The notes beneath the pieces were generated by a model that saw only the letters and a list, made by a program, of their open reading frames with translations, was not told the DNA's origin and did not search any database. Shown here piece by piece: positions 1 through 64,000 of a stretch of 64,000 bases of DNA. The stretch is taken from the NCBI GenBank assembly GCA_030605695.1, contig JAUWHX010000012.1:31483-95482 (forward strand). The letters run 5' to 3'. The DNA is from a bacterium (GTDB lineage Bacteria > Hydrothermota > UBA3073 > JACQXS01). The stretch's first letter is position 1. Every line of letters starts with the position of its first letter. Both the position numbers and the translations under genes were made by a program.

Positions 1-513
1 CTGCGAATATGGGGTATTAACAGTAACAACAATATCGGTATCACCGTCAGCATCTACATCTCTTACCCTTATCTGTTTGTAACGTCCGTCAAGAGTACCT
101 ATGATTTTTGTTGTAAAATTACCTCCTCCAAGGTTATCACTGAGTCCCAGGGATGATACGGTAAAGTTAGCACTCGCCATATCTACCGAAACAGCATCTA
201 CAGTTCCATTTTCATCAAAGTCAGCTCCGGCTATCTCCAAATTATAAAGGTCTCTGGGAGTAGTCCATACATCCTTTCTTGGCGACCAGCTCTTTCCCCA
301 ATTACTATTTGCATACCATACTGCTTGAGCCGGGACAGTAATTGTTGCGAAAATATCTAACTGATATGGAGGGCTGGTTCCATCTATGTCTCCAGCCCAG
401 TTTCCGTGAGGCTTAGGTACCAAAGAGTCAACGGTGTATCTATTGAAGGTAACCGTTCGCCCACTTACCTGCACTGAAACTAAAGCCAGAATCACGAATA
501 TCCACACTCTCAT
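1..513 (-). CDS. secreted FG-GAP/VCBS-like repeat protein, N-terminal part (gene continues past the left edge)
   Basis: Absent from the ORF track because there is no stop in the window. Reverse-strand ATG at 513-511, preceded by AGGAGG (rc of 522-527). Translation starts MRVWIFVILALVSVQVSG (signal peptide). Later DFDENGTVD and DVDADGDTDIV resemble FG-GAP calcium-binding loops. The frame stays open to position 1. Confidence 0.55.
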   Translation of the reverse strand, partial: MRVWIFVILALVSVQVSGRTVTFNRYTVDSLVPKPHGNWAGDIDGTSPPYQLDIFATITVPAQAVWYANSNWGKSWSPRKDVWTTPRDLYNLEIAGADFDENGTVDAVSVDMASANFTVSSLGLSDNLGGGNFTTKIIGTLDGRYKQIRVRDVDADGDTDIVVTVNTPYSQ

Positions 514-727
514 TTTTGCTACCTCCTCTTTATAACTCACTACGATTAATTAAATACACTTATTATCAGAATTCTTATGTATGCACGATTAGTTCGTGTT
601 TTTAGAGCGTTAGCCTCCTATTATAATATATAATATAAAATGTTCGTTTTGTCAAGCACTTTTTAAGGACTTTCTTTGATTTAAGACTTGACAATATGAG
701 TTCGGGAGTTTAAAGGTTTAATGATGT

Positions 728-799
728 GCGGGTGTAATTCAGTGGTAGAATGTCAGCTTCCCAAGCTGGACGTCGTGGGTTCGAGTCCCATCGCCCGCT
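728..799 (+). tRNA. tRNA-Gly (anticodon CCC)
   Basis: Cloverleaf read by eye. Acceptor GCGGGTG/CGCCCGC, D-arm ATTC-AGTGGTA-GAAT, anticodon stem TCAGC/GCTGG with loop TTCCCAA, T-arm GTGGG-TTCGAGT-CCCAT. No CCA is encoded. Confidence 0.9.
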
Positions 800-905
800 T
801 GAAATAGGGGTTAGGGTTTAGGAGTTCAAGAGTTGAATTGCAGATTACAAAAAAAGATTAACCACAAAGACACAAAAATTAGAGATTGGAGATTGCAAAT
901 TATGC
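800..905. repeat. degenerate 7-9 bp tandem 'word' repeats in the tRNA-tRNA spacer
   Basis: GGGGTTAGGGTTTAGGAGTTCAAGAGTTGAA..GCAGATTACAAA..CCACAAAGACACAAA..AGAGATTGGAGATTGCAAATT. Each word is immediately followed by a near-copy of itself. Confidence 0.8.
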
Positions 906-941
906 TTGCGGGAGGTTGCTCCTACGAGAGTAGTAATTGCT

Positions 942-1015
942 GGGCACTTGGCGCAGTTGGTTAGCGCGCTTGCTTGACATGCAAGAGGTCAGAGGTTCAA
1001 ATCCTCTAGTGCCCA
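942..1015 (+). tRNA. tRNA-Val (anticodon GAC)
   Basis: Acceptor GGGCACT/AGTGCCC, D-arm GCGC-AGTTGGTTA-GCGC, anticodon stem CTTGC/GCAAG with loop TTGACAT, T-arm AGAGG-TTCAAAT-CCTCT. Confidence 0.9.
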
Positions 1016-1016
1016 G

Positions 1017-1327
1017 ATTAGAGTTTAAGAGTCCATATTCTTTTTTTCACCACAAAGACACGAAGACACAAAGATTACAGATTACAAATTACAGAAAAGA
1101 TTAGCCACAAAGAAAAGATATGAAACCGCAGATAAACACAGAGAAAAGAAAAATTACAATAAGAGTTTAAAGGTTCAAGGGTTTAAAGGGTTCAAAAGTT
1201 CTGAGAGGAAATTTTTATGAACTTTTATGCAAGATTTAAGTTTTTTTGGTTGACTTCTGTAAAGAAAGAAGATATAAGAGTTGAGAGTTTAAAAGTTGAA
1301 GGGTTTAAAGGTTGAGCTACAGAGGTT
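1017..1327. repeat. degenerate 7-9 bp tandem word repeats upstream of thrS
   Basis: CACAAAGA CACGAAGA CACAAAGA (8-mers), TTACAGA TTACAAA TTACAGA (7-mers), CCGCAGATAAACACAGAG, GAGTTTAAAGGTTCAAGGGTTTAAAGGGTTCAAAAGTT, GAGTTGAGAGTTTAAAAGTTGAAGGGTTTAAAGGTTGAG. Confidence 0.8.
1250..1278 (+). promoter_or_regulatory. sigma70-like promoter candidate for thrS
   Basis: TTGACT (1250-1255), 17-nt spacer, TATAAG (1273-1278). It is embedded in the repeat block about 50 nt upstream of the thrS ATG. Confidence 0.4.
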
Positions 1328-3196
1328 ATGACGAGAGTGAAAGATAAGATAAAAGATAAGAATGCTATTGCTGGATTGGTAGATGGAGAGCCAAGAGACC
1401 TTTCCAATATTTTAGATGGCTCTGCGAAAGTAGAACCCCTTAAATTTGAGGATGAGGAAGGGAAGAAAATATATTGGCACTCCACTGCTCATATAATGGC
1501 ACAAGCAGTTAAGGAGCTTTGGCCTGATACTAAACTTGGTATAGGACCTCCTATTAGTGAGGGGTTTTATTATGATTTTGAGACTTCGCATCGTTTTACT
1601 CCAGAAGACCTTGAGAAAATAGAAAAGAGGATGAAGAAAATAATAAAAGCAGATGAGGGATTCAAAAGACGGGAGCTTAAAAAAGAAGAAGCAGTTAAAT
1701 TGTTTAAAGGTTTAAAAGAGGACTACAAGGTTGAGCTTATTAAAGAGTTAGATGGGAATATATCTATTTATGAGGTGAGAAGTGAAAAGTTGAAAGTGAA
1801 AAGTGAGAATGGAGAGTTTGTTGATTTGTGTAGGGGACCACATATTCCAAGTGCTGGCAGGATTAAAGCGTTTAAATTACTAAAAATAGCAGGAGCATAT
1901 TGGAAGGGCGACGAGCATAACCCAATGTTGCAAAGGATATACGGGATAAGTTTTCCGACAGATGTAGAACTTGAGGATTATTTGAAGAAGCTGGAAGAGG
2001 CGAGAGCAAGAGACCATCGGAAGCTTGGGAAAGAGCTTGAGTTATACAGCATTTTTGAGGAAGCGGGACCGGGGCTTGTAGCATGGAATCCGGATGGAGC
2101 AATAACAAGAGATGTAATAGAAAGTTTCTGGAAAAAAGAACACATAAAAAGAGGTTATCAGCTTGTTAATACTCCTCATATAGCGAAAGCAGGTTTGTGG
2201 CGGACTTCAGGACATTATGATTATTATGAACATTTGACAACCCTAAAATTTGATGATGAGGATTATGTGCTAAAACCAATGAATTGTATATATCATATTT
2301 TACTTTACAAATCCAGAATTCGGAGTTATCGTGAACTTCCAGTAAGATATGCGGAGCTGGGGACGGTTTATAGGTGTGAGAAATCTGGCGTTTTGCATGG
2401 GCTTACAAGAGTAAGGGGCTTTACACAAGATGATGCACACATATTTTGTCAGGAAGAACAGGCGTTTTCAGAAGTTATGGGAGTGTTGGAATTAGCTCAG
2501 TATATGCTGGAGTCGTTTGGGTTTAGAGATTATAAGATTAATTTGTCTGTCAGAGAGCCCGGCGGCGGTGGAAAATATGCGGGTAGTGATAAAGAATGGG
2601 AGCATGCAGAAGGAGTGTTAGAGGAAGTTCTTTCAAGTAAGGGTTTGGCATACAAAAGGGCGGAAGGAGAGGCGGTATTTTATGGGCCTAAAATAGATAT
2701 AGAGCTCTTTGATGCACTCGGGAGAGCGTGGCAGGGACCGACAATCCAGTTTGACTTTAATCTGCCGAGAAGATTTAATGTGGAATATATAGGCAAGGAT
2801 AACAAGTCGCATCCGGTGATAATGGTTCATAGGACGGTGCTTGGTGCGATGGAGCGGTTTTTTGGGATGTTAATAGAGCATTATAACGGGGCTTTCCCAG
2901 TATGGTTAGCACCTGCTCAGGTGGTAGTGGCAAGCGTAACAGAGAAGTCAACAGATTATGCGAGAGAAGTGGCGTCTGAGCTTGAAGGATATAGAGTTAA
3001 GTCATCACTTGGGGATGAGCAGATAGGAGCCAAGATAAGGAAAGAGAGCAAAAGCCCTTATGTTTTAATAGTAGGTGAGCGAGAGAAGAAGGCAGGAACG
3101 GTAAGCGTGAGAGCACGGGGAGCAGGAGATATAGGGAGCTATAGTATAAAAGATTTCATAAACTTGTTAGATAAGAAAATTGAAGCCAGGATATAA
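1328..3196 (+). CDS. thrS: threonine--tRNA ligase (short N-terminus, TGS domain incomplete)
   Basis: 622 aa. WHSTAHIMAQAVKELWP (second additional/editing domain), DLCRGPHIPS, class II catalytic core (FRRE-type region YRELPVRYAELGTVYRCE, GLTRVRGFTQDDAHIF), C-terminal anticodon-binding domain. SD AGAGG at 1321-1325. Confidence 0.95.
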   Translation: MTRVKDKIKDKNAIAGLVDGEPRDLSNILDGSAKVEPLKFEDEEGKKIYWHSTAHIMAQAVKELWPDTKLGIGPPISEGFYYDFETSHRFTPEDLEKIEKRMKKIIKADEGFKRRELKKEEAVKLFKGLKEDYKVELIKELDGNISIYEVRSEKLKVKSENGEFVDLCRGPHIPSAGRIKAFKLLKIAGAYWKGDEHNPMLQRIYGISFPTDVELEDYLKKLEEARARDHRKLGKELELYSIFEEAGPGLVAWNPDGAITRDVIESFWKKEHIKRGYQLVNTPHIAKAGLWRTSGHYDYYEHLTTLKFDDEDYVLKPMNCIYHILLYKSRIRSYRELPVRYAELGTVYRCEKSGVLHGLTRVRGFTQDDAHIFCQEEQAFSEVMGVLELAQYMLESFGFRDYKINLSVREPGGGGKYAGSDKEWEHAEGVLEEVLSSKGLAYKRAEGEAVFYGPKIDIELFDALGRAWQGPTIQFDFNLPRRFNVEYIGKDNKSHPVIMVHRTVLGAMERFFGMLIEHYNGAFPVWLAPAQVVVASVTEKSTDYAREVASELEGYRVKSSLGDEQIGAKIRKESKSPYVLIVGEREKKAGTVSVRARGAGDIGSYSIKDFINLLDKKIEARI

Positions 3197-3701
3197 AAAA
3201 TATAAACCGAGGACGAGAGTAAACGAAAGGATTAGGTTCTTTGAGTTAAGGATAATAGATTCTGATGGGAAGCAAATAGGGGTTCTCAAGAGAGATGAGG
3301 CATTGAGAAGAGCTTTTGATCAGGGACTTGACCTTGTAGAGATTGTTCCGACAGCGAGGCCTCCTATATGCAAGATAATGGATTATGGAAAATATAAGTA
3401 TGAGCAACACAAAAAGGATAAGCAGAAACATAAATCGGTGCAGACAAAGGAGATAAAATTGGGTCTGAATATTCAAGAGGGTGATATAGCCGTGAGAATG
3501 AAGCAGGCAGAGAAGTTTTTGGCTCAGGGTAATAAAATAAGAGCAAAGCTTAGATTTAGGGGTAGAGAGATAATTTATGCTAATAGAGGGAAGGAGGTTC
3601 TTTTAGATTTTGCAAAAGGTTTACCCGGGGCTATAGAACAAGCCCCAAGAATAGATGGAAAGATAATGAGCATTGTAATTGCTCCGAAACACGATGCCTA
3701 A
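3180..3701 (+). CDS. infC: translation initiation factor IF-3
   Basis: [24 protein letters not shown] plus the C-terminal domain [25 protein letters not shown]. The only in-frame start is TTG at 3180, overlapping the thrS stop by 17 nt. A non-AUG start fits the start-codon autoregulation known for infC. Confidence 0.85.
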
Positions 3702-3885
3702 GATAAAAACAAAGAAGGCAGCCCAGAAGCGTTTTAAGAAACGGGCACATTCTTTTAAAAGGAAGCATGCCTCTCATTCGCATTTACTTACAGGGAAAAC
3801 AAGAAAGAGAAAAAGGCAACTAAGAAAGAGTGCGGCAGTAAGTAACGGAGATAAAAAAAGGATAGAGAGGCTTATTCCTTATTAA
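3694..3885 (+). CDS. rpmI: 50S ribosomal protein L35
   Basis: [16 protein letters not shown]... The track ORF begins 5 codons earlier; the canonical MPKxKT start is at 3694. Sits in infC-rpmI-rplT synteny. Confidence 0.9.
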
Positions 3886-3933
3886 AGATACAAAAATTGA
3901 TAACAGGCAAAATGTCTGTTTCACCAGAGAGAT

Positions 3934-4287
3934 ATGGCAAGAGTAAAAAATAGAGTAAGACAGCGAAGAAAAAGGTGGCTCAAGCTTGCTAAGGGATATC
4001 GCGGGAAAAGAGGAAAATTGTATCGGATAGCGAGAGTGCAGGTAATGAAATCCCTTGTCTATGCATATCGGGACAGAAGGAGGAAAAAGCGTGAGATGAG
4101 ACAGCTTTCCATCCTTCAGGTAAATGCAAAATGCAGGGAGTTTGGACTTTCTTATAGCAAATTTATTTGGGGGCTTAAGAAGTTGGAAGTAAAGATTAAT
4201 CGCAAAGAACTGGCACTACTTGCACGCGAGAATCCAGATGCTTTTTCCGAACTTACAGAACGAGTGAAAAACTGCTTGACCTCTTAA
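3934..4287 (+). CDS. rplT: 50S ribosomal protein L20
   Basis: MARVKNRVRQRRKRWLKLAKGYRGKRGKLYRIA... is a typical L20 N-terminus. Confidence 0.95.
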   Translation: MARVKNRVRQRRKRWLKLAKGYRGKRGKLYRIARVQVMKSLVYAYRDRRRKKREMRQLSILQVNAKCREFGLSYSKFIWGLKKLEVKINRKELALLARENPDAFSELTERVKNCLTS

Positions 4288-4305
4288 TTTGCTTTAAGTG
4301 CAGTA

Positions 4306-4863
4306 TTGGTGATGAGAAAAGAATGGATTATATTGTTTGTGCTTATAATATCCTGCAGCAAAAAGGGAGAGTATCATCTTTTAAGATGGAAAACAGGACA
4401 ATGGGTTTGTTACAAGATAAACGATGAACCGATTCGTATATCAATAGTTGGCAAAGATTCCACTCTTTTCTGGGTTGAGACTGCGGAGTCGGAACTTGTA
4501 GCGAAAGTTTTGGCAGAAGAAGGACAGTTAGAAGAAGCAAAGAGATTAATTGTGAAGAAAGTAAGCGAGTCTCCTTTTGAAATGCAAGCAGAGAAATTTT
4601 CTATAAAAAGTGGGTTTCCGGATATAAGTGTAAGAGAATCTGGAGAAAAGGAACTCGTTACTTTGCCATGTGGAAAGTTTAGGACGTTCCACATAAGACA
4701 AAAAGAGGAGGATGTGTGGTTATCAAATAAAGTGCCAATATTGGGAATAGTAAGATATAAGAGTAAAGATAAAGAGATAGTACTTTGGGATTATGGACTC
4801 AAAGGAGCAAAGAGTGAAATTAAAGAAAAAGTAAAAAGTATTAGTTTAGAGGAGGCATCTTAA
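4306..4863 (+). CDS. hypothetical lipoprotein
   Basis: N-terminus WIILFVLIISCSKK has a lipobox-like LIISC. No family recognised. Confidence 0.5.
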   Translation: MVMRKEWIILFVLIISCSKKGEYHLLRWKTGQWVCYKINDEPIRISIVGKDSTLFWVETAESELVAKVLAEEGQLEEAKRLIVKKVSESPFEMQAEKFSIKSGFPDISVRESGEKELVTLPCGKFRTFHIRQKEEDVWLSNKVPILGIVRYKSKDKEIVLWDYGLKGAKSEIKEKVKSISLEEAS

Positions 4864-5043
4864 TTGGGAACCGAGAAGGAAACATTTCAGGTTTTGGAAT
4901 TGCGAGCAAGAGAAATAGTAGAGAGAATGAAACTCATGAAAGAGGAGAATACGAAGATAAAAATGCAAAACAGCGAGCTTTTATCCCGGCAGGAAAAAAT
5001 CCGTGTGAAAACGAGAAAATTACTGGATAGACTTTCAAATTAA
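4864..5043 (+). CDS. small coiled-coil protein upstream of zapA (ZapB-like, tentative)
   Basis: 59-codon ORF below the track cutoff. TTG start directly abuts the previous stop. Sequence ..LELRAREIVERMKLMKEENTKIKMQNSELLSRQEKIRVKTRKLLDRLSN is heptad-like. It ends 5 nt before zapA. Confidence 0.35.
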   Translation: MGTEKETFQVLELRAREIVERMKLMKEENTKIKMQNSELLSRQEKIRVKTRKLLDRLSN

Positions 5044-5048
5044 GTAAG

Positions 5049-5291
5049 ATGAGCACAGAATTGCAGATATGTGGCGAGAAAATCACGATAGAAAGTGGTG
5101 TTTCTGTTGAGTATATGAATGATATTGCAGAGTATGTGAATTCTAAATTTGATGAATTGAAGGGGGCTTCAAAGCCTCCACTTGATATTGCGGTTCTTGT
5201 TGCTTTAAATATTGCCGATGAACTTTTTCAGGAACGAGAATTAACTGGACGAGCTGTTAGCATTTTAGAAAAAGAGCTTTTTGACATTTAA
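5049..5291 (+). CDS. zapA: cell division protein ZapA
   Basis: 80 aa. ICGEKITIESGVSVEYMNDIAEYVNSKFDELK...LDIAVLVALNIADELFQ matches the ZapA pattern. Confidence 0.75.
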   Translation: MSTELQICGEKITIESGVSVEYMNDIAEYVNSKFDELKGASKPPLDIAVLVALNIADELFQERELTGRAVSILEKELFDI

Positions 5292-5454
5292 TTTGGTTCC
5301 CTGCAGCGTTTGTGATGGGTTGCGATTCTTGAGCCAGCAACTTTTAAAAGGGAGCTGTCTTGAGTAAACAGACGGTACCCACCTTTTTTTAGGGTTCAAA
5401 GATGTCTTCCTACACGGCACTTGCGGGGAACTTTTTTTAAAAAACCACAAATGG

Positions 5455-5560
5455 CACAAATTAAACGAATAACACGAATAATAAAGTTTCCATCTCAGTT
5501 TGCAGAGTCTGTGAGAGGATAATTCGTGCGATTCGGAACTTTCGTGTAATTCGTGTTTTA
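5455..5560. repeat. tandem word repeats in both orientations upstream of rny
   Basis: AAACGAATAACACGAATAATAAAG at 5463-5486, then the complementary family AATTCGTGCGATTCGGAACTTTCGTGTAATTCGTGTTTT at 5521-5559. Confidence 0.7.
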
Positions 5561-5577
5561 GAAAGGCGGTGATTTAA

Positions 5578-7128
5578 ATGCAAATAATTGGATATATCTT
5601 GACTGCTATAGCCTTTTTTGCAATTGGGTTTTTAATCCAAAAATGGCTTCGCACTTCCAATATCAAGAAAGCAGAAGAAACTGCTAAGAAGATAGTAGAA
5701 GATGCAAAAAAGGGAGCAGCACAGCACAAATCAACTGCAGAGTTAGAGTTAAGAGCAGAGTGGAGTAAACGGAGAAGTGATTTTGAGCGTGAAATTCGTG
5801 CGAGAAAAGAAGAAGCTGAAAAAAAGGAGAAGTATCTTGATGAAAGGGCTACAAATTTAGACCGAAAGGCTGACCTTATAGCACGGAAAGATGCTGAATT
5901 GAGCAAAAAAGAGGTGCAACTTCTGGAGGCAGAAAAACAGGTCACGGTGAAGAACGAGAGGTTAGATAGCATAATTATAGAGGAAAACCGCAAGCTTGAA
6001 AAGATTGCTGGTATGACTCAGGATGAAGCAAAACGACAACTGAGGCAGAATCTTGAGACAGAGGCAAGAGAAGAAGCTCGTGGGTTTATAAGAGAGGAGA
6101 TGGAACGCGCTCGCTCTGAAGCAGAAAGGCAAGCAAAAAAGATTGTCTCCACCGCTATAGAAAGATGTGCTACAGAGCATGTCCTTGAATCCACAATTTG
6201 TACCGTCTCCCTTCCATCAGATGAGATGAAAGGACGGATAATAGGAAGAGAAGGTAGAAACATTCGCGCTTTTGAAACTCTTACAGGTGTGGACCTCGTG
6301 ATTGATGACACTCCGGAAAGTGCCTATATTTCATCCCTTGACCCTATGCGACGGGAAGTTGCAAAAAAATCACTTGAACGGCTTATAATAGATGGCAGGA
6401 TTCACCCGACGAGAATAGAAGAAATTGTGGAACAGGCAAAAAAAGAATTTCCAGGAATTGTGCAGAAAGTAGGAGAAGATGTGGTGGCAGAACTTAAAGT
6501 ATCAGGATTACATCCAGAGCTCGTAAAACTCTTGGGGCAACTTAAATTCCGGACTTCTTATGGACAAAATGTTTTGGCACACTCAAAAGAAGTGGCTAAT
6601 CTTGCGTTTTTGATGGCAACGGAGCTTGGACTTCCTAAGGATACAGCAAAACGAGCAGGGTTACTCCATGATATTGGGAAAACGGTATCTCAGGAATATG
6701 AGGGGACTCACCAGAAGATAGGTGCCGAATTTGCAAGAAGGTATGGCGAATCCGATATTGTAGTTAATGCCATTGAAGCACATCATAAGGATATTGAGCC
6801 AACTTCTGCGATTGCAGTCCTTGTGGAAGCAGCAGATTCTATATCAGGAGCTCGTCCGGGGGCAAGAAGAGAAGCTTTTGAGGCTTATATCGAAAGAATT
6901 GAGAAACTTGAATCTATCGTCTCAGAATTTGATGGAGTGGATAAAGCATACGCAATACAGGCAGGCAGAGAGATTAGAGTTATAGTAGAGCCAGAGAAAG
7001 TTCCAGATGAGGGTATATCGCAACTTGCAGTTGACATTTCGCATAAGATTGAGGAAGAAATGAAGTATCCCGGAGAAATAAGGGTAGCTGTAATCAGAGA
7101 AAGAAGAGCAGTTTCCACTGCCAAGTGA
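5578..7128 (+). CDS. rny: ribonuclease Y
   Basis: 516 aa. N-terminal TM helix, long charged coiled coil, KH domain (MKGRIIGREGRNIRAFETLTGVDL), HD domain (HSKEVANLA...GLLHDIGK). Confidence 0.95.
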   Translation: MQIIGYILTAIAFFAIGFLIQKWLRTSNIKKAEETAKKIVEDAKKGAAQHKSTAELELRAEWSKRRSDFEREIRARKEEAEKKEKYLDERATNLDRKADLIARKDAELSKKEVQLLEAEKQVTVKNERLDSIIIEENRKLEKIAGMTQDEAKRQLRQNLETEAREEARGFIREEMERARSEAERQAKKIVSTAIERCATEHVLESTICTVSLPSDEMKGRIIGREGRNIRAFETLTGVDLVIDDTPESAYISSLDPMRREVAKKSLERLIIDGRIHPTRIEEIVEQAKKEFPGIVQKVGEDVVAELKVSGLHPELVKLLGQLKFRTSYGQNVLAHSKEVANLAFLMATELGLPKDTAKRAGLLHDIGKTVSQEYEGTHQKIGAEFARRYGESDIVVNAIEAHHKDIEPTSAIAVLVEAADSISGARPGARREAFEAYIERIEKLESIVSEFDGVDKAYAIQAGREIRVIVEPEKVPDEGISQLAVDISHKIEEEMKYPGEIRVAVIRERRAVSTAK

Positions 7129-7130
7129 TA

Positions 7131-7277
7131 TGAGAATTTCTAAATCCGAAATTCTAAATCCGAAACAAATTCCAATAGTTCAAGCACCAAATCCCAAACA
7201 AAACCATAATGATGTTTGGGAATTGTGATTTGGGATTTAGATATTGTTTAGAATTTAGGGCTTAGAATTTAGGATTT
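7131..7277. repeat. word-repeat spacer with inverted symmetry (rny-ymdB)
   Basis: Left half ATTTCTAAATCCGAAATTCTAAATCCGAAAC...AAATCCCAAACAAAACC. Right half GTTTGGGAATTGTGATTTGGGATTTAGA...TTTAGAATTTAGGGCTTAGAATTTAGGATT. For example AAATCCCAAA (7189-7198) pairs with TTTGGGATTT (7229-7238). Confidence 0.75.
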
Positions 7278-8084
7278 TTGAGCATGAAGGTTTTATTTGT
7301 AGGAGATATTTATGGTAAACCCGGCAGGAGAGTCGCAAGCTCTATCATCCCGAGATTGAGGGACAAGGAGTCTATTGACTTTGTGATTGCTAATGGAGAA
7401 AATTCTGCCGGAGGGTTTGGGATTACTCTACCTATATTGCGTAAACTTGAAAGATATGGAGTAGATTGTATTACCTCTGGCAATCATCTCTGGGATAAAA
7501 AAGAGATAATACCAAAAATAGACACTCTCCCAAATCTCCTCAGACCTGCTAACTATCCTGAATTAGCAGGTGGAAGAGGCTCTCAAATTTTCAATGTAGG
7601 CACCGTACAGATTGGAGTTATGAATCTAATGGGAAGAACTCTTATGCCTCAGGCAGATTGTCCTTTTAGGACTGCGATTAGAGAGATTGAGAAACTAAAT
7701 ACCCCTGTCCACTCCGAAGGAGTCTGCGACAGGAGTCTGCGAATGATAATAGTAGATTTCCACGCAGAAAGTCCAGCCGAAAAAAGAACTATGGGCTTTT
7801 GGCTTGATGGGAAAGTATCAGCAGTCTTGGGCACACACACTCATGTTCAATCAGCAGACGAACAAATCTTGCCTCAAGGAACAGCTTACATAACAGATGC
7901 TGGGATGACAGGAGGTTTTGATTCTGTAATAGGTGTGAAATCCTCTAAATCCATTAAATATTTTACATTAGGAACTCCCCAACGATTTGATTCAGCAAGA
8001 GGGAATGAACATTTAAACGGAGTACTGTTAGATATAGACGAAACTTCCGGGAAAGCAAAATCAATCCAACGGATTAGAATTTAA
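7278..8084 (+). CDS. ymdB: YmdB-family metallophosphoesterase (2',3'-cyclic-nucleotide phosphodiesterase type)
   Basis: VLFVGDIYGKPGR, ANGENSAGGFG, VDFHAE, GTHTHVQSADE. rny-ymdB synteny as in Firmicutes. Confidence 0.85.
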   Translation: MSMKVLFVGDIYGKPGRRVASSIIPRLRDKESIDFVIANGENSAGGFGITLPILRKLERYGVDCITSGNHLWDKKEIIPKIDTLPNLLRPANYPELAGGRGSQIFNVGTVQIGVMNLMGRTLMPQADCPFRTAIREIEKLNTPVHSEGVCDRSLRMIIVDFHAESPAEKRTMGFWLDGKVSAVLGTHTHVQSADEQILPQGTAYITDAGMTGGFDSVIGVKSSKSIKYFTLGTPQRFDSARGNEHLNGVLLDIDETSGKAKSIQRIRI

Positions 8085-8200
8085 GTAGAGAGTAAAGCCA
8101 TAGAAATTCACAGAAAATATTAGAAATTAGTGGAGATTCATAGAAATTTGTCACTCTTGGAATCTGTGACAGACTCTGTACGAGATTCTGCGAACTGTGG
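8085..8200. repeat. tandem word repeats in a convergent spacer
   Basis: CATAGAAATTCACAGAAAATATTAGAAATTAGTGGAGATTCATAGAAATTTGTCAC..GGAATCTGTGACAGACTCTGTACGAGATTCTGCGAACTGTGG. Confidence 0.7.
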
Positions 8201-8773
8201 CTAAATTTGGAACAAGAGCTTTGCTAACTCTAATTCAATCCTTTCTCGCTTACTCTGCAAGATAGCAGAAAAGGAACTATCTATCTCGATTCGTCCACGC
8301 CGTAGGATAAATCCTCCCTTTATTTGAGCTTTCTCATCAGATACGGAAAAATTAGCGCCCAGTTCCTTATTCATATCTTCTATGAACTTCTGGTCTATTT
8401 TGCTTTCTTCTTTTCCAAGCACAATTTCTCCGTCCTTAACTCCTGTCTCTTTAAGCAATTTCTTTATCCTGTCAAGATATTCCCCACGCTCTTTTGATAT
8501 GAGTGTGTCCAAAGCTTCGCTGAATATGCGGTCCATAATTTCCCTTTTTGCTTGTAGAAGTTCATTCCTTGTGCTCAGTTTTACCATTCCCACAAGTCGG
8601 CGTCGCTCTCGTAGAAGTGCCTCTTTTACAAGCTCCTCGGTCTCCTTTTCCAATTTGTCAAGTTCTTCATCGGTTTGCTTTTTTATTTGAGTCACCTCTT
8701 GTTCCGCAGATTTAATTATTTCGTCTCGTTCCTTTTGTGCGTCGTCCAGAATCTTTTTTGATATTTTTTCCAT
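8201..8773 (-). CDS. ntpE: V-type ATP synthase subunit E
   Basis: Start taken at MEKISKKILDDAQKE (ATG 8773), 1 nt after the subunit K stop. Charged helical N-terminus and a C-terminal ..IKGGFILRRGRIEIDSSF..LF typical of V/A-type E. Confidence 0.8.
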   Translation of the reverse strand: MEKISKKILDDAQKERDEIIKSAEQEVTQIKKQTDEELDKLEKETEELVKEALLRERRRLVGMVKLSTRNELLQAKREIMDRIFSEALDTLISKERGEYLDRIKKLLKETGVKDGEIVLGKEESKIDQKFIEDMNKELGANFSVSDEKAQIKGGFILRRGRIEIDSSFSAILQSKRERIELELAKLLFQI

Positions 8774-8774
8774 T

Positions 8775-9254
8775 TTACCCAACCTGAATCCCAAGCATAA
8801 TTACCAAAAGGGATATTAGGAATCCAAGAACCGCATAGGTCTCTACCATTACCCCGTATATAAGTATCTTCATTGTTGATTCCGGTTGCTTTGCCGCCAT
8901 CTCAATCCCACCAGCACATACCTTCCCCTGGTGAATTGCGGAAATCAGTCCTGTAACAGCAATCGGAAGTGAGGCAAGAAGCAATTGTAATCCCTGATGT
9001 GGAGTTGGAATAACTCTTGCTCCACCGAGCAAACCAAGTTTTATCATAAGAAGAAGTGCTATAATAAAACCATAAAACCCCTGTGTTCCGGGCAAGAAGA
9101 CGAGAAGAAATATTTTCCCAAACTTCTCCGGGGCTTCAGTTAATAAACCTGCTGCAGTTCTTCCAGTGATGCCTATGGCAATAGAAGAGCCACAGCCTGC
9201 AAGGAAGCAAGCTATTGCTGCTCCTGCAATCCCATATACAAGTCCTATCTCCAT
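8775..9254 (-). CDS. ntpK: V-type ATP synthase proteolipid subunit K (16 kDa, 4 TM)
   Basis: 159 aa. PEKFGKIFLLVFLPGTQGFYGFIIALL, ISAIHQGKVCAGGI and GVMVETYAVLGF align, from memory, with Enterococcus hirae NtpK. Confidence 0.9.
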   Translation of the reverse strand: MEIGLVYGIAGAAIACFLAGCGSSIAIGITGRTAAGLLTEAPEKFGKIFLLVFLPGTQGFYGFIIALLLMIKLGLLGGARVIPTPHQGLQLLLASLPIAVTGLISAIHQGKVCAGGIEMAAKQPESTMKILIYGVMVETYAVLGFLISLLVIMLGIQVG

Positions 9255-9265
9255 TTTTCCTCCTT

Positions 9266-9706
9266 TTACTCTATCTCCTCAATTTTTTCTAATAAGCTAG
9301 GCTTTCTTTTTCTTCCTTTCGCTCCTACAATGTTCACTTTAAGGTTTTCTCCTCCAACAGCTTCAAATCCTATAGTAGTAAAATACTTCGTAGATTTAAG
9401 AGGGTCTGCATAACCCTCTTTTGGCTCGAAAACATATTTTCTTGAGAGCTTTTCGCTCCCCTCCGGATTTTCAACTGTAATTAATACTATAACCCCTTTT
9501 ATATACCAATTCGTGCCATTATATATATTAGCTGTAGCTCTTCCTGAAGAAAAACTTATTTCCTCATTTAATTCTAATTTTGATATTTCCGAATGAGGCA
9601 AATTCCCTTCCTCGTTTTCAGTTTCTACAGTTTTACAACAAATGATAGCCCAGATTATACTTGAAACCACGATCCCGCCAATAAAACCCCAAAAACATTT
9701 CTTCAT
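9266..9706 (-). CDS. hypothetical membrane-anchored protein inserted in the V-ATPase operon
   Basis: 146 aa with one N-terminal TM helix (FWGFIGGIVVSSIIWAIICC). Its ATG overlaps the subunit I stop as ATGA (9706-9703). No family recognised. Confidence 0.5.
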   Translation of the reverse strand: MKKCFWGFIGGIVVSSIIWAIICCKTVETENEEGNLPHSEISKLELNEEISFSSGRATANIYNGTNWYIKGVIVLITVENPEGSEKLSRKYVFEPKEGYADPLKSTKYFTTIGFEAVGGENLKVNIVGAKGRKRKPSLLEKIEEIE

Positions 9707-11685
9707 TCTTGCCCTTCACTCTCCACCAATATATACTTTGCTTTTTTTCTAAAAGGCTCGAACTTTTCTCCACCGCCTTCAAAGAACTTTGTGAAGAATT
9801 CAGCATATTGGAGTCTTAAAGTATGGACATATGCACCGAGAACATTTATTCCAACAGAGAATAAATGTCCACCGATGAAAATAAGTATTCCGAGTACAAT
9901 TCCAATCACAGGAATTTTGCCTACGAGTTCAACAAATATATTTACAGCCATTGCAATCCCTGCTGTTACAAGTCCAAGTGCCATAAGTCTTGAATAAGAA
10001 ATAATATCTGATATAGTGCCCATAAACCCTTGGTAGAAGTTGAATCCTCCCTTTGCGACTCTAAAAAACCAATTTCTTGATGGTCCGCCTGAGCCAAAAA
10101 GGATAAGAACTGTTGAAGCCAATATCACAATGCCACTTATGAGTTTAAAATTCTGTAGTCTGGGCACCTTGAATGAGAATCCGAATATGAGAATGGCTAT
10201 CCAGAAAAAATCCCAGGATAACTTATTTGATATACCTTCAAATACTCTTCCCTGTCGCACTGCTTTTATGAATCCTAAAAAATAACCAAAAGCCACATGC
10301 ACAAACCCAATTCCAAGTGATAGGATAAAGAAAGCAAGTGGTTTCTCCATTGGATTAAATACTTGGACTTTGCGTGCAAAAGTTGAAAAAACTCCTAAAT
10401 TAAATCTTTCTGCCATATCACCACACCATCCTCCTGTTGCGGCTCCTGCAAATATCGTAGCTATTCCACCCGCAAACAAGACCCATAATAATCTTTTATC
10501 GCCCTTAATTTTTCGTGCAAGAAACAAACACATTGCTGCAAATATAAGTCCATAAAGTGCATCCGTGAGGCACAAGGCAAAAAAGAGCACAAAAAAGGGA
10601 GCCAAAAACGGAGAGGGGTCTAATTCCTTCGGATGTGGCGAGGCATAGAGTTCGGTTATGGACTCAAAGATATGTGCCCCTTTCCGATTCTCTAATTCCA
10701 CTGGCATCTCTTCCCCGGGCTCTGGAGTAGCTTTTGATAAACTCGCAGTCTCAAATTGCTCCGTCAACTTTTCCAATGCTTTAAATTGTTTTGCCTTAAT
10801 CCATCCCTCTATACATATCGTGGTTTCAGTGTTTAGAGCGAAATTTTCTACCTTCTTTTGAGAAAGCAGATTTGAATAATAATCAAAAAGTATATGAAGT
10901 TTATTCAACTTTTCCGCAAAGACCTTGGATTCGCGAACAATCCTTGCCTCTCGCGTCTCAAATTCAGTCAATTTTTTCTCAAGTTCCTGAATAATTTCTT
11001 TTGGTTTTCCTTTAAAGTCTCCAAAGTTTACGGCTTCAAACCCTATTTCTGTCAAGAATTTCTTAATATCTTTCTCGTCCTCTTCAAGATAAGAAACCAG
11101 AATATAGGATTTCCTTGCATCCTCACGAACAATTTCAATATCTAATCTTAATTCTCCAGCTTTCTCTTTCCAGTCTGTCGGCGGATTGGCTAATACCCCA
11201 GCACTTGAAATTGCTGACCTCAAGGAACCGATTGCCTCAAGCTCGGTATCCCATTCCTGCCAGGGGAGCAAGGTTTCTCTTTGCAAGCTGACTGCAGTGT
11301 ATTCTCTATTTATCTCTGTAAGCTCATCTTCAAGCTCCTTTACCTTGCTGGCAATATCTAATAATGGCTCTCTGGAAGAAATAACCTCAGTATAAATGGC
11401 TTCGGAGACCACTGTCTTTTGTGGCAAAAAGGCATCTATAAATCCTGCCCCACCATTAAATTTTCTCAAGTAGTCTATTGTCCTTCCAAGCAAAGTGATG
11501 TTATTCTCAATCTCTTTATCTGTTATTTCTTCTTGTGATAGGAGTTCAGGGTAATCTTTAGTTAATTCACTCTCTCGGACATCTTTTATGTGCAAAATTG
11601 CGTTGTCTTGCAATACTTCAAGGAGATTTGCTTTCTCGTCCTGATGCACAGCAATCATCACTTTCTGCATTCTTGCAATACCCAT
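9703..11685 (-). CDS. ntpI: V-type ATP synthase subunit I (a-subunit)
   Basis: Start taken at MGIARMQKVMIAV (ATG 11685); the track ORF extends 14 codons into repeat DNA. Cytoplasmic coiled-coil N-half, multi-TM C-half with ISYSRLMALGLV (stator arginine region). Confidence 0.85.
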   Translation of the reverse strand: MGIARMQKVMIAVHQDEKANLLEVLQDNAILHIKDVRESELTKDYPELLSQEEITDKEIENNITLLGRTIDYLRKFNGGAGFIDAFLPQKTVVSEAIYTEVISSREPLLDIASKVKELEDELTEINREYTAVSLQRETLLPWQEWDTELEAIGSLRSAISSAGVLANPPTDWKEKAGELRLDIEIVREDARKSYILVSYLEEDEKDIKKFLTEIGFEAVNFGDFKGKPKEIIQELEKKLTEFETREARIVRESKVFAEKLNKLHILFDYYSNLLSQKKVENFALNTETTICIEGWIKAKQFKALEKLTEQFETASLSKATPEPGEEMPVELENRKGAHIFESITELYASPHPKELDPSPFLAPFFVLFFALCLTDALYGLIFAAMCLFLARKIKGDKRLLWVLFAGGIATIFAGAATGGWCGDMAERFNLGVFSTFARKVQVFNPMEKPLAFFILSLGIGFVHVAFGYFLGFIKAVRQGRVFEGISNKLSWDFFWIAILIFGFSFKVPRLQNFKLISGIVILASTVLILFGSGGPSRNWFFRVAKGGFNFYQGFMGTISDIISYSRLMALGLVTAGIAMAVNIFVELVGKIPVIGIVLGILIFIGGHLFSVGINVLGAYVHTLRLQYAEFFTKFFEGGGEKFEPFRKKAKYILVESEGQE

Positions 11686-11689
11686 AATT

Positions 11690-11827
11690 TTATAACACAA
11701 ACAACACAAACGGGACGAATACCACAAATTTATTTTTTCTATTCGTGTAATTCGTGTTCATAGGAACTTCTTCAACAGATGACTTCATTTCACCTCGGCG
11801 TCTAAACCCTAATCCCTAAACCCTTTA
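11690..11827. repeat. tandem word repeats including a telomere-like C-strand word
   Basis: ACACAAACAACACAAACGGGACGAATACCACAAATT, ATTCGTGTAATTCGTGTTC, CTAAACCCTAATCCCTAAACCC. Confidence 0.75.
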
Positions 11828-12142
11828 TTAGAGATTCAGAGCTTTTTCAAGAACAAGCGAGACCGCTTCTTTCTTTTTCGTTTCTGCTTGCGTGGTCAAG
11901 GATTCCTTTTCTTTGTGTGCCTCTTTTTTAAGAGCAGATATTTCCTCAAGGGCTTCTTGCTCGGCGTCTTCGGCTACTTTCTCCATAAGAAATTCTCGCC
12001 CTTTCAATGCCTCTTTCAACTTACTTTCTCGCTCAAGCTCTGCTTCTTTTATCTTTTTGCTTTTCTCTTCTCGTGCTTGTTGGATGAGTTCAGATGCCTT
12101 TTTCTCGGTTTCCTTTATGCTTTTTATTAACCCTGTTTCCAT
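11828..12142 (-). CDS. V-type ATPase peripheral-stalk-like small coiled-coil subunit (G/H type, tentative)
   Basis: 104 aa, entirely charged helix (KKASELIQQAREEKSKKIKEAELE...). It is the first gene of the operon upstream of subunit I, the usual position of the small stalk subunit. Confidence 0.5.
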   Translation of the reverse strand: METGLIKSIKETEKKASELIQQAREEKSKKIKEAELERESKLKEALKGREFLMEKVAEDAEQEALEEISALKKEAHKEKESLTTQAETKKKEAVSLVLEKALNL

Positions 12143-12210
12143 CTTTAAAATAGACTAAAGACATAAGACTATAGACAAAAAGTCTCTTGTCTCTGGTCTT
12201 AAGTCTATAG
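12143..12210. repeat. word repeats with inverted symmetry
   Basis: TAGACTAAAGACATAAGACTATAGAC followed by AGTCTCTTGTCTCTGGTCTTAAGTCTATAG. Confidence 0.7.
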
Positions 12211-12747
12211 CCCTAACTCCTCGTGAATTTTCTGCATCCCCTTTAGAGCTAAATCAATAAAATCTTCAAGCGAAAGCCCAAGTCGCTCACAACTTTTTAT
12301 TTGCTCGCGATTTGCCCCTGCCGCAAATCTGTTTTCCTTAAATCTACGGAGTATAAAATCCTTATCCAGATACTCAAGTTTCTTCTCCGGATGCATAAGG
12401 CAGGATGCTACTATTAGCCCTGTAAGTGGGTCAAGTGCATAGAGAGCTATGTCAAGCTTTGATTTTGGAGGCACATGCCCCGGATGTGATTTAATCGCAT
12501 ATAAAATCTCCTCACCTACTTTTCCTTCGAGCATCTCTACAGTCCTTATCCCATGTCTTGGAAAATCGTCTTTTGTCTCCTCGTAATCCAAATCATGCAG
12601 TAGCCCCGTAAGCCCCCAGGTTTCTGTATCTTCTTTAAAATAATTGGCAAGCTCTTTCATCCCTGCTTCTGCTGCAAGACAATGTTTTACAAGGTTTTTT
12701 GTCTTTATTTTGGAATTAACAAGATTTAGTGCCTCTGTTCGTTCCAT
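12205..12747 (-). CDS. HD-domain hydrolase (HDIG/COG2316-like)
   Basis: 180 aa. LVKHCLAAEAGMKELA...GLLHDLDYEE...KSHPGH. Confidence 0.75.
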   Translation of the reverse strand: MERTEALNLVNSKIKTKNLVKHCLAAEAGMKELANYFKEDTETWGLTGLLHDLDYEETKDDFPRHGIRTVEMLEGKVGEEILYAIKSHPGHVPPKSKLDIALYALDPLTGLIVASCLMHPEKKLEYLDKDFILRRFKENRFAAGANREQIKSCERLGLSLEDFIDLALKGMQKIHEELGL

Positions 12748-12755
12748 TCTGTGAA

Positions 12756-12783
12756 ATTATAATCTGCTTTCTCGGTGTGTCAA
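12756..12783 (-). promoter_or_regulatory. strong sigma70-like promoter of the HD gene (near-leaderless)
   Basis: Reverse strand: TTGACA (rc 12778-12783), 16 nt, TATAAT (rc 12756-12761). Only 8 nt separate the -10 from the ATG at 12747. Confidence 0.5.
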
Positions 12784-12849
12784 GAAAAAGATTTTATAAA
12801 GATTTTGAACCACAAATTACACGAATTTTACGAATTAGATTTTAAGTAG

Positions 12850-12877
12850 TTGACAAGAAAATAAAACTATCTATAAT
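12850..12877 (+). promoter_or_regulatory. sigma70-like promoter
   Basis: TTGACA (12850-12855), 16 nt, TATAAT (12872-12877), upstream of the 12928 gene. Confidence 0.5.
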
Positions 12878-12927
12878 CTCACTGATACATAGGATTTGAT
12901 AAATCAAATCCTTGCAAAGTAATAAAT

Positions 12928-13161
12928 ATGGAAGAACGGAGGCGAAGAATTATAGCCACTTTGCTTTCAACTGTTATAGTAGGTGCTGGACAATTGTATA
13001 GAAAGCGATATGCGGCTGGGATTGTTTTTATGCTTGTTTTTTTCTCCTCTATTTTCTTCTTTAAAATAGTATGGGCGGGCTTTAATTACGCATTCTTTGC
13101 TGTCCTCTTTACATGGATAGTTCTCTGGATAGTCAATATCATAGATGCATACAAAGGATAA
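12928..13161 (+). CDS. small membrane protein (2 TM)
   Basis: 77 aa. RRRIIATLLSTVIVGAGQLYRKRY then two hydrophobic stretches. Overlaps the next gene by 17 nt. Confidence 0.4.
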   Translation: MEERRRRIIATLLSTVIVGAGQLYRKRYAAGIVFMLVFFSSIFFFKIVWAGFNYAFFAVLFTWIVLWIVNIIDAYKG

Positions 13162-14068
13162 AAAATCTTCAGACAAAGTAGATTATGGGTTAAAGTTTTA
13201 TAGTGGAGTTTTAGGTCTTGAAGAACTGCACTGGGGATACTTTCCAGAAAAACATTTTCCAGGCGATGAACTTACTCTTAGCAACTTCAAAAAGGCACAA
13301 CAAGACTACACTTTGCACTTATTATCCTATATCCCGGAGTCAGTCCACTCAATTTTAGATGTAGGTTGCGGTCTGGGGAAAATGGCAAAAACGCTGACGG
13401 ATAGGGGATATAAAGTAACTTGCATCTCCAATGACGAATATCAGGAAACACTTATCAAGCAGAAATATCCGTCTTTACAATTTGTTAGAACGAAATTTGA
13501 GGACTTTTCTGCATCAACCGCGGATGTCGCAGATACCGCAGATAAATCATTTCCACAGGACTTTTCTATATTTCCACGAGATTCTGTGAACGAACATTTT
13601 GACCTCTTGCTGATGAGCGAGAGTGTGCAGTATTTATCTTTAGACTCTGCATTAAAAAATGCCAAGAGATTATTAAATCCTTCAGGGTATCTTTTAATAT
13701 CTGATTACTTTCGTAAATCTGATACCAAATATTATAGAACTTGCAAAGTATTAAGCGATTTTATGAAAGCTTCAGAAGAGAATTCGTTCTCCCTCTGCAA
13801 AGAAGAAGACATTACAGAATTCGTGCTTCCCACTTTATATTTTGCTAATCATTGTTATAGCAAATATGCACTTCCAAGCATTAATATCCTCAGGGATTAC
13901 GCCGATTCTCAACTCCCAAGAGCAGTTATTTCGCTGGCAAAGTGCTTGTTTAAAAAATGGTTAAATAAGTTGACCTATTATATCGGGGAACATACTTCTA
14001 AAAAGCTCAACAGTTCTCTTTTTAGAGAAAAAGTCTCTTATCTTATACAATTGTGGCAGATGGAATAA
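13145..14068 (+). CDS. class I SAM-dependent methyltransferase
   Basis: Motif I ILDVGCGLGKMAKTL, acidic loop KVTCISNDE, post-II DLLLMSESVQY. Confidence 0.7.
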   Translation: MHTKDKKSSDKVDYGLKFYSGVLGLEELHWGYFPEKHFPGDELTLSNFKKAQQDYTLHLLSYIPESVHSILDVGCGLGKMAKTLTDRGYKVTCISNDEYQETLIKQKYPSLQFVRTKFEDFSASTADVADTADKSFPQDFSIFPRDSVNEHFDLLLMSESVQYLSLDSALKNAKRLLNPSGYLLISDYFRKSDTKYYRTCKVLSDFMKASEENSFSLCKEEDITEFVLPTLYFANHCYSKYALPSINILRDYADSQLPRAVISLAKCLFKKWLNKLTYYIGEHTSKKLNSSLFREKVSYLIQLWQME

Positions 14069-14089
14069 GAAAGAAAACGGACAGAATCT

Positions 14090-14917
14090 CTACTTGTCAA
14101 TCCCTGCACTAATAGTTATAGCCTTTTGTGGACAGGCGGATTTGCACATTAAACATTTTATGCAATCGGTTGAGTTTGTGGCTGATTCATAAATCTTTAT
14201 GTCCATCGGGCATACCTTGTAGCAAGTTCCACATTTATTACATTTCTCATGGTCAACCTTTAATCGGAAGAAGGTAACTTTATTTAAAAGTCCTAATATC
14301 GCTCCCAAAGGACATAAGAGGCGACAAAAAGGTCGCTTGATGAGTATGGCGAAAGTTACTACAAGAATGAGTATAGCATATTTCAGGTAGAAGAGGAAAC
14401 CGACCATACTTCTCAAATGGGCATTGAGGGCAAGTTGTGGGACTGCGGCTCCAATGGTGCCGACAGGGCAGAATTTACAGAACCAGGGCTCGCTGGTAAT
14501 ATATGCTACCGCTATTACAACGACAAGAACAACATATTTAAAATAACCCACCTTTCTTGGAAGCTTTATCTTAAAAGTGCGTAGCTTGTAAAGTAATTCC
14601 TGGAAGAAGCCAAAAGGGCACAAGAATCCGCATATAAATCTACCCGATACTACACCAATAAGTCCTATAAACCCAAGTATGTAAAATGGGAATTGCCGTA
14701 TTGTAATGAAATGTTGAAGAGAACCTATAGGACAGGAAAATCTTGCGAGTGGACAGGCGTAGCAGTTAAGCCCTGGGAAACAGAATTTCTTAAGCGGTCC
14801 TTGATAGATACCTCTGTGGAAATGATTATTAGCAGCGAAAAAGGCGGCAACCTGGATAATATATCTTGTTATTCGATGTCTATACATGCGAGAATAAGAT
14901 GCACGGAGGAATCCCAC
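14090..14917 (-). CDS. membrane-bound 4Fe-4S ferredoxin-type protein (NapH/MauN-like)
   Basis: 275 aa, several TM helices. CYACPLARFSCPIGSLQ, FCKFCPVGT, and two ferredoxin motifs CNKCGTCYKVCP and CIKCLMCKSACP. Confidence 0.75.
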   Translation of the reverse strand: MGFLRASYSRMYRHRITRYIIQVAAFFAANNHFHRGIYQGPLKKFCFPGLNCYACPLARFSCPIGSLQHFITIRQFPFYILGFIGLIGVVSGRFICGFLCPFGFFQELLYKLRTFKIKLPRKVGYFKYVVLVVVIAVAYITSEPWFCKFCPVGTIGAAVPQLALNAHLRSMVGFLFYLKYAILILVVTFAILIKRPFCRLLCPLGAILGLLNKVTFFRLKVDHEKCNKCGTCYKVCPMDIKIYESATNSTDCIKCLMCKSACPQKAITISAGIDK

Positions 14918-15308
14918 CTCCGGAGACCCGAATCACAGAACTACCTAAATGAGCTGAAATTATGTCTCCACTTGGGAAAGAGAGGCACCCCCTCTTATTC
15001 GAGCCCTATTCACGAAAGACAGAGAAGAGTAGCGTTTCTCTCTACTTCTACAAGCTCCTGGAACTTAATCCCATACACGAGCATAGTTGTGGCAATTATA
15101 ATCCCGATGATATAAAACAGCTTTCTTTTGAACATAGGTTATTCAAGGATAAATAGAGATATTTTTTTGTCAAGCGTTTTCCGAGTTATCTATAAAATAT
15201 TATGTCTTTTTAAGTTTTCCGTAAAAGTGTGAAGCAAACAGGTCATCAGCCAATTTTTTAAAGAGAAAACTGGACAAGATTCATTTTCGGAAGTATTATA
15301 TAATTAAG

Positions 15309-16574
15309 ATGAAAGTTTTGGAGCACGGGGGTGGAAAAACATTCGCCTCAGCTTTGTTCGTATTTGCAGGTATCCTGCTATCTGTTGGAAGAGTGATGGC
15401 TCAGCCGGATACTTTGTGGACAAGAAGATATGATAGTGGGTATAGTGACTATGCCTATGGTGTAGCGGTGGATAAGGAAGGGAATATTATTGTTACAGGC
15501 GGCTTTAACAATGGTTCAAGCTATAATTGCTTGACAATAAAATACAGCCCCTCAGGAGATACTATCTGGACCCGACGCTATGATGGTGGTCGTGATGATA
15601 AAGCTTGGAATATAGCAGTTGATGATTCGGGAAATATTGTTGTTACGGGTAAGTCTGATAATGTTTCAATGTTTAGCTACTTTACGATAAAATATAACTC
15701 ATCAGGAGATACTCTGTGGACCAGACGTTACGATGGTGGTAGTGCTACCGATGTAGTGGTTGACGATTCAGGGAATATCATTGTTATGGGTACTTTTTAC
15801 AATGCGGCGCCGTTTGGAGGTGACTATCATATGATAAAATATAGCCCCTCAGGAGATACAATTTGGACCGGAAGTTATCTTAGTGAAGATAGTGACTTTC
15901 CTCGTGCCGGAGCATTGGATGATTCGGGCAATGTTATTATGGTGGGCTGGATGAATTATGATTGTGGGGGTCCATACGACTACTGGATTATGAAGTATAG
16001 TCCCTCATTGGAGGATACTCTCTGGCTTAGATGCTACGAAGAAGGTCATACTCCTCGGGGTGTAGTGGTAGATGATTCCCAGAATATCATTGTTACGGGA
16101 GGAGGTGACCAATGGCCTTTAACGATAAAGTACACCCCTTCAGGTGATATTATCTGGAGTATGGAAAGTGGTGGTTGTGCTATAGCTATGGATGATTCAG
16201 GAAGTATTATTCTTGCAGGTGCGATTGACAACGGTTCGGATTGCGACTGTATTACAATAAAATATGGTTATTCCTCTGGAATTGAAGAGGATGAAAATAC
16301 AAAACACAAAATACAAAGTGCAAAATTAGAAATTCAACCAAATCCGTTTGTCAAGTTCACAACTATCAAGTATCAGATTCCAGTTAAGAGCAAAGTGTCC
16401 TTAAAGATTTATGATGTAGCAGGTAGATGTGCAAAGACGCTGATAGGCGAGGAGAAGAATGTCGGGCATTACAAAGTCAAGTGGGACGGAGAAGGACTCC
16501 CTACAGGCATCTATTTTGCAAAATTCAGCATAGGTGATTACAAATCTACCAAGAAACTCATTTTAATCAGGTAA
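15309..16574 (+). CDS. secreted beta-propeller (SBBP-type) repeat protein with T9SS C-terminal sorting domain
   Basis: Signal peptide. About 7 repeats of the form DxxGNIIVTG...Y..IKYsPSGDTiWTRRYDgG. C-terminus PNPFVKFTTIKYQIP..VSLKIYDVAGR...GIYFAKF...KKLILIR. Confidence 0.75.
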   Translation: MKVLEHGGGKTFASALFVFAGILLSVGRVMAQPDTLWTRRYDSGYSDYAYGVAVDKEGNIIVTGGFNNGSSYNCLTIKYSPSGDTIWTRRYDGGRDDKAWNIAVDDSGNIVVTGKSDNVSMFSYFTIKYNSSGDTLWTRRYDGGSATDVVVDDSGNIIVMGTFYNAAPFGGDYHMIKYSPSGDTIWTGSYLSEDSDFPRAGALDDSGNVIMVGWMNYDCGGPYDYWIMKYSPSLEDTLWLRCYEEGHTPRGVVVDDSQNIIVTGGGDQWPLTIKYTPSGDIIWSMESGGCAIAMDDSGSIILAGAIDNGSDCDCITIKYGYSSGIEEDENTKHKIQSAKLEIQPNPFVKFTTIKYQIPVKSKVSLKIYDVAGRCAKTLIGEEKNVGHYKVKWDGEGLPTGIYFAKFSIGDYKSTKKLILIR

Positions 16575-16830
16575 AACCTCCTTCCATTTACATCCATAGC
16601 ATTAGCCACTACGTCAGTCAACATAATCCCCTCTCAACATAATCCCCTCAAAACGAGCCTGCGACAAAAAAGAGGCACCCCACTCCAACACCGAGACCCC
16701 TCTACAATATACTATAACGGCCATTTTAAGTCTATTTGGCACAAAAGAAGAAGGAAACCCATCTTTTCATCGTAAATCTGAAATAAATGAGCAAAGAATA
16801 ATAAATTTTAATTTTTTTGTAAAAAAAGAC

Positions 16831-16859
16831 TTGACAAGGATGTAGAGATACGGTATTCT
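16831..16859 (+). promoter_or_regulatory. sigma70-like promoter of the serine operon
   Basis: TTGACA (16831-16836), 17 nt, TATTCT (16854-16859), about 70 nt upstream of ATG 16932. Confidence 0.4.
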
Positions 16860-16931
16860 GTAAATGCAAGCAGGGTCTTTGATTAGAGACGAGACTCTGG
16901 TTCATTGATATTTCTGCGAATAGGAGGGATT

Positions 16932-18068
16932 ATGAGAAAGGTGTATTTGATGACGCCAGGTCCTACGCCTGTGCCTGATAGAGTTAGACGGGTAGAGTCG
17001 CAGGAGATAATTCACCACCGCACGAAAGAGCATTCCGCAATTTTCGGGAGAGTTTCGGAGAATTTGAGACCCCTTTTCAAGACTGAGAATCCGGTTCTTA
17101 CTTTTACATCCAGTGGCACAGGGGCAATGGAAGGTGCGGTTGCCAATATGCTTTCGTCGGGTGATAAGGCGTTGGTTCCAATAGCAGGTAAATTTAGTGA
17201 ACGATGGGCTGAAATATGTAATGCCTATGGAGTTAAGGTAATACCTATAGAAGTAGAATGGGGAAATATAGCTGAGCCTCCGGTGGTTAAAGAATATTTG
17301 GACAAGGACCCTGATATTAAGGCATTGCTTGTCCCGTTGTGCGAGACTTCAACAGGCACGATATTTCCAATACAGGAGTATGGAGAGATAGTGAGAGAGA
17401 AAGCTGGCACTATTTTAGTGGTTGATGCGATTTCGGGACTTGGGGCTTGTGATATTCGGAACGATGAGTGGGGAGTGGATATTTGTGTATCCGGGTCGCA
17501 AAAAGGGTTGATGTTACCCCCGGGACTTGCGTTTGCAAGTGTATCAAATAAAGCATGGGAATTTGCCGAGCAATCCAATCTCCCGAAATACTACTTTGAC
17601 TGGAAAAAAGCTCGCAAGTCATGGGAGAAGGCAGATACTCCTTATACTCCAGCCGTTTCTTTGATTTTAGCACTTGATGAATCGCTTAAGATGTTAAACG
17701 AGGAAGGAATTGATAAAGTATTGGCAAGACACTCTATGCTTGCAAATGCAACGAGAACAGCGGCTGGTGCATTAGAGTTAGAGCTGCTCTCAAAGTATCC
17801 TGCGAATTCGGTAACTGCAATTAAAGTTCCTGAAGGAATAGATGGAATAGAATTAAAGAATACACTTGACAAGAAGTATGGAGTAAAGGTAGCGGGTGGA
17901 CAGGCGCATTTAAAAGGTAAGATATTCAGGATAGCACATCTCGGGTATATGGATAAATTTGATGTTCTAACGGCAATTTCGGCAGTCGAATTAACGCTTA
18001 AGAATTTAGGGTATCCTGTGGAACTGGGAAATGGAGTACGAGCGATGGAAGAAATGTTTTTGAAATAA
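16932..18068 (+). CDS. class V aminotransferase (serine-pyruvate / phosphoserine aminotransferase type)
   Basis: Start at MRKVYLMTPGPTPVP, with AGGAGGG 6 nt upstream. PLP-lysine motif VSGSQKGLMLPPGL. Confidence 0.85.
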   Translation: MRKVYLMTPGPTPVPDRVRRVESQEIIHHRTKEHSAIFGRVSENLRPLFKTENPVLTFTSSGTGAMEGAVANMLSSGDKALVPIAGKFSERWAEICNAYGVKVIPIEVEWGNIAEPPVVKEYLDKDPDIKALLVPLCETSTGTIFPIQEYGEIVREKAGTILVVDAISGLGACDIRNDEWGVDICVSGSQKGLMLPPGLAFASVSNKAWEFAEQSNLPKYYFDWKKARKSWEKADTPYTPAVSLILALDESLKMLNEEGIDKVLARHSMLANATRTAAGALELELLSKYPANSVTAIKVPEGIDGIELKNTLDKKYGVKVAGGQAHLKGKIFRIAHLGYMDKFDVLTAISAVELTLKNLGYPVELGNGVRAMEEMFLK

Positions 18069-18128
18069 TAGATTTTTCGCTATTGTTAAGAATAACAGAA
18101 AAGAAATGAGTTTTAAAAGGAGGAGGAA

Positions 18129-19025
18129 ATGAGAGTATTGGTAGCGGACCCACTTGCCCCTCAGGCAATTCAGGGATTAAAAGAGGCAGGGCTTGAAGTA
18201 GAAGACTTATCAGCATTGCCAAAAGAAGAACTTCTAAATAAGGTAAACGACTTTGATATTATGACTGTGAGGAGTGCTACAAAGGTGAGAAGCGATATGA
18301 TAGACAAGATGCAAAATATGAAACTCATTGTTCGAGGTGGAGTAGGACTTGATAATGTAGATGTGGAATATGCAAAATCCAAGGGTATAGAAGTAAAGAA
18401 TACACCTGCGGCATCAAGTGCGAGTGTGGCAGAACTTGTGCTTGCACATATGTTTGCTTTGTCAAGACATATTGTGAGAGGGACCAAGGGACTAAGTGAA
18501 GGACAGTGGGAAAAGAAGAAGTTAAAGGGTATAGAGCTTGCTGGCAAGACACTTGGAGTAATAGGACTTGGAAGAATTGGACGAGAGCTCATTAATCGCT
18601 CTCGCGCTTTAGGGATGAAGGTAATAGGGTATGACCCTTATGTAAAAGATGTAGAAGGTGTGGAGCTTGTAGAACTTGATAAATTGCTTAGGGAAGCTGA
18701 TTATATATCTGTGCATACTCCTCTCACCGACGAGACAAGGCATTTTATTGGAGATAGTGAGTTTGAGAAAATGAAGGAAGGTGTGATTTTGGTAAACTGT
18801 GCACGAGGAGGAGTGGTAGATGAAGAGGCATTGCTAAGAGCATTAAAGAGTGAGAAAATAAGAGGAGCAGGGCTTGATGTGTTTGAAAAGGAACCGCCTC
18901 CTCAAAATGAACTACTAAAACTTCCAAATGTGACATTTACCCCGCATATAGGGGCATCAACTAAGGAAGCACAGGCAAGAGTAGGAGAGGAAGTAGTAAA
19001 TATAATAAAGGAGTTTGCAAAATAA
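18129..19025 (+). CDS. serA: D-3-phosphoglycerate dehydrogenase, short form without ACT domain
   Basis: 298 aa. GKTLGVIGLGRIGRELINRSRALGMKVIGYDP (NAD fold), CARGGVVDEEAL, TPHIGAST. Confidence 0.85.
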   Translation: MRVLVADPLAPQAIQGLKEAGLEVEDLSALPKEELLNKVNDFDIMTVRSATKVRSDMIDKMQNMKLIVRGGVGLDNVDVEYAKSKGIEVKNTPAASSASVAELVLAHMFALSRHIVRGTKGLSEGQWEKKKLKGIELAGKTLGVIGLGRIGRELINRSRALGMKVIGYDPYVKDVEGVELVELDKLLREADYISVHTPLTDETRHFIGDSEFEKMKEGVILVNCARGGVVDEEALLRALKSEKIRGAGLDVFEKEPPPQNELLKLPNVTFTPHIGASTKEAQARVGEEVVNIIKEFAK

Positions 19026-20257
19026 TGGCAGAGATTAAACCGTTTAAGGGATTAAGATACAATCAAGAGAAAGTTAAACTTGAGGATGTGGTGACACAGC
19101 CATACGATAAAATTACCAGAAAGAGGCAAACTGCCTATTACGAGGAAAGTCCATATAACATAGTAAGAATTATTCTTGGGAAGAGCGAGAGTCCTTACAC
19201 TAAAGCGAGCGGTTTTTTTAGAGACTGGCAAGACAAAGAGATGTTAATACAGGATGGAGAGTCAAGCATTTATCCTTATTGGCAGGAGTATAATTTTCTG
19301 GGCGAAGGAAGAATTCGCAAGGGTTTTGTGGCACTTTTGAAGCTTGAGGAATTCTCAAGTGGAGTGGTGATACCACACGAGCGGACATTATCAGGTCCCA
19401 AAAAAGATAGGTTAGATTTGCTCAGGGCTACTCGTGCGAATTTTGGGCAGATATTTATGCTTTATTCTGACCCGGAGCATAAAATCTCAACGCTCATTGA
19501 CGAAAAGATTTCAGGAATGACACCGTTAGCAGATGTTTGTGAGTCTTATGAGCCCGGGGTGCATCATAGATTATGGAGAACATGGAGTGAGGATATAATT
19601 AAGGAAATTCAGGATTTAATGAGGCAAAAGACACTTCTTATTGCTGATGGGCATCATCGGTATGAAACTGCTCTGAACTATCGTAGAGAGAACAAAGATG
19701 CTAATTATAGAATGATAACATTTGTGGGAATGGAAGACCCGGGGCTTGTGATTTTGCCCACACATAGAGCGATTTATGGGGTGGAAACAGGTGATTTTGC
19801 CAATAGAGTTTCGCCGTATTTTGAGCTTGAGGAGTGTAAAAATAAAGATGAACTCCTTGATAAGCTTTCCTGCAAGCATCATCAATTTGGGCTTTATGAT
19901 GGGAGATTTTGGTGGCTTAGATTAAAGGATGAAAATCTAATAGATGGATTTGTAAGCAAGGAGAAAAGTGCTGATTACAAGAAGTTAGATGTTGTGGTAT
20001 TGCATAAAATTATGCTTGAGGGGATATTGAGCATTTCTGAGGAAAGGATTTTAAAAAAGGAATGTATAGACTATATTAGAGATATAGAGAATGGGATTAA
20101 AGGAGTGAATGAGGGCAAATATAAATTATTATTTATCTTGAACCCCACTTCTATAGAAGAGACACAAAAGGTCTCGGCTCATCAGGAATCAATGCCACAG
20201 AAATCAACTGATTTTTATCCCAAGCTTATTACTGGACTTGTAATAAATAAATTATGA
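19025..20257 (+). CDS. DUF1015 family protein
   Basis: 410 aa. IKPFKGLRYN, QPYDKI, PHERTLSGPKKDRLDLLRAT.ANF, LLIADGHHRYETAL, ILPTHR. Its ATG shares 1 nt with the serA stop (TAATG). Confidence 0.75.
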   Translation: MAEIKPFKGLRYNQEKVKLEDVVTQPYDKITRKRQTAYYEESPYNIVRIILGKSESPYTKASGFFRDWQDKEMLIQDGESSIYPYWQEYNFLGEGRIRKGFVALLKLEEFSSGVVIPHERTLSGPKKDRLDLLRATRANFGQIFMLYSDPEHKISTLIDEKISGMTPLADVCESYEPGVHHRLWRTWSEDIIKEIQDLMRQKTLLIADGHHRYETALNYRRENKDANYRMITFVGMEDPGLVILPTHRAIYGVETGDFANRVSPYFELEECKNKDELLDKLSCKHHQFGLYDGRFWWLRLKDENLIDGFVSKEKSADYKKLDVVVLHKIMLEGILSISEERILKKECIDYIRDIENGIKGVNEGKYKLLFILNPTSIEETQKVSAHQESMPQKSTDFYPKLITGLVINKL

Positions 20258-20277
20258 AAATAAAGGAGGTGATTTAA

Positions 20278-20550
20278 ATGAAGAAGGCAGATCTCGTTTC
20301 CAAAGTCGCTTCAGATGCCGGCATTACAAAGAAAGCCGCAGAATGTGCTATTAACGCATTTATGGGTGGTGTAAGTAATGCTCTTTCAAAAGGCGACAAA
20401 GTTACTCTCGTAGGATTTGGCACCTTTTCAGTCAGAAAACGTGCTTCCAGAAAGGCGAGAAACCCAAGAACTGGCAAGCCAATTAATGTTCCGGCAAAGA
20501 AGGTTCCTAAGTTCCAGCCTGGAGCCAAACTGAGAGAAGCTGTTAAGTAA
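20278..20550 (+). CDS. hup: DNA-binding protein HU
   Basis: MKKADLVSKVA...VTLVGFGTFSVRKRASRKARNPRTGKPINVPAKKVPKFQPGAKLREAV. Confidence 0.95.
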   Translation: MKKADLVSKVASDAGITKKAAECAINAFMGGVSNALSKGDKVTLVGFGTFSVRKRASRKARNPRTGKPINVPAKKVPKFQPGAKLREAVK

Positions 20551-20557
20551 TAAAATT

Positions 20558-20644
20558 GAGGGAGACACACTCTACAAAACTCAAAATGCATCCCGAAGTT
20601 TCGGGATTAGATTTGATTTTTGAGCTTTTATCTGTGTCTCCCTT
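20558..20644 (+). terminator. nested stem-loop downstream of hup (terminator or small structured RNA)
   Basis: Outer perfect 10-bp inverted repeat GGGAGACACA (20560-20569) / TGTGTCTCCC (20633-20642). It encloses the hairpin ATCCCGAA..TTCGGGAT (20590-20607), which is followed by TAGATTTGATTTTT. Confidence 0.4.
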
Positions 20645-20657
20645 AATTTAATACCAG

Positions 20658-21266
20658 ATGACAAAACTTAGAATACAGAAGTCAGACCCCGTCCAGTTAG
20701 GTGCTACGAACCTACAAAGGGGCGCCGATAGGCAACACAGAATACAGAGTCCGGGGAACAGAAATTCCCTATATATTGTCTTCTGTTTCCTATTTTCTGT
20801 CTTCTGTCTTGTATCCTCTTGTTCAAGCAATAAAGAGCAAATTCTCTTTATAACAGGTACTTATCCTGCAAAACCGGGGTGGGCAAAGAAATCTGTTGCC
20901 GAAGGAGAGAACTTTATGTATTTCACAGGTGTAAGCAACTATAAAAGAACTGAAAAAGAGGCAAGAAATGAGGCTATTGATGAGGCAGTCAAAACCTTTT
21001 TAATATATGCTGGGGTCAAAGAAGGAGAGAATCTTGAGGCATTCAGAAAAGAGTTTACTTCCCAAATAATTACTTTAAGAGGAAAAGAACCTGCCCTGTA
21101 TAATATCACAATTGATGATTTTTACTGGGAAAAGTATGCTCTGAAGAAAAGAAAATTTCGGCTCTACAAAGGTTATATCCTGCTTAAATGGCCTACTCCA
21201 AGGTGGACAGAATTTCGCAGATATGTTAGACAAAGTTCCAGACAGAGGTTTGCTCCGAAACGCTAA
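20658..21266 (+). CDS. hypothetical lipoprotein (start uncertain)
   Basis: FCFLFSVFCLVSSCSS looks like a lipoprotein signal, but it begins about 40 codons after the only in-frame ATG. Those 40 codons lie in repeat-type DNA. Confidence 0.45.
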   Translation: MTKLRIQKSDPVQLGATNLQRGADRQHRIQSPGNRNSLYIVFCFLFSVFCLVSSCSSNKEQILFITGTYPAKPGWAKKSVAEGENFMYFTGVSNYKRTEKEARNEAIDEAVKTFLIYAGVKEGENLEAFRKEFTSQIITLRGKEPALYNITIDDFYWEKYALKKRKFRLYKGYILLKWPTPRWTEFRRYVRQSSRQRFAPKR

Positions 21267-22591
21267 GATTGTATAAAGCCCGTATGGAGTTCTCCTCTCC
21301 TGAATCTCTCATCCTTAATTATGCTTCGATGAAATGGAATAGTAGTATGTATGCCATCTACTAAAAATTCAGATAATGCTCGCTCAATTATTGCTATACA
21401 TTGCGCCCTTGTCTCCCCCTGCGCAATTAGTTTAGCTATTAAAGAATCATAATTGGGTGGAATCTTGTACTCCCCATATATGTGTGTGTCAACCCTTACC
21501 CCCAGACCTCCGGGAATATAGAGTGATTCAATCTTCCCAGGTGAAGGAGCAAAATCGTTGTTTGGGTCTTCAGCATTGATTCTACACTCTATCGCATGAC
21601 CCTTAATATGAATATCCTTTTGCTTAAATTTAAGCTTTTCACCTCCTGCAATTCGCAATTGTTCTTTTATTATATCTATTCCTGTTACCATTTCGGTAAC
21701 AGGGTGCTCAACCTGAACCCTTGCATTTATCTCAAGAAAATAAAAATTGTTATCCTGGAGTAAGAATTCAACTGTTCCAGCTGAGCAATATCCAATTGAG
21801 CGCATTACAGTTACAGCATATTCTCCTATTTTCTCCCGTTGTTCTGCTGTGATGCCAGGAGATGGAGCTTCTTCTATAAGTTTTTGGTGCCTACGCTGAA
21901 TAGAACATTCACGCTCACCCAGCCATACAATATTATTATATTCATCTGCGAGTATCTGAACCTCAATATGTCTTGGTTTCTCAAGATACTTCTCAATATA
22001 TACTTTCCCTTCCCCAAAAGCTCCTTTTGCCTCCTGCCTTGCAACTGTAATTGCTTTCTCTAATTCTTCCGGATTATTCACAATTCGCATTCCTCGTCCA
22101 CCTCCACCGAGCACCGCTTTTATTATCATAGGATATCCGGTCTCTTCTCCTATTCTCTTTGCTTCATCCAACGAATCAATTGATGCATTGCTTCCTGGAA
22201 TTACAGGAATCCCTGCCTTTTTGGCTGACTCACGGGCATTCGTTTTATCTCCAACTGCAAGGATTGCCTCTGGTGAAGGACCTATAAATTTAAACCCATT
22301 CTCCTCGCAAATCTCCGCAAACTTCGGGTTTTCGGCTAAAAAGCCATACCCGGGATGCACTCCTTCCACTCCAGTTACTTCACAAGCACTCATAATACGA
22401 GGGATAGAAAGATAAGATTCTTTGGGTGCAGGAGGTCCAATACAAACTGCCTCATCAGCAAATTTTGTATGCAGAGAATTTGAATCCGCCTCAGAGTAGA
22501 TGGCTACTGTTTCAATGCCTAACTCCTTGCAAGCCCTTATTATTCGAATCGCTATCTCTCCACGATTCGCTATTAAGATTTTCTTTAACAT
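21263..22591 (-). CDS. accC: acetyl-CoA carboxylase biotin carboxylase subunit
   Basis: 442 aa. MLKKILIANRGEIAIRIIRACKELGI, ATP-grasp GGGGRGMRIV, EINARVQVEHPVTE. Confidence 0.95.
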   Translation of the reverse strand: MLKKILIANRGEIAIRIIRACKELGIETVAIYSEADSNSLHTKFADEAVCIGPPAPKESYLSIPRIMSACEVTGVEGVHPGYGFLAENPKFAEICEENGFKFIGPSPEAILAVGDKTNARESAKKAGIPVIPGSNASIDSLDEAKRIGEETGYPMIIKAVLGGGGRGMRIVNNPEELEKAITVARQEAKGAFGEGKVYIEKYLEKPRHIEVQILADEYNNIVWLGERECSIQRRHQKLIEEAPSPGITAEQREKIGEYAVTVMRSIGYCSAGTVEFLLQDNNFYFLEINARVQVEHPVTEMVTGIDIIKEQLRIAGGEKLKFKQKDIHIKGHAIECRINAEDPNNDFAPSPGKIESLYIPGGLGVRVDTHIYGEYKIPPNYDSLIAKLIAQGETRAQCIAIIERALSEFLVDGIHTTIPFHRSIIKDERFRRGELHTGFIQS

Positions 22592-22674
22592 ATTAGAGAA
22601 TTACAAGATAGAAAATTCAAAGATTACAGATTTATCGTCAATCTTTTAATCTTTAATCTTCTAATCTTTGAATT
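22592..22674. repeat. word repeats with inverted symmetry (accB-accC spacer)
   Basis: GAGAATTACAAGATAGAAAATTCAAAGATTACAGATT followed by AATCTTTTAATCTTTAATCTTCTAATCTTTGAATTTT. Confidence 0.75.
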
Positions 22675-23121
22675 TTACTCCGGCTCCACCAAGAAAAGAG
22701 ATTGCCCGTATTCTACTGCTTCTTCGTTTTTTACAAGAATTTCAACTATTGTTCCGGATACATCAGATTCTATCTCATTCATTACCTTCATTGCCTCAAT
22801 TATGCAAACAGCTTTACCAACAGTAACTTTATCTCCAACCTCTACATATGGAGGAGCTTCGGGTGAAGAGGAATTATAAAAAGTGCCTACCATTGGAGCT
22901 TTTATGCTTACACCTTCATCTTCAGGAGCATCCTCAGCTTCCTGCTTTTTCTCAATAACTATTTCTTTTTGACCTCGGGGAGGATCTTTTGTTGTAGGAA
23001 CAACCTTTGTAGTTGCCTTTTTTGACACACGCACACTGCGGAAGAACCCTTTTATCTCAAGCTCTTCAATATCGCTTTCTTCAAGGACTTTTATGATTTC
23101 TTGGAGTCTTTTTAGTCTCAT
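22675..23121 (-). CDS. accB: biotin carboxyl carrier protein
   Basis: Start at [16 protein letters not shown]. Biotinylation motif [12 protein letters not shown]. Confidence 0.9.
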
Positions 23122-23162
23122 AAAATAGAACCCGCCACGATTCACTAATTACGATTCACGAT

Positions 23163-23465
23163 TTAAAATCCTATTTCTTTTGGTGGTTCCTGCTCAATTT
23201 TTATATCACCAAATTTCTTTTCGTATTTCTCAATGTTCTCTTTAAGGGTTCGCATAAGTAATTTTGCATGCTGGGGAGCTAAGATGATTCTGGAATAGAC
23301 CTTTGCTTTTTTGAGCCCGGGCATTATGCGAGTGAAGTCAACTACAAACTCACTCGGTGAATGTGAGACAATAGCAAAATTGGAGTAAATTCCCTGTCCC
23401 GCCTCATCAGGGAGTTCTATATTTATCCGCTGTCCCTTGCCTTCCATTTTTTCTTTTCCATTCAT
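23163..23465 (-). CDS. DUF3467 family protein
   Basis: INIELPDEAGQGIYSNFAIVSHSPSEFVVDFTRIMPG. Start taken at MNGKEK, with AAGGAGG upstream. Confidence 0.7.
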   Translation of the reverse strand: MNGKEKMEGKGQRINIELPDEAGQGIYSNFAIVSHSPSEFVVDFTRIMPGLKKAKVYSRIILAPQHAKLLMRTLKENIEKYEKKFGDIKIEQEPPKEIGF

Positions 23466-23482
23466 ATTTTCCTCCTTCACCT

Positions 23483-23510
23483 GATATAATACAGAATATC
23501 CTATTGTCAA
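23483..23510 (-). promoter_or_regulatory. sigma70-like promoter of the DUF3467-accB-accC operon
   Basis: Reverse strand: TTGACA (rc 23505-23510), 16 nt, TATATC (rc 23483-23488). Confidence 0.45.
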
Positions 23511-23615
23511 GAAAAGAAATTTCTAACATCAGAGGATGTAGAAATTCGCAAGTTAGAAGACGAAATCACATCCCTTTTTCCTTGACTTAAGAATTAAGCA
23601 CCTTAAAATCACATT

Positions 23616-23825
23616 GTGCAGGTAAAATGGTATTCAGGCTATAAAGGAGAAGAAAAACCGTCCACAATTACCATAAATGGCGAGGAACAGCAGATAAAAA
23701 AAGTTATTAGTGAAAAACTCATAGAAGATTCTTTAACCCGCAAAAGAAAAAGACTTTTTGTGGTTCAGGCAGAGAAAGGGGTCTATAAACTTATATATGA
23801 TGGAAATAATTGGAGGTTATTATGA
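23616..23825 (+). CDS. hypothetical small protein
   Basis: 69 aa, GTG start. Its stop overlaps the next gene's ATG as ATGA (23822-23825). TTGACT-16-TAAAAT promoter at 23582-23609. Confidence 0.35.
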   Translation: MQVKWYSGYKGEEKPSTITINGEEQQIKKVISEKLIEDSLTRKRKRLFVVQAEKGVYKLIYDGNNWRLL

Positions 23826-24964
23826 TTCGAGAAAAGAGATTGGTGGATGAATTTCTTGAGTTCGTAAAAGTCGGGAGTGAGTCTTTAAGGGAAGGAGAAT
23901 TTTGCAATATCGTTACAGAAAGACTCCGTGGGCTTGGAGCTCAAGTCCTTTTAGACAAAACAGGAGAGAAAATCGGCTCTGACGGCTCAAATATTATTGC
24001 AAAAATAGATGGCGACAATAATCTTCCTGCCATCTTACTTAATGCTCATCTTGATACTGTAACTCCTGGAACCAATATAAAACCAATACTTGAGGATGGA
24101 GTCATAAAAAGTGATGGGACAACGATTCTTGGAGCAGATGACAAGTCTGGAATTGTAATTATACTTGAGGCATTGAGAGTCTTAATTGCTGAGAAAACAT
24201 CTCATCCTCCAATTGAAATAGTTTTTACTCTTTCTGAAGAGATAGGGCTTCTTGGGGCAAAGAATTTAGATTATTCTCTTTTACAGGCAAAATATGGTTA
24301 TTCTCTGGATAGCCACTATGTAGATAAAGTTACAACAGGTGCCCCTTCGCATAACAAGATTTATATAAAAATTTATGGAGTAGAATCTCATGCCGGAGCA
24401 TCACCAGAGCAAGGAATATCTGCAATTGAGCTTGCAGGAAAAGCAATATCCCGCCTAAAGCTTGGGAGGATAGACGAGGAAACGACCTCAAACATTGGCA
24501 AAATTAAAGGTGGAACAGCCACAAATATCGTAGCTGGTTATGCCGAGCTTGAAGGAGAAGCGAGAAGTCATAAAGAGGAAAAACTTGAGCAAGAAACTAA
24601 TCGCATTATCAATGCCTTTAAAGATGTAGCACAAGAAAGCGAGAAAACAGTTGACGGGAAATTACTCGTTGCAACTATAAAAGAAAAGGTAAGCCGCGAA
24701 TATAATAGGTTTAATCTCCCTGTTGAATCTCCTGTGGTTCAGAGAGCAATTGAAGCAGGCAAGCGAATAGGACTTGACATCCAGACAGAAAAGGGAGGCG
24801 GAGGCTCAGATGCAAATATATTCAATGAGAAAGGGATTCCTACCTGTGTGATTGGAACGGGAATGCAAAAAGTGCATACAAAAGAGGAATTCATTAAAAC
24901 ACAGGACTTAGTATTAGGAGCAAAACTTCTCTTGGAAATCTTAAGTTTTGGTAAAAAAGCTTGA
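23822..24964 (+). CDS. M20-family metallopeptidase (peptidase T / tripeptidase-like)
   Basis: NAHLDTV, LGADDKSG, LSEEIGLLGA, GGGSDAN. GGAGG lies 5 nt upstream of ATG 23822. Confidence 0.85.
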   Translation: MIREKRLVDEFLEFVKVGSESLREGEFCNIVTERLRGLGAQVLLDKTGEKIGSDGSNIIAKIDGDNNLPAILLNAHLDTVTPGTNIKPILEDGVIKSDGTTILGADDKSGIVIILEALRVLIAEKTSHPPIEIVFTLSEEIGLLGAKNLDYSLLQAKYGYSLDSHYVDKVTTGAPSHNKIYIKIYGVESHAGASPEQGISAIELAGKAISRLKLGRIDEETTSNIGKIKGGTATNIVAGYAELEGEARSHKEEKLEQETNRIINAFKDVAQESEKTVDGKLLVATIKEKVSREYNRFNLPVESPVVQRAIEAGKRIGLDIQTEKGGGGSDANIFNEKGIPTCVIGTGMQKVHTKEEFIKTQDLVLGAKLLLEILSFGKKA

Positions 24965-24988
24965 CATCAAAAATAAAAGCATTAATAT
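24961..24988 (+). promoter_or_regulatory. sigma70-like promoter of rpmF
   Basis: TTGACA (24961-24966), 16 nt, TAATAT (24983-24988). Confidence 0.45.
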
Positions 24989-25016
24989 CAAAGTCTAAGC
25001 AAGATTAATACATAAA

Positions 25017-25205
25017 ATGGCAGTTCAAAAACGAAGACAGTCAAAAACACGAGGAAGAAAACGTAGAACCCACTGGAAAGCAACAATGCCAAATCTTATT
25101 CCCTGCCCTAACTGTAAAACTCTGATATTACCTCATACCAGATGCTACAATTGCGGTCAATATAAAGGCAAAGAAGTCATTATCCCCCGTATGTCCACGA
25201 AATAA
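25017..25205 (+). CDS. rpmF: 50S ribosomal protein L32 (zinc-ribbon form)
   Basis: MAVQKRRQSKTRGRKRRTHWK...CPNCKTLILPHTRCYNCGQYKG. Confidence 0.9.
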   Translation: MAVQKRRQSKTRGRKRRTHWKATMPNLIPCPNCKTLILPHTRCYNCGQYKGKEVIIPRMSTK

Positions 25206-25255
25206 TCTTATCTATTAGCCACAAAACTTCACAGAAAAAAAGCAGGAAGGAATTT

Positions 25256-26704
25256 CTATTTTACTATGATTAATTTATGCACTTTGTTTGTATCAGTCTT
25301 TAAAAAATATACTCCTGGTTTTACATCTCCTTTATAACTAATTGAATGCATTCCCTTTTCCTTGTATCCAGTCATAATTTCCTTAACTAATCTTCCTGAT
25401 ACATCATATAATTTTAATGAGACCTCACCAGATTTCGGTATCATAAAATCAACATTAAATCCCCCATAAGATGGATTTGGATAAACTCTTAATTTTGAGA
25501 TTTGGGTCTTAGCTTTTGACTTTTCTTCAACTCCGAACAATCTCCAATTCATAAGTTTTGCATATATATCCCAATTCCCATTTCTGTTGTCCATCCACAC
25601 AAATCCACATACACTATCATTTATTACCACAGATTGCCGTCCACATATATGAGAACAAGTATCTTCATTATTAATTCTCGCTGCTTCACCATAGGGCAAG
25701 CTATCATTGTAATACTTTTGTGCAAACACATTTGATTTTCCATACCTCTTATCGTTCCACACAACAATAAACTTTCCTGAATCATCCATCGCAACACATG
25801 CTGAGCTGATACCTGAATCAACCAGAAATGCTGCACACTGTGGAGTTCCAGAATCACTGAATGAACGAGCGAATTCCCCTCGTAGAGCATGCCATACAAC
25901 TATAAATTCTCCTGAATTATCCGTAGCTACTAAAGGACAAGCGAAACTCTCTTCTTGAAACTCTGATGCTACCCCAATTCTCCCTATTTGGGTTCCTAAG
26001 GAATCAAATCTTTCCCCCTCTATATCCATCCCGTACGTAGTAGAACTCCAATACCAGATAGAACGCCAAATAACTACAAAGTTGGGATAACTACCCCAAC
26101 TAACTGAGGAATGGGATATGTCCATACCGCAGGATCCTATAATAAAATTTGCTCCTTCTGGTATACCTGATTTATTATACATTTGCCCTTTTATTCCATT
26201 CCCGCTAATCGTTTCACTAGACCATGTAATCACAAACCTTCCGTTCTTATATATTCCAATAGAAGGACTCGAATACCAAAGCGATGATGATGTATCATTC
26301 ACTCTAAAATTGCTGTCTAATGAGGTTCCCAAATTATTATATCGTTGTGCGTAAATGTTAGTTGTATCATTGCGAGAGTCTGCCCAACTTACTACAAACC
26401 CAGAATCATTCATTGCTACTGAAGGAGAGCCCTGTGATGCACTGCCTGTATCGTCATTAACCTTAAAATTTATTCCCTGAGGATTACCCAGAGAGTCATA
26501 CATTTGGCAATATATGTCTCCAGTATCTTCACGCTCATCCATCCATACTATTACAAAATTACCTAATCCATTCATTGCCATTGCAGGGGCTCTTTGTGCG
26601 GCAGTGCCTGTATCAGCATTTACCCGAAAATCACCTTTTACTGTCCCAGCAACTAATGTAACAACAAATAAAATGCACATTGCGAGTAATCTTATTTTAA
26701 ACAT
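25256..26704 (-). CDS. secreted repeat protein with T9SS C-terminal sorting domain
   Basis: Signal peptide. Repeats of about 55 aa (F.VN.dT...Q..P.vAM...G.FVVvW.D.R....diY.Q.y). C-terminus VYPNPSYGGFNVDF...VSLKLYDVSGRLV...GVYFLK...HKLIIVK. Confidence 0.7.
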   Translation of the reverse strand: MFKIRLLAMCILFVVTLVAGTVKGDFRVNADTGTAAQRAPAMAMNGLGNFVIVWMDEREDTGDIYCQMYDSLGNPQGINFKVNDDTGSASQGSPSVAMNDSGFVVSWADSRNDTTNIYAQRYNNLGTSLDSNFRVNDTSSSLWYSSPSIGIYKNGRFVITWSSETISGNGIKGQMYNKSGIPEGANFIIGSCGMDISHSSVSWGSYPNFVVIWRSIWYWSSTTYGMDIEGERFDSLGTQIGRIGVASEFQEESFACPLVATDNSGEFIVVWHALRGEFARSFSDSGTPQCAAFLVDSGISSACVAMDDSGKFIVVWNDKRYGKSNVFAQKYYNDSLPYGEAARINNEDTCSHICGRQSVVINDSVCGFVWMDNRNGNWDIYAKLMNWRLFGVEEKSKAKTQISKLRVYPNPSYGGFNVDFMIPKSGEVSLKLYDVSGRLVKEIMTGYKEKGMHSISYKGDVKPGVYFLKTDTNKVHKLIIVK

Positions 26705-26749
26705 ACGTTTTTATATTAACTGTCTCCATTTACCTAAATTGTCAAGTAG

Positions 26750-26770
26750 AAAACCGGGGGTTCATCCCCC
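26750..26770 (-). terminator. rho-independent terminator candidate for ligA
   Basis: Reverse strand GGGGG-ATGAA-CCCCC followed by GGTTTTC. It lies 33 nt downstream of the ligA stop. Confidence 0.45.
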
Positions 26771-26802
26771 ATCAATTATCCATAAGGCAGTGAAGTTCTG
26801 TG

Positions 26803-29201
<2,399 letters not shown>

Positions 29202-29211
29202 ATCTTTATTT

Positions 29212-29239
29212 AATATACTTCTGATTTCTGAAATGTCAA
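29212..29239 (-). promoter_or_regulatory. sigma70-like promoter of ssrA
   Basis: Reverse strand: TTGACA (rc 29234-29239), 16 nt, TATATT (rc 29212-29217). The predicted start is a few nt upstream of the mature 5' end at 29201. Confidence 0.5.
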
Positions 29240-29328
29240 GCAGAAAACCTCATTATGGCTTTTTAGGGGTTTTCAGAAAAAAGAATTGACTTCTGGTAGA
29301 ATTATTATAGTATAAAGAAAACTCCATT

Positions 29329-30831
29329 ATGAAAGTTGTTTTGGCTGGTATTAATGTTCCCGTAAAGGTTCTTGAGGATTTGCCGGAAGAGGAAAAGAAA
29401 AAAGCAACCCCAGAGGTAATATCTGCGGCTTATGCCAGAATAAGCAGAAGCGAGAAAGATGTTGATGAATTGGTTGATGAGTCCATAGAAGATATTTCTA
29501 AGGCAAGGAAATCAAACGAGACAATTATTTATGGTATGGGACATCATTCGGTTGCTGACCATACCATTTTTAACTTAAATATAAAAGGTGTTTCAAGACT
29601 CCTTGTAGAATCAATAGAGAAAAGAAGATTAGCAGGATATACCGAAAAATCCCAAAGATATGTTACATTAGACGGTGATTATGTCAAGCCAGAGGAGTTT
29701 AGTTTAGAGGATTTGGCGAAATTTGATGAGCTTGTAAAACTTCAAAATGATTTTTATTTCAAAGCTAATCCGAAGCTTTTTGAATTCTTAAAGAGGAAAT
29801 TTCCTAAGAGAAACTTGAGAGAATTAGAAGGCAGTGCAAAAGAAGATGCGAGATATAGTTTGTGCTTAGCAACTGAAGCCCAGCTTGGGTGTTCTTATAC
29901 GGGGCAGACAGCAGAGCTGGCAATAAGAGAATTAAAGTACGGCAGATTAAAAGAGGAGAGAGAGTTTGCTAAGTTGTTGTATGATGCGATAGTAGAAAAA
30001 GCCCCTTCTATAATTCAACTCACTGACCCAGAATTATTTAAGCAACACAATCCGGGACAGGAATTAAAAGATGATAATTTTAAATATACAGAGAATAATT
30101 TAAGAGACTTGGTTGAAAAAAGCTTTAATCAATACAAGAATTTAGGAAGTAAAAATTCAGGAGAAGATGTAGCTTTTGTAAGCCACAATAATCCGGACAG
30201 ACAAATCATTGCGGCTTTGTTGCACACATATTCAAAAAAGCCAACAAATGATTGCTATATTCTGGCAGATAAATTGCTTGATGAAGGAAAAGCCAAAGAT
30301 TTTGTTAAAGACTCCCTAAAACACATCAGCGAATTTGATAAAGTCCCACGAGCATTTGAAACTGGCTTCCTAATTTATGAAGTTATTGTAAGTAGCAGCT
30401 GTTTTGCACAGATAAAGAGGCATAGGATGAATACTCTCTTAAGTCAGGACTACGACCCTGAACTTGGATATATGATTCCACCAAATATTGAAGAAATCGG
30501 GTTGTCGCAAGAGCTAACGGATGTTTGCGACAGGTCTGTTGATTTGTATAATGAATTTAGAAAATATGGGAAGGCAGCTGAATATTGTTTGACAAATGCA
30601 CACAGAAGGAGAGTAGTTGTTGCAACAAACATAAGGCAGCTATATCACATTTCAAGAATAAGAGAGGACGAGACTGCACAGTGGGAGATTAGAGATAAAA
30701 CAAGCACAATGTCAAAATTGGCAAGGACAGTGGCTCCTATTACAACTATGCTTCTTGGCGGCAAGCATAACTTTAAAAACATTCATTCTCGGGTAATGAA
30801 AAAGAAGGGAGTTAAAGCAAGGGGGTATTAG
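29329..30831 (+). CDS. thyX: double-domain (fused) ThyX-like flavin-dependent thymidylate synthase
   Basis: 500 aa. N-half GMGHHSVADHTIFNLNIKGVSRLLVESIEKRRLAGYTEKSQRY (RHR degenerated to KRR, SQRY kept). C-half FAQIKRHRMNTLLSQDY (RHR-x6-S kept). Confidence 0.7.
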   Translation: MKVVLAGINVPVKVLEDLPEEEKKKATPEVISAAYARISRSEKDVDELVDESIEDISKARKSNETIIYGMGHHSVADHTIFNLNIKGVSRLLVESIEKRRLAGYTEKSQRYVTLDGDYVKPEEFSLEDLAKFDELVKLQNDFYFKANPKLFEFLKRKFPKRNLRELEGSAKEDARYSLCLATEAQLGCSYTGQTAELAIRELKYGRLKEEREFAKLLYDAIVEKAPSIIQLTDPELFKQHNPGQELKDDNFKYTENNLRDLVEKSFNQYKNLGSKNSGEDVAFVSHNNPDRQIIAALLHTYSKKPTNDCYILADKLLDEGKAKDFVKDSLKHISEFDKVPRAFETGFLIYEVIVSSSCFAQIKRHRMNTLLSQDYDPELGYMIPPNIEEIGLSQELTDVCDRSVDLYNEFRKYGKAAEYCLTNAHRRRVVVATNIRQLYHISRIREDETAQWEIRDKTSTMSKLARTVAPITTMLLGGKHNFKNIHSRVMKKKGVKARGY

Positions 30832-31469
30832 TCAACTACTGTTGAATCCTCGTTTTTTCGTTTGAATAAAAGTGGAAAGAGCATCCCGGTTGTCTTCCGA
30901 TAAATTTTATATTCCTCGCCAAAGACTTCTATAAGTAGATTTTCCTCTAATTTTGCTTGCATATACAACAAAGGTAGCAAAATCACAATGAGTATCAAGA
31001 AAAAGAAGTTCTGGGAAAGCAAAAACAGTCCAATGTACGCCAAAACTCTTGATGAGTAAAGGGGATGTCTAACATAACGATATAATCCAGTTTTAACGAT
31101 TTGATGCCCGTCCTTCAAACGAGACCATCGTGCCGCACTAAATTCACCCAATGATAGAATTCCCCACCAAGCCAAGATTATCCATAGAGTCAACGATACC
31201 ATTCCTACTAATTGGAGGAAAGAGTTAAGTTGGTAGGATAGGGCTACGAGAAAGTTTTCGTCCCTAATAAAAAAAAATGCGAACACAAAGATAAAAAATA
31301 CAAACATGCGGTCAAACACTGCGGTTATAAGTGTCAACAATCTGGGTGTTCTTGGCATTTCGGAGCTTGGATTTCGGCGTCTGCTCACCTTTGTATATAC
31401 TATCATAAGAATCAGGAATGCACTGATTAGGAGTATTAAGAAAACTTTCACAAAAAGAGGATTCAACAT
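30828..31469 (-). CDS. isoprenylcysteine carboxyl methyltransferase (ICMT)/phospholipid methyltransferase family membrane protein
   Basis: Multi-TM. GLYRYVRHPLYSSRVLAYIGLFLL signature. Start is either ATG 31469 (preferred) or TTG 31499 (track). Overlaps the convergent thyX end by 4 nt. Confidence 0.7.
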   Translation of the reverse strand: MLNPLFVKVFLILLISAFLILMIVYTKVSRRRNPSSEMPRTPRLLTLITAVFDRMFVFFIFVFAFFFIRDENFLVALSYQLNSFLQLVGMVSLTLWIILAWWGILSLGEFSAARWSRLKDGHQIVKTGLYRYVRHPLYSSRVLAYIGLFLLSQNFFFLILIVILLPLLYMQAKLEENLLIEVFGEEYKIYRKTTGMLFPLLFKRKNEDSTVVD

Positions 31470-31559
31470 TCCAAATACTTTAAACCAACTTTTTAGCAAG
31501 TCAAGAACTTTTTCTAAAATAATTCATTTTACCACCCCATACTCATTAAAAAACTATGT

Positions 31560-31748
31560 CAAGTGAAATGTTCACCAACACAAGCGAGAAATTCACTTGG
31601 TCAAGTCAAGTATTCACTATGCCAAGTGAGAAGTTCACTATGCCAAGCGAAATGTTCACTAATGCAAGTGAAATGTTCACTATGTCAAGTGAAAGTTTCA
31701 CTTGGTCAAGTGGAATGTTCACTGAAGGTAGTGAAATGTTAGCGGAAG
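31560..31748. repeat. tandem array of 8 good and 1 degenerate 21-bp units, each with the 15-bp palindrome AGTGAA-N3-TTCACT
   Basis: Units start at 31560, 31581, 31602, 31623, 31644, 31665, 31686, 31707 and 31728 (degenerate). Examples: CAAGTGAAATGTTCACCAACA, CAAGCGAGAAATTCACTTGGT, CAAGTGAGAAGTTCACTATGC, CAAGTGAAATGTTCACTATGT. Confidence 0.9.
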
Positions 31749-31761
31749 GTAGGAGCAACTT

Positions 31762-32628
31762 TCAGTTGCGACCCTTAATTGTATTATCGCAGGTAAAACC
31801 TGCTCCTACTAGAATCTGATATGCGGCAGATAAGAACTGATACACTTCGTTTGAATTCCTGCAAAAATACTGTGCACTTGAGTTCTCTCTATTACCGACT
31901 ACTACGGATATTTCTTCCTTCCCCAAAACCTTAAAAGCATCTTCGTCGGTGAGGTCATCCCCAATATAAATTCTTAAGGTTTTATTGGTAATGCCACTCC
32001 GTGGCGAATCAAGCAATTCGGAGACTTTTGATATGGCTTCCCCTTTATTCCAGTCAATAATGGGTCTTATCTCATAAACTTTTTTCCCTCTGCCAATACA
32101 AAATATCTTACTATAAGGGCTTACTATCTTAGATACTATATTTCTTATCTCTTTTGCAGATTTTCCAGTAACCAACCGATAATGAATGCTCACGATTAAT
32201 CCTTTGTCTTCTATTAGAACCCCGGGAATCTCTTTGGCAAAACCTTTCACATCGGAGAGAATCTTTTTTATCATAGGTCTAATTTGAGTAGTTGCTGGGT
32301 GAACCCAGTATTTCTCTCCACTCCATTTTGAAGGTCGTGGTGAACCACATTCTATTTCAAGTCCATGATTCCCTATATATATAATCCCCTCAATATCAAT
32401 CAAATCTTTAATTTCTTTAAACGACCTGCCTGTGACTATGGCTAAATAAATTTTTGGAAGGCTCGAGAGCTTCTTTATCAGCTTCCTTGCGGAAATAGGC
32501 AAAACCGCCAGTTCAGGTCGAGATTTAATTGGGACAAGCGTCCCATCGTAATCCAAGAACAAAAAGACTCTCTCTGCAGACTGAACTTTTTTTTCTACCT
32601 CTTTTATTTCTTCAAAGAGGCATTTCAT
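31762..32628 (-). CDS. otsB: trehalose-phosphate phosphatase-like HAD hydrolase
   Basis: FLFLDYDGTLVPI, AIVTGRS, GNHGLE, YIGDDLTDEDAF. Confidence 0.8.
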   Translation of the reverse strand: MKCLFEEIKEVEKKVQSAERVFLFLDYDGTLVPIKSRPELAVLPISARKLIKKLSSLPKIYLAIVTGRSFKEIKDLIDIEGIIYIGNHGLEIECGSPRPSKWSGEKYWVHPATTQIRPMIKKILSDVKGFAKEIPGVLIEDKGLIVSIHYRLVTGKSAKEIRNIVSKIVSPYSKIFCIGRGKKVYEIRPIIDWNKGEAISKVSELLDSPRSGITNKTLRIYIGDDLTDEDAFKVLGKEEISVVVGNRENSSAQYFCRNSNEVYQFLSAAYQILVGAGFTCDNTIKGRN

Positions 32629-33863
32629 TTATTAAGACAAGCCACGCCTCGTCCGGGATGCTTGACGGAGAGAAGAACACAAAGCAGGTTTCGCAAATAA
32701 TGAGGAGGTAAAAAGTTAGCCCTTACTCTATCATAAGCCTGTTCTCCTAAAAGAGTAGCGAGTTTCGGATTTGACAGAAGTTGACGGGTCCAGAAAGCCG
32801 CTCCTTCCACAGTATTGACCAGGAACCCAGTTGCCTCATCTACTATCTGATATCGGATACCACCGGTGTCACCTCCAATAACAGCTTGCTTCTTCCACAT
32901 TGCTTCTGTAACTACCAAGCCAAAACCTTCGCGAATTGACTTTTGCAATATCACACTCGCACTACGCTGAAATGCATTCACCACAAGGTCATTTGGGTCA
33001 GGATTTGCAATAACTGTAACTCCAGGCACTTTATTTGCTTCTTGGATAAACTCTTCATAGACTTTTTTCCCTGGTGGGTCATCTGGAGCAAAGTTTCCTA
33101 TATACACAAAAGGGACTTTAAAAGATTTTTGCACTATTTTAAATGCTTGCAAAGCTCCTAATGGGTCCTTCAGTTTATCAAACCGACTAACTTGCAAGAT
33201 AAATTTCTCATCTGTTGAGAACCCATATTTCTTCAGAAACTTATAAATCTCAGACTCTCTCAAATCTCGGTTTTTGTCAGAAAACGCGTCAATAAAAGGA
33301 GGCATTACATATTGAGGAATATCTAAATCAGCTTTGGTAAATTGTGGGATATGAAAAATCGCACCATCGACAAGGTCAACAAGCGGAGATAGAAACCTCC
33401 ACACCCTCGTATCTGCTTCTGAAATGTCAATATGACAGCACCATATCCATTTGCTCTTTTCTCTTTGACGAAATTCCGAAAGCCCCAAAGGTTGAGGGTC
33501 ATGAAGAATTACAAAATCCGCATTTTTATCAATCTTTTCCTGATTAACTACTTGCATCTTTTTATATATCTGAAACATCTTTTGAGTAATCCGTGTTCTC
33601 GCACCATGAAGGGCAACATGAAAAGATTTTGTCAGGTCAAAAAATTCTTCAGTTCCCTCAATTACATCCCATTCTACTTCTAATCCTATTTCGTTCATAA
33701 GAGGAACAAGCTGATTTAGTATTTCTGCAACTCCACCTCCTGTTTTGGTTGAGTTAATATGCTGTACCCGAGCTCCTTTTAATTGTTGTGCCAAAAGCTT
33801 GATTTCCTCTATCGTTGCTTCACCTACTAAGGGAATATAGTCTTCTAATTTAACTTTTTTCAC
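32625..33863 (-). CDS. GT4 glycosyltransferase of the TreT (trehalose glycosyltransferring synthase)-like type
   Basis: 412 aa. KLEDYIPLVGEATIEEIKLLAQQLKGARVQHINSTKTGGGVAEILNQLVPLMNEIGLEVEWDVIEG resembles, from memory, archaeal TreT N-termini. C-terminal REGFGLVVTEAMWK. 4-nt overlap with otsB. Confidence 0.65.
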   Translation of the reverse strand: MKKVKLEDYIPLVGEATIEEIKLLAQQLKGARVQHINSTKTGGGVAEILNQLVPLMNEIGLEVEWDVIEGTEEFFDLTKSFHVALHGARTRITQKMFQIYKKMQVVNQEKIDKNADFVILHDPQPLGLSEFRQREKSKWIWCCHIDISEADTRVWRFLSPLVDLVDGAIFHIPQFTKADLDIPQYVMPPFIDAFSDKNRDLRESEIYKFLKKYGFSTDEKFILQVSRFDKLKDPLGALQAFKIVQKSFKVPFVYIGNFAPDDPPGKKVYEEFIQEANKVPGVTVIANPDPNDLVVNAFQRSASVILQKSIREGFGLVVTEAMWKKQAVIGGDTGGIRYQIVDEATGFLVNTVEGAAFWTRQLLSNPKLATLLGEQAYDRVRANFLPPHYLRNLLCVLLSVKHPGRGVACLNK

Positions 33864-34503
33864 GATATGCCTTTAATATATCTATAGTCTTATCTCTTAA
33901 AGTCTCAAGGTCATATAGATAAGGATTCAACTTATCCAATTTTTGAGCCGCTTCTTTTGCTCCATAAGTCTCAAGCCATTCAGAAAAATCGTTGTGATAT
34001 TTCCCCTTTCGTCTATACCGTGCTTCAATAAAGTGATGTAACATAGCTCCTCGCCCAAGTCTCCGCAATCCATTGATAAAATCATTCAAGTTCTCCACTT
34101 CTACTTGAGCTGGGATAACAAAACTTCTTAACTCCATAAAGTAAAGTTCTCGCACTTTTGGGACGCGAGGAAAAACCTGAATCTCCCCAATATAACTTTC
34201 TACGTATCGGATAAGTTTTTCTCTGGCACCTCTTATAGAATCAAATTGCAATGGGTCAACCGAAGCTAATTTTTCTGCTAATGGCTTCTCTTCCAATGTA
34301 TTATGAACCCAACGAGCAAAATCATTCATTACATAATGAAGAGTAAGTCTTTGACGATGAAACAGGGCATGATGCAGATGATAAAAAATAGATGAACCAG
34401 GAACATCTCGTAGTCCTTCTAAAAGGGAACCTAACGAATCTGCTGTAAACCCTGTCCACCTAACTACCCCAATTTCTGTGAAAAACTGGAACTTATCTTT
34501 CAT
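33850..34503 (-). CDS. hypothetical protein made of two tandem copies of a ~100-aa domain
   Basis: The two halves align: ..SLGSLLEGLRDVPGSSIFYHLHHALF..NDFARWVHNTLEEKPLAEKLASVDPLQFDSIRGAREKLIRYV versus ..NLNDFINGLRRLGRGAMLHHFIEARY..NDFSEWLETYGAKEAAQKLDKLNPYLYDLETLRDKTIDIL. 14-nt overlap with the GT4 gene. Confidence 0.5.
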   Translation of the reverse strand: MKDKFQFFTEIGVVRWTGFTADSLGSLLEGLRDVPGSSIFYHLHHALFHRQRLTLHYVMNDFARWVHNTLEEKPLAEKLASVDPLQFDSIRGAREKLIRYVESYIGEIQVFPRVPKVRELYFMELRSFVIPAQVEVENLNDFINGLRRLGRGAMLHHFIEARYRRKGKYHNDFSEWLETYGAKEAAQKLDKLNPYLYDLETLRDKTIDILKAYREKS

Positions 34504-34719
34504 ATGATGAAATTAAACGGGCTAATTTTAGAAAAGTCAAGCTTTATTTTTCTTTTTTTGGCTAAAGACTACACAATGTCTGCCCAAAACTGCTTTTCTT
34601 GTCATACCTCATCTCGACAGAATTCAACATTTCAGTTTTTTCGTGCCTCAGTGGTAATTTTTTATCTTTTTATACAATTAAGACTTGACTTCTTGAGGAA
34701 ATATTATAAATATCAACCT

Positions 34720-37464
34720 GTGAATTACAAAGAGACCATACAACTTCCGCACACTGATTTCCCTATGCGTGCAAATCTCCCTGAAAAAGAATCAGAAATT
34801 CTACAGGACTGGGCTCGCATCCAGGTATACAAATGCATTCAAGAATCAAGAAAAGATAGCGAGCCATACATTTTTCATGACGGTCCTCCTTATGCAAATG
34901 GCCATATCCATATGGGCACAGCTTTTAACCGCATCCTTAAAGATATAATTGTAAAATACAAGACTATGGCAGGTTATAAAGTTCCTTTTATTCCTGGCTG
35001 GGACTGTCATGGAATGCCTATAGAGCGTGAAGTAATTAAAGAATTAAGAGAAAAAGGACAAAACTTATCTAATGAAGAATTAAGAGAATCCTGCAAAAAA
35101 TTTGCTCAAAAGTTTGTGGGCATTCAAAAGGAAGAGTTTACGAGACTTGGAGTATTTGGAGAATGGGATAATCCATATATCACGATGGATCCTGAATACG
35201 AGGCAAAAGTTATTGATATATTTAGAGTGTTAGTAGAAAACGGATATGTTTATAGAGACAAACGGCCAGTTCATTGGTGCACAAGTTGCAAGACAGCTCT
35301 TGCAGAAGCTGAGCTTGAGTATAAAGAAATTGGCTCGCCCTCTATATATGTTAAATTTAAAACACAGAACCCCAAGGTGTCTATCTTTATATGGACTACT
35401 ACTCCTTGGACGCTTCCTGCTAATGTTGCAGTAGCACTCAATCCAAAGCTCCGGTATGACTTTGTAAAAGTCGGAAGCGAGACCCTAATCATTGCCAGCG
35501 ATTTAAAAGATGCAGTCCTTGAGAAACTCGGTATAAAAGATTACGAGATAGAAAAAAGTGTTGCCGGCGAGGAACTCGAGGGAATGACCTACAAACATCC
35601 GTTATTTGATAAAGAATGCAAGGTTATTTTGTCAACTTTTGTTAGCAAAGAATCCGGGACAGGATGCGTGCATATTGCTCCGGGACACGGATATGAAGAT
35701 TATCAGGTAGGTCTCTTATATAAACTCCCTGTGATTTCACCTGTAGATGAGTCTGGTTGTTTTACTGACGAGGTTTCTGAATTTAAGGGAAAGTATGTTT
35801 TTGACGCAGATAAACACATAATAGAAGCTCTCAAGAAGAAAGGAACACTTGTTCATAACGAAGAGTTTTCTCACTCATATCCACATTGCTGGAGATGCAA
35901 GAATCCACTTATATTTAGGGCTACACCTCAATGGTTCTTGCGGATTGACCATAAAAACTTACGAGAACGATGTGTTAATGAGATTGAAAATGTTCATTGG
36001 ATTCCCAGATGGAGCAAGGAACGTATTTTGCATAATATATTAGACCGTCCTGACTGGTGTCTTTCCAGGCAGAGAAGGTGGGGAATCCCAATTCCTGTAT
36101 TATATTGTAAGGGCTGTGGGGCTCCCGTTCTTGATACAAAAGTTATAGAACAAGCAAGGGACATCATTAAAAAGGAAGGTTCTATTGGATGGTTCACTCA
36201 CCCTGTCAAAGATTTTATCAAAGATTCGTGCCGAGAGTGTGGCAACAAGGAATTTGTAAAAGAAAAAGATATTTTTGATGTATGGTTTGATTCAGGGGCA
36301 AGCTGGACAGTGATAAAATCGCAGGGTTTATTTCCAGCTGACCTCTATTGTGAAGGGGTAGATCATCATCGTGGATGGTTCCAGCACTCATTTTTGCTTT
36401 CAATGACTAATGAGGAGAAATCTTGCTTTAAGTCTGTTCTTACTCATGGGCTTATTCTTGATAAGGAAATGAAGAAAATGTCCAAATCGCTTGGGAATGT
36501 TATATCTCCAATGAGCATAATTGAGAAGCAGGGGGCAGATATTCTGAGACTTTATTTCTCGGCACTTGATTATACTTGTGATGTGCCATTTGACCCCGAT
36601 GGACTTGAATCAGCTGTCACGGCTTACCGAAGAATCCGTAATACATTTAAGTTCTTGCTCGGCAACCTTTATGACTTTGAAACAAAGCTCCCTTATGATA
36701 AATTGCTTGAGCTTGACAGGTTAATATTACACCGGCTTGCCTTGCTCATAAAAAAAGTTAAGCAGGGTTATGAAAACTTTGAATTCTATAAAGTTTACCA
36801 TAGCATTTACAACTACTGCACGCTTGATTTATCAAAATTTTATCTTGATATATTAAAAGACAGACTTTATACTTATGGCAAGAATTCTCCGGGGCGGAGG
36901 AGCGCCCAAACAGTATTACATGAAACTTTATTGGCTCTTGTGAAACTTGTAGCACCTATAATTCCTTTTACCGCAGAGGAAGTTTGGCAACATATAACTC
37001 TCAACTCTCAACCCTCAACTCATAACTCGCAAAGTGTGCACCTTGAGTTACTTCCTTTTGCCAATCCTGAATGGATAGACGAAAAACTTGCTAAAGACTA
37101 TGAGCTGATAGAAGCTGTACGGGATGATGTTCTGCTTGCACTTGAATCTGCAAGAAACAAAAAACTCATTGGAAATACGCTTGAGGCAAAAGTAACGTTA
37201 TGGACAGAGGATAAAGACACGAGGGACTTTCTTCAGCAGAAACTGCCGAACTTACCAAATATTTTCATTGTTTCACAGGTGAACATTGATAAAGTCCCAG
37301 AAATGTCGCACCTCAAGAAAGTAGATGCATTTGTTGATAAAGCAGAAGGCAAACGATGTGAGCGATGCTGGATATGGTCTAAAGATGTCGGACTGTCTTC
37401 AGAATACCCAACACTTTGTTCTAAGTGTGTCCGTGTATTAAAGGAGGATAATTATGAACGCTGA
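34720..37464 (+). CDS. ileS: isoleucine--tRNA ligase
   Basis: Start at GTG 34720 (VNYKETIQLPHTDFPMRANL). The track ORF's first 72 codons are promoter/spacer read-through. PPYANGHIHMGTAFN (HIGH), KMSKS, C-terminal CERCW...CSKC zinc motif. Confidence 0.93.
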   Translation: MNYKETIQLPHTDFPMRANLPEKESEILQDWARIQVYKCIQESRKDSEPYIFHDGPPYANGHIHMGTAFNRILKDIIVKYKTMAGYKVPFIPGWDCHGMPIEREVIKELREKGQNLSNEELRESCKKFAQKFVGIQKEEFTRLGVFGEWDNPYITMDPEYEAKVIDIFRVLVENGYVYRDKRPVHWCTSCKTALAEAELEYKEIGSPSIYVKFKTQNPKVSIFIWTTTPWTLPANVAVALNPKLRYDFVKVGSETLIIASDLKDAVLEKLGIKDYEIEKSVAGEELEGMTYKHPLFDKECKVILSTFVSKESGTGCVHIAPGHGYEDYQVGLLYKLPVISPVDESGCFTDEVSEFKGKYVFDADKHIIEALKKKGTLVHNEEFSHSYPHCWRCKNPLIFRATPQWFLRIDHKNLRERCVNEIENVHWIPRWSKERILHNILDRPDWCLSRQRRWGIPIPVLYCKGCGAPVLDTKVIEQARDIIKKEGSIGWFTHPVKDFIKDSCRECGNKEFVKEKDIFDVWFDSGASWTVIKSQGLFPADLYCEGVDHHRGWFQHSFLLSMTNEEKSCFKSVLTHGLILDKEMKKMSKSLGNVISPMSIIEKQGADILRLYFSALDYTCDVPFDPDGLESAVTAYRRIRNTFKFLLGNLYDFETKLPYDKLLELDRLILHRLALLIKKVKQGYENFEFYKVYHSIYNYCTLDLSKFYLDILKDRLYTYGKNSPGRRSAQTVLHETLLALVKLVAPIIPFTAEEVWQHITLNSQPSTHNSQSVHLELLPFANPEWIDEKLAKDYELIEAVRDDVLLALESARNKKLIGNTLEAKVTLWTEDKDTRDFLQQKLPNLPNIFIVSQVNIDKVPEMSHLKKVDAFVDKAEGKRCERCWIWSKDVGLSSEYPTLCSKCVRVLKEDNYER

Positions 37465-37813
37465 AAAACTTGAATATTTTAAGAAACTCTTGCTTGCGAA
37501 AAAAAAGGAGCTTGAAGATGAATTGGGTGAACTTGAAGTGAAATTTAATGTCTCGCAACAAGACTCTTCCTCCGACCTCTCTTCTCATCCAACACATGTG
37601 GCTGATATTAGCGGAGATGCAGAAGACAGGGAATCTCGCTCTTGTTTAATCACTTCAATGGTTAAAGAACTTGCTCAGGTCAACCGTGCTATTAAAAAAA
37701 TATATTCTGACTCCTATGGGATTTGCGAAAAGTGTAACTCCAAAATATCGCCGAAAAGGCTTGAGGCAATCCCTTACGCAGAACTTTGTATTAAATGTGG
37801 AAAAAATTCTTAA
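37454..37813 (+). CDS. DksA/TraR-family C4 zinc-finger protein
   Basis: 119 aa. Coiled-coil N-terminus, then CEKCNSKISPKRLEAIPYAELCIKCG. Confidence 0.75.
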   Translation: MNAEKLEYFKKLLLAKKKELEDELGELEVKFNVSQQDSSSDLSSHPTHVADISGDAEDRESRSCLITSMVKELAQVNRAIKKIYSDSYGICEKCNSKISPKRLEAIPYAELCIKCGKNS

Positions 37814-38247
37814 CGCTTTTGCACGGCATTCTGCGAACCAGAATCCTCTGGATAGGTCTAATTGCCCTTGTTGCAGACCAATTAACGAAATTCTGGGTCT
37901 TCAAGACAAATGCGAATATGCCAGTTATTGGAGATTTTCTGAGAATCACGACCACTCAAAATCCTTATGGAATTTTCGGACTCCGTTATAAAGTCCCTAT
38001 TCTCCCAATTACCGGCCTTGCAATTTGTGCAATCTTTATAATATTATATAAATCTAAATTACTTCCGCTTTCTCTGATATTGGGAGGGGCGATTGGAAAC
38101 TTTATAGACCGTATAAGAATCGGCGCTGTTATAGACTGGATTGACATTGGGGTAAATAACACCAGATGGTATGTCTTTAATATTGCAGATGCAAGCATAA
38201 CTATTGGAATCCTCTGGCTCATTATCAAGGAAATAAAAAGGAAATAA
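37795..38247 (+). CDS. lspA: lipoprotein signal peptidase II
   Basis: ADQLTKFWV, GGAIGNFIDR, VFNIADASI. Confidence 0.9.
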   Translation: MWKKFLTLLHGILRTRILWIGLIALVADQLTKFWVFKTNANMPVIGDFLRITTTQNPYGIFGLRYKVPILPITGLAICAIFIILYKSKLLPLSLILGGAIGNFIDRIRIGAVIDWIDIGVNNTRWYVFNIADASITIGILWLIIKEIKRK

Positions 38248-38249
38248 TG

Positions 38250-38335
38250 CAAGAAACGAGATTTGTGTTGGTGGTTCGTGTTCGTGGTAGTCTTTTCTGT
38301 GACCACGATTCACGATTCACGAATTAGGAGGATAT
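38250..38335. repeat. heptamer word repeats in both orientations
   Basis: GGTTCGTGTTCGTGG ... CCACGATT CACGATT CACGAAT. Confidence 0.75.
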
Positions 38336-38336
38336 T

Positions 38337-40010
38337 ATGATGGTAATGCGTAAATTGAGAAAAAAGATGAGAGTATTTCTATGGTTTGCTATCGTTGTAT
38401 TTGTAGCTGGAATGACTGCTATGATGGTGGGTGGCGGAGGACGAAAACCTACTCCAACAGAACAAGGAAAAGTTGGCGAAATTTACATAAAACCAACTTC
38501 TGCTTGGCAGAAAATGAAGAGATGGACTCGCAAAGAGAAAATACCTCTTTCTTATCGGGACTACTCAAATCTCCTTGAACACTACAAGAAACAGGGAATC
38601 CCAGCTTGGAAATGCAAGAACCTTGCTTTCAGCACGCTCGTAGAAGAAGCTTTGGTAATTCAGGAGATGAAAAAGAGAGGAATTGAACTTACAGATGAAG
38701 AAGTTGTTGAGATCATTAAAAATAATCCACCACCTGAATTATTACAGGACACTCTTCTCCTTACAAACGGTGAGTTTGATTATAATAAATACCTTGCTAT
38801 TATATCTGACCCATCGAACACTAAATGGCTCCAGTCTTATGAACTCCTCATAAGAAGTCAGATGCCAAGAGAAATCCTATATCAAACTATAACATCAGCG
38901 GCAAGACCTACAACCATTGACCTTATTGAAGCTTATGCTCATTCCCACTTGAAACTTACACTGGAATACGCACTAATCCCGAACCCCGAACCCCGAACCC
39001 CGAACCCCGAGTTGTTGGAATACTACAATACTCATCAGGATGAATTTATGCTTCAAGAGGAGCCAATTATAAATTATGTTGTCTTTCAAGTTCCAATCTC
39101 CGCAGAAGATGAAGATTACACAAAAGAAATTGCTCAGGAGATTGCAGATTTTGCACAGGGAGGTGCTTCCCTTGACAGCTTGGCAATAGAATACGGCTGT
39201 CAAATCATACAAACTCAATCCCAAACACCGAACACCGAACACCGAATCACGAAAAAAGACGACGGATACCACATAACAAAAGAAGATAAAGAATTAATCT
39301 TACCTGTCCGACCGTCTGATGAAAGCTTTGTGCTCACAGAAGACAAAGCCTCCGATTTTATATCTGCCGCTAAATCCGATTTCCTCTCCGCCGCAAAATC
39401 CTATGATTTAAAAGTCCACAAAGGTGCGGGTTATGAACTGCCTATCCCTGCCGACCTCTCTTACATTAACCTTGCTGAAAAAGATAAAATTATAGGCCCC
39501 ATTGAAGGACTTAATTGCTTTTATGTCCTACATACTCTTGGAATACAAGAATCTCATACTCCGGAATTCTCTACCCTGTCCGATAAAGTGCGAGATAAAT
39601 ATCATCACTCCAAGGCACAAGAACTTGCCCAAAAACTACTTGACAAAACAAAGGGTAGGTTGAAGCCCTCGTTTCAACCTTTCAAAGAAGTCTTACAAGC
39701 TAACGGATTTCCCGTCGAAACCCGGGAATTTTCAGCAGGGGCGATTCACGAATCGCCCATCCAACAGGAAATTTTCCTCAAAGCTTCAAATCTTCCTGAG
39801 AACGAAACCGGAATAGTGTCAACCGAAGATGGCATTTATCTCGTTCATTGCTTAAAGCACGAAAAACCAATCCAAGAAGAAATTGAAAAAGCTATTCCCG
39901 AAGTGTATCCTGACTGGATAAAAGAGGAAAAGGAAATGATTTACGAAGAGTGGCTTGCGAACCTAAAAACATCTGTAGACATAAAAGACTACCGATACAA
40001 AATCCACTAA
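38337..40010 (+). CDS. membrane-anchored periplasmic chaperone of the PpiD/SurA N-terminal-domain type (no clear PPIase motif seen)
   Basis: 557 aa. AGGAGG upstream. N-terminal TM (VFLWFAIVVFVAGMTAMMV) and PpiD-like architecture. Family call is tentative. Confidence 0.55.
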   Translation: MMVMRKLRKKMRVFLWFAIVVFVAGMTAMMVGGGGRKPTPTEQGKVGEIYIKPTSAWQKMKRWTRKEKIPLSYRDYSNLLEHYKKQGIPAWKCKNLAFSTLVEEALVIQEMKKRGIELTDEEVVEIIKNNPPPELLQDTLLLTNGEFDYNKYLAIISDPSNTKWLQSYELLIRSQMPREILYQTITSAARPTTIDLIEAYAHSHLKLTLEYALIPNPEPRTPNPELLEYYNTHQDEFMLQEEPIINYVVFQVPISAEDEDYTKEIAQEIADFAQGGASLDSLAIEYGCQIIQTQSQTPNTEHRITKKDDGYHITKEDKELILPVRPSDESFVLTEDKASDFISAAKSDFLSAAKSYDLKVHKGAGYELPIPADLSYINLAEKDKIIGPIEGLNCFYVLHTLGIQESHTPEFSTLSDKVRDKYHHSKAQELAQKLLDKTKGRLKPSFQPFKEVLQANGFPVETREFSAGAIHESPIQQEIFLKASNLPENETGIVSTEDGIYLVHCLKHEKPIQEEIEKAIPEVYPDWIKEEKEMIYEEWLANLKTSVDIKDYRYKIH

Positions 40011-40190
40011 TCCCGATCAGGATAGCATTAAACTCTTAAAGCTTTAAACCCTTAATCTGTAATCTACGTTTATCCGCGTCCATCTGTGTTGTCTGCGGTT
40101 CCACTTTCCCCTAAACCCCTGAACCCCTCTTTCTTTGTGCACTTTGTGGTTTAAAATATTATATCTGTAAAATCTGTGGTTGCGGTTTTT
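40011..40190. repeat. tandem word repeats (reverse-complement versions of the 1017-1327 words)
   Basis: AAACTCTTAAAGCTTTAAACCCTTAATCTGTAATCTAC, ATCTGTGTTGTCTGCGGTT, CCCCTAAACCCCTGAACCCCTC, CTTTGTGCACTTTGTGG, ATCTGTAAAATCTGTGGTTGCGG. Confidence 0.8.
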
Positions 40191-40192
40191 TC

Positions 40193-40220
40193 TTGACTTT
40201 ATTTTGAAGCATCTTAAAAT
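40193..40220 (+). promoter_or_regulatory. sigma70-like promoter of serS
   Basis: TTGACT (40193-40198), 16 nt, TAAAAT (40215-40220). Confidence 0.45.
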
Positions 40221-40270
40221 CTATGCCAACACGCAAACACTGGTAATCGGATTAAACGGATTTAACTGAT

Positions 40271-41578
40271 ATGTTTGATATAAAATTTACAAGAGAGAAT
40301 ATAGAGCTCATTAATCGTGGCATCAAAGAAAAGGGCGAAAGTGTTGACATCAATAAATTTATTAAACTTGATGAGAAAAGAAGAAAACTCATAGGAGAAA
40401 TAGATGATATAAGGAGAGAGAAGAAAAAACTCTCTCAAGATGTAGCTCAACTTAAAAGAGATGGCAAGGATGCCTCTAATCTGATTAGCGATTCAAAATC
40501 CCTGTCAGAGAAGGAGAAGAATTTGGATAGTGAGCTACAAGATGTTAATTCGGGTATTCAGGAGATAATGGCAGGCATACCGAATTTAGCACACCCAGAT
40601 ATCCCTCGCGACAAGGAAACAGTGGTGAAGGAGTATGGAGAATCAAGTGTAGGGGTGTTAAATTTAACGCCCCCACGAACTGCAGATGAACTTTGTGATT
40701 CCCTTGAGATACTTGATTTTAGCAGAGGAAGTAAGATAGCCGGCACAAACTTTCCTTGTTATCTGGGACTTGGAGCAAGACTTGAGCGTGCACTTATTAA
40801 CTTTATGCTTGATTTGCATATAAAACAGGGATATACAGAAGTATTTCCGCCATTCCTTGTAAATCGGAAATCGATGTTCGGGACAGCTCAACTGCCAAAG
40901 CTTGAGGACGATATGTATTTTATCCCCCGGGAGGAACTTTTTCTAAATCCGACCGCAGAAGTTCCACTTGTAAATCTGCATCAGGACGAGACTTTGAAAG
41001 CAGATAGCTTACCGATTAAGTATGTTGGCTATGCCGCCAGCTTTAGAAGAGAAGCAGGTTCCTATGGCAAGGAAACACGCGGATTAAGGAGAGTTCATCA
41101 ATTTAATAAGGTGGAACTAATAAAATTCACATCCCCTGAGAATTCTTACGAGGAACTTGAGTCAATGCTGAAGGATGCAGAGGAGGTTCTAAAATTGCTT
41201 GGGCTCAGGTATCGTGTATTGCTTCTTCCCGTGAATGACCTCAGTTTTGCATCAAGCAAGACTTATGATATAGAAGTCTGGGCTCCTGCAAGTCAGGAAT
41301 GGCTTGAAGTATCTTCTGTAAGTAATTGTGAAAGCTTTCAAGCACGGCGAGCAGGAATTAGATTTAAAAAGTCGGCAGTCCACAGTCCACAGTCCACAGC
41401 TGACAGTCGGCAGTCGGTGGGCTCTAAAACTTCATTTGTCCATATTTTAAATGGTTCAGGAGTGGCAACCCCACGCACATTTATTGCCCTTATAGAGCAG
41501 TATCAAGAAAAAGACGGGACCATCAAGGTTCCAGATGTCCTCATCCCGTATATGGGCGGGATAGATAAAATCAAGTAA
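40271..41578 (+). CDS. serS: serine--tRNA ligase
   Basis: 435 aa. N-terminal coiled-coil arm. Class II motifs [24 protein letters not shown] and [18 protein letters not shown]. Confidence 0.95.
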
Positions 41579-42291
41579 TGGAGAGAAAGGATAAGCGAGC
41601 ATCAGATGAGCTGAGACCAGTAAAAATAGAGAAGGATTATCTTCGGCATCCCGAAGGAAGCTGTCTTATTGAGCTTGGCAGGACTCAAGTTATATGCTCG
41701 GCTACTGTTGAAGAAAGGGTCCCTTTTTTTCTGAGAGACAAGCGGTGCGGGTGGGTAACTGCGGAATATGGAATGCTTCCACGAAGCACAAAAGAGAGAA
41801 TTCAGAGGAACCGCACATCCGGCAGGATTTATGAGATTCAGAGAATTATTGGCAGGGTTCTTCGGAATGTAACAGACCTTGATTTTATGCCGGGGTTCAC
41901 GATTGCAATAGATTGTGATGTTATTCAAGCAGACGGCGGGACACGAACTGCCGCAATAACTGGCGGATATGTGGCTCTTTACGATGCCTGCCAATATATG
42001 TTGTCTCAAGGGTTAATCGACCATTCGCCAATCCGGGAAGCAGTGGCTGCTGTGAGTTGCGGCATAGTTAATGGAACTCCAATTCTTGACCTTGCTTACG
42101 AGGAAGACTCGCGTGCAGATGTAGATATGAATGTCTCTATGACAGAGTCTGGCAAGTTTGTTGAAATTCAAGGAACTGGAGAAGGAAACGCTTTTACTCG
42201 CGAGGAACTTGACGCAATGCTAAAACTCGCAGACAAAGGAATAAACGAATTAATCTCAGCCCAGAGGGAAGCACTTTTTTTGAAGCTATAG
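41578..42291 (+). CDS. rph: ribonuclease PH
   Basis: [48 protein letters not shown]. Its ATG shares 1 nt with the serS stop. Confidence 0.95.
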
Positions 42292-42295
42292 AGAG

Positions 42296-42688
42296 ATGAA
42301 AGAATATACTTCTGCTGGACTAAAGGCTAAACTCCCAAAGATTGAATGCTTCCCCAGTCAATTCAGAGATTATGAAATTACACATATCATTCCTGAGTTC
42401 ACTTCACTGTGCCCAAAAACAGGTCTCCCGGACTTTGGAACCATAACCATAAAATACATTCCAGACAAATTATGCATAGAGCTTAAGTCCCTTAAGCTAT
42501 ATATAGGAGCTTATCGGAATCTCGGCATCTTTTACGAGAACTCAGTGAATCAAATCTTGAAAGATATAATTAAAGCATCCAAGCCCATTAAAGCAGAAAT
42601 AACAGGTGAATTTAACCCCCGTGGCGGAATCAAGTCCGTTGTCCGAGCAACTTACCCAGATAAAAAAATCTTGCCCATTTTACAGTAG
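42296..42688 (+). CDS. queF: NADPH-dependent 7-cyano-7-deazaguanine reductase (unimodular type)
   Basis: EFTSLCPKTGLPDFGTITIKYIPDKLCIELKSLKLY, catalytic Cys and QueF motif region. Confidence 0.9.
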   Translation: MKEYTSAGLKAKLPKIECFPSQFRDYEITHIIPEFTSLCPKTGLPDFGTITIKYIPDKLCIELKSLKLYIGAYRNLGIFYENSVNQILKDIIKASKPIKAEITGEFNPRGGIKSVVRATYPDKKILPILQ

Positions 42689-42734
42689 TAACAAGAGCTT
42701 ACTTAAATACTTTTCGGTTTTTTAAATTTTTTCC

Positions 42735-42762
42735 TTGACAGATTTAAATTTGGCAGTATTTT
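42735..42762 (+). promoter_or_regulatory. sigma70-like promoter of the TetR gene
   Basis: TTGACA (42735-42740), 16 nt, TATTTT (42757-42762). Confidence 0.45.
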
Positions 42763-42766
42763 ATTA

Positions 42767-42793
42767 TTAGACTATTAAACTATTTTAGTCTAA
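42767..42793. promoter_or_regulatory. palindromic operator O1 (TTAGACTA-N11-TAGTCTAA)
   Basis: Perfect 8-bp arms at 42767-42774 and 42786-42793. It lies immediately downstream of the -10 of the TetR promoter. Confidence 0.6.
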
Positions 42794-42813
42794 ATGTCTA
42801 ATAAAATGAGATA

Positions 42814-43389
42814 ATGAAAGAAGATAGAAAAGAGGGTATTATTGAGACTGCACGAGACTTATTTGCACGATTCGGTTTCAAGAAGACTACCGTTGACGAG
42901 ATTGCCAGAGCTCTTCACATGGGTAAAAGCACAATCTACTATTACTTTGAAACCAAAGAGGATATTTTTAAGGCGGTGATAGAGAGAGAGAGTAAATTCT
43001 TGGCTATGAAAATCAAGAAAGCTGTAGACAAAGTAACTTCTCCAGTGGAAAAACTGCGGGTATTTATACTAACAAGGATGCAGTGTCTCAGGCAACTGGC
43101 TAATTTTTACAGTGTACTTAAAGATGAATATTTAGAGCATTACTCATTTATTGAGAAAGTAAGGAAGAGGGACTTTGAAGAAGAAATTGAAACGATAAAA
43201 ACCTTTCTAAAAGAAGGAGTGGAAAAAGGTATTTTTGCTATCAAAAACCCACGATTGACTTCCTTTGCAATTGTTACTGCCTTAAAAGGATTAGAATATC
43301 CCCTGACAATAGGAACTAAAACGACAGACATCAAAAGAAATGTTAATATCTTGTTAGAAACCTTGTTTAACGGGGTAAAAAAGAGATAA
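42814..43389 (+). CDS. TetR/AcrR-family transcriptional regulator
   Basis: 191 aa. N-terminal HTH ARDLFARFGFKKTTVDEIARALHMGKSTIYYYFETKEDIF. Confidence 0.85.
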   Translation: MKEDRKEGIIETARDLFARFGFKKTTVDEIARALHMGKSTIYYYFETKEDIFKAVIERESKFLAMKIKKAVDKVTSPVEKLRVFILTRMQCLRQLANFYSVLKDEYLEHYSFIEKVRKRDFEEEIETIKTFLKEGVEKGIFAIKNPRLTSFAIVTALKGLEYPLTIGTKTTDIKRNVNILLETLFNGVKKR

Positions 43390-43395
43390 ATTTTT

Positions 43396-43432
43396 TTGTC
43401 AAAATTAGACCAAAAAACTAATATGGTCTAAT
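43396..43432 (+). promoter_or_regulatory. promoter of the radical-SAM operon overlapped by operator O2 (ATTAGACCA-N11-TGGTCTAAT)
   Basis: TTGTCA (43396-43401), 17 nt, TAATAT (43419-43424). The 9-bp inverted-repeat arms at 43404-43412 and 43424-43432 have the same half-site (TTAGAC) and the same 11-nt spacing as O1. Confidence 0.6.
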
Positions 43433-43452
43433 AATCTATGGGGAGGTGTGTT

Positions 43453-44886
43453 ATGGTTGAGGTGAAGGATTTGGGTGCAAAAGCACTTAAGGGAGTTGCG
43501 CGTACCGCGGTTCGGAGCAGTACAATTAGAAAGCTTGCACTCAAAAAGATTGAGAGTGAGATGTATAAATCGATTACCTTGAAAAGAGCGGATACTTATC
43601 CTCCCAAGCAGATACAAGATGTGTTCTATATGGGAGATGCTTTGCTTCACTCGGCGGATAGGTCTATGTCTTGTAATATCTCTTCCGGATGTAGGAATGC
43701 CATTATAAATATTTTAGCAAAGGATATACTTACGGGTGGAGATATTAAGACGAAGGAAAAATTTGAGAGTGAATTTGGATTTATACCTCCGCTATTTCTT
43801 ACTATAAGTCCAAGTAATGCCTGTAATCTGAGGTGTAAGGGTTGTTATGCTAATGCCGGAGTCCAAAGTGTTGATAAACTTACTTTTGATGTGTTTGACC
43901 GAATTATACGAGAGACAAGAGAACTTTGGGGTTCTCGTTTTACAGTTATATCAGGAGGAGAGCCACTTCTTTATAAAGGAATTTTTGAGATAGCAGAAAA
44001 ACACAAAGATACATTCTTTTTGATGTATACAAATGGGACTCTTATTGATGAGAAGGTTGCAAGGAGACTTGCGGAAGCAGGTAATATTACTCCGGCTATT
44101 TCTGTTGAAGGATTTGAAAAGGAGACAGATGCACGAAGAGGAAAAGGAGTTTATAAGCGTATTCGGAAGGCAATGCAAAACTTGAAAGATGCTGGAGTTC
44201 CTTTTGGTTTATCTATCACCGCAACAAAACAAAATGTAGATATAATAACAAGCGATGAGTTTTATGATTTCTATTTTGAAAAAGAACCTAAAGCGACTTA
44301 TGGCTGGATATTTCATTATATGCCAATAGGCAGAAGTTATACAATTGAGCTTATGCCGACTCCGGAACAAAGACTTTTTATGTGGGAGAAGAATAGGGAA
44401 ATGGTGAGAAAACGAAAGATTCTTATTGCGGACTTCTGGAATGATGGGGTCGTCTCAGATGGATGCATATCAGCAGGTAGGACAGGGGGCTATTTTTACA
44501 TAAATTGGAATGGAGATTGTACTCCTTGTGTTTTTCAACCTTACGCTGTTCACAATATCAATAGGGTTTATAAGAATGGTGGCAATCTGAATACCGTTCT
44601 GAATTCTGAGTTCTTCAAGGCAATACGAAAGTGGCAAAATGAATATGGTTATGGGCAACCGAAGAATAAAAAAGAAAATCTCTTAAGACCTTGTGCTATT
44701 AGAGACCACTATGGGATGTATCATAAACTTTTAGAATGTTACAAACCTTATCCTATCGATAAGAGTGCCCGAGATGCCTTGAATGATGAGGAATACCGCA
44801 AGAAACTCACAGCATACGGAGAAAAAATAGGAGAATTAACAAAGGACATCTGGGAGAAGGAGTATCTGCAAAGGGAGGGAATTTGA
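43453..44886 (+). CDS. radical SAM enzyme with C-terminal auxiliary-cluster cysteines (SPASM/twitch-like)
   Basis: Start at the second ATG, with GGAGG 7 nt upstream. CX3CX2C = SNACNLRCKGCYAN. GGEPLL. C-terminal GCISAGRTGGYFYINWNGDCTPCVF (CX17CX2C), later RPCAIRDHY and LLECY. About 115 aa precede the SAM cluster. Confidence 0.85.
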   Translation: MVEVKDLGAKALKGVARTAVRSSTIRKLALKKIESEMYKSITLKRADTYPPKQIQDVFYMGDALLHSADRSMSCNISSGCRNAIINILAKDILTGGDIKTKEKFESEFGFIPPLFLTISPSNACNLRCKGCYANAGVQSVDKLTFDVFDRIIRETRELWGSRFTVISGGEPLLYKGIFEIAEKHKDTFFLMYTNGTLIDEKVARRLAEAGNITPAISVEGFEKETDARRGKGVYKRIRKAMQNLKDAGVPFGLSITATKQNVDIITSDEFYDFYFEKEPKATYGWIFHYMPIGRSYTIELMPTPEQRLFMWEKNREMVRKRKILIADFWNDGVVSDGCISAGRTGGYFYINWNGDCTPCVFQPYAVHNINRVYKNGGNLNTVLNSEFFKAIRKWQNEYGYGQPKNKKENLLRPCAIRDHYGMYHKLLECYKPYPIDKSARDALNDEEYRKKLTAYGEKIGELTKDIWEKEYLQREGI

Positions 44887-45122
44887 CATTATTTGAGAGA
44901 GCAAAGAAGATTATTCTCAAATACACAAATATACCTGAAGAACGGATTACACCGGAAGCATCTTTTACCGATGATTTGGGAGTGGACTCATCCGATATTA
45001 CTGGACTCATTATGAATATTGAGGACGAGTTCGGCATCGATATCATTGATACTGTGGAAAGACTCAGGACAGTGGAAGATGTGGTAGAGCATCTCCGTGC
45101 AAGGTTGCCAGGAAATGAATAA
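44883..45122 (+). CDS. acyl carrier protein (copy 1)
   Basis: 79 aa. FTDDLGVDSSDITGLIMNIEDEFGIDI contains the DS phosphopantetheine site. TTG start overlaps the radical-SAM stop as TTGA (44883-44886). Confidence 0.8.
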   Translation: MTLFERAKKIILKYTNIPEERITPEASFTDDLGVDSSDITGLIMNIEDEFGIDIIDTVERLRTVEDVVEHLRARLPGNE

Positions 45123-45152
45123 TCTTAAGTCAAATAATGGGAGGAACAAAAG

Positions 45153-48098
45153 ATGAGAAGATTTGCTAATCTGGTCATTAAATATCGGGTGATTATTATT
45201 GTTTCGGTGATTGGTTTAACTGGATTTTTTGGCTACCAGTTGAAGAATCTGAAGATAAATAGTGATATCCTCACTTACTTGCCCCAAGACGACCCTTTGG
45301 TAGTTCTATTTAACGAAGTTGGTGATAAGTTTGGCGGTAGTTCATTGGCTATGGTGGCGTTGGAAACCGACAATGTGTTCAACTATGAAACATTGAATAG
45401 AGTTAACGAAATCACTGAGAAATTCAAACAGATGGACGGAGTTTCTCAGGTGATGAGCTTAACAGATATTCTGGATATTAAAAAGACTGAATGGGGTTTG
45501 GAGGTTGGCAAGCTGATTGATAGACGTAATATCCCTGAAAGCCCGGATGAGCTGGAAAAACTGATGGAATATACTCTTTCTAAAGATATGTATAGAGGCA
45601 ACCTGGTTTCCGAAGATGGCAAGATAACGGTTATTATTGCACGTCTTGTAGAAGATATTGATAAAATAGAAGATGGGAAGCAAATGAAAGAACTTGTTAA
45701 AGAGACTCAGGGTGAGGAGAAGATATATTATGGTGGAATGCCATTCCAGATGATTTTCTTGGCAGACATCATTATGAAAGATTTGGGTAAGCTTATCCCA
45801 TTGGTTATTTTATTAGTGATGGCTACTCTCTTTTTCAGTTTTAGAAGTTTTCGGGGAATCTTTTTGCCACTGTCTACTGCTTTGATGAGTACAGTCTGGG
45901 CTTTGGGAATAATGAGTTTGATGAAAATTCCCTTGACCATTGCCGCAGATGCGATTCCAGTTTTGCTTATTGCCATTGGCAGTGCTTATGGAATCCACAT
46001 GCTTTCCAAATACAATGAGGATATTAGATTGGGAGATAATAAGATTCAAGGGATTAAAGATGCCTTGAGCGAAGTAGGGATTCCTATATTTTTAGCTGGT
46101 ATTACCACATTGATTGGCTTTTTGGCATTCTTGTCTTCCGACTTAAGTCTAATTCGGGAACTTGGTATTTTCACTGCTATTGGTGTGATGTTCGCTATGC
46201 TTATCTCTGTAACCTTCCTACCTGCAGTGCTTTCTCTATTAAAAGTCGGGAAGGTCAAACTGAACCATAAAGGAGTAGAAAACAATCTATTAACAAGACT
46301 AATGGACAGATTGGGAGCGTTTGTTCTTCGTCGCGAAAAACTCATCGTGGGAATGGGTATCGCTATTATTTTGGCTTCTTTGGTCGCTATTCCCAGACTA
46401 AAGCGAGAAGTCAATATGATTGACTACTTTGAAAAAGACAGCGAGATTAGGCAGACTGAAGAGATGATGGAAGAGAAACTTGGTGGGTCTATTCCAATTC
46501 AGCTTTTGGTTAAAGGAGATTTAAAGGACCCATTCGTTTTGAAAGAGATGCTCAATTTTGAGAAGTATTTAGAAACCCAACCCAATGTGAATGACCCTCA
46601 ATCTATTGCCGACTTAATTTGTGAAATAAACGGGGTAATGAATGACCATTATACCATTCCCGAAACGAGAGAAGGAGTAGCTAATCTTTGGTTGTTCATT
46701 GAGGGAAACGAAGTATTGAATCAATTGATAAATAGTCAAGCAGACGAAGGTTTAATTCAAGCAAAATTAGGTACAGTGAGCACGGGAGAAGTCAGGACTT
46801 TAGTTGATGCAATTGAGGATTATCTGAAGAATGAATTGAAAACGGATTTGCTTAAAGTCCAAATCTCTCTTGTTTCTTCGGATATGGCTGAGATATTGAG
46901 AATGAAACGAGTAGAGGAGATTCTATCAAAAATAAAACGGGATATTAAGATGAGAAATACCGAGTTTCAGGTTTCTGATACTACTCTGACAAAAGTTATC
47001 CTTGCGGGAATGCAGAGTGGACAGGAAGAAATCGACGAGATTTCAATAAAGAGATTGGAAAAAAGAATCACCGATTACTTCAAAAGTGACGAAGCAGATA
47101 TTCAGATAGAGGAGGTATCACCTCAAACGGAAAGAATTATTGCTAAAGTCGTCGCTGATGTCCTCAAACAATTGAAGATAGATGAGATTGATGAAAAAGA
47201 GATTATCAGCATCTTGAAGCGAGATATTTCTAAAAAGAGTTATGCTGGAGAGCCTGAAGTTTTGGGATATGCTGGTGAATCTATTATGGCAATCATAGCT
47301 GATTTTAGAAAATGGGCAAAGGTTAATAATCTCGTGCAGGGTTTGAACCCACTTCTTCCTGAAAATTTAAGGGATGACAGGGACTTCCTAAAAGACTTAC
47401 GAGATGATTGTTGGGAAATAAACGAAGACTGGCTTGCCGTAGAGAGTTCAAAATATGCTGACGCCTTCAATTCCGAAGATAGAGTGAGCTTAACTGCCAA
47501 ACAAACAGGGATGCCTATAATCTATATGGACATAGATAAAAAAACAATGAAGAGCCAGGCATTAAGTCTTTCCATTGCTATGTTTTTGGTTTTTCTTCTT
47601 TTGTCTTTCCAACTGAAATCCCTGATTGGTGGGTTAATCTCAATATCGCCTATCATTCTTACTATTCTCATCAATTTCATTCTGATGGCGGTTCTGAATA
47701 TTCCGTTAGACATAGTCACGGTTATGATTGGCAGTGTGGCTGTCGGGATTGGTATTGACTATACCATTCACTTTATCAACAGATTTAAGTCTGAGATGGG
47801 AAAGGAAAAGACAATTTTGGAAGCTTTGGACAAAACATTGGAAACGACAGGGAAGGCAATTCTCATCAATGCCATTTCTGTAATGATGGGATTTCTGGTT
47901 CTGGTTTTGGGAAGCATAGTTCCTATGCAGCGATTTGGTTATCTGATAGCATTTACGATGATAACCAGTGCTTTAGGGGCTATTACATTTTTGCCAGCCT
48001 TGATTCTTGTCACTAAGGCTGGGTTTGTTGGTGATTTTGGTCGTCTTGCCGGTAAACTGAAGAAGCGGACGACCGGATTTAACAATTCAGGGAGATGA
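45153..48098 (+). CDS. MMPL / RND-superfamily (HAE3-like) exporter
   Basis: 981 aa. N-terminal TM, periplasmic domain, 5-TM bundle (about aa 200-370), second large periplasmic domain, second 5-TM bundle (about aa 800-960). SD GGGAGG upstream. Confidence 0.85.
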   Translation: MRRFANLVIKYRVIIIVSVIGLTGFFGYQLKNLKINSDILTYLPQDDPLVVLFNEVGDKFGGSSLAMVALETDNVFNYETLNRVNEITEKFKQMDGVSQVMSLTDILDIKKTEWGLEVGKLIDRRNIPESPDELEKLMEYTLSKDMYRGNLVSEDGKITVIIARLVEDIDKIEDGKQMKELVKETQGEEKIYYGGMPFQMIFLADIIMKDLGKLIPLVILLVMATLFFSFRSFRGIFLPLSTALMSTVWALGIMSLMKIPLTIAADAIPVLLIAIGSAYGIHMLSKYNEDIRLGDNKIQGIKDALSEVGIPIFLAGITTLIGFLAFLSSDLSLIRELGIFTAIGVMFAMLISVTFLPAVLSLLKVGKVKLNHKGVENNLLTRLMDRLGAFVLRREKLIVGMGIAIILASLVAIPRLKREVNMIDYFEKDSEIRQTEEMMEEKLGGSIPIQLLVKGDLKDPFVLKEMLNFEKYLETQPNVNDPQSIADLICEINGVMNDHYTIPETREGVANLWLFIEGNEVLNQLINSQADEGLIQAKLGTVSTGEVRTLVDAIEDYLKNELKTDLLKVQISLVSSDMAEILRMKRVEEILSKIKRDIKMRNTEFQVSDTTLTKVILAGMQSGQEEIDEISIKRLEKRITDYFKSDEADIQIEEVSPQTERIIAKVVADVLKQLKIDEIDEKEIISILKRDISKKSYAGEPEVLGYAGESIMAIIADFRKWAKVNNLVQGLNPLLPENLRDDRDFLKDLRDDCWEINEDWLAVESSKYADAFNSEDRVSLTAKQTGMPIIYMDIDKKTMKSQALSLSIAMFLVFLLLSFQLKSLIGGLISISPIILTILINFILMAVLNIPLDIVTVMIGSVAVGIGIDYTIHFINRFKSEMGKEKTILEALDKTLETTGKAILINAISVMMGFLVLVLGSIVPMQRFGYLIAFTMITSALGAITFLPALILVTKAGFVGDFGRLAGKLKKRTTGFNNSGR

Positions 48099-48142
48099 GT
48101 TTAAGAAAATCAAGAAACCGCTGTTTATGAGGTAACCAAAAC

Positions 48143-50257
48143 ATGTCAAGAAAAATTTATGCTTTCGTTTTTCTACTAAGTTTTGTAGAATATGCTTTTT
48201 GCCAGAATATTCTGGTTAATCCAGGATTTGAGAACGGAGAGGAAAGCTGGATAGATTTTTCCACTAATCCGGAACATACCGATTTATCAATAGATTATTC
48301 TGTTAGCCATAGTGGGAATGCCAGCGCGAAGATTTATATCAATGATACTTTGGAAGTTAGCGCTGGCTGGTTACAAGGAGTAAATATAATAGCAGGACAT
48401 CACTATCTTTTAGAAGGTTTTATCAAAACTGATAATGTGCAGGGAATGGTCTTTCCGTATCTCCATTTTAGCGATCAATCAGATTCACTTCTTTATGGAA
48501 TGTTACTTATGCCTTTAAATAGAACAACAAATTGGAAATTAACTCAGTCACGATTTATCGCTCCAGAAAACAGCGTAGGATTGGTTTTATTTCTACTCTT
48601 TGTTGGCGAGAAAGGAACGGGATGGTTTGATGACCTCAGTTTAATTGACCTCACAGATACAACCGCTCATCAATTTTCAATCAATTTCAGCGAAACTATC
48701 GGTGAAATCAAACCGTTTTTGGCAACAAACTGTGGGCCAGTGAGACCAGGAAATCCTAATGATCTTACTTCAAAATTCCAAGAGATTGGAATTGATTTTG
48801 TTAGAACTCATGATTACTATGGTCCTTGTGATATACATACTATATTTCCTGATACATCAAGAGATCCCCTTGATTCTACTGCATATTATTTTGCTTCTAC
48901 AGATTCCGTGATAGAACCAATAATCAATGCCGGATGTAATATCCTTTTCAGACTTGGGGAGAGTTGGGAATACGAGCCAATATATAATGTTCCTCCTGCG
49001 GATTTTGAAAAATGGGCACAAGTATGTGTGCAAATAATAAAACACTATAATGATGGGTGGAATAATGGTTATCATTACAATATTGAATATTGGGAGATAT
49101 GGAACGAACCTAATCTTCAGCATCATTGGGATGGCACAGTAGAACAGTACTGCCATCTGTATCATATTACGGCAAATAGAATAAAAGAATACAATCCATC
49201 GTTAAAGGTTGGTGGACCTGCAATAGCATATATCTACAATGCATCATTTATCGAAACTTTTCTTGACTCAGTTGTGACTTACAATATACCTCTGGACTTT
49301 TTTTCCTATCATTTCTATAATTTTGCCAACCCTTTTGATTATTTATATGCTGATAGCGTTATGAAGAAATATCTTGCAGATGCAGGTTTGTCATACGTAG
49401 AAAGGTTTAATACCGAATGGAATACTTATGTATATGATGAGCAGAACTCAATAGATTGGGGGCGGGATGATGCCTTAAATGCCGCATTAACTGTTTCAGC
49501 GATTTCGTATCTTCAAGATTCTGATTTATCAAAAGCGTTTCGTTATCGCACAGATGAATACCTTTTTGGATTATTCAGAGATAATGGAGATTATTCATAT
49601 TCAGGATTGGCGCTTAAGGCAATAGGTGAATTCAGAAAGACTTCTGTCCGTCTCTACACTACAGGAGGTGATAGTATGGGAACGACTATTTTAGCTGGAA
49701 AGTCGCAAACAGATGATAAAATAAATCTATTAATCTCGGATAACTCATCTATTGCAAATGGGTATGAGTTTGTCGTTAATGGATTATTACAAGACAAAAT
49801 TTATAAATATCAGACATATCGCATTGATAACACAATGGAATGGGAATTTTTACAGGAAGGAAATATTACAGATGCTCAAAACATTATAAAGTGTACAGGT
49901 CAATCGCCCTTTGTGGATATAATTTCTATTTCTCAAACCTCTGGTATTGCTGAAGATAATATTAAGTCTATTGTCAATTCTATATATTTATATCCAAATC
50001 CATTCTGCTCAAAAACAAGTTTAGAGTTTAGAGTTCAGGGTTCAGAGTTAAAAGACTTGCAACTCCAGATTTATGATTTAGCAGGTAGACTCGTCCGAAC
50101 ATTGCCAGTTACACAATCACCTAATAACACTATTACCAAAGTAACTTGGGATGCAAAGGATGACTTGGGTAAAAGTGTGTCATCGGGAATCTATTTTTAT
50201 AAATTGAAAGTGGATGATAAGTTTTCACAAACCAAAAAACTGCTACTCTTGAGGTAG
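48143..50257 (+). CDS. secreted clan GH-A-type glycoside-hydrolase-like protein with N-terminal CBM-like domain and T9SS C-terminal domain
   Basis: 704 aa. Signal peptide. NILVNPGFENGEESW (CBM4/9-like jelly roll start). YWEIWNEPN (clan A acid/base NEP motif). C-terminus LYPNPF...LQLQIYDLAGRLV...GIYFYKL...KKLLLLR. Confidence 0.6.
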   Translation: MSRKIYAFVFLLSFVEYAFCQNILVNPGFENGEESWIDFSTNPEHTDLSIDYSVSHSGNASAKIYINDTLEVSAGWLQGVNIIAGHHYLLEGFIKTDNVQGMVFPYLHFSDQSDSLLYGMLLMPLNRTTNWKLTQSRFIAPENSVGLVLFLLFVGEKGTGWFDDLSLIDLTDTTAHQFSINFSETIGEIKPFLATNCGPVRPGNPNDLTSKFQEIGIDFVRTHDYYGPCDIHTIFPDTSRDPLDSTAYYFASTDSVIEPIINAGCNILFRLGESWEYEPIYNVPPADFEKWAQVCVQIIKHYNDGWNNGYHYNIEYWEIWNEPNLQHHWDGTVEQYCHLYHITANRIKEYNPSLKVGGPAIAYIYNASFIETFLDSVVTYNIPLDFFSYHFYNFANPFDYLYADSVMKKYLADAGLSYVERFNTEWNTYVYDEQNSIDWGRDDALNAALTVSAISYLQDSDLSKAFRYRTDEYLFGLFRDNGDYSYSGLALKAIGEFRKTSVRLYTTGGDSMGTTILAGKSQTDDKINLLISDNSSIANGYEFVVNGLLQDKIYKYQTYRIDNTMEWEFLQEGNITDAQNIIKCTGQSPFVDIISISQTSGIAEDNIKSIVNSIYLYPNPFCSKTSLEFRVQGSELKDLQLQIYDLAGRLVRTLPVTQSPNNTITKVTWDAKDDLGKSVSSGIYFYKLKVDDKFSQTKKLLLLR

Positions 50258-50274
50258 CGAAAGGAGATGGTAGT

Positions 50275-51009
50275 ATGAAAGGGCTTTTGGAAATAGGTGT
50301 TGTTCTACTTCTGCCGATTATTCTTTTGGCAGAGACAGGCAACGAAATCTTGAAGAAGGTAGAGGATGCTATGAATGCTCCGAATGATAGAATGGCAAGT
50401 ATGAAGCTCACGCTGATAGATAAGGATGGGGACTCCAAGGTTCGTGAGATAAAAATGTGGCAATTAGGAAAAGAGAAACGACTTATAAAATTCCTTTCTC
50501 CTGCTGATGTAAAAGGAGTTGGATTCTTAGTGCTCTCAGATAACGAGATGTACCTCTATATGCCTGCATTCAAAAAGATAAGACGTATTGCTTCTCATGT
50601 GAAGAATCAAAGTTTTATGGGCACGGATTTTTCTTACAACGATATCGGCAAGAGTCAATATACTAAAGACTTTACCGCTGAGACTAAAGAGGGAACAGAG
50701 AAAGAGTATGTATTGGAACTTACACCCAGGCCAAAATCAGATATTGATTATGCTAAACTTGTTATGCGGGTGGATAAAGCACATTATATTCCGAGCAAGG
50801 TGGAATACTACAACGAGAAAGGGAAAGTTCTCAAGGTTATGGAAAATGAAGATACAGAAAAAATAGATGGCTACTGGACTCCCAAGAAAGTGACAATGAA
50901 GAATCTAAAAACAGAGCATAAGACTGTTATGGAACTTACAGTTGTTAAGCACGACTCTGGGCTTAAAAAAGATATGTTCACTAAACGAATGCTCAAAAGA
51001 GCGGAATAA
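50275..51009 (+). CDS. LolA-like outer-membrane lipoprotein-sorting protein
   Basis: 244 aa. Signal peptide. KLTLIDKDGDSKVREIKMWQ, LIKFLSPADVKGVGFLVL, MYLYMPAFKKIRRI, SFMGTDFSYNDI. This is the pattern I associate with the LolA_like (PF17131-type) family found next to MMPL/HAE3 exporters. Confidence 0.7.
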   Translation: MKGLLEIGVVLLLPIILLAETGNEILKKVEDAMNAPNDRMASMKLTLIDKDGDSKVREIKMWQLGKEKRLIKFLSPADVKGVGFLVLSDNEMYLYMPAFKKIRRIASHVKNQSFMGTDFSYNDIGKSQYTKDFTAETKEGTEKEYVLELTPRPKSDIDYAKLVMRVDKAHYIPSKVEYYNEKGKVLKVMENEDTEKIDGYWTPKKVTMKNLKTEHKTVMELTVVKHDSGLKKDMFTKRMLKRAE

Positions 51010-51085
51010 GACTTAAGAGTTGAGGGTCGAGAGTTTTGGAACAGTATAATCCATACTTCTCTGCTCTTTTAAATAGAGGTGTATA

Positions 51086-52435
51086 ATGACAAAGATTTCT
51101 TTCTGTGTCATCCCTACATTATTAGGGGTGAGTATTGTAAGTAGTCCCAATCTCTGTATGGGTGAAGTGGATATTTCTGGTAATCTCAAACTGGACAAGC
51201 GTTTTCTCATCACAGATAGTGTGAGAATTGCAGATTATCCATATCACGAACTTAATCTAAGACTGCAATCAAAGCCTTCCAAGAATCTATCTCTCTATAC
51301 CAGTATGAAATTTAGGCTATGGGACCAAAATCTTGCAAGTAGTTCAGCGGAGTTGACTGAATTTTCAACTAACAATCCTTATGAACTGTTTCTATGGGAA
51401 GCTTATGCTGACCTTTACAGTTTTATCTTTGATGAATTAGACCTGCGGATTGGCAAACAGCGTATAGCTTGGGGAACAGCAGATAAACTCAACCCGACGG
51501 ATAATCTAAATCCTGATGATTTCTCCGACCCTCTGAATTTCGGGGAAAAGGTGCCTACCGAAGCTGTAAATGCTACCTATAACTTAACCGATGAATATAA
51601 TTTAAGTGCTGTGTGCCTCCCATCGCTCAAGCCTATTTTGTTGCCCAGAGGCGAGTTTCCTTTATTGGGTGATGCAAATGCTCTTCCGTTACCTCCGGGG
51701 ACAAATCTTGTAGAGTCAATGGAGCATCTTACCTTTCCTGACAGGAAGCCTGAAAACTCTATGTATGCCATAAAATTATCTGGAAAGGTCGAGGAGTACG
51801 ACTTTTCACTATCCTATTTTTGGGGTTATGATGATGTGCCTATTGCAAATAAGCTTGTCGTAACTCCTGTTGATACTTTGGGAAATGTGAAACTTGACAC
51901 CTATTTAGGATTTCCAGAAATCCGTGCTGCTGGCTTTGACTGTGCTGGAGAACTTTTTTCCATAGGTCTCTGGGGAGAAGCAGCGGTATTCTTGCCTGAA
52001 GAAGTAAAGATGAGAATAGAAATGCCAACAGGAGTTCAGGATACAACCATTCTATCTGATGAGTCTTATGTGAAGTTCACTGTTGGTGGAGATTATACTT
52101 CTGAGACCGGAATCTATATCAATGCTCAATGGATGCATGGCTTCTTTACTGAGCGGGGAAAAGATAATCTTGAGGACTACATTATGGCAGGTATTGAGCA
52201 GAAATTCAAGAACGATGAGATTAAGGTCGGTGTAGCTGGTGGTTTAGAGATAAAAGATGTTGAGGATTTAGAAGAAAACTACGGCACTGTGATTATCCCT
52301 GAAGTATCTTATGCTCCAACCGATAATGTAAAGCTCCTGTTTGGAGCATTCTTTTTGGATGGAAAGTTAGGGACCCTCTTTGGCGGATGGAAGGAGCAGA
52401 ACCAACTTTACTTCAAGACAGAAGTAAGCTTCTAA
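51086..52435 (+). CDS. outer-membrane beta-barrel protein (DUF1302-like)
   Basis: 449 aa. Signal peptide. LDLRIGKQRIAWGTADKLNPTDNLNPDD. Alternating beta-strand pattern. C-terminal ...YFKTEVSF (terminal Phe). Confidence 0.55.
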   Translation: MTKISFCVIPTLLGVSIVSSPNLCMGEVDISGNLKLDKRFLITDSVRIADYPYHELNLRLQSKPSKNLSLYTSMKFRLWDQNLASSSAELTEFSTNNPYELFLWEAYADLYSFIFDELDLRIGKQRIAWGTADKLNPTDNLNPDDFSDPLNFGEKVPTEAVNATYNLTDEYNLSAVCLPSLKPILLPRGEFPLLGDANALPLPPGTNLVESMEHLTFPDRKPENSMYAIKLSGKVEEYDFSLSYFWGYDDVPIANKLVVTPVDTLGNVKLDTYLGFPEIRAAGFDCAGELFSIGLWGEAAVFLPEEVKMRIEMPTGVQDTTILSDESYVKFTVGGDYTSETGIYINAQWMHGFFTERGKDNLEDYIMAGIEQKFKNDEIKVGVAGGLEIKDVEDLEENYGTVIIPEVSYAPTDNVKLLFGAFFLDGKLGTLFGGWKEQNQLYFKTEVSF

Positions 52436-52458
52436 AGTAACGAATTGAAGTTAGGATA

Positions 52459-53577
52459 ATGTGGAAGAAACAGGTTATTTTTTCAATTCTATGCTTAACA
52501 TTTTTCTCAAGGGGGTTTGCTGGCACTGAAAAAGCTCCTCTTCTTGAGGGTGCCTATTGGGGGCTGGAAACAGGAGCCAGACCTTTCGCAATGGGAGGGG
52601 CATTTGTTGCTGTCGGTGGCGACGCTAGTTGTATTTACTGGAATCCAGCTGGATTGGGATTACTTCCTCAATCAACAGCAATGTTCGGCTTCAGCGATAT
52701 GAAGGATATAGAGGTTGAGAATATGGAGGTCGTAAATCTCTTTAGAACAGCGACAGGACTGAGTGGTAAGAGATTGTCATTTGTTGCATTTTCAGAAAAT
52801 CAGGGAGCTTTAAGCTGGTGTCCACTATCAAGTGTATGTAGAAACAATATGTATTTTCAGAACATCAATGCGGATGGAGATACGATTGAGAGATGGACAG
52901 ACCTAGAATACAGCATAAACGAATTTGTTCTATCAATGACCACGCTTATGGGAGCCACCGACCAAGAAATCCAGGGAATGCCTTGTATTCTGGGGATGAA
53001 TGTCAAATACCTGAATGGCAGGATAGGAGTTGCAGAAAAAAGTAGAAAAAATGGAGTGTGGGAAGAACCAAATATAAATCTGGATACTGGTAATGGGTAT
53101 AGCATAGACCTTGGTTTCTTATATCCGAAAAAGTGGATTGCTCTTGGTGCCTCAGCACAGAATGTTCTGGCAAAACTATACTGGCACGATTATAGTGCAG
53201 ACCGAATAAATGCGAATTTGCGAGGCGGTATAGCTATAAAACTTTTTAATAGTCTCCTTTTAGCTTCAGATGTTGAAAAAAGGTGGGATGAGAAAGCCCC
53301 TTACATTTATCATATTGGAGTAGAGAAAACATTCATACGAGGGAAAAAGCAAAGAAGCAATTTTGGCACCAAAGATAAGCAATCATTGAAATACGGAGAC
53401 CTCTCAATCCGACTCGGTACTTATGGTACAGATTTATTGGAGGAAGAGAAAATCTACACAGGGGGAATTGGTTACAGTTATTCTAATTATAGGGTAGATA
53501 CATCTGTGTCAGGAAAATATGAAGGGAAGGATTCCAAGCTCTCATTCCGGCTGACAATCTCAGTGCCATTTGAATAA
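52459..53577 (+). CDS. outer-membrane beta-barrel protein (PorV/FadL/TraF-like N-terminal motif)
   Basis: 372 aa. Signal peptide. GARPFAMGGAFVAVGGDASCIYWNPAGLG. Beta-rich. Confidence 0.5.
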   Translation: MWKKQVIFSILCLTFFSRGFAGTEKAPLLEGAYWGLETGARPFAMGGAFVAVGGDASCIYWNPAGLGLLPQSTAMFGFSDMKDIEVENMEVVNLFRTATGLSGKRLSFVAFSENQGALSWCPLSSVCRNNMYFQNINADGDTIERWTDLEYSINEFVLSMTTLMGATDQEIQGMPCILGMNVKYLNGRIGVAEKSRKNGVWEEPNINLDTGNGYSIDLGFLYPKKWIALGASAQNVLAKLYWHDYSADRINANLRGGIAIKLFNSLLLASDVEKRWDEKAPYIYHIGVEKTFIRGKKQRSNFGTKDKQSLKYGDLSIRLGTYGTDLLEEEKIYTGGIGYSYSNYRVDTSVSGKYEGKDSKLSFRLTISVPFE

Positions 53578-53653
53578 TATGTAGTATCTTTAAATGATGG
53601 TTACAATATTTGAGTAAATGAGCAGGGAAAAATATAAGAAAATAGGAGGAGAG

Positions 53654-54058
53654 ATGAAAAAGTTTTACATAATTTTGGTCGGGCTTTTGGTATTTGCTGG
53701 CTGCAAGGATGTGCAAGAGGAAATTGAGCAGTGCACCGTGTCTGGAAAGGTTACAAATGGAGGACAGGCTTTAGCCAATACTTATGTCCTGCTCTTGAAA
53801 TCAAAGGAGGGCGATATTAACTTAAGCAACGGCTGGAAGGCAGGAGACGATGGGACTTATAAGATAATAAGAGTTGACCCTTCTGTCTATTATGTAACAG
53901 TAATAGCAGATACTAACGGTAATATTGCCTATGAACCTGATAAGGATTTGATAGGATGGTATGACCCAGATGATGATCTTGAGCCTGATTCAATTGTAGT
54001 AAACGAGGGAGACGACCTCACAGGCATAGACATTGACACACTATATATTGCACCATAG
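53654..54058 (+). CDS. small lipoprotein with carboxypeptidase-regulatory-like fold (tentative)
   Basis: Start at MKKFYIILVGLLVFAGCKD (lipobox FAGC), with AGGAGG upstream. CTVSGKVTNGGQALANTYVLL. Confidence 0.5.
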   Translation: MKKFYIILVGLLVFAGCKDVQEEIEQCTVSGKVTNGGQALANTYVLLLKSKEGDINLSNGWKAGDDGTYKIIRVDPSVYYVTVIADTNGNIAYEPDKDLIGWYDPDDDLEPDSIVVNEGDDLTGIDIDTLYIAP

Positions 54059-54078
54059 ATATTGAAAAAAGGAGGTGC

Positions 54079-54180
54079 ATGGGTATATTTGAGAAAATAG
54101 TTTCAGCGATAGTAATCGCTTTTGAATGGCTCGGCAGAAAGATACAAGAAATCATTGACATTATGCTGTTCAGGAGATAA
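54079..54180 (+). CDS. 33-codon small ORF with strong Shine-Dalgarno (possible small membrane protein or leader)
   Basis: AAAGGAGGTGC then ATG at 54079. MGIFEKIVSAIVIAFEWLGRKIQEIIDIMLFRR*. Below the track size cutoff. Confidence 0.3.
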   Translation: MGIFEKIVSAIVIAFEWLGRKIQEIIDIMLFRR

Positions 54181-54793
54181 GAAGTTTGTGAAGCACCAAA
54201 ATAGCAAATCAGCTTTTTATTATACAGTTTGTCTGGCCACTCGGATAATCCTTACAATATTTTACTCATTAAAGGTAAGAGGGGCAGAGAATATTTTAGG
54301 CAAAGGGGCTTACATTATTGCAGCAAATCATATCAATTGGCTTGACGGTTTTGTGTTAGTTGCTTTATTTAAGGAGAAAATTACCTTTTTGTCTGCATCC
54401 TATCTGTTTGAAAGACCAATAGTTAGAAGAGCATTCCTATCCAGACTGGGGTGTATTCCAGTTGGTCAGGCACAAACGAGAAAAGCGATTAAAGAAGCCT
54501 TGAATATATTAGAAAAGGGAGGAATAATAGGAATTTTCCCCGAGGGTGGTGTAAGGTTAACAAAAGAGATGCAGGAAATCAAGCGAGGAGCTTTCTTTCT
54601 TGCCCATACAGCAAATGTTCCCATTGTTCCAGTGGGTATTCAAGGAACTAATCATATCTTCTCATTATCTCGTAAAATTCCTCGTCCCGGTGGGATAACT
54701 GTTAATATTGGAAAGCCAATTTATTGTAAAGAAACCGACAGGGAGACTAATGAGATTATTGTTGCTAAAATTACTGAACTTGTGAAGAATTAA
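54122..54793 (+). CDS. PlsC-type (LPLAT) acyltransferase, copy 1
   Basis: IIAANHINWLDGF (HX4D), GIFPEGG, PIVPVGIQG. The track start is TTG 54122. GTG 54188, preceded by AGGAG, is a more likely start. Confidence 0.75.
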   Translation: MNGSAERYKKSLTLCCSGDKKFVKHQNSKSAFYYTVCLATRIILTIFYSLKVRGAENILGKGAYIIAANHINWLDGFVLVALFKEKITFLSASYLFERPIVRRAFLSRLGCIPVGQAQTRKAIKEALNILEKGGIIGIFPEGGVRLTKEMQEIKRGAFFLAHTANVPIVPVGIQGTNHIFSLSRKIPRPGGITVNIGKPIYCKETDRETNEIIVAKITELVKN

Positions 54794-54827
54794 CAAAAGA
54801 CATCTGGGAGAAGGAGTATTTGCAAAG
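54786..54827 (+). pseudogene. relic of a radical-SAM gene 3' end
   Basis: AGAATTAACAAAAGACATCTGGGAGAAGGAGTATTTGCAAAG matches 44832-44873, the last codons of the radical-SAM gene, with 2 substitutions in 42 nt. Confidence 0.7.
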
Positions 54828-54840
54828 TGGAAGATAAGAA

Positions 54841-55497
54841 ATGAGAGCTTCAAAGAAATTATTCGTTCTATTTCTCTTTAGCGTAGCAATGGCATTTGTG
54901 GAAGCAGCGGTGGTAGTCTATCTCAGAGAACTTTACTATCCTGAAGGCTTTTCACTTCAGCTTAAAGCGATACCCCGAGATATTTTTGCCGTAGAACTGG
55001 GTAGAGAGTTTTCAACCATAGTAATGTTAATTGCCATAGGAGTGATAGCCGGAAGAAATTTCATAGAACGGTTTTCTTATTTCCTCTTTTGCTTTGGTGT
55101 ATGGGACATCTTTTATTACATTTTTCTGAAGCAAACATTGAATTGGCCAGAATCATTACTGGCATGGGATATTCTATTTCTTATACCCGTTCCCTGGATC
55201 GCTCCTGTTTTGGCACCCGTGCTTGTTGCTACTACAATGGTGATAATTGCAGTAATATCAGTCCTGAAAATAGAAAAGGGTTATGTGTTAAGATTCTTGA
55301 AATCAGACTGGATATTGGGTTTTACCGCAACTCTGATTATTTTTGTGTCATTTATCCTATACCTTCCGAGAAGCCAGAAGTTATTTTATCCATATCATTG
55401 GGAACTCTTTATACTGGGTAAAGCCGTGGGTCTTTTCGCTTTCTATCGAGTTTTGAAACGAGCAAGCAGTGAACGACCAGTAATTGCTTTAAAATGA
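54841..55497 (+). CDS. integral membrane protein, about 6 TM, unknown family
   Basis: 218 aa. FVLFLFSVAMAFVEAAVVVYLRELYYPEGF, WDIFYYIFLKQTLNWPESLLAWDILFLIPVPWIAPVLAPVLVA. Confidence 0.6.
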   Translation: MRASKKLFVLFLFSVAMAFVEAAVVVYLRELYYPEGFSLQLKAIPRDIFAVELGREFSTIVMLIAIGVIAGRNFIERFSYFLFCFGVWDIFYYIFLKQTLNWPESLLAWDILFLIPVPWIAPVLAPVLVATTMVIIAVISVLKIEKGYVLRFLKSDWILGFTATLIIFVSFILYLPRSQKLFYPYHWELFILGKAVGLFAFYRVLKRASSERPVIALK

Positions 55498-56408
55498 AAC
55501 AGAGAGTTCAAATGCTTAATGGAGTCAAGTATTATTCTATAAGAGTAGCTATTATTTTAAGAAAATTCGTTGGGCGCTCTGTATTCCAAAAGGGAGCAAG
55601 AATAGTTGCATGGCTTTCCTATATTCTTCTTAGACAAAGGAGAAAAATCTTAACAGAAAATCTAAGGCATATAGCACAAGGTGAGTCTCGTCTCGTGAGG
55701 GAGACTTTTATTAACTTTGGATTAGCTTTTGCTGATTTTCTTGCAATACCTTCTATGAATAGCAAGGAGATATGTAGGATGGTAAAAGTTCATGGACTCC
55801 CAAATCTTGATAGAGCACTGTCAGCTGGAAAGGGTGTGATTTTTGTGGGTGCACATCTCGGCAATCCGAACCTTGAAGCGTGCTATATCGCCGGCTTGGG
55901 ATACAAGGTCGTTGGCGTTGCAGAATCTCTTGGTCCTGAGGAAAGATTTTTTAATCTGTACTCAAAACTTAGAGGTAAAACTGGTATGGAAATAGTACGA
56001 TTAGAAGATAAGAGAGTCGGGATGAAAGCAGTAGAAGCATTGAGAAGAAATAAAGTTCTTGTGTTGCTTGGAGATAGAGATATTACAGAAAATGGAGTAA
56101 GGGTCAATTTTTTAGGACAGGAATCCTTACTTCCGAAAGGTCCTGCTCTTCTTTCACTTAAAACAGGTGCTCCTATTGTCACAACATTCTTTGTTCGGGA
56201 TAATGGAAAATACACAGCTATAATAGAATCCCCTATAGAATTTAAAAGGAACAATGGACTTGAGAAAGATATTCAGGACTTAACTCAGCTAATAGCCAAT
56301 AGATTGGAGAGAAATATTCTTACCTATCCCACCCAATGGTATGTGTTTCAGATGGATTGGAAGGAGCAAACAAATGATTATGAAAATCTATTTGAGAAAA
56401 CTTCTTGA
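55494..56408 (+). CDS. LpxL/HtrB-family (lauroyl/myristoyl-type) lipid acyltransferase
   Basis: 304 aa. GKGVIFVGAHLGNPNLEA, VLVLLGDRD, LLPKGPALLSLKTGAPIV. 4-nt overlap with the upstream gene. Confidence 0.7.
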   Translation: MKQRVQMLNGVKYYSIRVAIILRKFVGRSVFQKGARIVAWLSYILLRQRRKILTENLRHIAQGESRLVRETFINFGLAFADFLAIPSMNSKEICRMVKVHGLPNLDRALSAGKGVIFVGAHLGNPNLEACYIAGLGYKVVGVAESLGPEERFFNLYSKLRGKTGMEIVRLEDKRVGMKAVEALRRNKVLVLLGDRDITENGVRVNFLGQESLLPKGPALLSLKTGAPIVTTFFVRDNGKYTAIIESPIEFKRNNGLEKDIQDLTQLIANRLERNILTYPTQWYVFQMDWKEQTNDYENLFEKTS

Positions 56409-56418
56409 CATAGAAGTT

Positions 56419-56496
56419 GTTGGTATTTTCTCTTTCTATCGGGTTTTAAAACGAGCAAGTAATAAATACCATTTAGAGAGAGGAGAATCCATATAA
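56419..56496 (+). pseudogene. relic of the 3' end of a paralogue of the 54841-55497 membrane-protein gene
   Basis: 56419-56466 aligns to 55426-55473 with about 8 substitutions. Conceptual translation VGIFSFYRVLKRASNK versus VGLFAFYRVLKRASSE. Confidence 0.65.
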
Positions 56497-56523
56497 AATC
56501 AAATATCTTTACCTGAGGCGAAA

Positions 56524-57165
56524 ATGCTTTACTCAATCATACATTCAATCCTAAGAGTTATCTTGTCAGTCTATATTAGATTAGGAACTGTTGGGCTTGA
56601 GAATATTCCAAAACAGGGTGGGGTAATACTGGCACCGAACCATCCCAGTGACTTGGATTCATTTGTCCTTGGGGCTGCAATTAAAAGGCAGCTCCATACA
56701 ATGGGCAAAGAGGAACTGTTCAGAAAGCGATTTGCAGAATTTATTTTTAGAAAATTGAACGCCTTTCCTGTAAAAAGGGGAGAAACAGACAGAGAAGCTA
56801 TACGAACTGCTGTTGATATTCTTGAAAGTGGACATGTAATTGATATATATCCCGAAGGAACAGTAAGTAGAGATGGGGCTTTACAAGAACCAAAACTTGG
56901 AATAGCTTTCATTGCCTTACGGTCAAAAGTACCTGTTGTTCCTGTAGCAATAATCGGTATTTTTAACGTTATGTCAAAGGGACAAAAATTTCCTCGTCCT
57001 CATAAGGTAGTCATCAAATTTGGTAAGCCTCTCTATTTTGACGAATACTATGATAAATCTTACAACAAAGAAATATTGAAAATTGTAACCGCACAAATAA
57101 TGAGCAAGATAAAAATACTATTGAACTCGGACGCCTTGGAGAAAACACACTATGTCAGTATTTGA
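56524..57165 (+). CDS. PlsC-type (LPLAT) acyltransferase, copy 2
   Basis: ILAPNHPSDLDSF (HX4D), IYPEGTVSRDG, VPVVPVAIIG. Confidence 0.8.
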   Translation: MLYSIIHSILRVILSVYIRLGTVGLENIPKQGGVILAPNHPSDLDSFVLGAAIKRQLHTMGKEELFRKRFAEFIFRKLNAFPVKRGETDREAIRTAVDILESGHVIDIYPEGTVSRDGALQEPKLGIAFIALRSKVPVVPVAIIGIFNVMSKGQKFPRPHKVVIKFGKPLYFDEYYDKSYNKEILKIVTAQIMSKIKILLNSDALEKTHYVSI

Positions 57166-57394
57166 AAGAGTAAAGAAGGTTATTGTAGAAGTGCTGAGTA
57201 TAAAAGAGACAGAAGTTTTCCCAGAAACTTCTTTTATAGACAATCTGGGAGTAGATAGTCTTGATTATGTTGCACTACTTCAAGCACTTGAAGTAGAGTT
57301 TAATATCCAGATCCCAGACTCAGATGCCGAAAAAATCGGAACGGCGAGAGATACAGCGGAGTATCTTCGTGCAAGGTTGCCAGCAAACGAATAA
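57152..57394 (+). CDS. acyl carrier protein (copy 2)
   Basis: 80 aa. FIDNLGVDSLDYVALLQALEVEFNIQI. Overlaps the PlsC copy 2 end by 14 nt. Confidence 0.85.
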   Translation: MSVFERVKKVIVEVLSIKETEVFPETSFIDNLGVDSLDYVALLQALEVEFNIQIPDSDAEKIGTARDTAEYLRARLPANE

Positions 57395-57433
57395 TCTCAA
57401 ACAAAACAATGGGGAGATATCAGCTTTTAGCCA

Positions 57434-58582
57434 TTAAAAGCAATAGAAGAATATAGTCTCCACATCCTTGGCGTCAAGTGTCTTTAAACTGCCCAAAGGA
57501 GACATACGCATTGACATCTCTGCGAGGACAGGGATTTCCTCCTCTTTCACGCCAAAGCCCTTAAATGAGGTCTCTAATCCTATGGAGATGAACCACTCTT
57601 TTAGTCTCTGTATTCCTGCCTCCGGATTATCTATGCCCCATATTTTTTGAGAAAATCTGGTTATCTTCTTTTCTGCATAAGGCATCATATATTTAAGCCA
57701 GGCAGGAAAAATTATTGCAAGCCCTGCCCCATGTGCAATCTCTGGGTGAATACCACTTAAGGAATGTTCTAACATATGGCTTGACCAGTCTCCCGGCTCC
57801 CTGCCTATTCCGTTCACTCCATTGAGTGCAAACAATGCAGACAATATAACTTGGGCTCGTGCGTGATAATCATCTGGGTTTTTAATCAGTGTCGGAGTAA
57901 AGGAAATCACTGTTCTTAAAATCCCTTCAGAAAACTCATCTTGCAATTCCGTTTCCTCCTCGCCACAGAAATATAGCTCAAAAATATGAGCAATAATATC
58001 AGAAGCACCTGCGGAAGTCTGATAATTAGGGAGCGTAAATTGCAATACAGGGTCAAGTATAGAGACTCTGGGATAAACCGCAGTAGATGTAAAATAAAAC
58101 TTCTCTCTTGTGTCTTCGTTTGTTACAACCGTTGAGGGATTCATTTCGGAGCCAGTTGCAGATAGAGTTAGCACAACAAATATAGGCAATGCCTTCTCCA
58201 CCCGTGCCTTGCGTTGAAAGACTTGCCAGAAATCGCCATCAAAAAATACACCTCCAGCAATCGCTTTTACGCTATCTACTACACTGCCACCACCAACTGC
58301 AAGGATAGCCCCTACGCCCTCTTTTTTGCATATTTCAATCCCCTCAAGCACCTTTGAGAAAACAGGATTTGGTCTTATCCCGCTTAATTCTACATATTGA
58401 ATATTCTCCTTGCTCAAAGAAGTTACTACTTTATCGTATGTGCCAGTGTTTTTTATGCTGCCCTGCCCATAGGCAAGAAGCACTTTATTATATCCAGCAG
58501 ATTTAATCTCTTTGCCAACCTCAAGCACTTTGTCCTTGCCAAAAACAATCTTTGTAGGATTATGAAATACAAAATCTTTCAT
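57434..58582 (-). CDS. iron-containing (group III) alcohol dehydrogenase, butanol-dehydrogenase/YqhD-like
   Basis: Start at MKDFVFHNPTKIVFGKDKV. GAILAVGGGSVVDSVKA. His cluster AHIFE...HMLEHSLSGIHPEIAHGAGLA. The track ORF adds 45 N-terminal codons from a TTG that overlaps the upstream stop as TTGA. Confidence 0.8.
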   Translation of the reverse strand: MKDFVFHNPTKIVFGKDKVLEVGKEIKSAGYNKVLLAYGQGSIKNTGTYDKVVTSLSKENIQYVELSGIRPNPVFSKVLEGIEICKKEGVGAILAVGGGSVVDSVKAIAGGVFFDGDFWQVFQRKARVEKALPIFVVLTLSATGSEMNPSTVVTNEDTREKFYFTSTAVYPRVSILDPVLQFTLPNYQTSAGASDIIAHIFELYFCGEEETELQDEFSEGILRTVISFTPTLIKNPDDYHARAQVILSALFALNGVNGIGREPGDWSSHMLEHSLSGIHPEIAHGAGLAIIFPAWLKYMMPYAEKKITRFSQKIWGIDNPEAGIQRLKEWFISIGLETSFKGFGVKEEEIPVLAEMSMRMSPLGSLKTLDAKDVETIFFYCF

Positions 58583-58713
58583 CTGTTTCTTCTGTAGGTT
58601 AAGCAATGGGGTAGGAAAGTCAAGCAAAAAGTGTTTTTGAGTTCTCTTTGATTGGCAATTCACCTCGTAAGGGACTGAAGGTCTCACGGGGTTCCTGGTT
58701 GGAAGTGAGCGAA

Positions 58714-59712
58714 TCAATTACCTCTACATATACTTTCGTAAACCTTTATGTATTTTTTGCCAATTTTATCATGTCTGAATTCAGATAAGACAAAATCTTT
58801 CCCTTTCAGATTCGGCTCCATTTTAGCGAGCGCAAGCTTAAGTTCCCGGGATATATCTTCTATGCGTTTGACCTGAGAACAATGAGGCATAAAATAGTTC
58901 CAGATAACCCATTTCCCGCGTGCGAGTGCTTCCAAAACCATAGAACTGAGCCCATCATGCTGGGGAAATCTCAAAAGCACTGACACCTCTTCCCATACCT
59001 TGTCCATATTGCTGACCCATCCATGATAATGAATGTTTACATAAATGGGTAGGGACCCGCTATGACATGTTCCTACGACATGAAATTCTACATCTTGAAA
59101 TACCCTGGCGAACTCAAGAACCTCAGCACCCCGATGGAAATCTACTCTATCCCAAGGTATATACACAAGAACTCCTTGTCTGCCTGCAACTGACAATTGG
59201 CTATGAATTGGTGGAATGGTCGGCAAGTAATTTGCAAGAATCCCTGCTTCTTTGAGTTCTCTGACTAAATGAGGAGAGTTTGCAAACTGGATATGAATTA
59301 ACAAGTCAGTAATTCGGGCAAGGAGCTTTGAACGAGCATTTTTTGTCACGCTCAGCACATCTGTTCCAATCCAGTGATTAACAATTTTCTTCCTCCACAA
59401 GCGAGTCCAGATGAGAAGTTTTATTCTTTGATATCCAGAAATAAAGTGAATAATCTCAAACTTTTGGAGCTTTCTCGTGAATTCAACTATCTTTTTCGGA
59501 TTTAGTCCAACTCTATGAGCAGGTAAAAGTTCTGCCTCTACCCCTACTCTCTTGAGCATATCTACCAAATATCTGCCGGGGATTTGAAATTGAGAAATTA
59601 CAAGGATTCGTGGCACTATATCTTTAGGTCTTGCTTTTTTAACAGAGAAAGCTCGGGCTTTCCCTATCCACCTATCTGTATCATTCTGTAGCTCATTTTG
59701 ATAAGTAATCAA
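58714..59712 (-). CDS. GT-B-fold glycosyltransferase-like protein (tentative)
   Basis: 332 aa. C-terminal LLRFPQHDGLSSMVLEALARGKWVIWN resembles the GT1/GT4 EX7E region. The N-half is not recognised. Confidence 0.45.
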   Translation of the reverse strand: MITYQNELQNDTDRWIGKARAFSVKKARPKDIVPRILVISQFQIPGRYLVDMLKRVGVEAELLPAHRVGLNPKKIVEFTRKLQKFEIIHFISGYQRIKLLIWTRLWRKKIVNHWIGTDVLSVTKNARSKLLARITDLLIHIQFANSPHLVRELKEAGILANYLPTIPPIHSQLSVAGRQGVLVYIPWDRVDFHRGAEVLEFARVFQDVEFHVVGTCHSGSLPIYVNIHYHGWVSNMDKVWEEVSVLLRFPQHDGLSSMVLEALARGKWVIWNYFMPHCSQVKRIEDISRELKLALAKMEPNLKGKDFVLSEFRHDKIGKKYIKVYESICRGN

Positions 59713-60634
59713 GTAATTCTTGCATATCAGAAGGCAATGGAGCTTGAAGGCTTATCTCTTTTTTGCTTATCGGATGTGTGAATGCAAGAGACTCTGCATG
59801 TAATGCTTGACGAGTCATTATCTGCACAATCTTGTTAAACTCGGATAAGGGAACTTCTGACGGGCGAGCTCTCCCATCATATGTTAAGTCTCCCACAACA
59901 GGGTGATTCAAATGAGAAAGGTGAACCCTTATCTGATGAGTTCTTCCTGTCTCAAGCTTTACCGCAAGATGGGTTATATACTTAAATTCCTTGATAGTCT
60001 TAAAATAAGTAACGGCACTTCTTGAGCGAAGAGGAGTTACCGCCATTTGCTTTCTCTCAATCGTATGTCTTCCAATAGGCGCATCTATTGTTCCTTCTGG
60101 AAGTCCCATTTTTCCCCACACAAATGCAATATATTTGCGTTTAAATTTATGTAGCTCAACATCACGGGCAAGGAGAGTTAAGGCAATATCTGATTTTGCA
60201 AATACCAACAGTCCACTAGTATGCTGGTCCAGACGATGCAGGACTCCGGGTCTTGTCCGTTCAGTTTGAAAGCTAAGGTCACAGTGATGGAGAAGAGCAT
60301 TTACAAGTGTTCCGGTAGGATGCCCAGGCGCCGGATGAGTTACCATACCGGGTGGTTTATTTACTACGATTACATCTGCGTCCTCATACGCGATATCAAG
60401 AGGAATTGCTTCTGGGATAACTTTAAATCTGGTGGGCTTTTCGTAATTTACAACAACTTTATCCCCGGGATTCAGGTTTGTATGAACTTTTACTGGATGG
60501 TCATTTACAAGGACAGCTCCATCCAGAATTAGTCTCTGAATCCGAGTCCTTGACACACCAATCCCTGCTTTGTATAAATACTTATCGAGTCGTATTTTCT
60601 CTTTGGGTCTTGCTATTCTTGTAAATTCAGTCAT
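59693..60634 (-). CDS. rluD: 23S rRNA pseudouridine synthase, RluD family
   Basis: S4 domain (IRLDKYLYKAGIGVSRTRIQRLI), catalytic HRLDQHTSGLLVFAK, THQIRVHL. Confidence 0.9.
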   Translation of the reverse strand: MTEFTRIARPKEKIRLDKYLYKAGIGVSRTRIQRLILDGAVLVNDHPVKVHTNLNPGDKVVVNYEKPTRFKVIPEAIPLDIAYEDADVIVVNKPPGMVTHPAPGHPTGTLVNALLHHCDLSFQTERTRPGVLHRLDQHTSGLLVFAKSDIALTLLARDVELHKFKRKYIAFVWGKMGLPEGTIDAPIGRHTIERKQMAVTPLRSRSAVTYFKTIKEFKYITHLAVKLETGRTHQIRVHLSHLNHPVVGDLTYDGRARPSEVPLSEFNKIVQIMTRQALHAESLAFTHPISKKEISLQAPLPSDMQELLDYLSK

Positions 60635-60808
60635 CTTTTAAAATCTACTTCTACAAAAACATTCCGTCAACATTTTTTATCCAAGAACCCGAAACCTTTT
60701 TTAAACCACAGAGGGCACAGAGAAATAGATTGAGTTCAAAGGGAAAAAAGTGAAACCCCAAAAGGTAAAGTGCTTGACATTTTGGCTTTATTCCCTATGG
60801 TCTGACAG

Positions 60809-61210
60809 ATGGGAATTTTCATATTTCTTGTCTTGCTCGCCGAGCCATCAGATTCTTTTATACAAGGTGGGTTGAAGCCCTCGCTTCAACCTAATGAGTC
60901 CATCGTGGGGAAGAAATATAGCGGGCAGACACATATATCTGCCCCAGCAACAGATAGATGGATTGGGCGTGATAAGTTTCATCACTTTTCTTATTCGCTT
61001 GGGATTACAGGACTTTCATACCACGTTTATCATTGCCAGTTTAATAACCCAAATCCAGAGGCAAGATATTTTTCTATCTCCCTTACGGCAGTAGCGGGAA
61101 TTTCAAAAGAGTTTTATGATAAGTTTTATAAAAAAAGCAGTTTCTCTTATAAAGACCTTGTCTGGAATGCAGTTGGCATAACAGTTGGCAGTCTTTTGTT
61201 CTTGAGATAA
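60809..61210 (+). CDS. hypothetical protein (DUF2279/YfiM-like, tentative)
   Basis: 133 aa. DRWIGRDKFHHFSYSLGITGLSY...YKDLVWNAVGITVGSLLF. Confidence 0.4.
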   Translation: MGIFIFLVLLAEPSDSFIQGGLKPSLQPNESIVGKKYSGQTHISAPATDRWIGRDKFHHFSYSLGITGLSYHVYHCQFNNPNPEARYFSISLTAVAGISKEFYDKFYKKSSFSYKDLVWNAVGITVGSLLFLR

Positions 61211-61299
61211 ACGAGAAGAAGAAAAATGAATCACAGAGAACACAAAGAAATATTTTTATTTTACTCTGTGGTCTTTGTGCCCTTTGTGGTTAAAATTAA
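61211..61299. repeat. word repeats with inverted symmetry
   Basis: AATCACAGAGAACACAAAGAAA ... CTCTGTGGTCTTTGTGCCCTTTGTGG. Confidence 0.7.
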
Positions 61300-63702
61300 A
61301 TGGAGCATATTTTCCCGCATATTAGAAAACCCTTAAGGTATATAGGAAACGAGATTGGGGCAGTGCATAAAGATTGGAACCAAACTCCTGTTAAATTTGC
61401 TCTCTCCTATCCGGACTTGTATGAACTTGGGATGAGTTGCCTTGGGATAAGAATAATCTACTCGCTCTTAAATTCAAGGGATGACACACTTTGCGAGCGA
61501 GTCTTTGCCCCAGCTCTTGACCTTGAAGAAGCTCTACTTAAGACAAACACTCCTCTCTTTTCTATGGAATCAGGAACTCCATTAAAGAAATTTGATTGCA
61601 TTGGCTTTTCTCTGCAATACGAACTTACATTTACCAATGTCTTAAATATACTAAAACTCTCGCAAGTCCCTATTCATAGAGAAGAGCGAGGCGAGACTGA
61701 CCCTCTTATTATTGCTGGTGGGAGTTGCACCTCAAATCCAGCACCAATAGCAAGGTTTTTTGACTGCCTCTTCGTAGGAGAAGCTGAACATTCGTTGCCA
61801 AAATTTATAGACCTTGTGCGAGAGTGGAAAAGCAAAAAACTAACTCGGCAGGAGCTACTTAAAGAAGCATCCCGGATACGAGGAATCTTTGTTCCCTGGA
61901 TTAGCAAAAATGCGACTCGTGGCTTTTGTGAGGAGCTACAGAATGATTCTGTCATCGGCGGGGCAATTCTCCCTTTTGTAGAAATTACGCGTGATTCTCT
62001 TGTAGTTGAAATTGCAAGGGGATGCACTCGTGGATGCAGATTCTGTCAAGCAGGTATGATTTCAAGACCTTACAAGGAAAGGCAAGCAAAGTCTGTGATA
62101 GAGCTTGTTAAGGCAGGAATCAAGGAGACGGGTTATAGTACTGCCTCGCTTCTTTCTCTTTCTGCAAGTGACCACTCTGAGCTTATCCCAATAATTCAGG
62201 GAATTCGCAGACAGGGTATAGGAGTTTCACTTCCTTCACTTCGTGGAGATGCACTAACGGCTGAGCTTGCAAAACTGATAGGAAAAGGCGGAATAACTAT
62301 TGCTCCTGAAACTGGGACCGAGAGGTTAAGAGAAAAAATCAACAAGCCGATATCTGATGATGAAATCTTAAATTCCTGTGAGCTTGCGGCTCGTTATGGG
62401 TTTACTCATATCAAGTTATATTACATAATTGGGCTACCGGGAGAAACACAGCAAGATATAGATGGAATAGTGAACCTCACCCACCGCATCTCAAAAGCAA
62501 TGAAAGGAAGGCGAGTAAATGCATCTCTTTCTCCTTTTGTTCCAAGACCCCATACGCCGTTTCAATGGGAAGCCCAAGAAAGAGACGAGGAAGTGGAACA
62601 CAAAATAAAATATATCAAGAACAAGCTCCGACATGGAAATATAAGAGTAAAACACAGAAATCCCTTGATGGCTATGCTTGAAGGAATATTCGCAAGAGGA
62701 GATGAGAAAATAGCAGGAGCAATAGAAGTGGCGTGGGAAAATGGAGCAAAGTTTGATGGATGGGGCGACCAGTTTAACTTTAATCTATGGGAAGAAGTGT
62801 TTCAAAAGCTTGGAATAAATCCTTCCGCTTATTTAGGCAGGCGAGAGATAAATTCTCCTCTCTCGTGGGATTTGATAGATGTGGGAGTCAAAAAAGACTG
62901 GCTAAAGGAGGAAGGGCAGAAACAGGAACCAACTTTAGATTGCCGAATTATAGGGTGTTATAAGTGTGGAGCTTGTAAGTCTCCTAATCCTGTGCCTATG
63001 CATAGGGGTGAGGTTTTTTTGACCTCGCCCTCATTCACAGAATCCGATGGACGGGATATAAGCTATGGAAGACCCCCAAAACGCAAAACATCAACTTATG
63101 TTAAGTTAAGATTTAGAGTAAGGTTTGAGAAAACAGAGCCCTTGAGATTCCTGGGGCATCTTGACCTTGTGAAGACAATCACCCGAGCATTCAGGAGAGC
63201 CGATATTCCAATTGTATATTCTCAAGGATTCACCAGGCGACCCAGCATTTCATTTTCTCCACCACTTCCGTTTGGGATAACGAGTAAGGAAGAATATTTT
63301 GACATCTGGCTTGAATCACCTCCCCGCGAGGACATTAAGCTCTTGCTCAACCAAACTCTCCCCGTTGGACTTAAGGCATTACAGGTAACTTCAATATTAA
63401 AAAGCACTCCTTCTTTGTTTGAGGAGCTCAAGAAATGTAAATACAGGATAGCCGATATAAGTGTGTCAGATGTCTTGAAAAGAATACAAGAATTTATGGC
63501 GAAGAAGGAAGTGTTGGTGCGGGATGTAAACATCCGCCCTGCGGTGATTGATATAGAGGAAGAAACGGCATTCGCAAACAGGAGTTTGCTTCTACATATG
63601 CAAATTGGGAAAGCAAAGCCCTTGTGGGTTGTTGAAGCATTACTTGGAATCTCTGAGGATAAAGCACTGGAGTTTAAAATAGAGAGGATTGAGTATTGCT
63701 GA
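61300..63702 (+). CDS. B12-binding-domain radical SAM protein fused to a DUF2344-type domain (TIGR03960/TIGR03936-like fusion)
   Basis: 800 aa. N-terminal B12-like Rossmann region. ARGCTRGCRFCQAGM (CX3CX2C). C-terminal third VRFEKTEPLRFLGHLDLVKTITRAFRRADIPIVYSQGF. Confidence 0.75.
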   Translation: MEHIFPHIRKPLRYIGNEIGAVHKDWNQTPVKFALSYPDLYELGMSCLGIRIIYSLLNSRDDTLCERVFAPALDLEEALLKTNTPLFSMESGTPLKKFDCIGFSLQYELTFTNVLNILKLSQVPIHREERGETDPLIIAGGSCTSNPAPIARFFDCLFVGEAEHSLPKFIDLVREWKSKKLTRQELLKEASRIRGIFVPWISKNATRGFCEELQNDSVIGGAILPFVEITRDSLVVEIARGCTRGCRFCQAGMISRPYKERQAKSVIELVKAGIKETGYSTASLLSLSASDHSELIPIIQGIRRQGIGVSLPSLRGDALTAELAKLIGKGGITIAPETGTERLREKINKPISDDEILNSCELAARYGFTHIKLYYIIGLPGETQQDIDGIVNLTHRISKAMKGRRVNASLSPFVPRPHTPFQWEAQERDEEVEHKIKYIKNKLRHGNIRVKHRNPLMAMLEGIFARGDEKIAGAIEVAWENGAKFDGWGDQFNFNLWEEVFQKLGINPSAYLGRREINSPLSWDLIDVGVKKDWLKEEGQKQEPTLDCRIIGCYKCGACKSPNPVPMHRGEVFLTSPSFTESDGRDISYGRPPKRKTSTYVKLRFRVRFEKTEPLRFLGHLDLVKTITRAFRRADIPIVYSQGFTRRPSISFSPPLPFGITSKEEYFDIWLESPPREDIKLLLNQTLPVGLKALQVTSILKSTPSLFEELKKCKYRIADISVSDVLKRIQEFMAKKEVLVRDVNIRPAVIDIEEETAFANRSLLLHMQIGKAKPLWVVEALLGISEDKALEFKIERIEYC

Positions 63703-64000
63703 TTCCAGGTAATACATTAATTTTTGGAACCACAGATAAACGCTGATGCGCGCAGATATAGATTAACCACAAAGGGCACAAAGAAATACAAATTACACGA
63801 AAAAGATTAGTACACAGATTCACCCCGTTTCCGTGCGGAACGGGGTTCACACAGATTAAAAAGATAATCACAGAATGGGCTGATGGGTTAAGAGTTCAAA
63901 GGGTTTAAAGGTTCAAAGGGCTAGGAGTTTAAGGGTTTAAAGGGTTAGGGGGTTAGAGTTTTTCGGGTTTGGGGTCGCGGGTCATCAGGTCTCGTATCCC
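63703..64000. repeat. tandem word repeats ending in a G-tract-rich block
   Basis: CCACAGATAAACGCTGATGCGCGCAGATATAG, CCACAAAGGGCACAAAGAAATACAAATTACACG, hairpin CCCCGTT-TCCGTGCGG-AACGGGG, then GGGTTAAGAGTTCAAAGGGTTTAAAGGTTCAAAGGGCTAGGAGTTTAAGGGTTTAAAGGGTTAGGGGGTTAGAG..GGGTTTGGGGTCGCGGGTC. Confidence 0.8.

Follow-up and report, generated by a model that had tools for sequence, protein, structure and literature searches.

Locus organization and features

The window analyzed is a stretch of 64,000 nucleotides from a WOR-3 bacterium (GenBank assembly GCA_030605695.1, contig JAUWHX010000012.1, positions 31,483 to 95,482 of the forward strand). It contains a gene for a radical SAM enzyme (rSAM), which would be the first gene of a TetR-controlled operon. 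The features of the locus, numbered from the first nucleotide of the window, are as follows.

42767-42793, no strand: candidate TetR operator 1, a palindrome (TTAGACT-N12-AGTCTAA) lying upstream of tetR
42814-43389, plus strand: TetR-family regulator (Pfam TetR_N 9e-17; best NCBIfam model, Bacillus-type FadR, below cut-off)
43405-43431, no strand: palindrome TTAGACC-N12-GGTCTAA between tetR and rSAM, candidate TetR operator 2, overlapping a promoter-like -10
43453-44886, plus strand: rSAM, Mss-family homologue of 477 aa, with helical N-domain, CX3CX2C core and twitch-like C-domain
44832-44873, plus strand: first copy (A) of a direct repeat of 42 nt, forming the authentic 3' end of rSAM (rearrangement break between 44873 and 44879)
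44883-45122, plus strand: acyl carrier protein ACP1 (79 aa), whose TTG start corresponds to the third codon of the ancestral ORF (original ATG lost at the junction)
45091-45125, plus strand: 35-nt repeat of the ACP1 and ACP2 3' ends (partner at 57363-57397, 91% identical)
45153-48098, plus strand: MMPL/HAE3-type RND lipid exporter, HpnN-like but below cut-off (HpnN model 152 bits)
48143-50257, plus strand: GH39-like protein with T9SS C-terminal sorting domain, missing from the L001 version of the cluster
50275-51009, plus strand: LolA-like periplasmic lipid carrier (Pfam LolA_like 4e-59)
51086-52435, plus strand: DUF1302-like protein, probable outer-membrane component, found with MMPL and LolA-like genes in L001, L002, L020 and L034
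52459-53577, plus strand: PorV/PorQ-like outer-membrane protein
53618-54058, plus strand: small protein resembling a lipoprotein (weak CarboxypepD_reg fold), with conserved counterparts in L001 and L002
54122-54793, plus strand: PlsC-type acyltransferase 1
54786-54837, plus strand: remnant of the former rSAM 3' end (repeat copy B at 54786-54827, 95% identical, running on to ...KEYLQSGR*)
54841-55497, plus strand: polytopic membrane protein of 218 aa (unk218), directly downstream of rSAM in L006
55494-56408, plus strand: LpxL/PIM-acyltransferase-like acyltransferase
56524-57165, plus strand: PlsC-type acyltransferase 2 (PlsC2), followed by an ACP in WOR-3 relatives
57152-57394, plus strand: ACP2 (80 aa, DSL motif; Pfam 6e-13), with a 14-nt overlap with the end of PlsC2

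No NCBIfam equivalog for the export module reached its cut-off in the operon, and no patatin, phasin, ABC1 or PhaR gene was found within the window.

The radical SAM protein

The rSAM open reading frame extends from 43438 to 44886, and residues are numbered here by this 482-aa frame. The ATG at 43453 (MVEVKD...) has a Shine-Dalgarno sequence, GGGGAGG, 6 nt before it and agrees with the starts of homologues, so the start given in the preliminary description is correct (477 aa). Also as described there, the CNLRCKGC radical SAM motif (C129/C133/C136) follows an N-terminal extension of about 115 aa; this N-domain measures about 120 aa and is helical, residues 14-113 being all helices with no beta-strands and no conserved Cys. 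The C-terminal cysteines reported earlier (C343-X17-C361-X2-C364, plus C419 and C433) are all present, and they do include one auxiliary-cluster site; the set itself had to be reduced, since almost every relative has V, I or L at position 361 and conservation does not extend to C433. Across the family only C343, C364 and C419 are conserved in this region, which fits a single twitch-like auxiliary cluster. Of 111 superfamily sequences, 108-110 keep these three together with C129/C133/C136 and D423, the Clostridium Mss homologue among them. The spacing C343-X15-G359-X4-C364 matches the CX9-15GX4C hairpin of the SPASM/twitch domain. The second-cluster motif of a full SPASM domain (CX2CX5CX3C; 7-8 Cys in the domain) is absent from rSAM, and the Pfam SPASM match is weak (25 bits). 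A full SPASM domain with two auxiliary clusters was rejected, the hairpin half plus C419 describing a twitch-like domain with one cluster.

Probable relationship to the Mss family

Mss enzymes couple two fatty-acid tails to give membrane-spanning lipids (PMC13159169) and were confirmed experimentally for Thermotoga maritima Tmari_0825 and Thermoanaerobacter ethanolicus WP_129545148.1 (Sahonero-Canavesi et al. 2022, PMC13159169). Published homology thresholds are E<=1e-50 and identity >=30% (PMC13159169) or E<=1e-30 and >30% (PMC13274423). The rSAM family is very large and conserved over its full length, with more than 5000 matches at about 50% identity in many anaerobic phyla, and comprises 479 clusters (50% identity) at E<=1e-30. 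It was tied to Mss through an entry in a published homologue list and through taxon matches. The family representative P0204 falls in one 90% cluster with P0277, which is WP_040330614.1, entered in Supplementary Table 3 of PMC13274423 as a Clostridium ihumii Mss homologue. The rSAM protein is 33% identical to it over 457 aa (E 3e-79, full length) and 42% identical to a Moorella humiferrea protein (E 9e-96); between the Clostridium and Moorella types identity is 38%, so that rSAM is no further from either than they are from each other. The clade of P0150 holds Moorella, Thermosediminibacterales, Thermoanaerobacterales and Atribacterota, the taxa of the Mss paper (PMC13159169), and the phylum list of the rSAM family coincides with that of the Mss homologues given there. 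A P0150-seeded protein search returned Moorella- and Thermoanaerobacterales-type proteins, with no entry named Thermoanaerobacter ethanolicus or Thermotoga, and no WOR-3 or KSB1 entries were found in the supplement of the Black Sea paper. Judged by its sequence, rSAM is probably a full-length relative of the Mss family, through WP_040330614.1 and the taxon matches. The earlier suggestion of a lipid-tail radical SAM enzyme is borne out to the extent that, of the candidates named with it, the Thermotoga-type Mss family fits.

The Firmicute homologues are only 33-42% identical to rSAM, which counts against the Mss assignment. WOR-3 genomes hold 2-3 rSAM paralogues, and chemistry or substrate may therefore have diverged.

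As a member of the same superfamily, rSAM could instead of diabolic-acid-type tail coupling perform another radical reaction on a lipid tail, such as anaerobic desaturation, cyclisation or a different cross-link, and this alternative is regarded as possible, if doubtful. It draws on the occurrence of several paralogues in one genome (L001 has a tandem duplicate), on a star-like superfamily tree with many deep clades, and on the limited identity (33-42%) of the Mss homologues listed in the literature. An operon with ACPs, an LpxL-like gene and an exporter is also unlike the stand-alone Clostridium gene, and Nitrospirota members of the family are paired with a B12-radical SAM enzyme. It is countered by the conservation of the same six Cys and one Asp superfamily-wide, with the same three-domain layout in all clades, and by literature searches, which gave no member with a different proven activity. 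Coupling of lipid tails by an Mss-family enzyme remains the preferred reading.

Acyl carrier proteins and the gene junction

ACP1 and ACP2 both have the PP-binding fold and Asp-Ser site of type II acyl carrier proteins. ACP1 matches Pfam PP-binding (1e-11) and an NCBIfam ACP subfamily model (74.4 bits; cut-off 71), and in alignment with E. coli AcpP its DS(S) serine falls on Ser36 of the DSL motif; the modifiable serine on which the preliminary description depended is thus present. The 4-nt overlap reported earlier was likewise found, the rSAM stop TGA (44884-44886) and the ACP1 start TTG (44883-44885) having TTGA (44883-44886) in common, and GGGAGGG at 44873-44879 is a plausible ribosome-binding site for ACP1. 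No gene junction is commoner in bacterial operons than a stop/start overlap of 4 nt, and the same operon has other overlaps, of 4 nt between unk218 and the LpxL-like gene (55494-55497) and of 14 nt between PlsC2 and ACP2.

The overlap had been taken to mean that rSAM is made stoichiometrically with ACP1, as its own carrier protein, and modifies an acyl chain tethered to it. The junction with its ribosome-binding site, the phosphopantetheine serine, and the presence of ACPs in one operon with rSAM in four WOR-3 genomes (the window, L001, L002 and L006) agree with such a partnership, which is nevertheless considered very unlikely. The junction is unique to this strain and is accompanied by the 42-nt relic at 54786-54827; past copy B the sequence encodes ...KEYLQSGR*, the rSAM C-terminus of the relative L006. 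In the closest relative, a WOR-3 MAG (89-97% nucleotide identity), other genes follow rSAM and ACP1 has its own ATG after ACP2; in L006 and L001 ACP1 begins at its own ATG directly after ACP2, which is the ancestral arrangement. An ACP lies near rSAM in only 3 of 80 homologous loci (none in 77). The ACP of L002 is upstream of rSAM at a distance of 208 nt, and that of L006 is separated from rSAM by two genes. From the relic and the own-ATG ACP1 of L006 and L001, the rSAM/ACP1 overlap is, as far as sequence comparison goes, the junction of a recent block rearrangement specific to this strain, and the notion of an enzyme coupled to its own ACP found no support. Nor did the ACP-tethered substrate: the ACPs accompany the PlsC2 acyltransferase and not rSAM (among WOR-3 relatives an ACP invariably comes after PlsC2), and published mss alone gave diacids in anaerobic E. 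coli, with no need for a partner ACP (PMC13159169). The recurrence of two dedicated ACPs in WOR-3 operons has no explanation in the published Mss model.

Other radical SAM families

The preliminary description had also listed Tes/GDGT-MAS, HpnH and BlsE for comparison with rSAM; these three were ruled out, and of the candidates named the Mss family was retained. Tes/GDGT-MAS has a rubredoxin-like Fe domain and an N-terminal [4Fe-4S] cluster (3 Cys and His) besides its C-terminal cluster (PMC13459092). It was rejected, as similarity is confined to the core (about residues 118-255; E 1.9e-6 with the single sequence and 1.9e-4 with the family profile against Tes 7tol) and rSAM has neither the rubredoxin-like domain nor the N-terminal cluster. 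In a Foldseek search with rSAM, GDGT-MAS ranked 36 (TM 0.39), behind SuiB, anSME and SkfB. Mss models are said to share the catalytic architecture of Tes (PMC13274423); set beside that statement, the low rank counts against the Mss assignment. The adenosyl-hopene transferase HpnH (NCBIfam TIGR03470) gave 42.7 bits against a cut-off of 225 bits, BlsE matched at E 1.8e-4 only, and NirJ, MftC, anSME and all remaining NCBIfam equivalogs left rSAM far below cut-off.

A peptide- or protein-modifying SPASM/twitch maturase (RiPP- or anSME-type) with lipid genes as chance neighbours is highly improbable: the best solved-structure matches are indeed SkfB, anSME, SuiB and CteB, but they cover mainly the common core (TM about 0.5), the all-helical N-domain is not a peptide-recognition (RRE) fold, NCBIfam maturase models are all far below cut-off, no conserved short ORF for a precursor peptide occurs among the rSAM neighbours, and lipid-gene neighbours recur across phyla. 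A RiPP maturase identity was rejected for want of an RRE domain, a precursor gene and an NCBIfam match.

Regulation and gene neighbourhoods

A promoter-like site is present at 43396-43424; the promoter/terminator scan otherwise gave nothing decisive. The motif of candidate TetR operator 1 recurs at the corresponding position in loci of WOR-3, Aminicenantes and KSB1, and a TetR gene adjoins rSAM in 21 of 80 family loci. Recurrent neighbours of rSAM in several phyla are TetR, a patatin-like phospholipase, PlsC, ABC1 kinase, a phasin-like protein and MMPL/LolA-like/DUF1302 genes; this lipid setting, like the conserved operator motif, speaks for the Mss reading. The gene neighbourhood of the Clostridium homologue was uninformative, and literature searches for the gene combination found no description of it.

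Proposed function and significance

The locus is interpreted, with moderate confidence, as a WOR-3 TetR operon whose Mss-family rSAM acts on membrane glycerolipid tails, the overlap with ACP1 being a recent rearrangement. The rSAM protein most likely couples acyl tails of membrane lipids, acting in all likelihood on chains that are ester-bound in membrane glycerolipids beforehand and not on acyl-ACP1. By analogy with Mss and Tes, the CX3CX2C cluster would cleave SAM, and the 5'-deoxyadenosyl radical would take hydrogen from a fatty-acyl tail, at its terminal or sub-terminal carbon. The single auxiliary cluster, bound by three Cys (C343/C364/C419) and possibly D423, may hold or oxidise the radical; a second tail would then be activated and both tails joined, giving a diabolic-acid-type membrane-spanning lipid. 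The other genes would supply two ACPs, two PlsC-type and one LpxL-type acyltransferase, and an MMPL/LolA-like/DUF1302-like export route, so that the operon as a whole could plausibly serve to build a special envelope lipid, cross-link it and export it.

A wider scenario, speculative and on balance unlikely, would extend to WOR-3 and some KSB1/Calditrichota a TetR-switched pathway in which ACPs and three acyltransferases assemble a lipid, an Mss-family paralogue cross-links its tails and the MMPL/LolA-like/DUF1302-like route delivers the bolaform product to the outer membrane. Were it true, it would be the first link of radical tail-coupling to outer-membrane lipid export in diderm anaerobes, and candidate-phylum sources of branched tetraether-type lipids would have a concrete set of genes to be recognized by. 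Climate studies make wide use of branched membrane-spanning lipids (brGDGTs and their diacid cores) as proxies, and which anaerobes produce them is still debated.

The enzyme class is not new, since Mss homologues in candidate phyla have been listed before. What the locus adds is context, which no paper in the library searched was found to describe: a conserved candidate TetR operator, recurrent neighbours that act in lipid remodelling (patatin, PlsC, ABC1 kinase, phasin-like protein) and, for WOR-3, an envelope export system together with dedicated ACPs and acyltransferases. This context yields testable ideas on the regulation, assembly and transport of such lipids. The rSAM/ACP1 case also shows that a stop/start overlap in one genome is weak evidence of functional partnership.

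Comparison with known systems

Like Tes/GDGT-MAS (PDB 7TOL/7TOM), rSAM would be a radical SAM enzyme of the lipid-tail type, extended at the N-terminus by about 110 aa, with a C-terminal cluster bound by three Cys and a non-Cys ligand (Met in Tes, perhaps Asp in rSAM) and with the coupling logic proposed for both; it lacks the rubredoxin-like domain and the N-terminal [4Fe-4S] cluster of Tes. The twitch/SPASM enzymes SkfB, anSME, SuiB, BtrN and MoaA are the best structural and sequence matches to the rSAM core, whereas rSAM has no peptide-recognition domain and its context is lipid, not peptide. Aryl-polyene clusters contain the same kinds of parts as the operon (MMPL, LolA-like, acyltransferases, ACPs). 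The operon resembles aryl-polyene/hopanoid (HpnN) export in its MMPL/HAE3 pump, LolA-like carrier, PlsC- and LpxL-type acyltransferases and two ACPs, and differs in having a radical SAM enzyme instead of a ketosynthase, reductase and dehydratase. With Mss proteins rSAM shares a length of about 460-490 aa, occurrence in anaerobes, the same six conserved Cys and the same phylum distribution. What sets rSAM apart is its separate clade (WOR-3, KSB1, Aminicenantes, Nitrospirota and others) and its place in a TetR-controlled operon that also encodes ACPs, acyltransferases and an MMPL exporter; the Clostridium homologue is a stand-alone gene.

Radical SAM gene and features of the window

The source organism of the window is a candidate division WOR-3 bacterium. 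The radical SAM gene (rSAM) occupies an open reading frame at 43438-44886. Its ATG at 43453, the start chosen in the preliminary description, is correct, since a GGGGAGG Shine-Dalgarno sequence lies 6 nt upstream and the codon coincides with the start point of homologues. Residues are numbered on the 482-aa frame (subtract 5 for the 477-aa protein). The protein is 97% identical to its counterpart in MAG RS_17_16, whose contig (locus L006) is 89-97% identical to the window DNA across 36376-44873. The surrounding array (42814-57394) lacks genes for a ketosynthase, a reductase or a dehydratase.

Features of the window
42814-57394, +, array of 14 genes from TetR to ACP2
Genes 1-4, +, TetR, rSAM (43453-44886), acyl carrier protein ACP1 (44883-45122), MMPL/HAE3 pump
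Genes 5-7, +, GH39-like protein with a T9SS tail, LolA-like carrier, DUF1302-like protein
Genes 8-10, +, PorV-like protein (52459-53577), small lipoprotein-like protein, acyltransferase PlsC1
Genes 11-14, +, membrane protein of unknown family, LpxL/PIM-acyltransferase-like protein, acyltransferase PlsC2, ACP2 (57152-57394)
42767-42793 and 43405-43431, palindrome copies flanking tetR
15309-16574, 25256-26704 and 48143-50257, proteins with T9SS C-terminal sorting domains
29329-30831, ThyX-like protein of 500 aa, roughly double the normal length, with two Thy1 matches
30828-31499, PEMT/ICMT-like methyltransferase
31762-34503, -, trehalose set: TreT-type synthase, trehalose phosphatase, DUF5752
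61300-63702, second, unrelated radical SAM protein of 800 aa (Radical_SAM_N2, Radical_SAM, DUF2344)

From the three sorting-domain proteins and the PorV-like gene, WOR-3 appears to use a T9SS-type system.

Classification

In rSAM the Pfam matches are Radical_SAM (7e-25) and, weakly, SPASM (25 bits). All NCBIfam equivalogs score far below their cut-offs, the top one being NirJ2 (94 bits vs 500); the hopanoid enzyme HpnH is rejected at 42.7 bits against a cut-off of 225. Solved structures match in the common core only (SkfB 2e-14, anSME 6.5e-7, the archaeal tetraether synthase GDGT-MAS 1.9e-6, falling to 1.9e-4 with the family profile).

The family itself has more than 5000 full-length matches of about 50% identity, in WOR-3, Stahlbacteria, KSB1, Latescibacterota, Aminicenantes, Nitrospirota, Zixibacteria, Omnitrophota, Planctomycetota, Calditrichota, Ignavibacteria, Anaerolineae, Elusimicrobia and Armatimonadota. 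An exhaustive search gave 479 clusters (50% identity) at E<=1e-30. Among the homologues, P0204 matches rSAM at E 2.4e-66 and shares a 90% cluster with P0277, which is WP_040330614.1 of Clostridium ihumii, listed in Supplementary Table 3 of PMC13274423 as a homologue of the bacterial membrane-spanning lipid synthase Mss (thresholds there >30% identity, E<1e-30). By BLASTP, rSAM is 33% identical to P0277 over 457 aa (E 3e-79), with the N-, core and C-domains covered, and 42% identical to a Moorella humiferrea protein (E 9e-96); these two are 38% identical to each other, so the distance from the window clade to the Clostridium and Moorella types does not exceed the distance between those two. The Moorella-type clade also holds Thermosediminibacterales, Thermoanaerobacterales and Atribacterota, and Humimicrobiaceae and Geothermincolia fall in other clades; the same taxa are reported for Mss (PMC13159169, PMC11868695). 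The published homologue and the matching taxa together indirectly place rSAM, by homology, as a probable member of the Mss family. Of the preliminary description, which had inferred an acyl chain tethered to the carrier protein as the substrate of rSAM, the lipid-tail part is supported but the coupling is not.

In Nitrospirota the Mss-like gene is followed, after 8-12 nt, by an HpnJ-like B12-binding radical SAM gene, which scores 170 bits against a cut-off of 578 (L029 11392-12786; L046 4634-5998; L048 10895-12265; L053 3866-4716). Three superfamily representatives, P0153, P0253 (Anaerolineae) and P0255, have no CX3CX2C motif at all but retain the C-terminal Cys trio and the Asp; these relatives may be radical-SAM-dead.

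Structure and iron-sulfur clusters

The AlphaFold2 model, built from 93 homologues, is confident (pLDDT 91.8) and consists of a five-helix N-domain (residues 14-113), a core and a C-domain. C129, C133 and C136, from the CNLRCKGC motif noted earlier, are conserved across 111 superfamily sequences, as are C343, C364, C419 and D423; in the same set C361 is replaced by V/I/L and C433 is not conserved. C343-X15-G359-X4-C364 agrees with a SPASM/twitch hairpin, and the second-cluster SPASM motif is absent from rSAM. These residues are best read as a single auxiliary cluster held by three Cys, its fourth site open or filled by Asp. A single auxiliary cluster had been proposed before, but with C361 and C433 in the Cys set.

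Junction of rSAM and ACP1

The rSAM stop TGA (44884-44886) overlaps the TTG (44883) that opens the 79-aa ACP1. ACP1 matches Pfam PP-binding (1e-11) and the NCBIfam ACP model (74.4, cut-off 71), and its Asp-Ser site lines up with that of E. coli AcpP; the overlap as first observed is therefore correct. Four-base overlaps are routine, and the same operon has a second at 55494-55497.

The overlap is a strain-specific junction produced by rearrangement. L006 is collinear with the window as far as 44873 and then continues, in window coordinates, with 54786-55466 (218-aa membrane protein), 56414-57334 (PlsC2, ACP2), 44879-45141 (ACP1) and 57329 onward. A 42-nt direct repeat in the window has one copy at the rSAM 3' end (44832-44873) and another, 95% identical, just upstream of the 218-aa membrane-protein gene (54786-54827). 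The second copy reads on into ...KEYLQSGR*, the rSAM C-terminus in L006, vs ...KEYLQREGI* in the window. In L006 and L001, ACP1 opens with ATG AAA TTG ACA immediately downstream of the ACP2 stop codon; this ancestral ATG is lost in the window, where the TTG start is the former third codon. ACP1 and ACP2 share a second repeat, of 35 nt, at their 3' ends. At 54786-54793 PlsC1 reaches its stop codon within the remnant of the old rSAM 3' end, so the rearrangement reshaped the end of that gene too.

Gene order differs in each of four WOR-3 genomes.

Gene order at WOR-3 loci
Window: TetR-rSAM-ACP1-MMPL...
L006: TetR-rSAM-membrane protein-PlsC2-ACP2-ACP1
L001: TetR-rSAM-rSAM-PlsC2-ACP2-ACP1-MMPL...
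L002: TetR-PlsC2-ACP-(208 nt)-rSAM-LpxL-like...MMPL...

The pair that stays constant is PlsC2-ACP rather than rSAM-ACP, and an ACP stands near rSAM in only 3 of 80 family loci from species-representative genomes (L001, L002, L006). With the junction strain-specific, coupling of rSAM to "its own" ACP is not borne out. In another of the 80, L050, the opposite strand carries an AcpP of housekeeping type at a distance of about 5.5 kb. Duplicates of rSAM occur in tandem in L001 (10004-12900) and as two copies in L033 (7604-11458); the MAG with L006 carries one more paralogue, 51% identical, beside an aminotransferase (L024 3290-4723). A WOR-3 sister subclade (L003, L004, L030) has a PhaR-like/patatin/rSAM/GT4 glycosyltransferase/patatin array without ACP or exporter.

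Neighbourhood and putative operator

In other phyla the family member has, in full or in part, the neighbour set TetR, phasin-like protein, ABC1 kinase, patatin-like phospholipase and PlsC, and sometimes MMPL, LolA-like and DUF1302 proteins. Such neighbours are found in KSB1 (L020), Calditrichaceae (L033, L080), Aminicenantes (L011, L021) and Sedimentisphaerales (L049). The palindrome T[AC]GAC[CT]-N12-[AG]GTC[TG]A flanks tetR on both sides in WOR-3, Aminicenantes and KSB1 loci. It occurs in 8 of 21 TetR loci, where the background frequency is 0.09 per kb; besides the window, L001, L006, L011, L014, L018, L020, L043 and L055 have it. The window copy at 43405-43431 overlaps a promoter-like site. 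The palindrome is likely a TetR operator common to several phyla. The recurrent neighbours and the palindromes point to genes that remodel and export lipids, controlled by a repressor of the lipid type.

Proposed function and comparison with known systems

Most likely, rSAM is an Mss-type tail-coupling enzyme that would join acyl tails of membrane lipids. The ACPs would serve the acyltransferases rather than rSAM, and the MMPL route would carry the product across the envelope. Given the paralogy, with 2-3 copies per WOR-3 genome and a WOR-3-specific subclade in the tree, the enzyme may instead carry out another reaction on lipids. The kind of enzyme is already known; for the operon context, no description was found in the literature searched. 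As to tail coupling by Mss, the published enzyme works in E. coli without a partner ACP (PMC13159169). Foldseek ranks SuiB, anSME and SkfB at the top (TM ~0.5) and GDGT-MAS 36th (TM 0.39). Identity with Tes/GDGT-MAS is rejected on this rank, on the core-only match and on the absence from rSAM of both Tes hallmarks, the rubredoxin-like iron site and the N-terminal cluster (PMC13459092). The three-Cys cluster predicted for rSAM is likened to the C-terminal 3Cys+Met cluster of Tes, the proposed holder of the substrate radical (PMC13459092).
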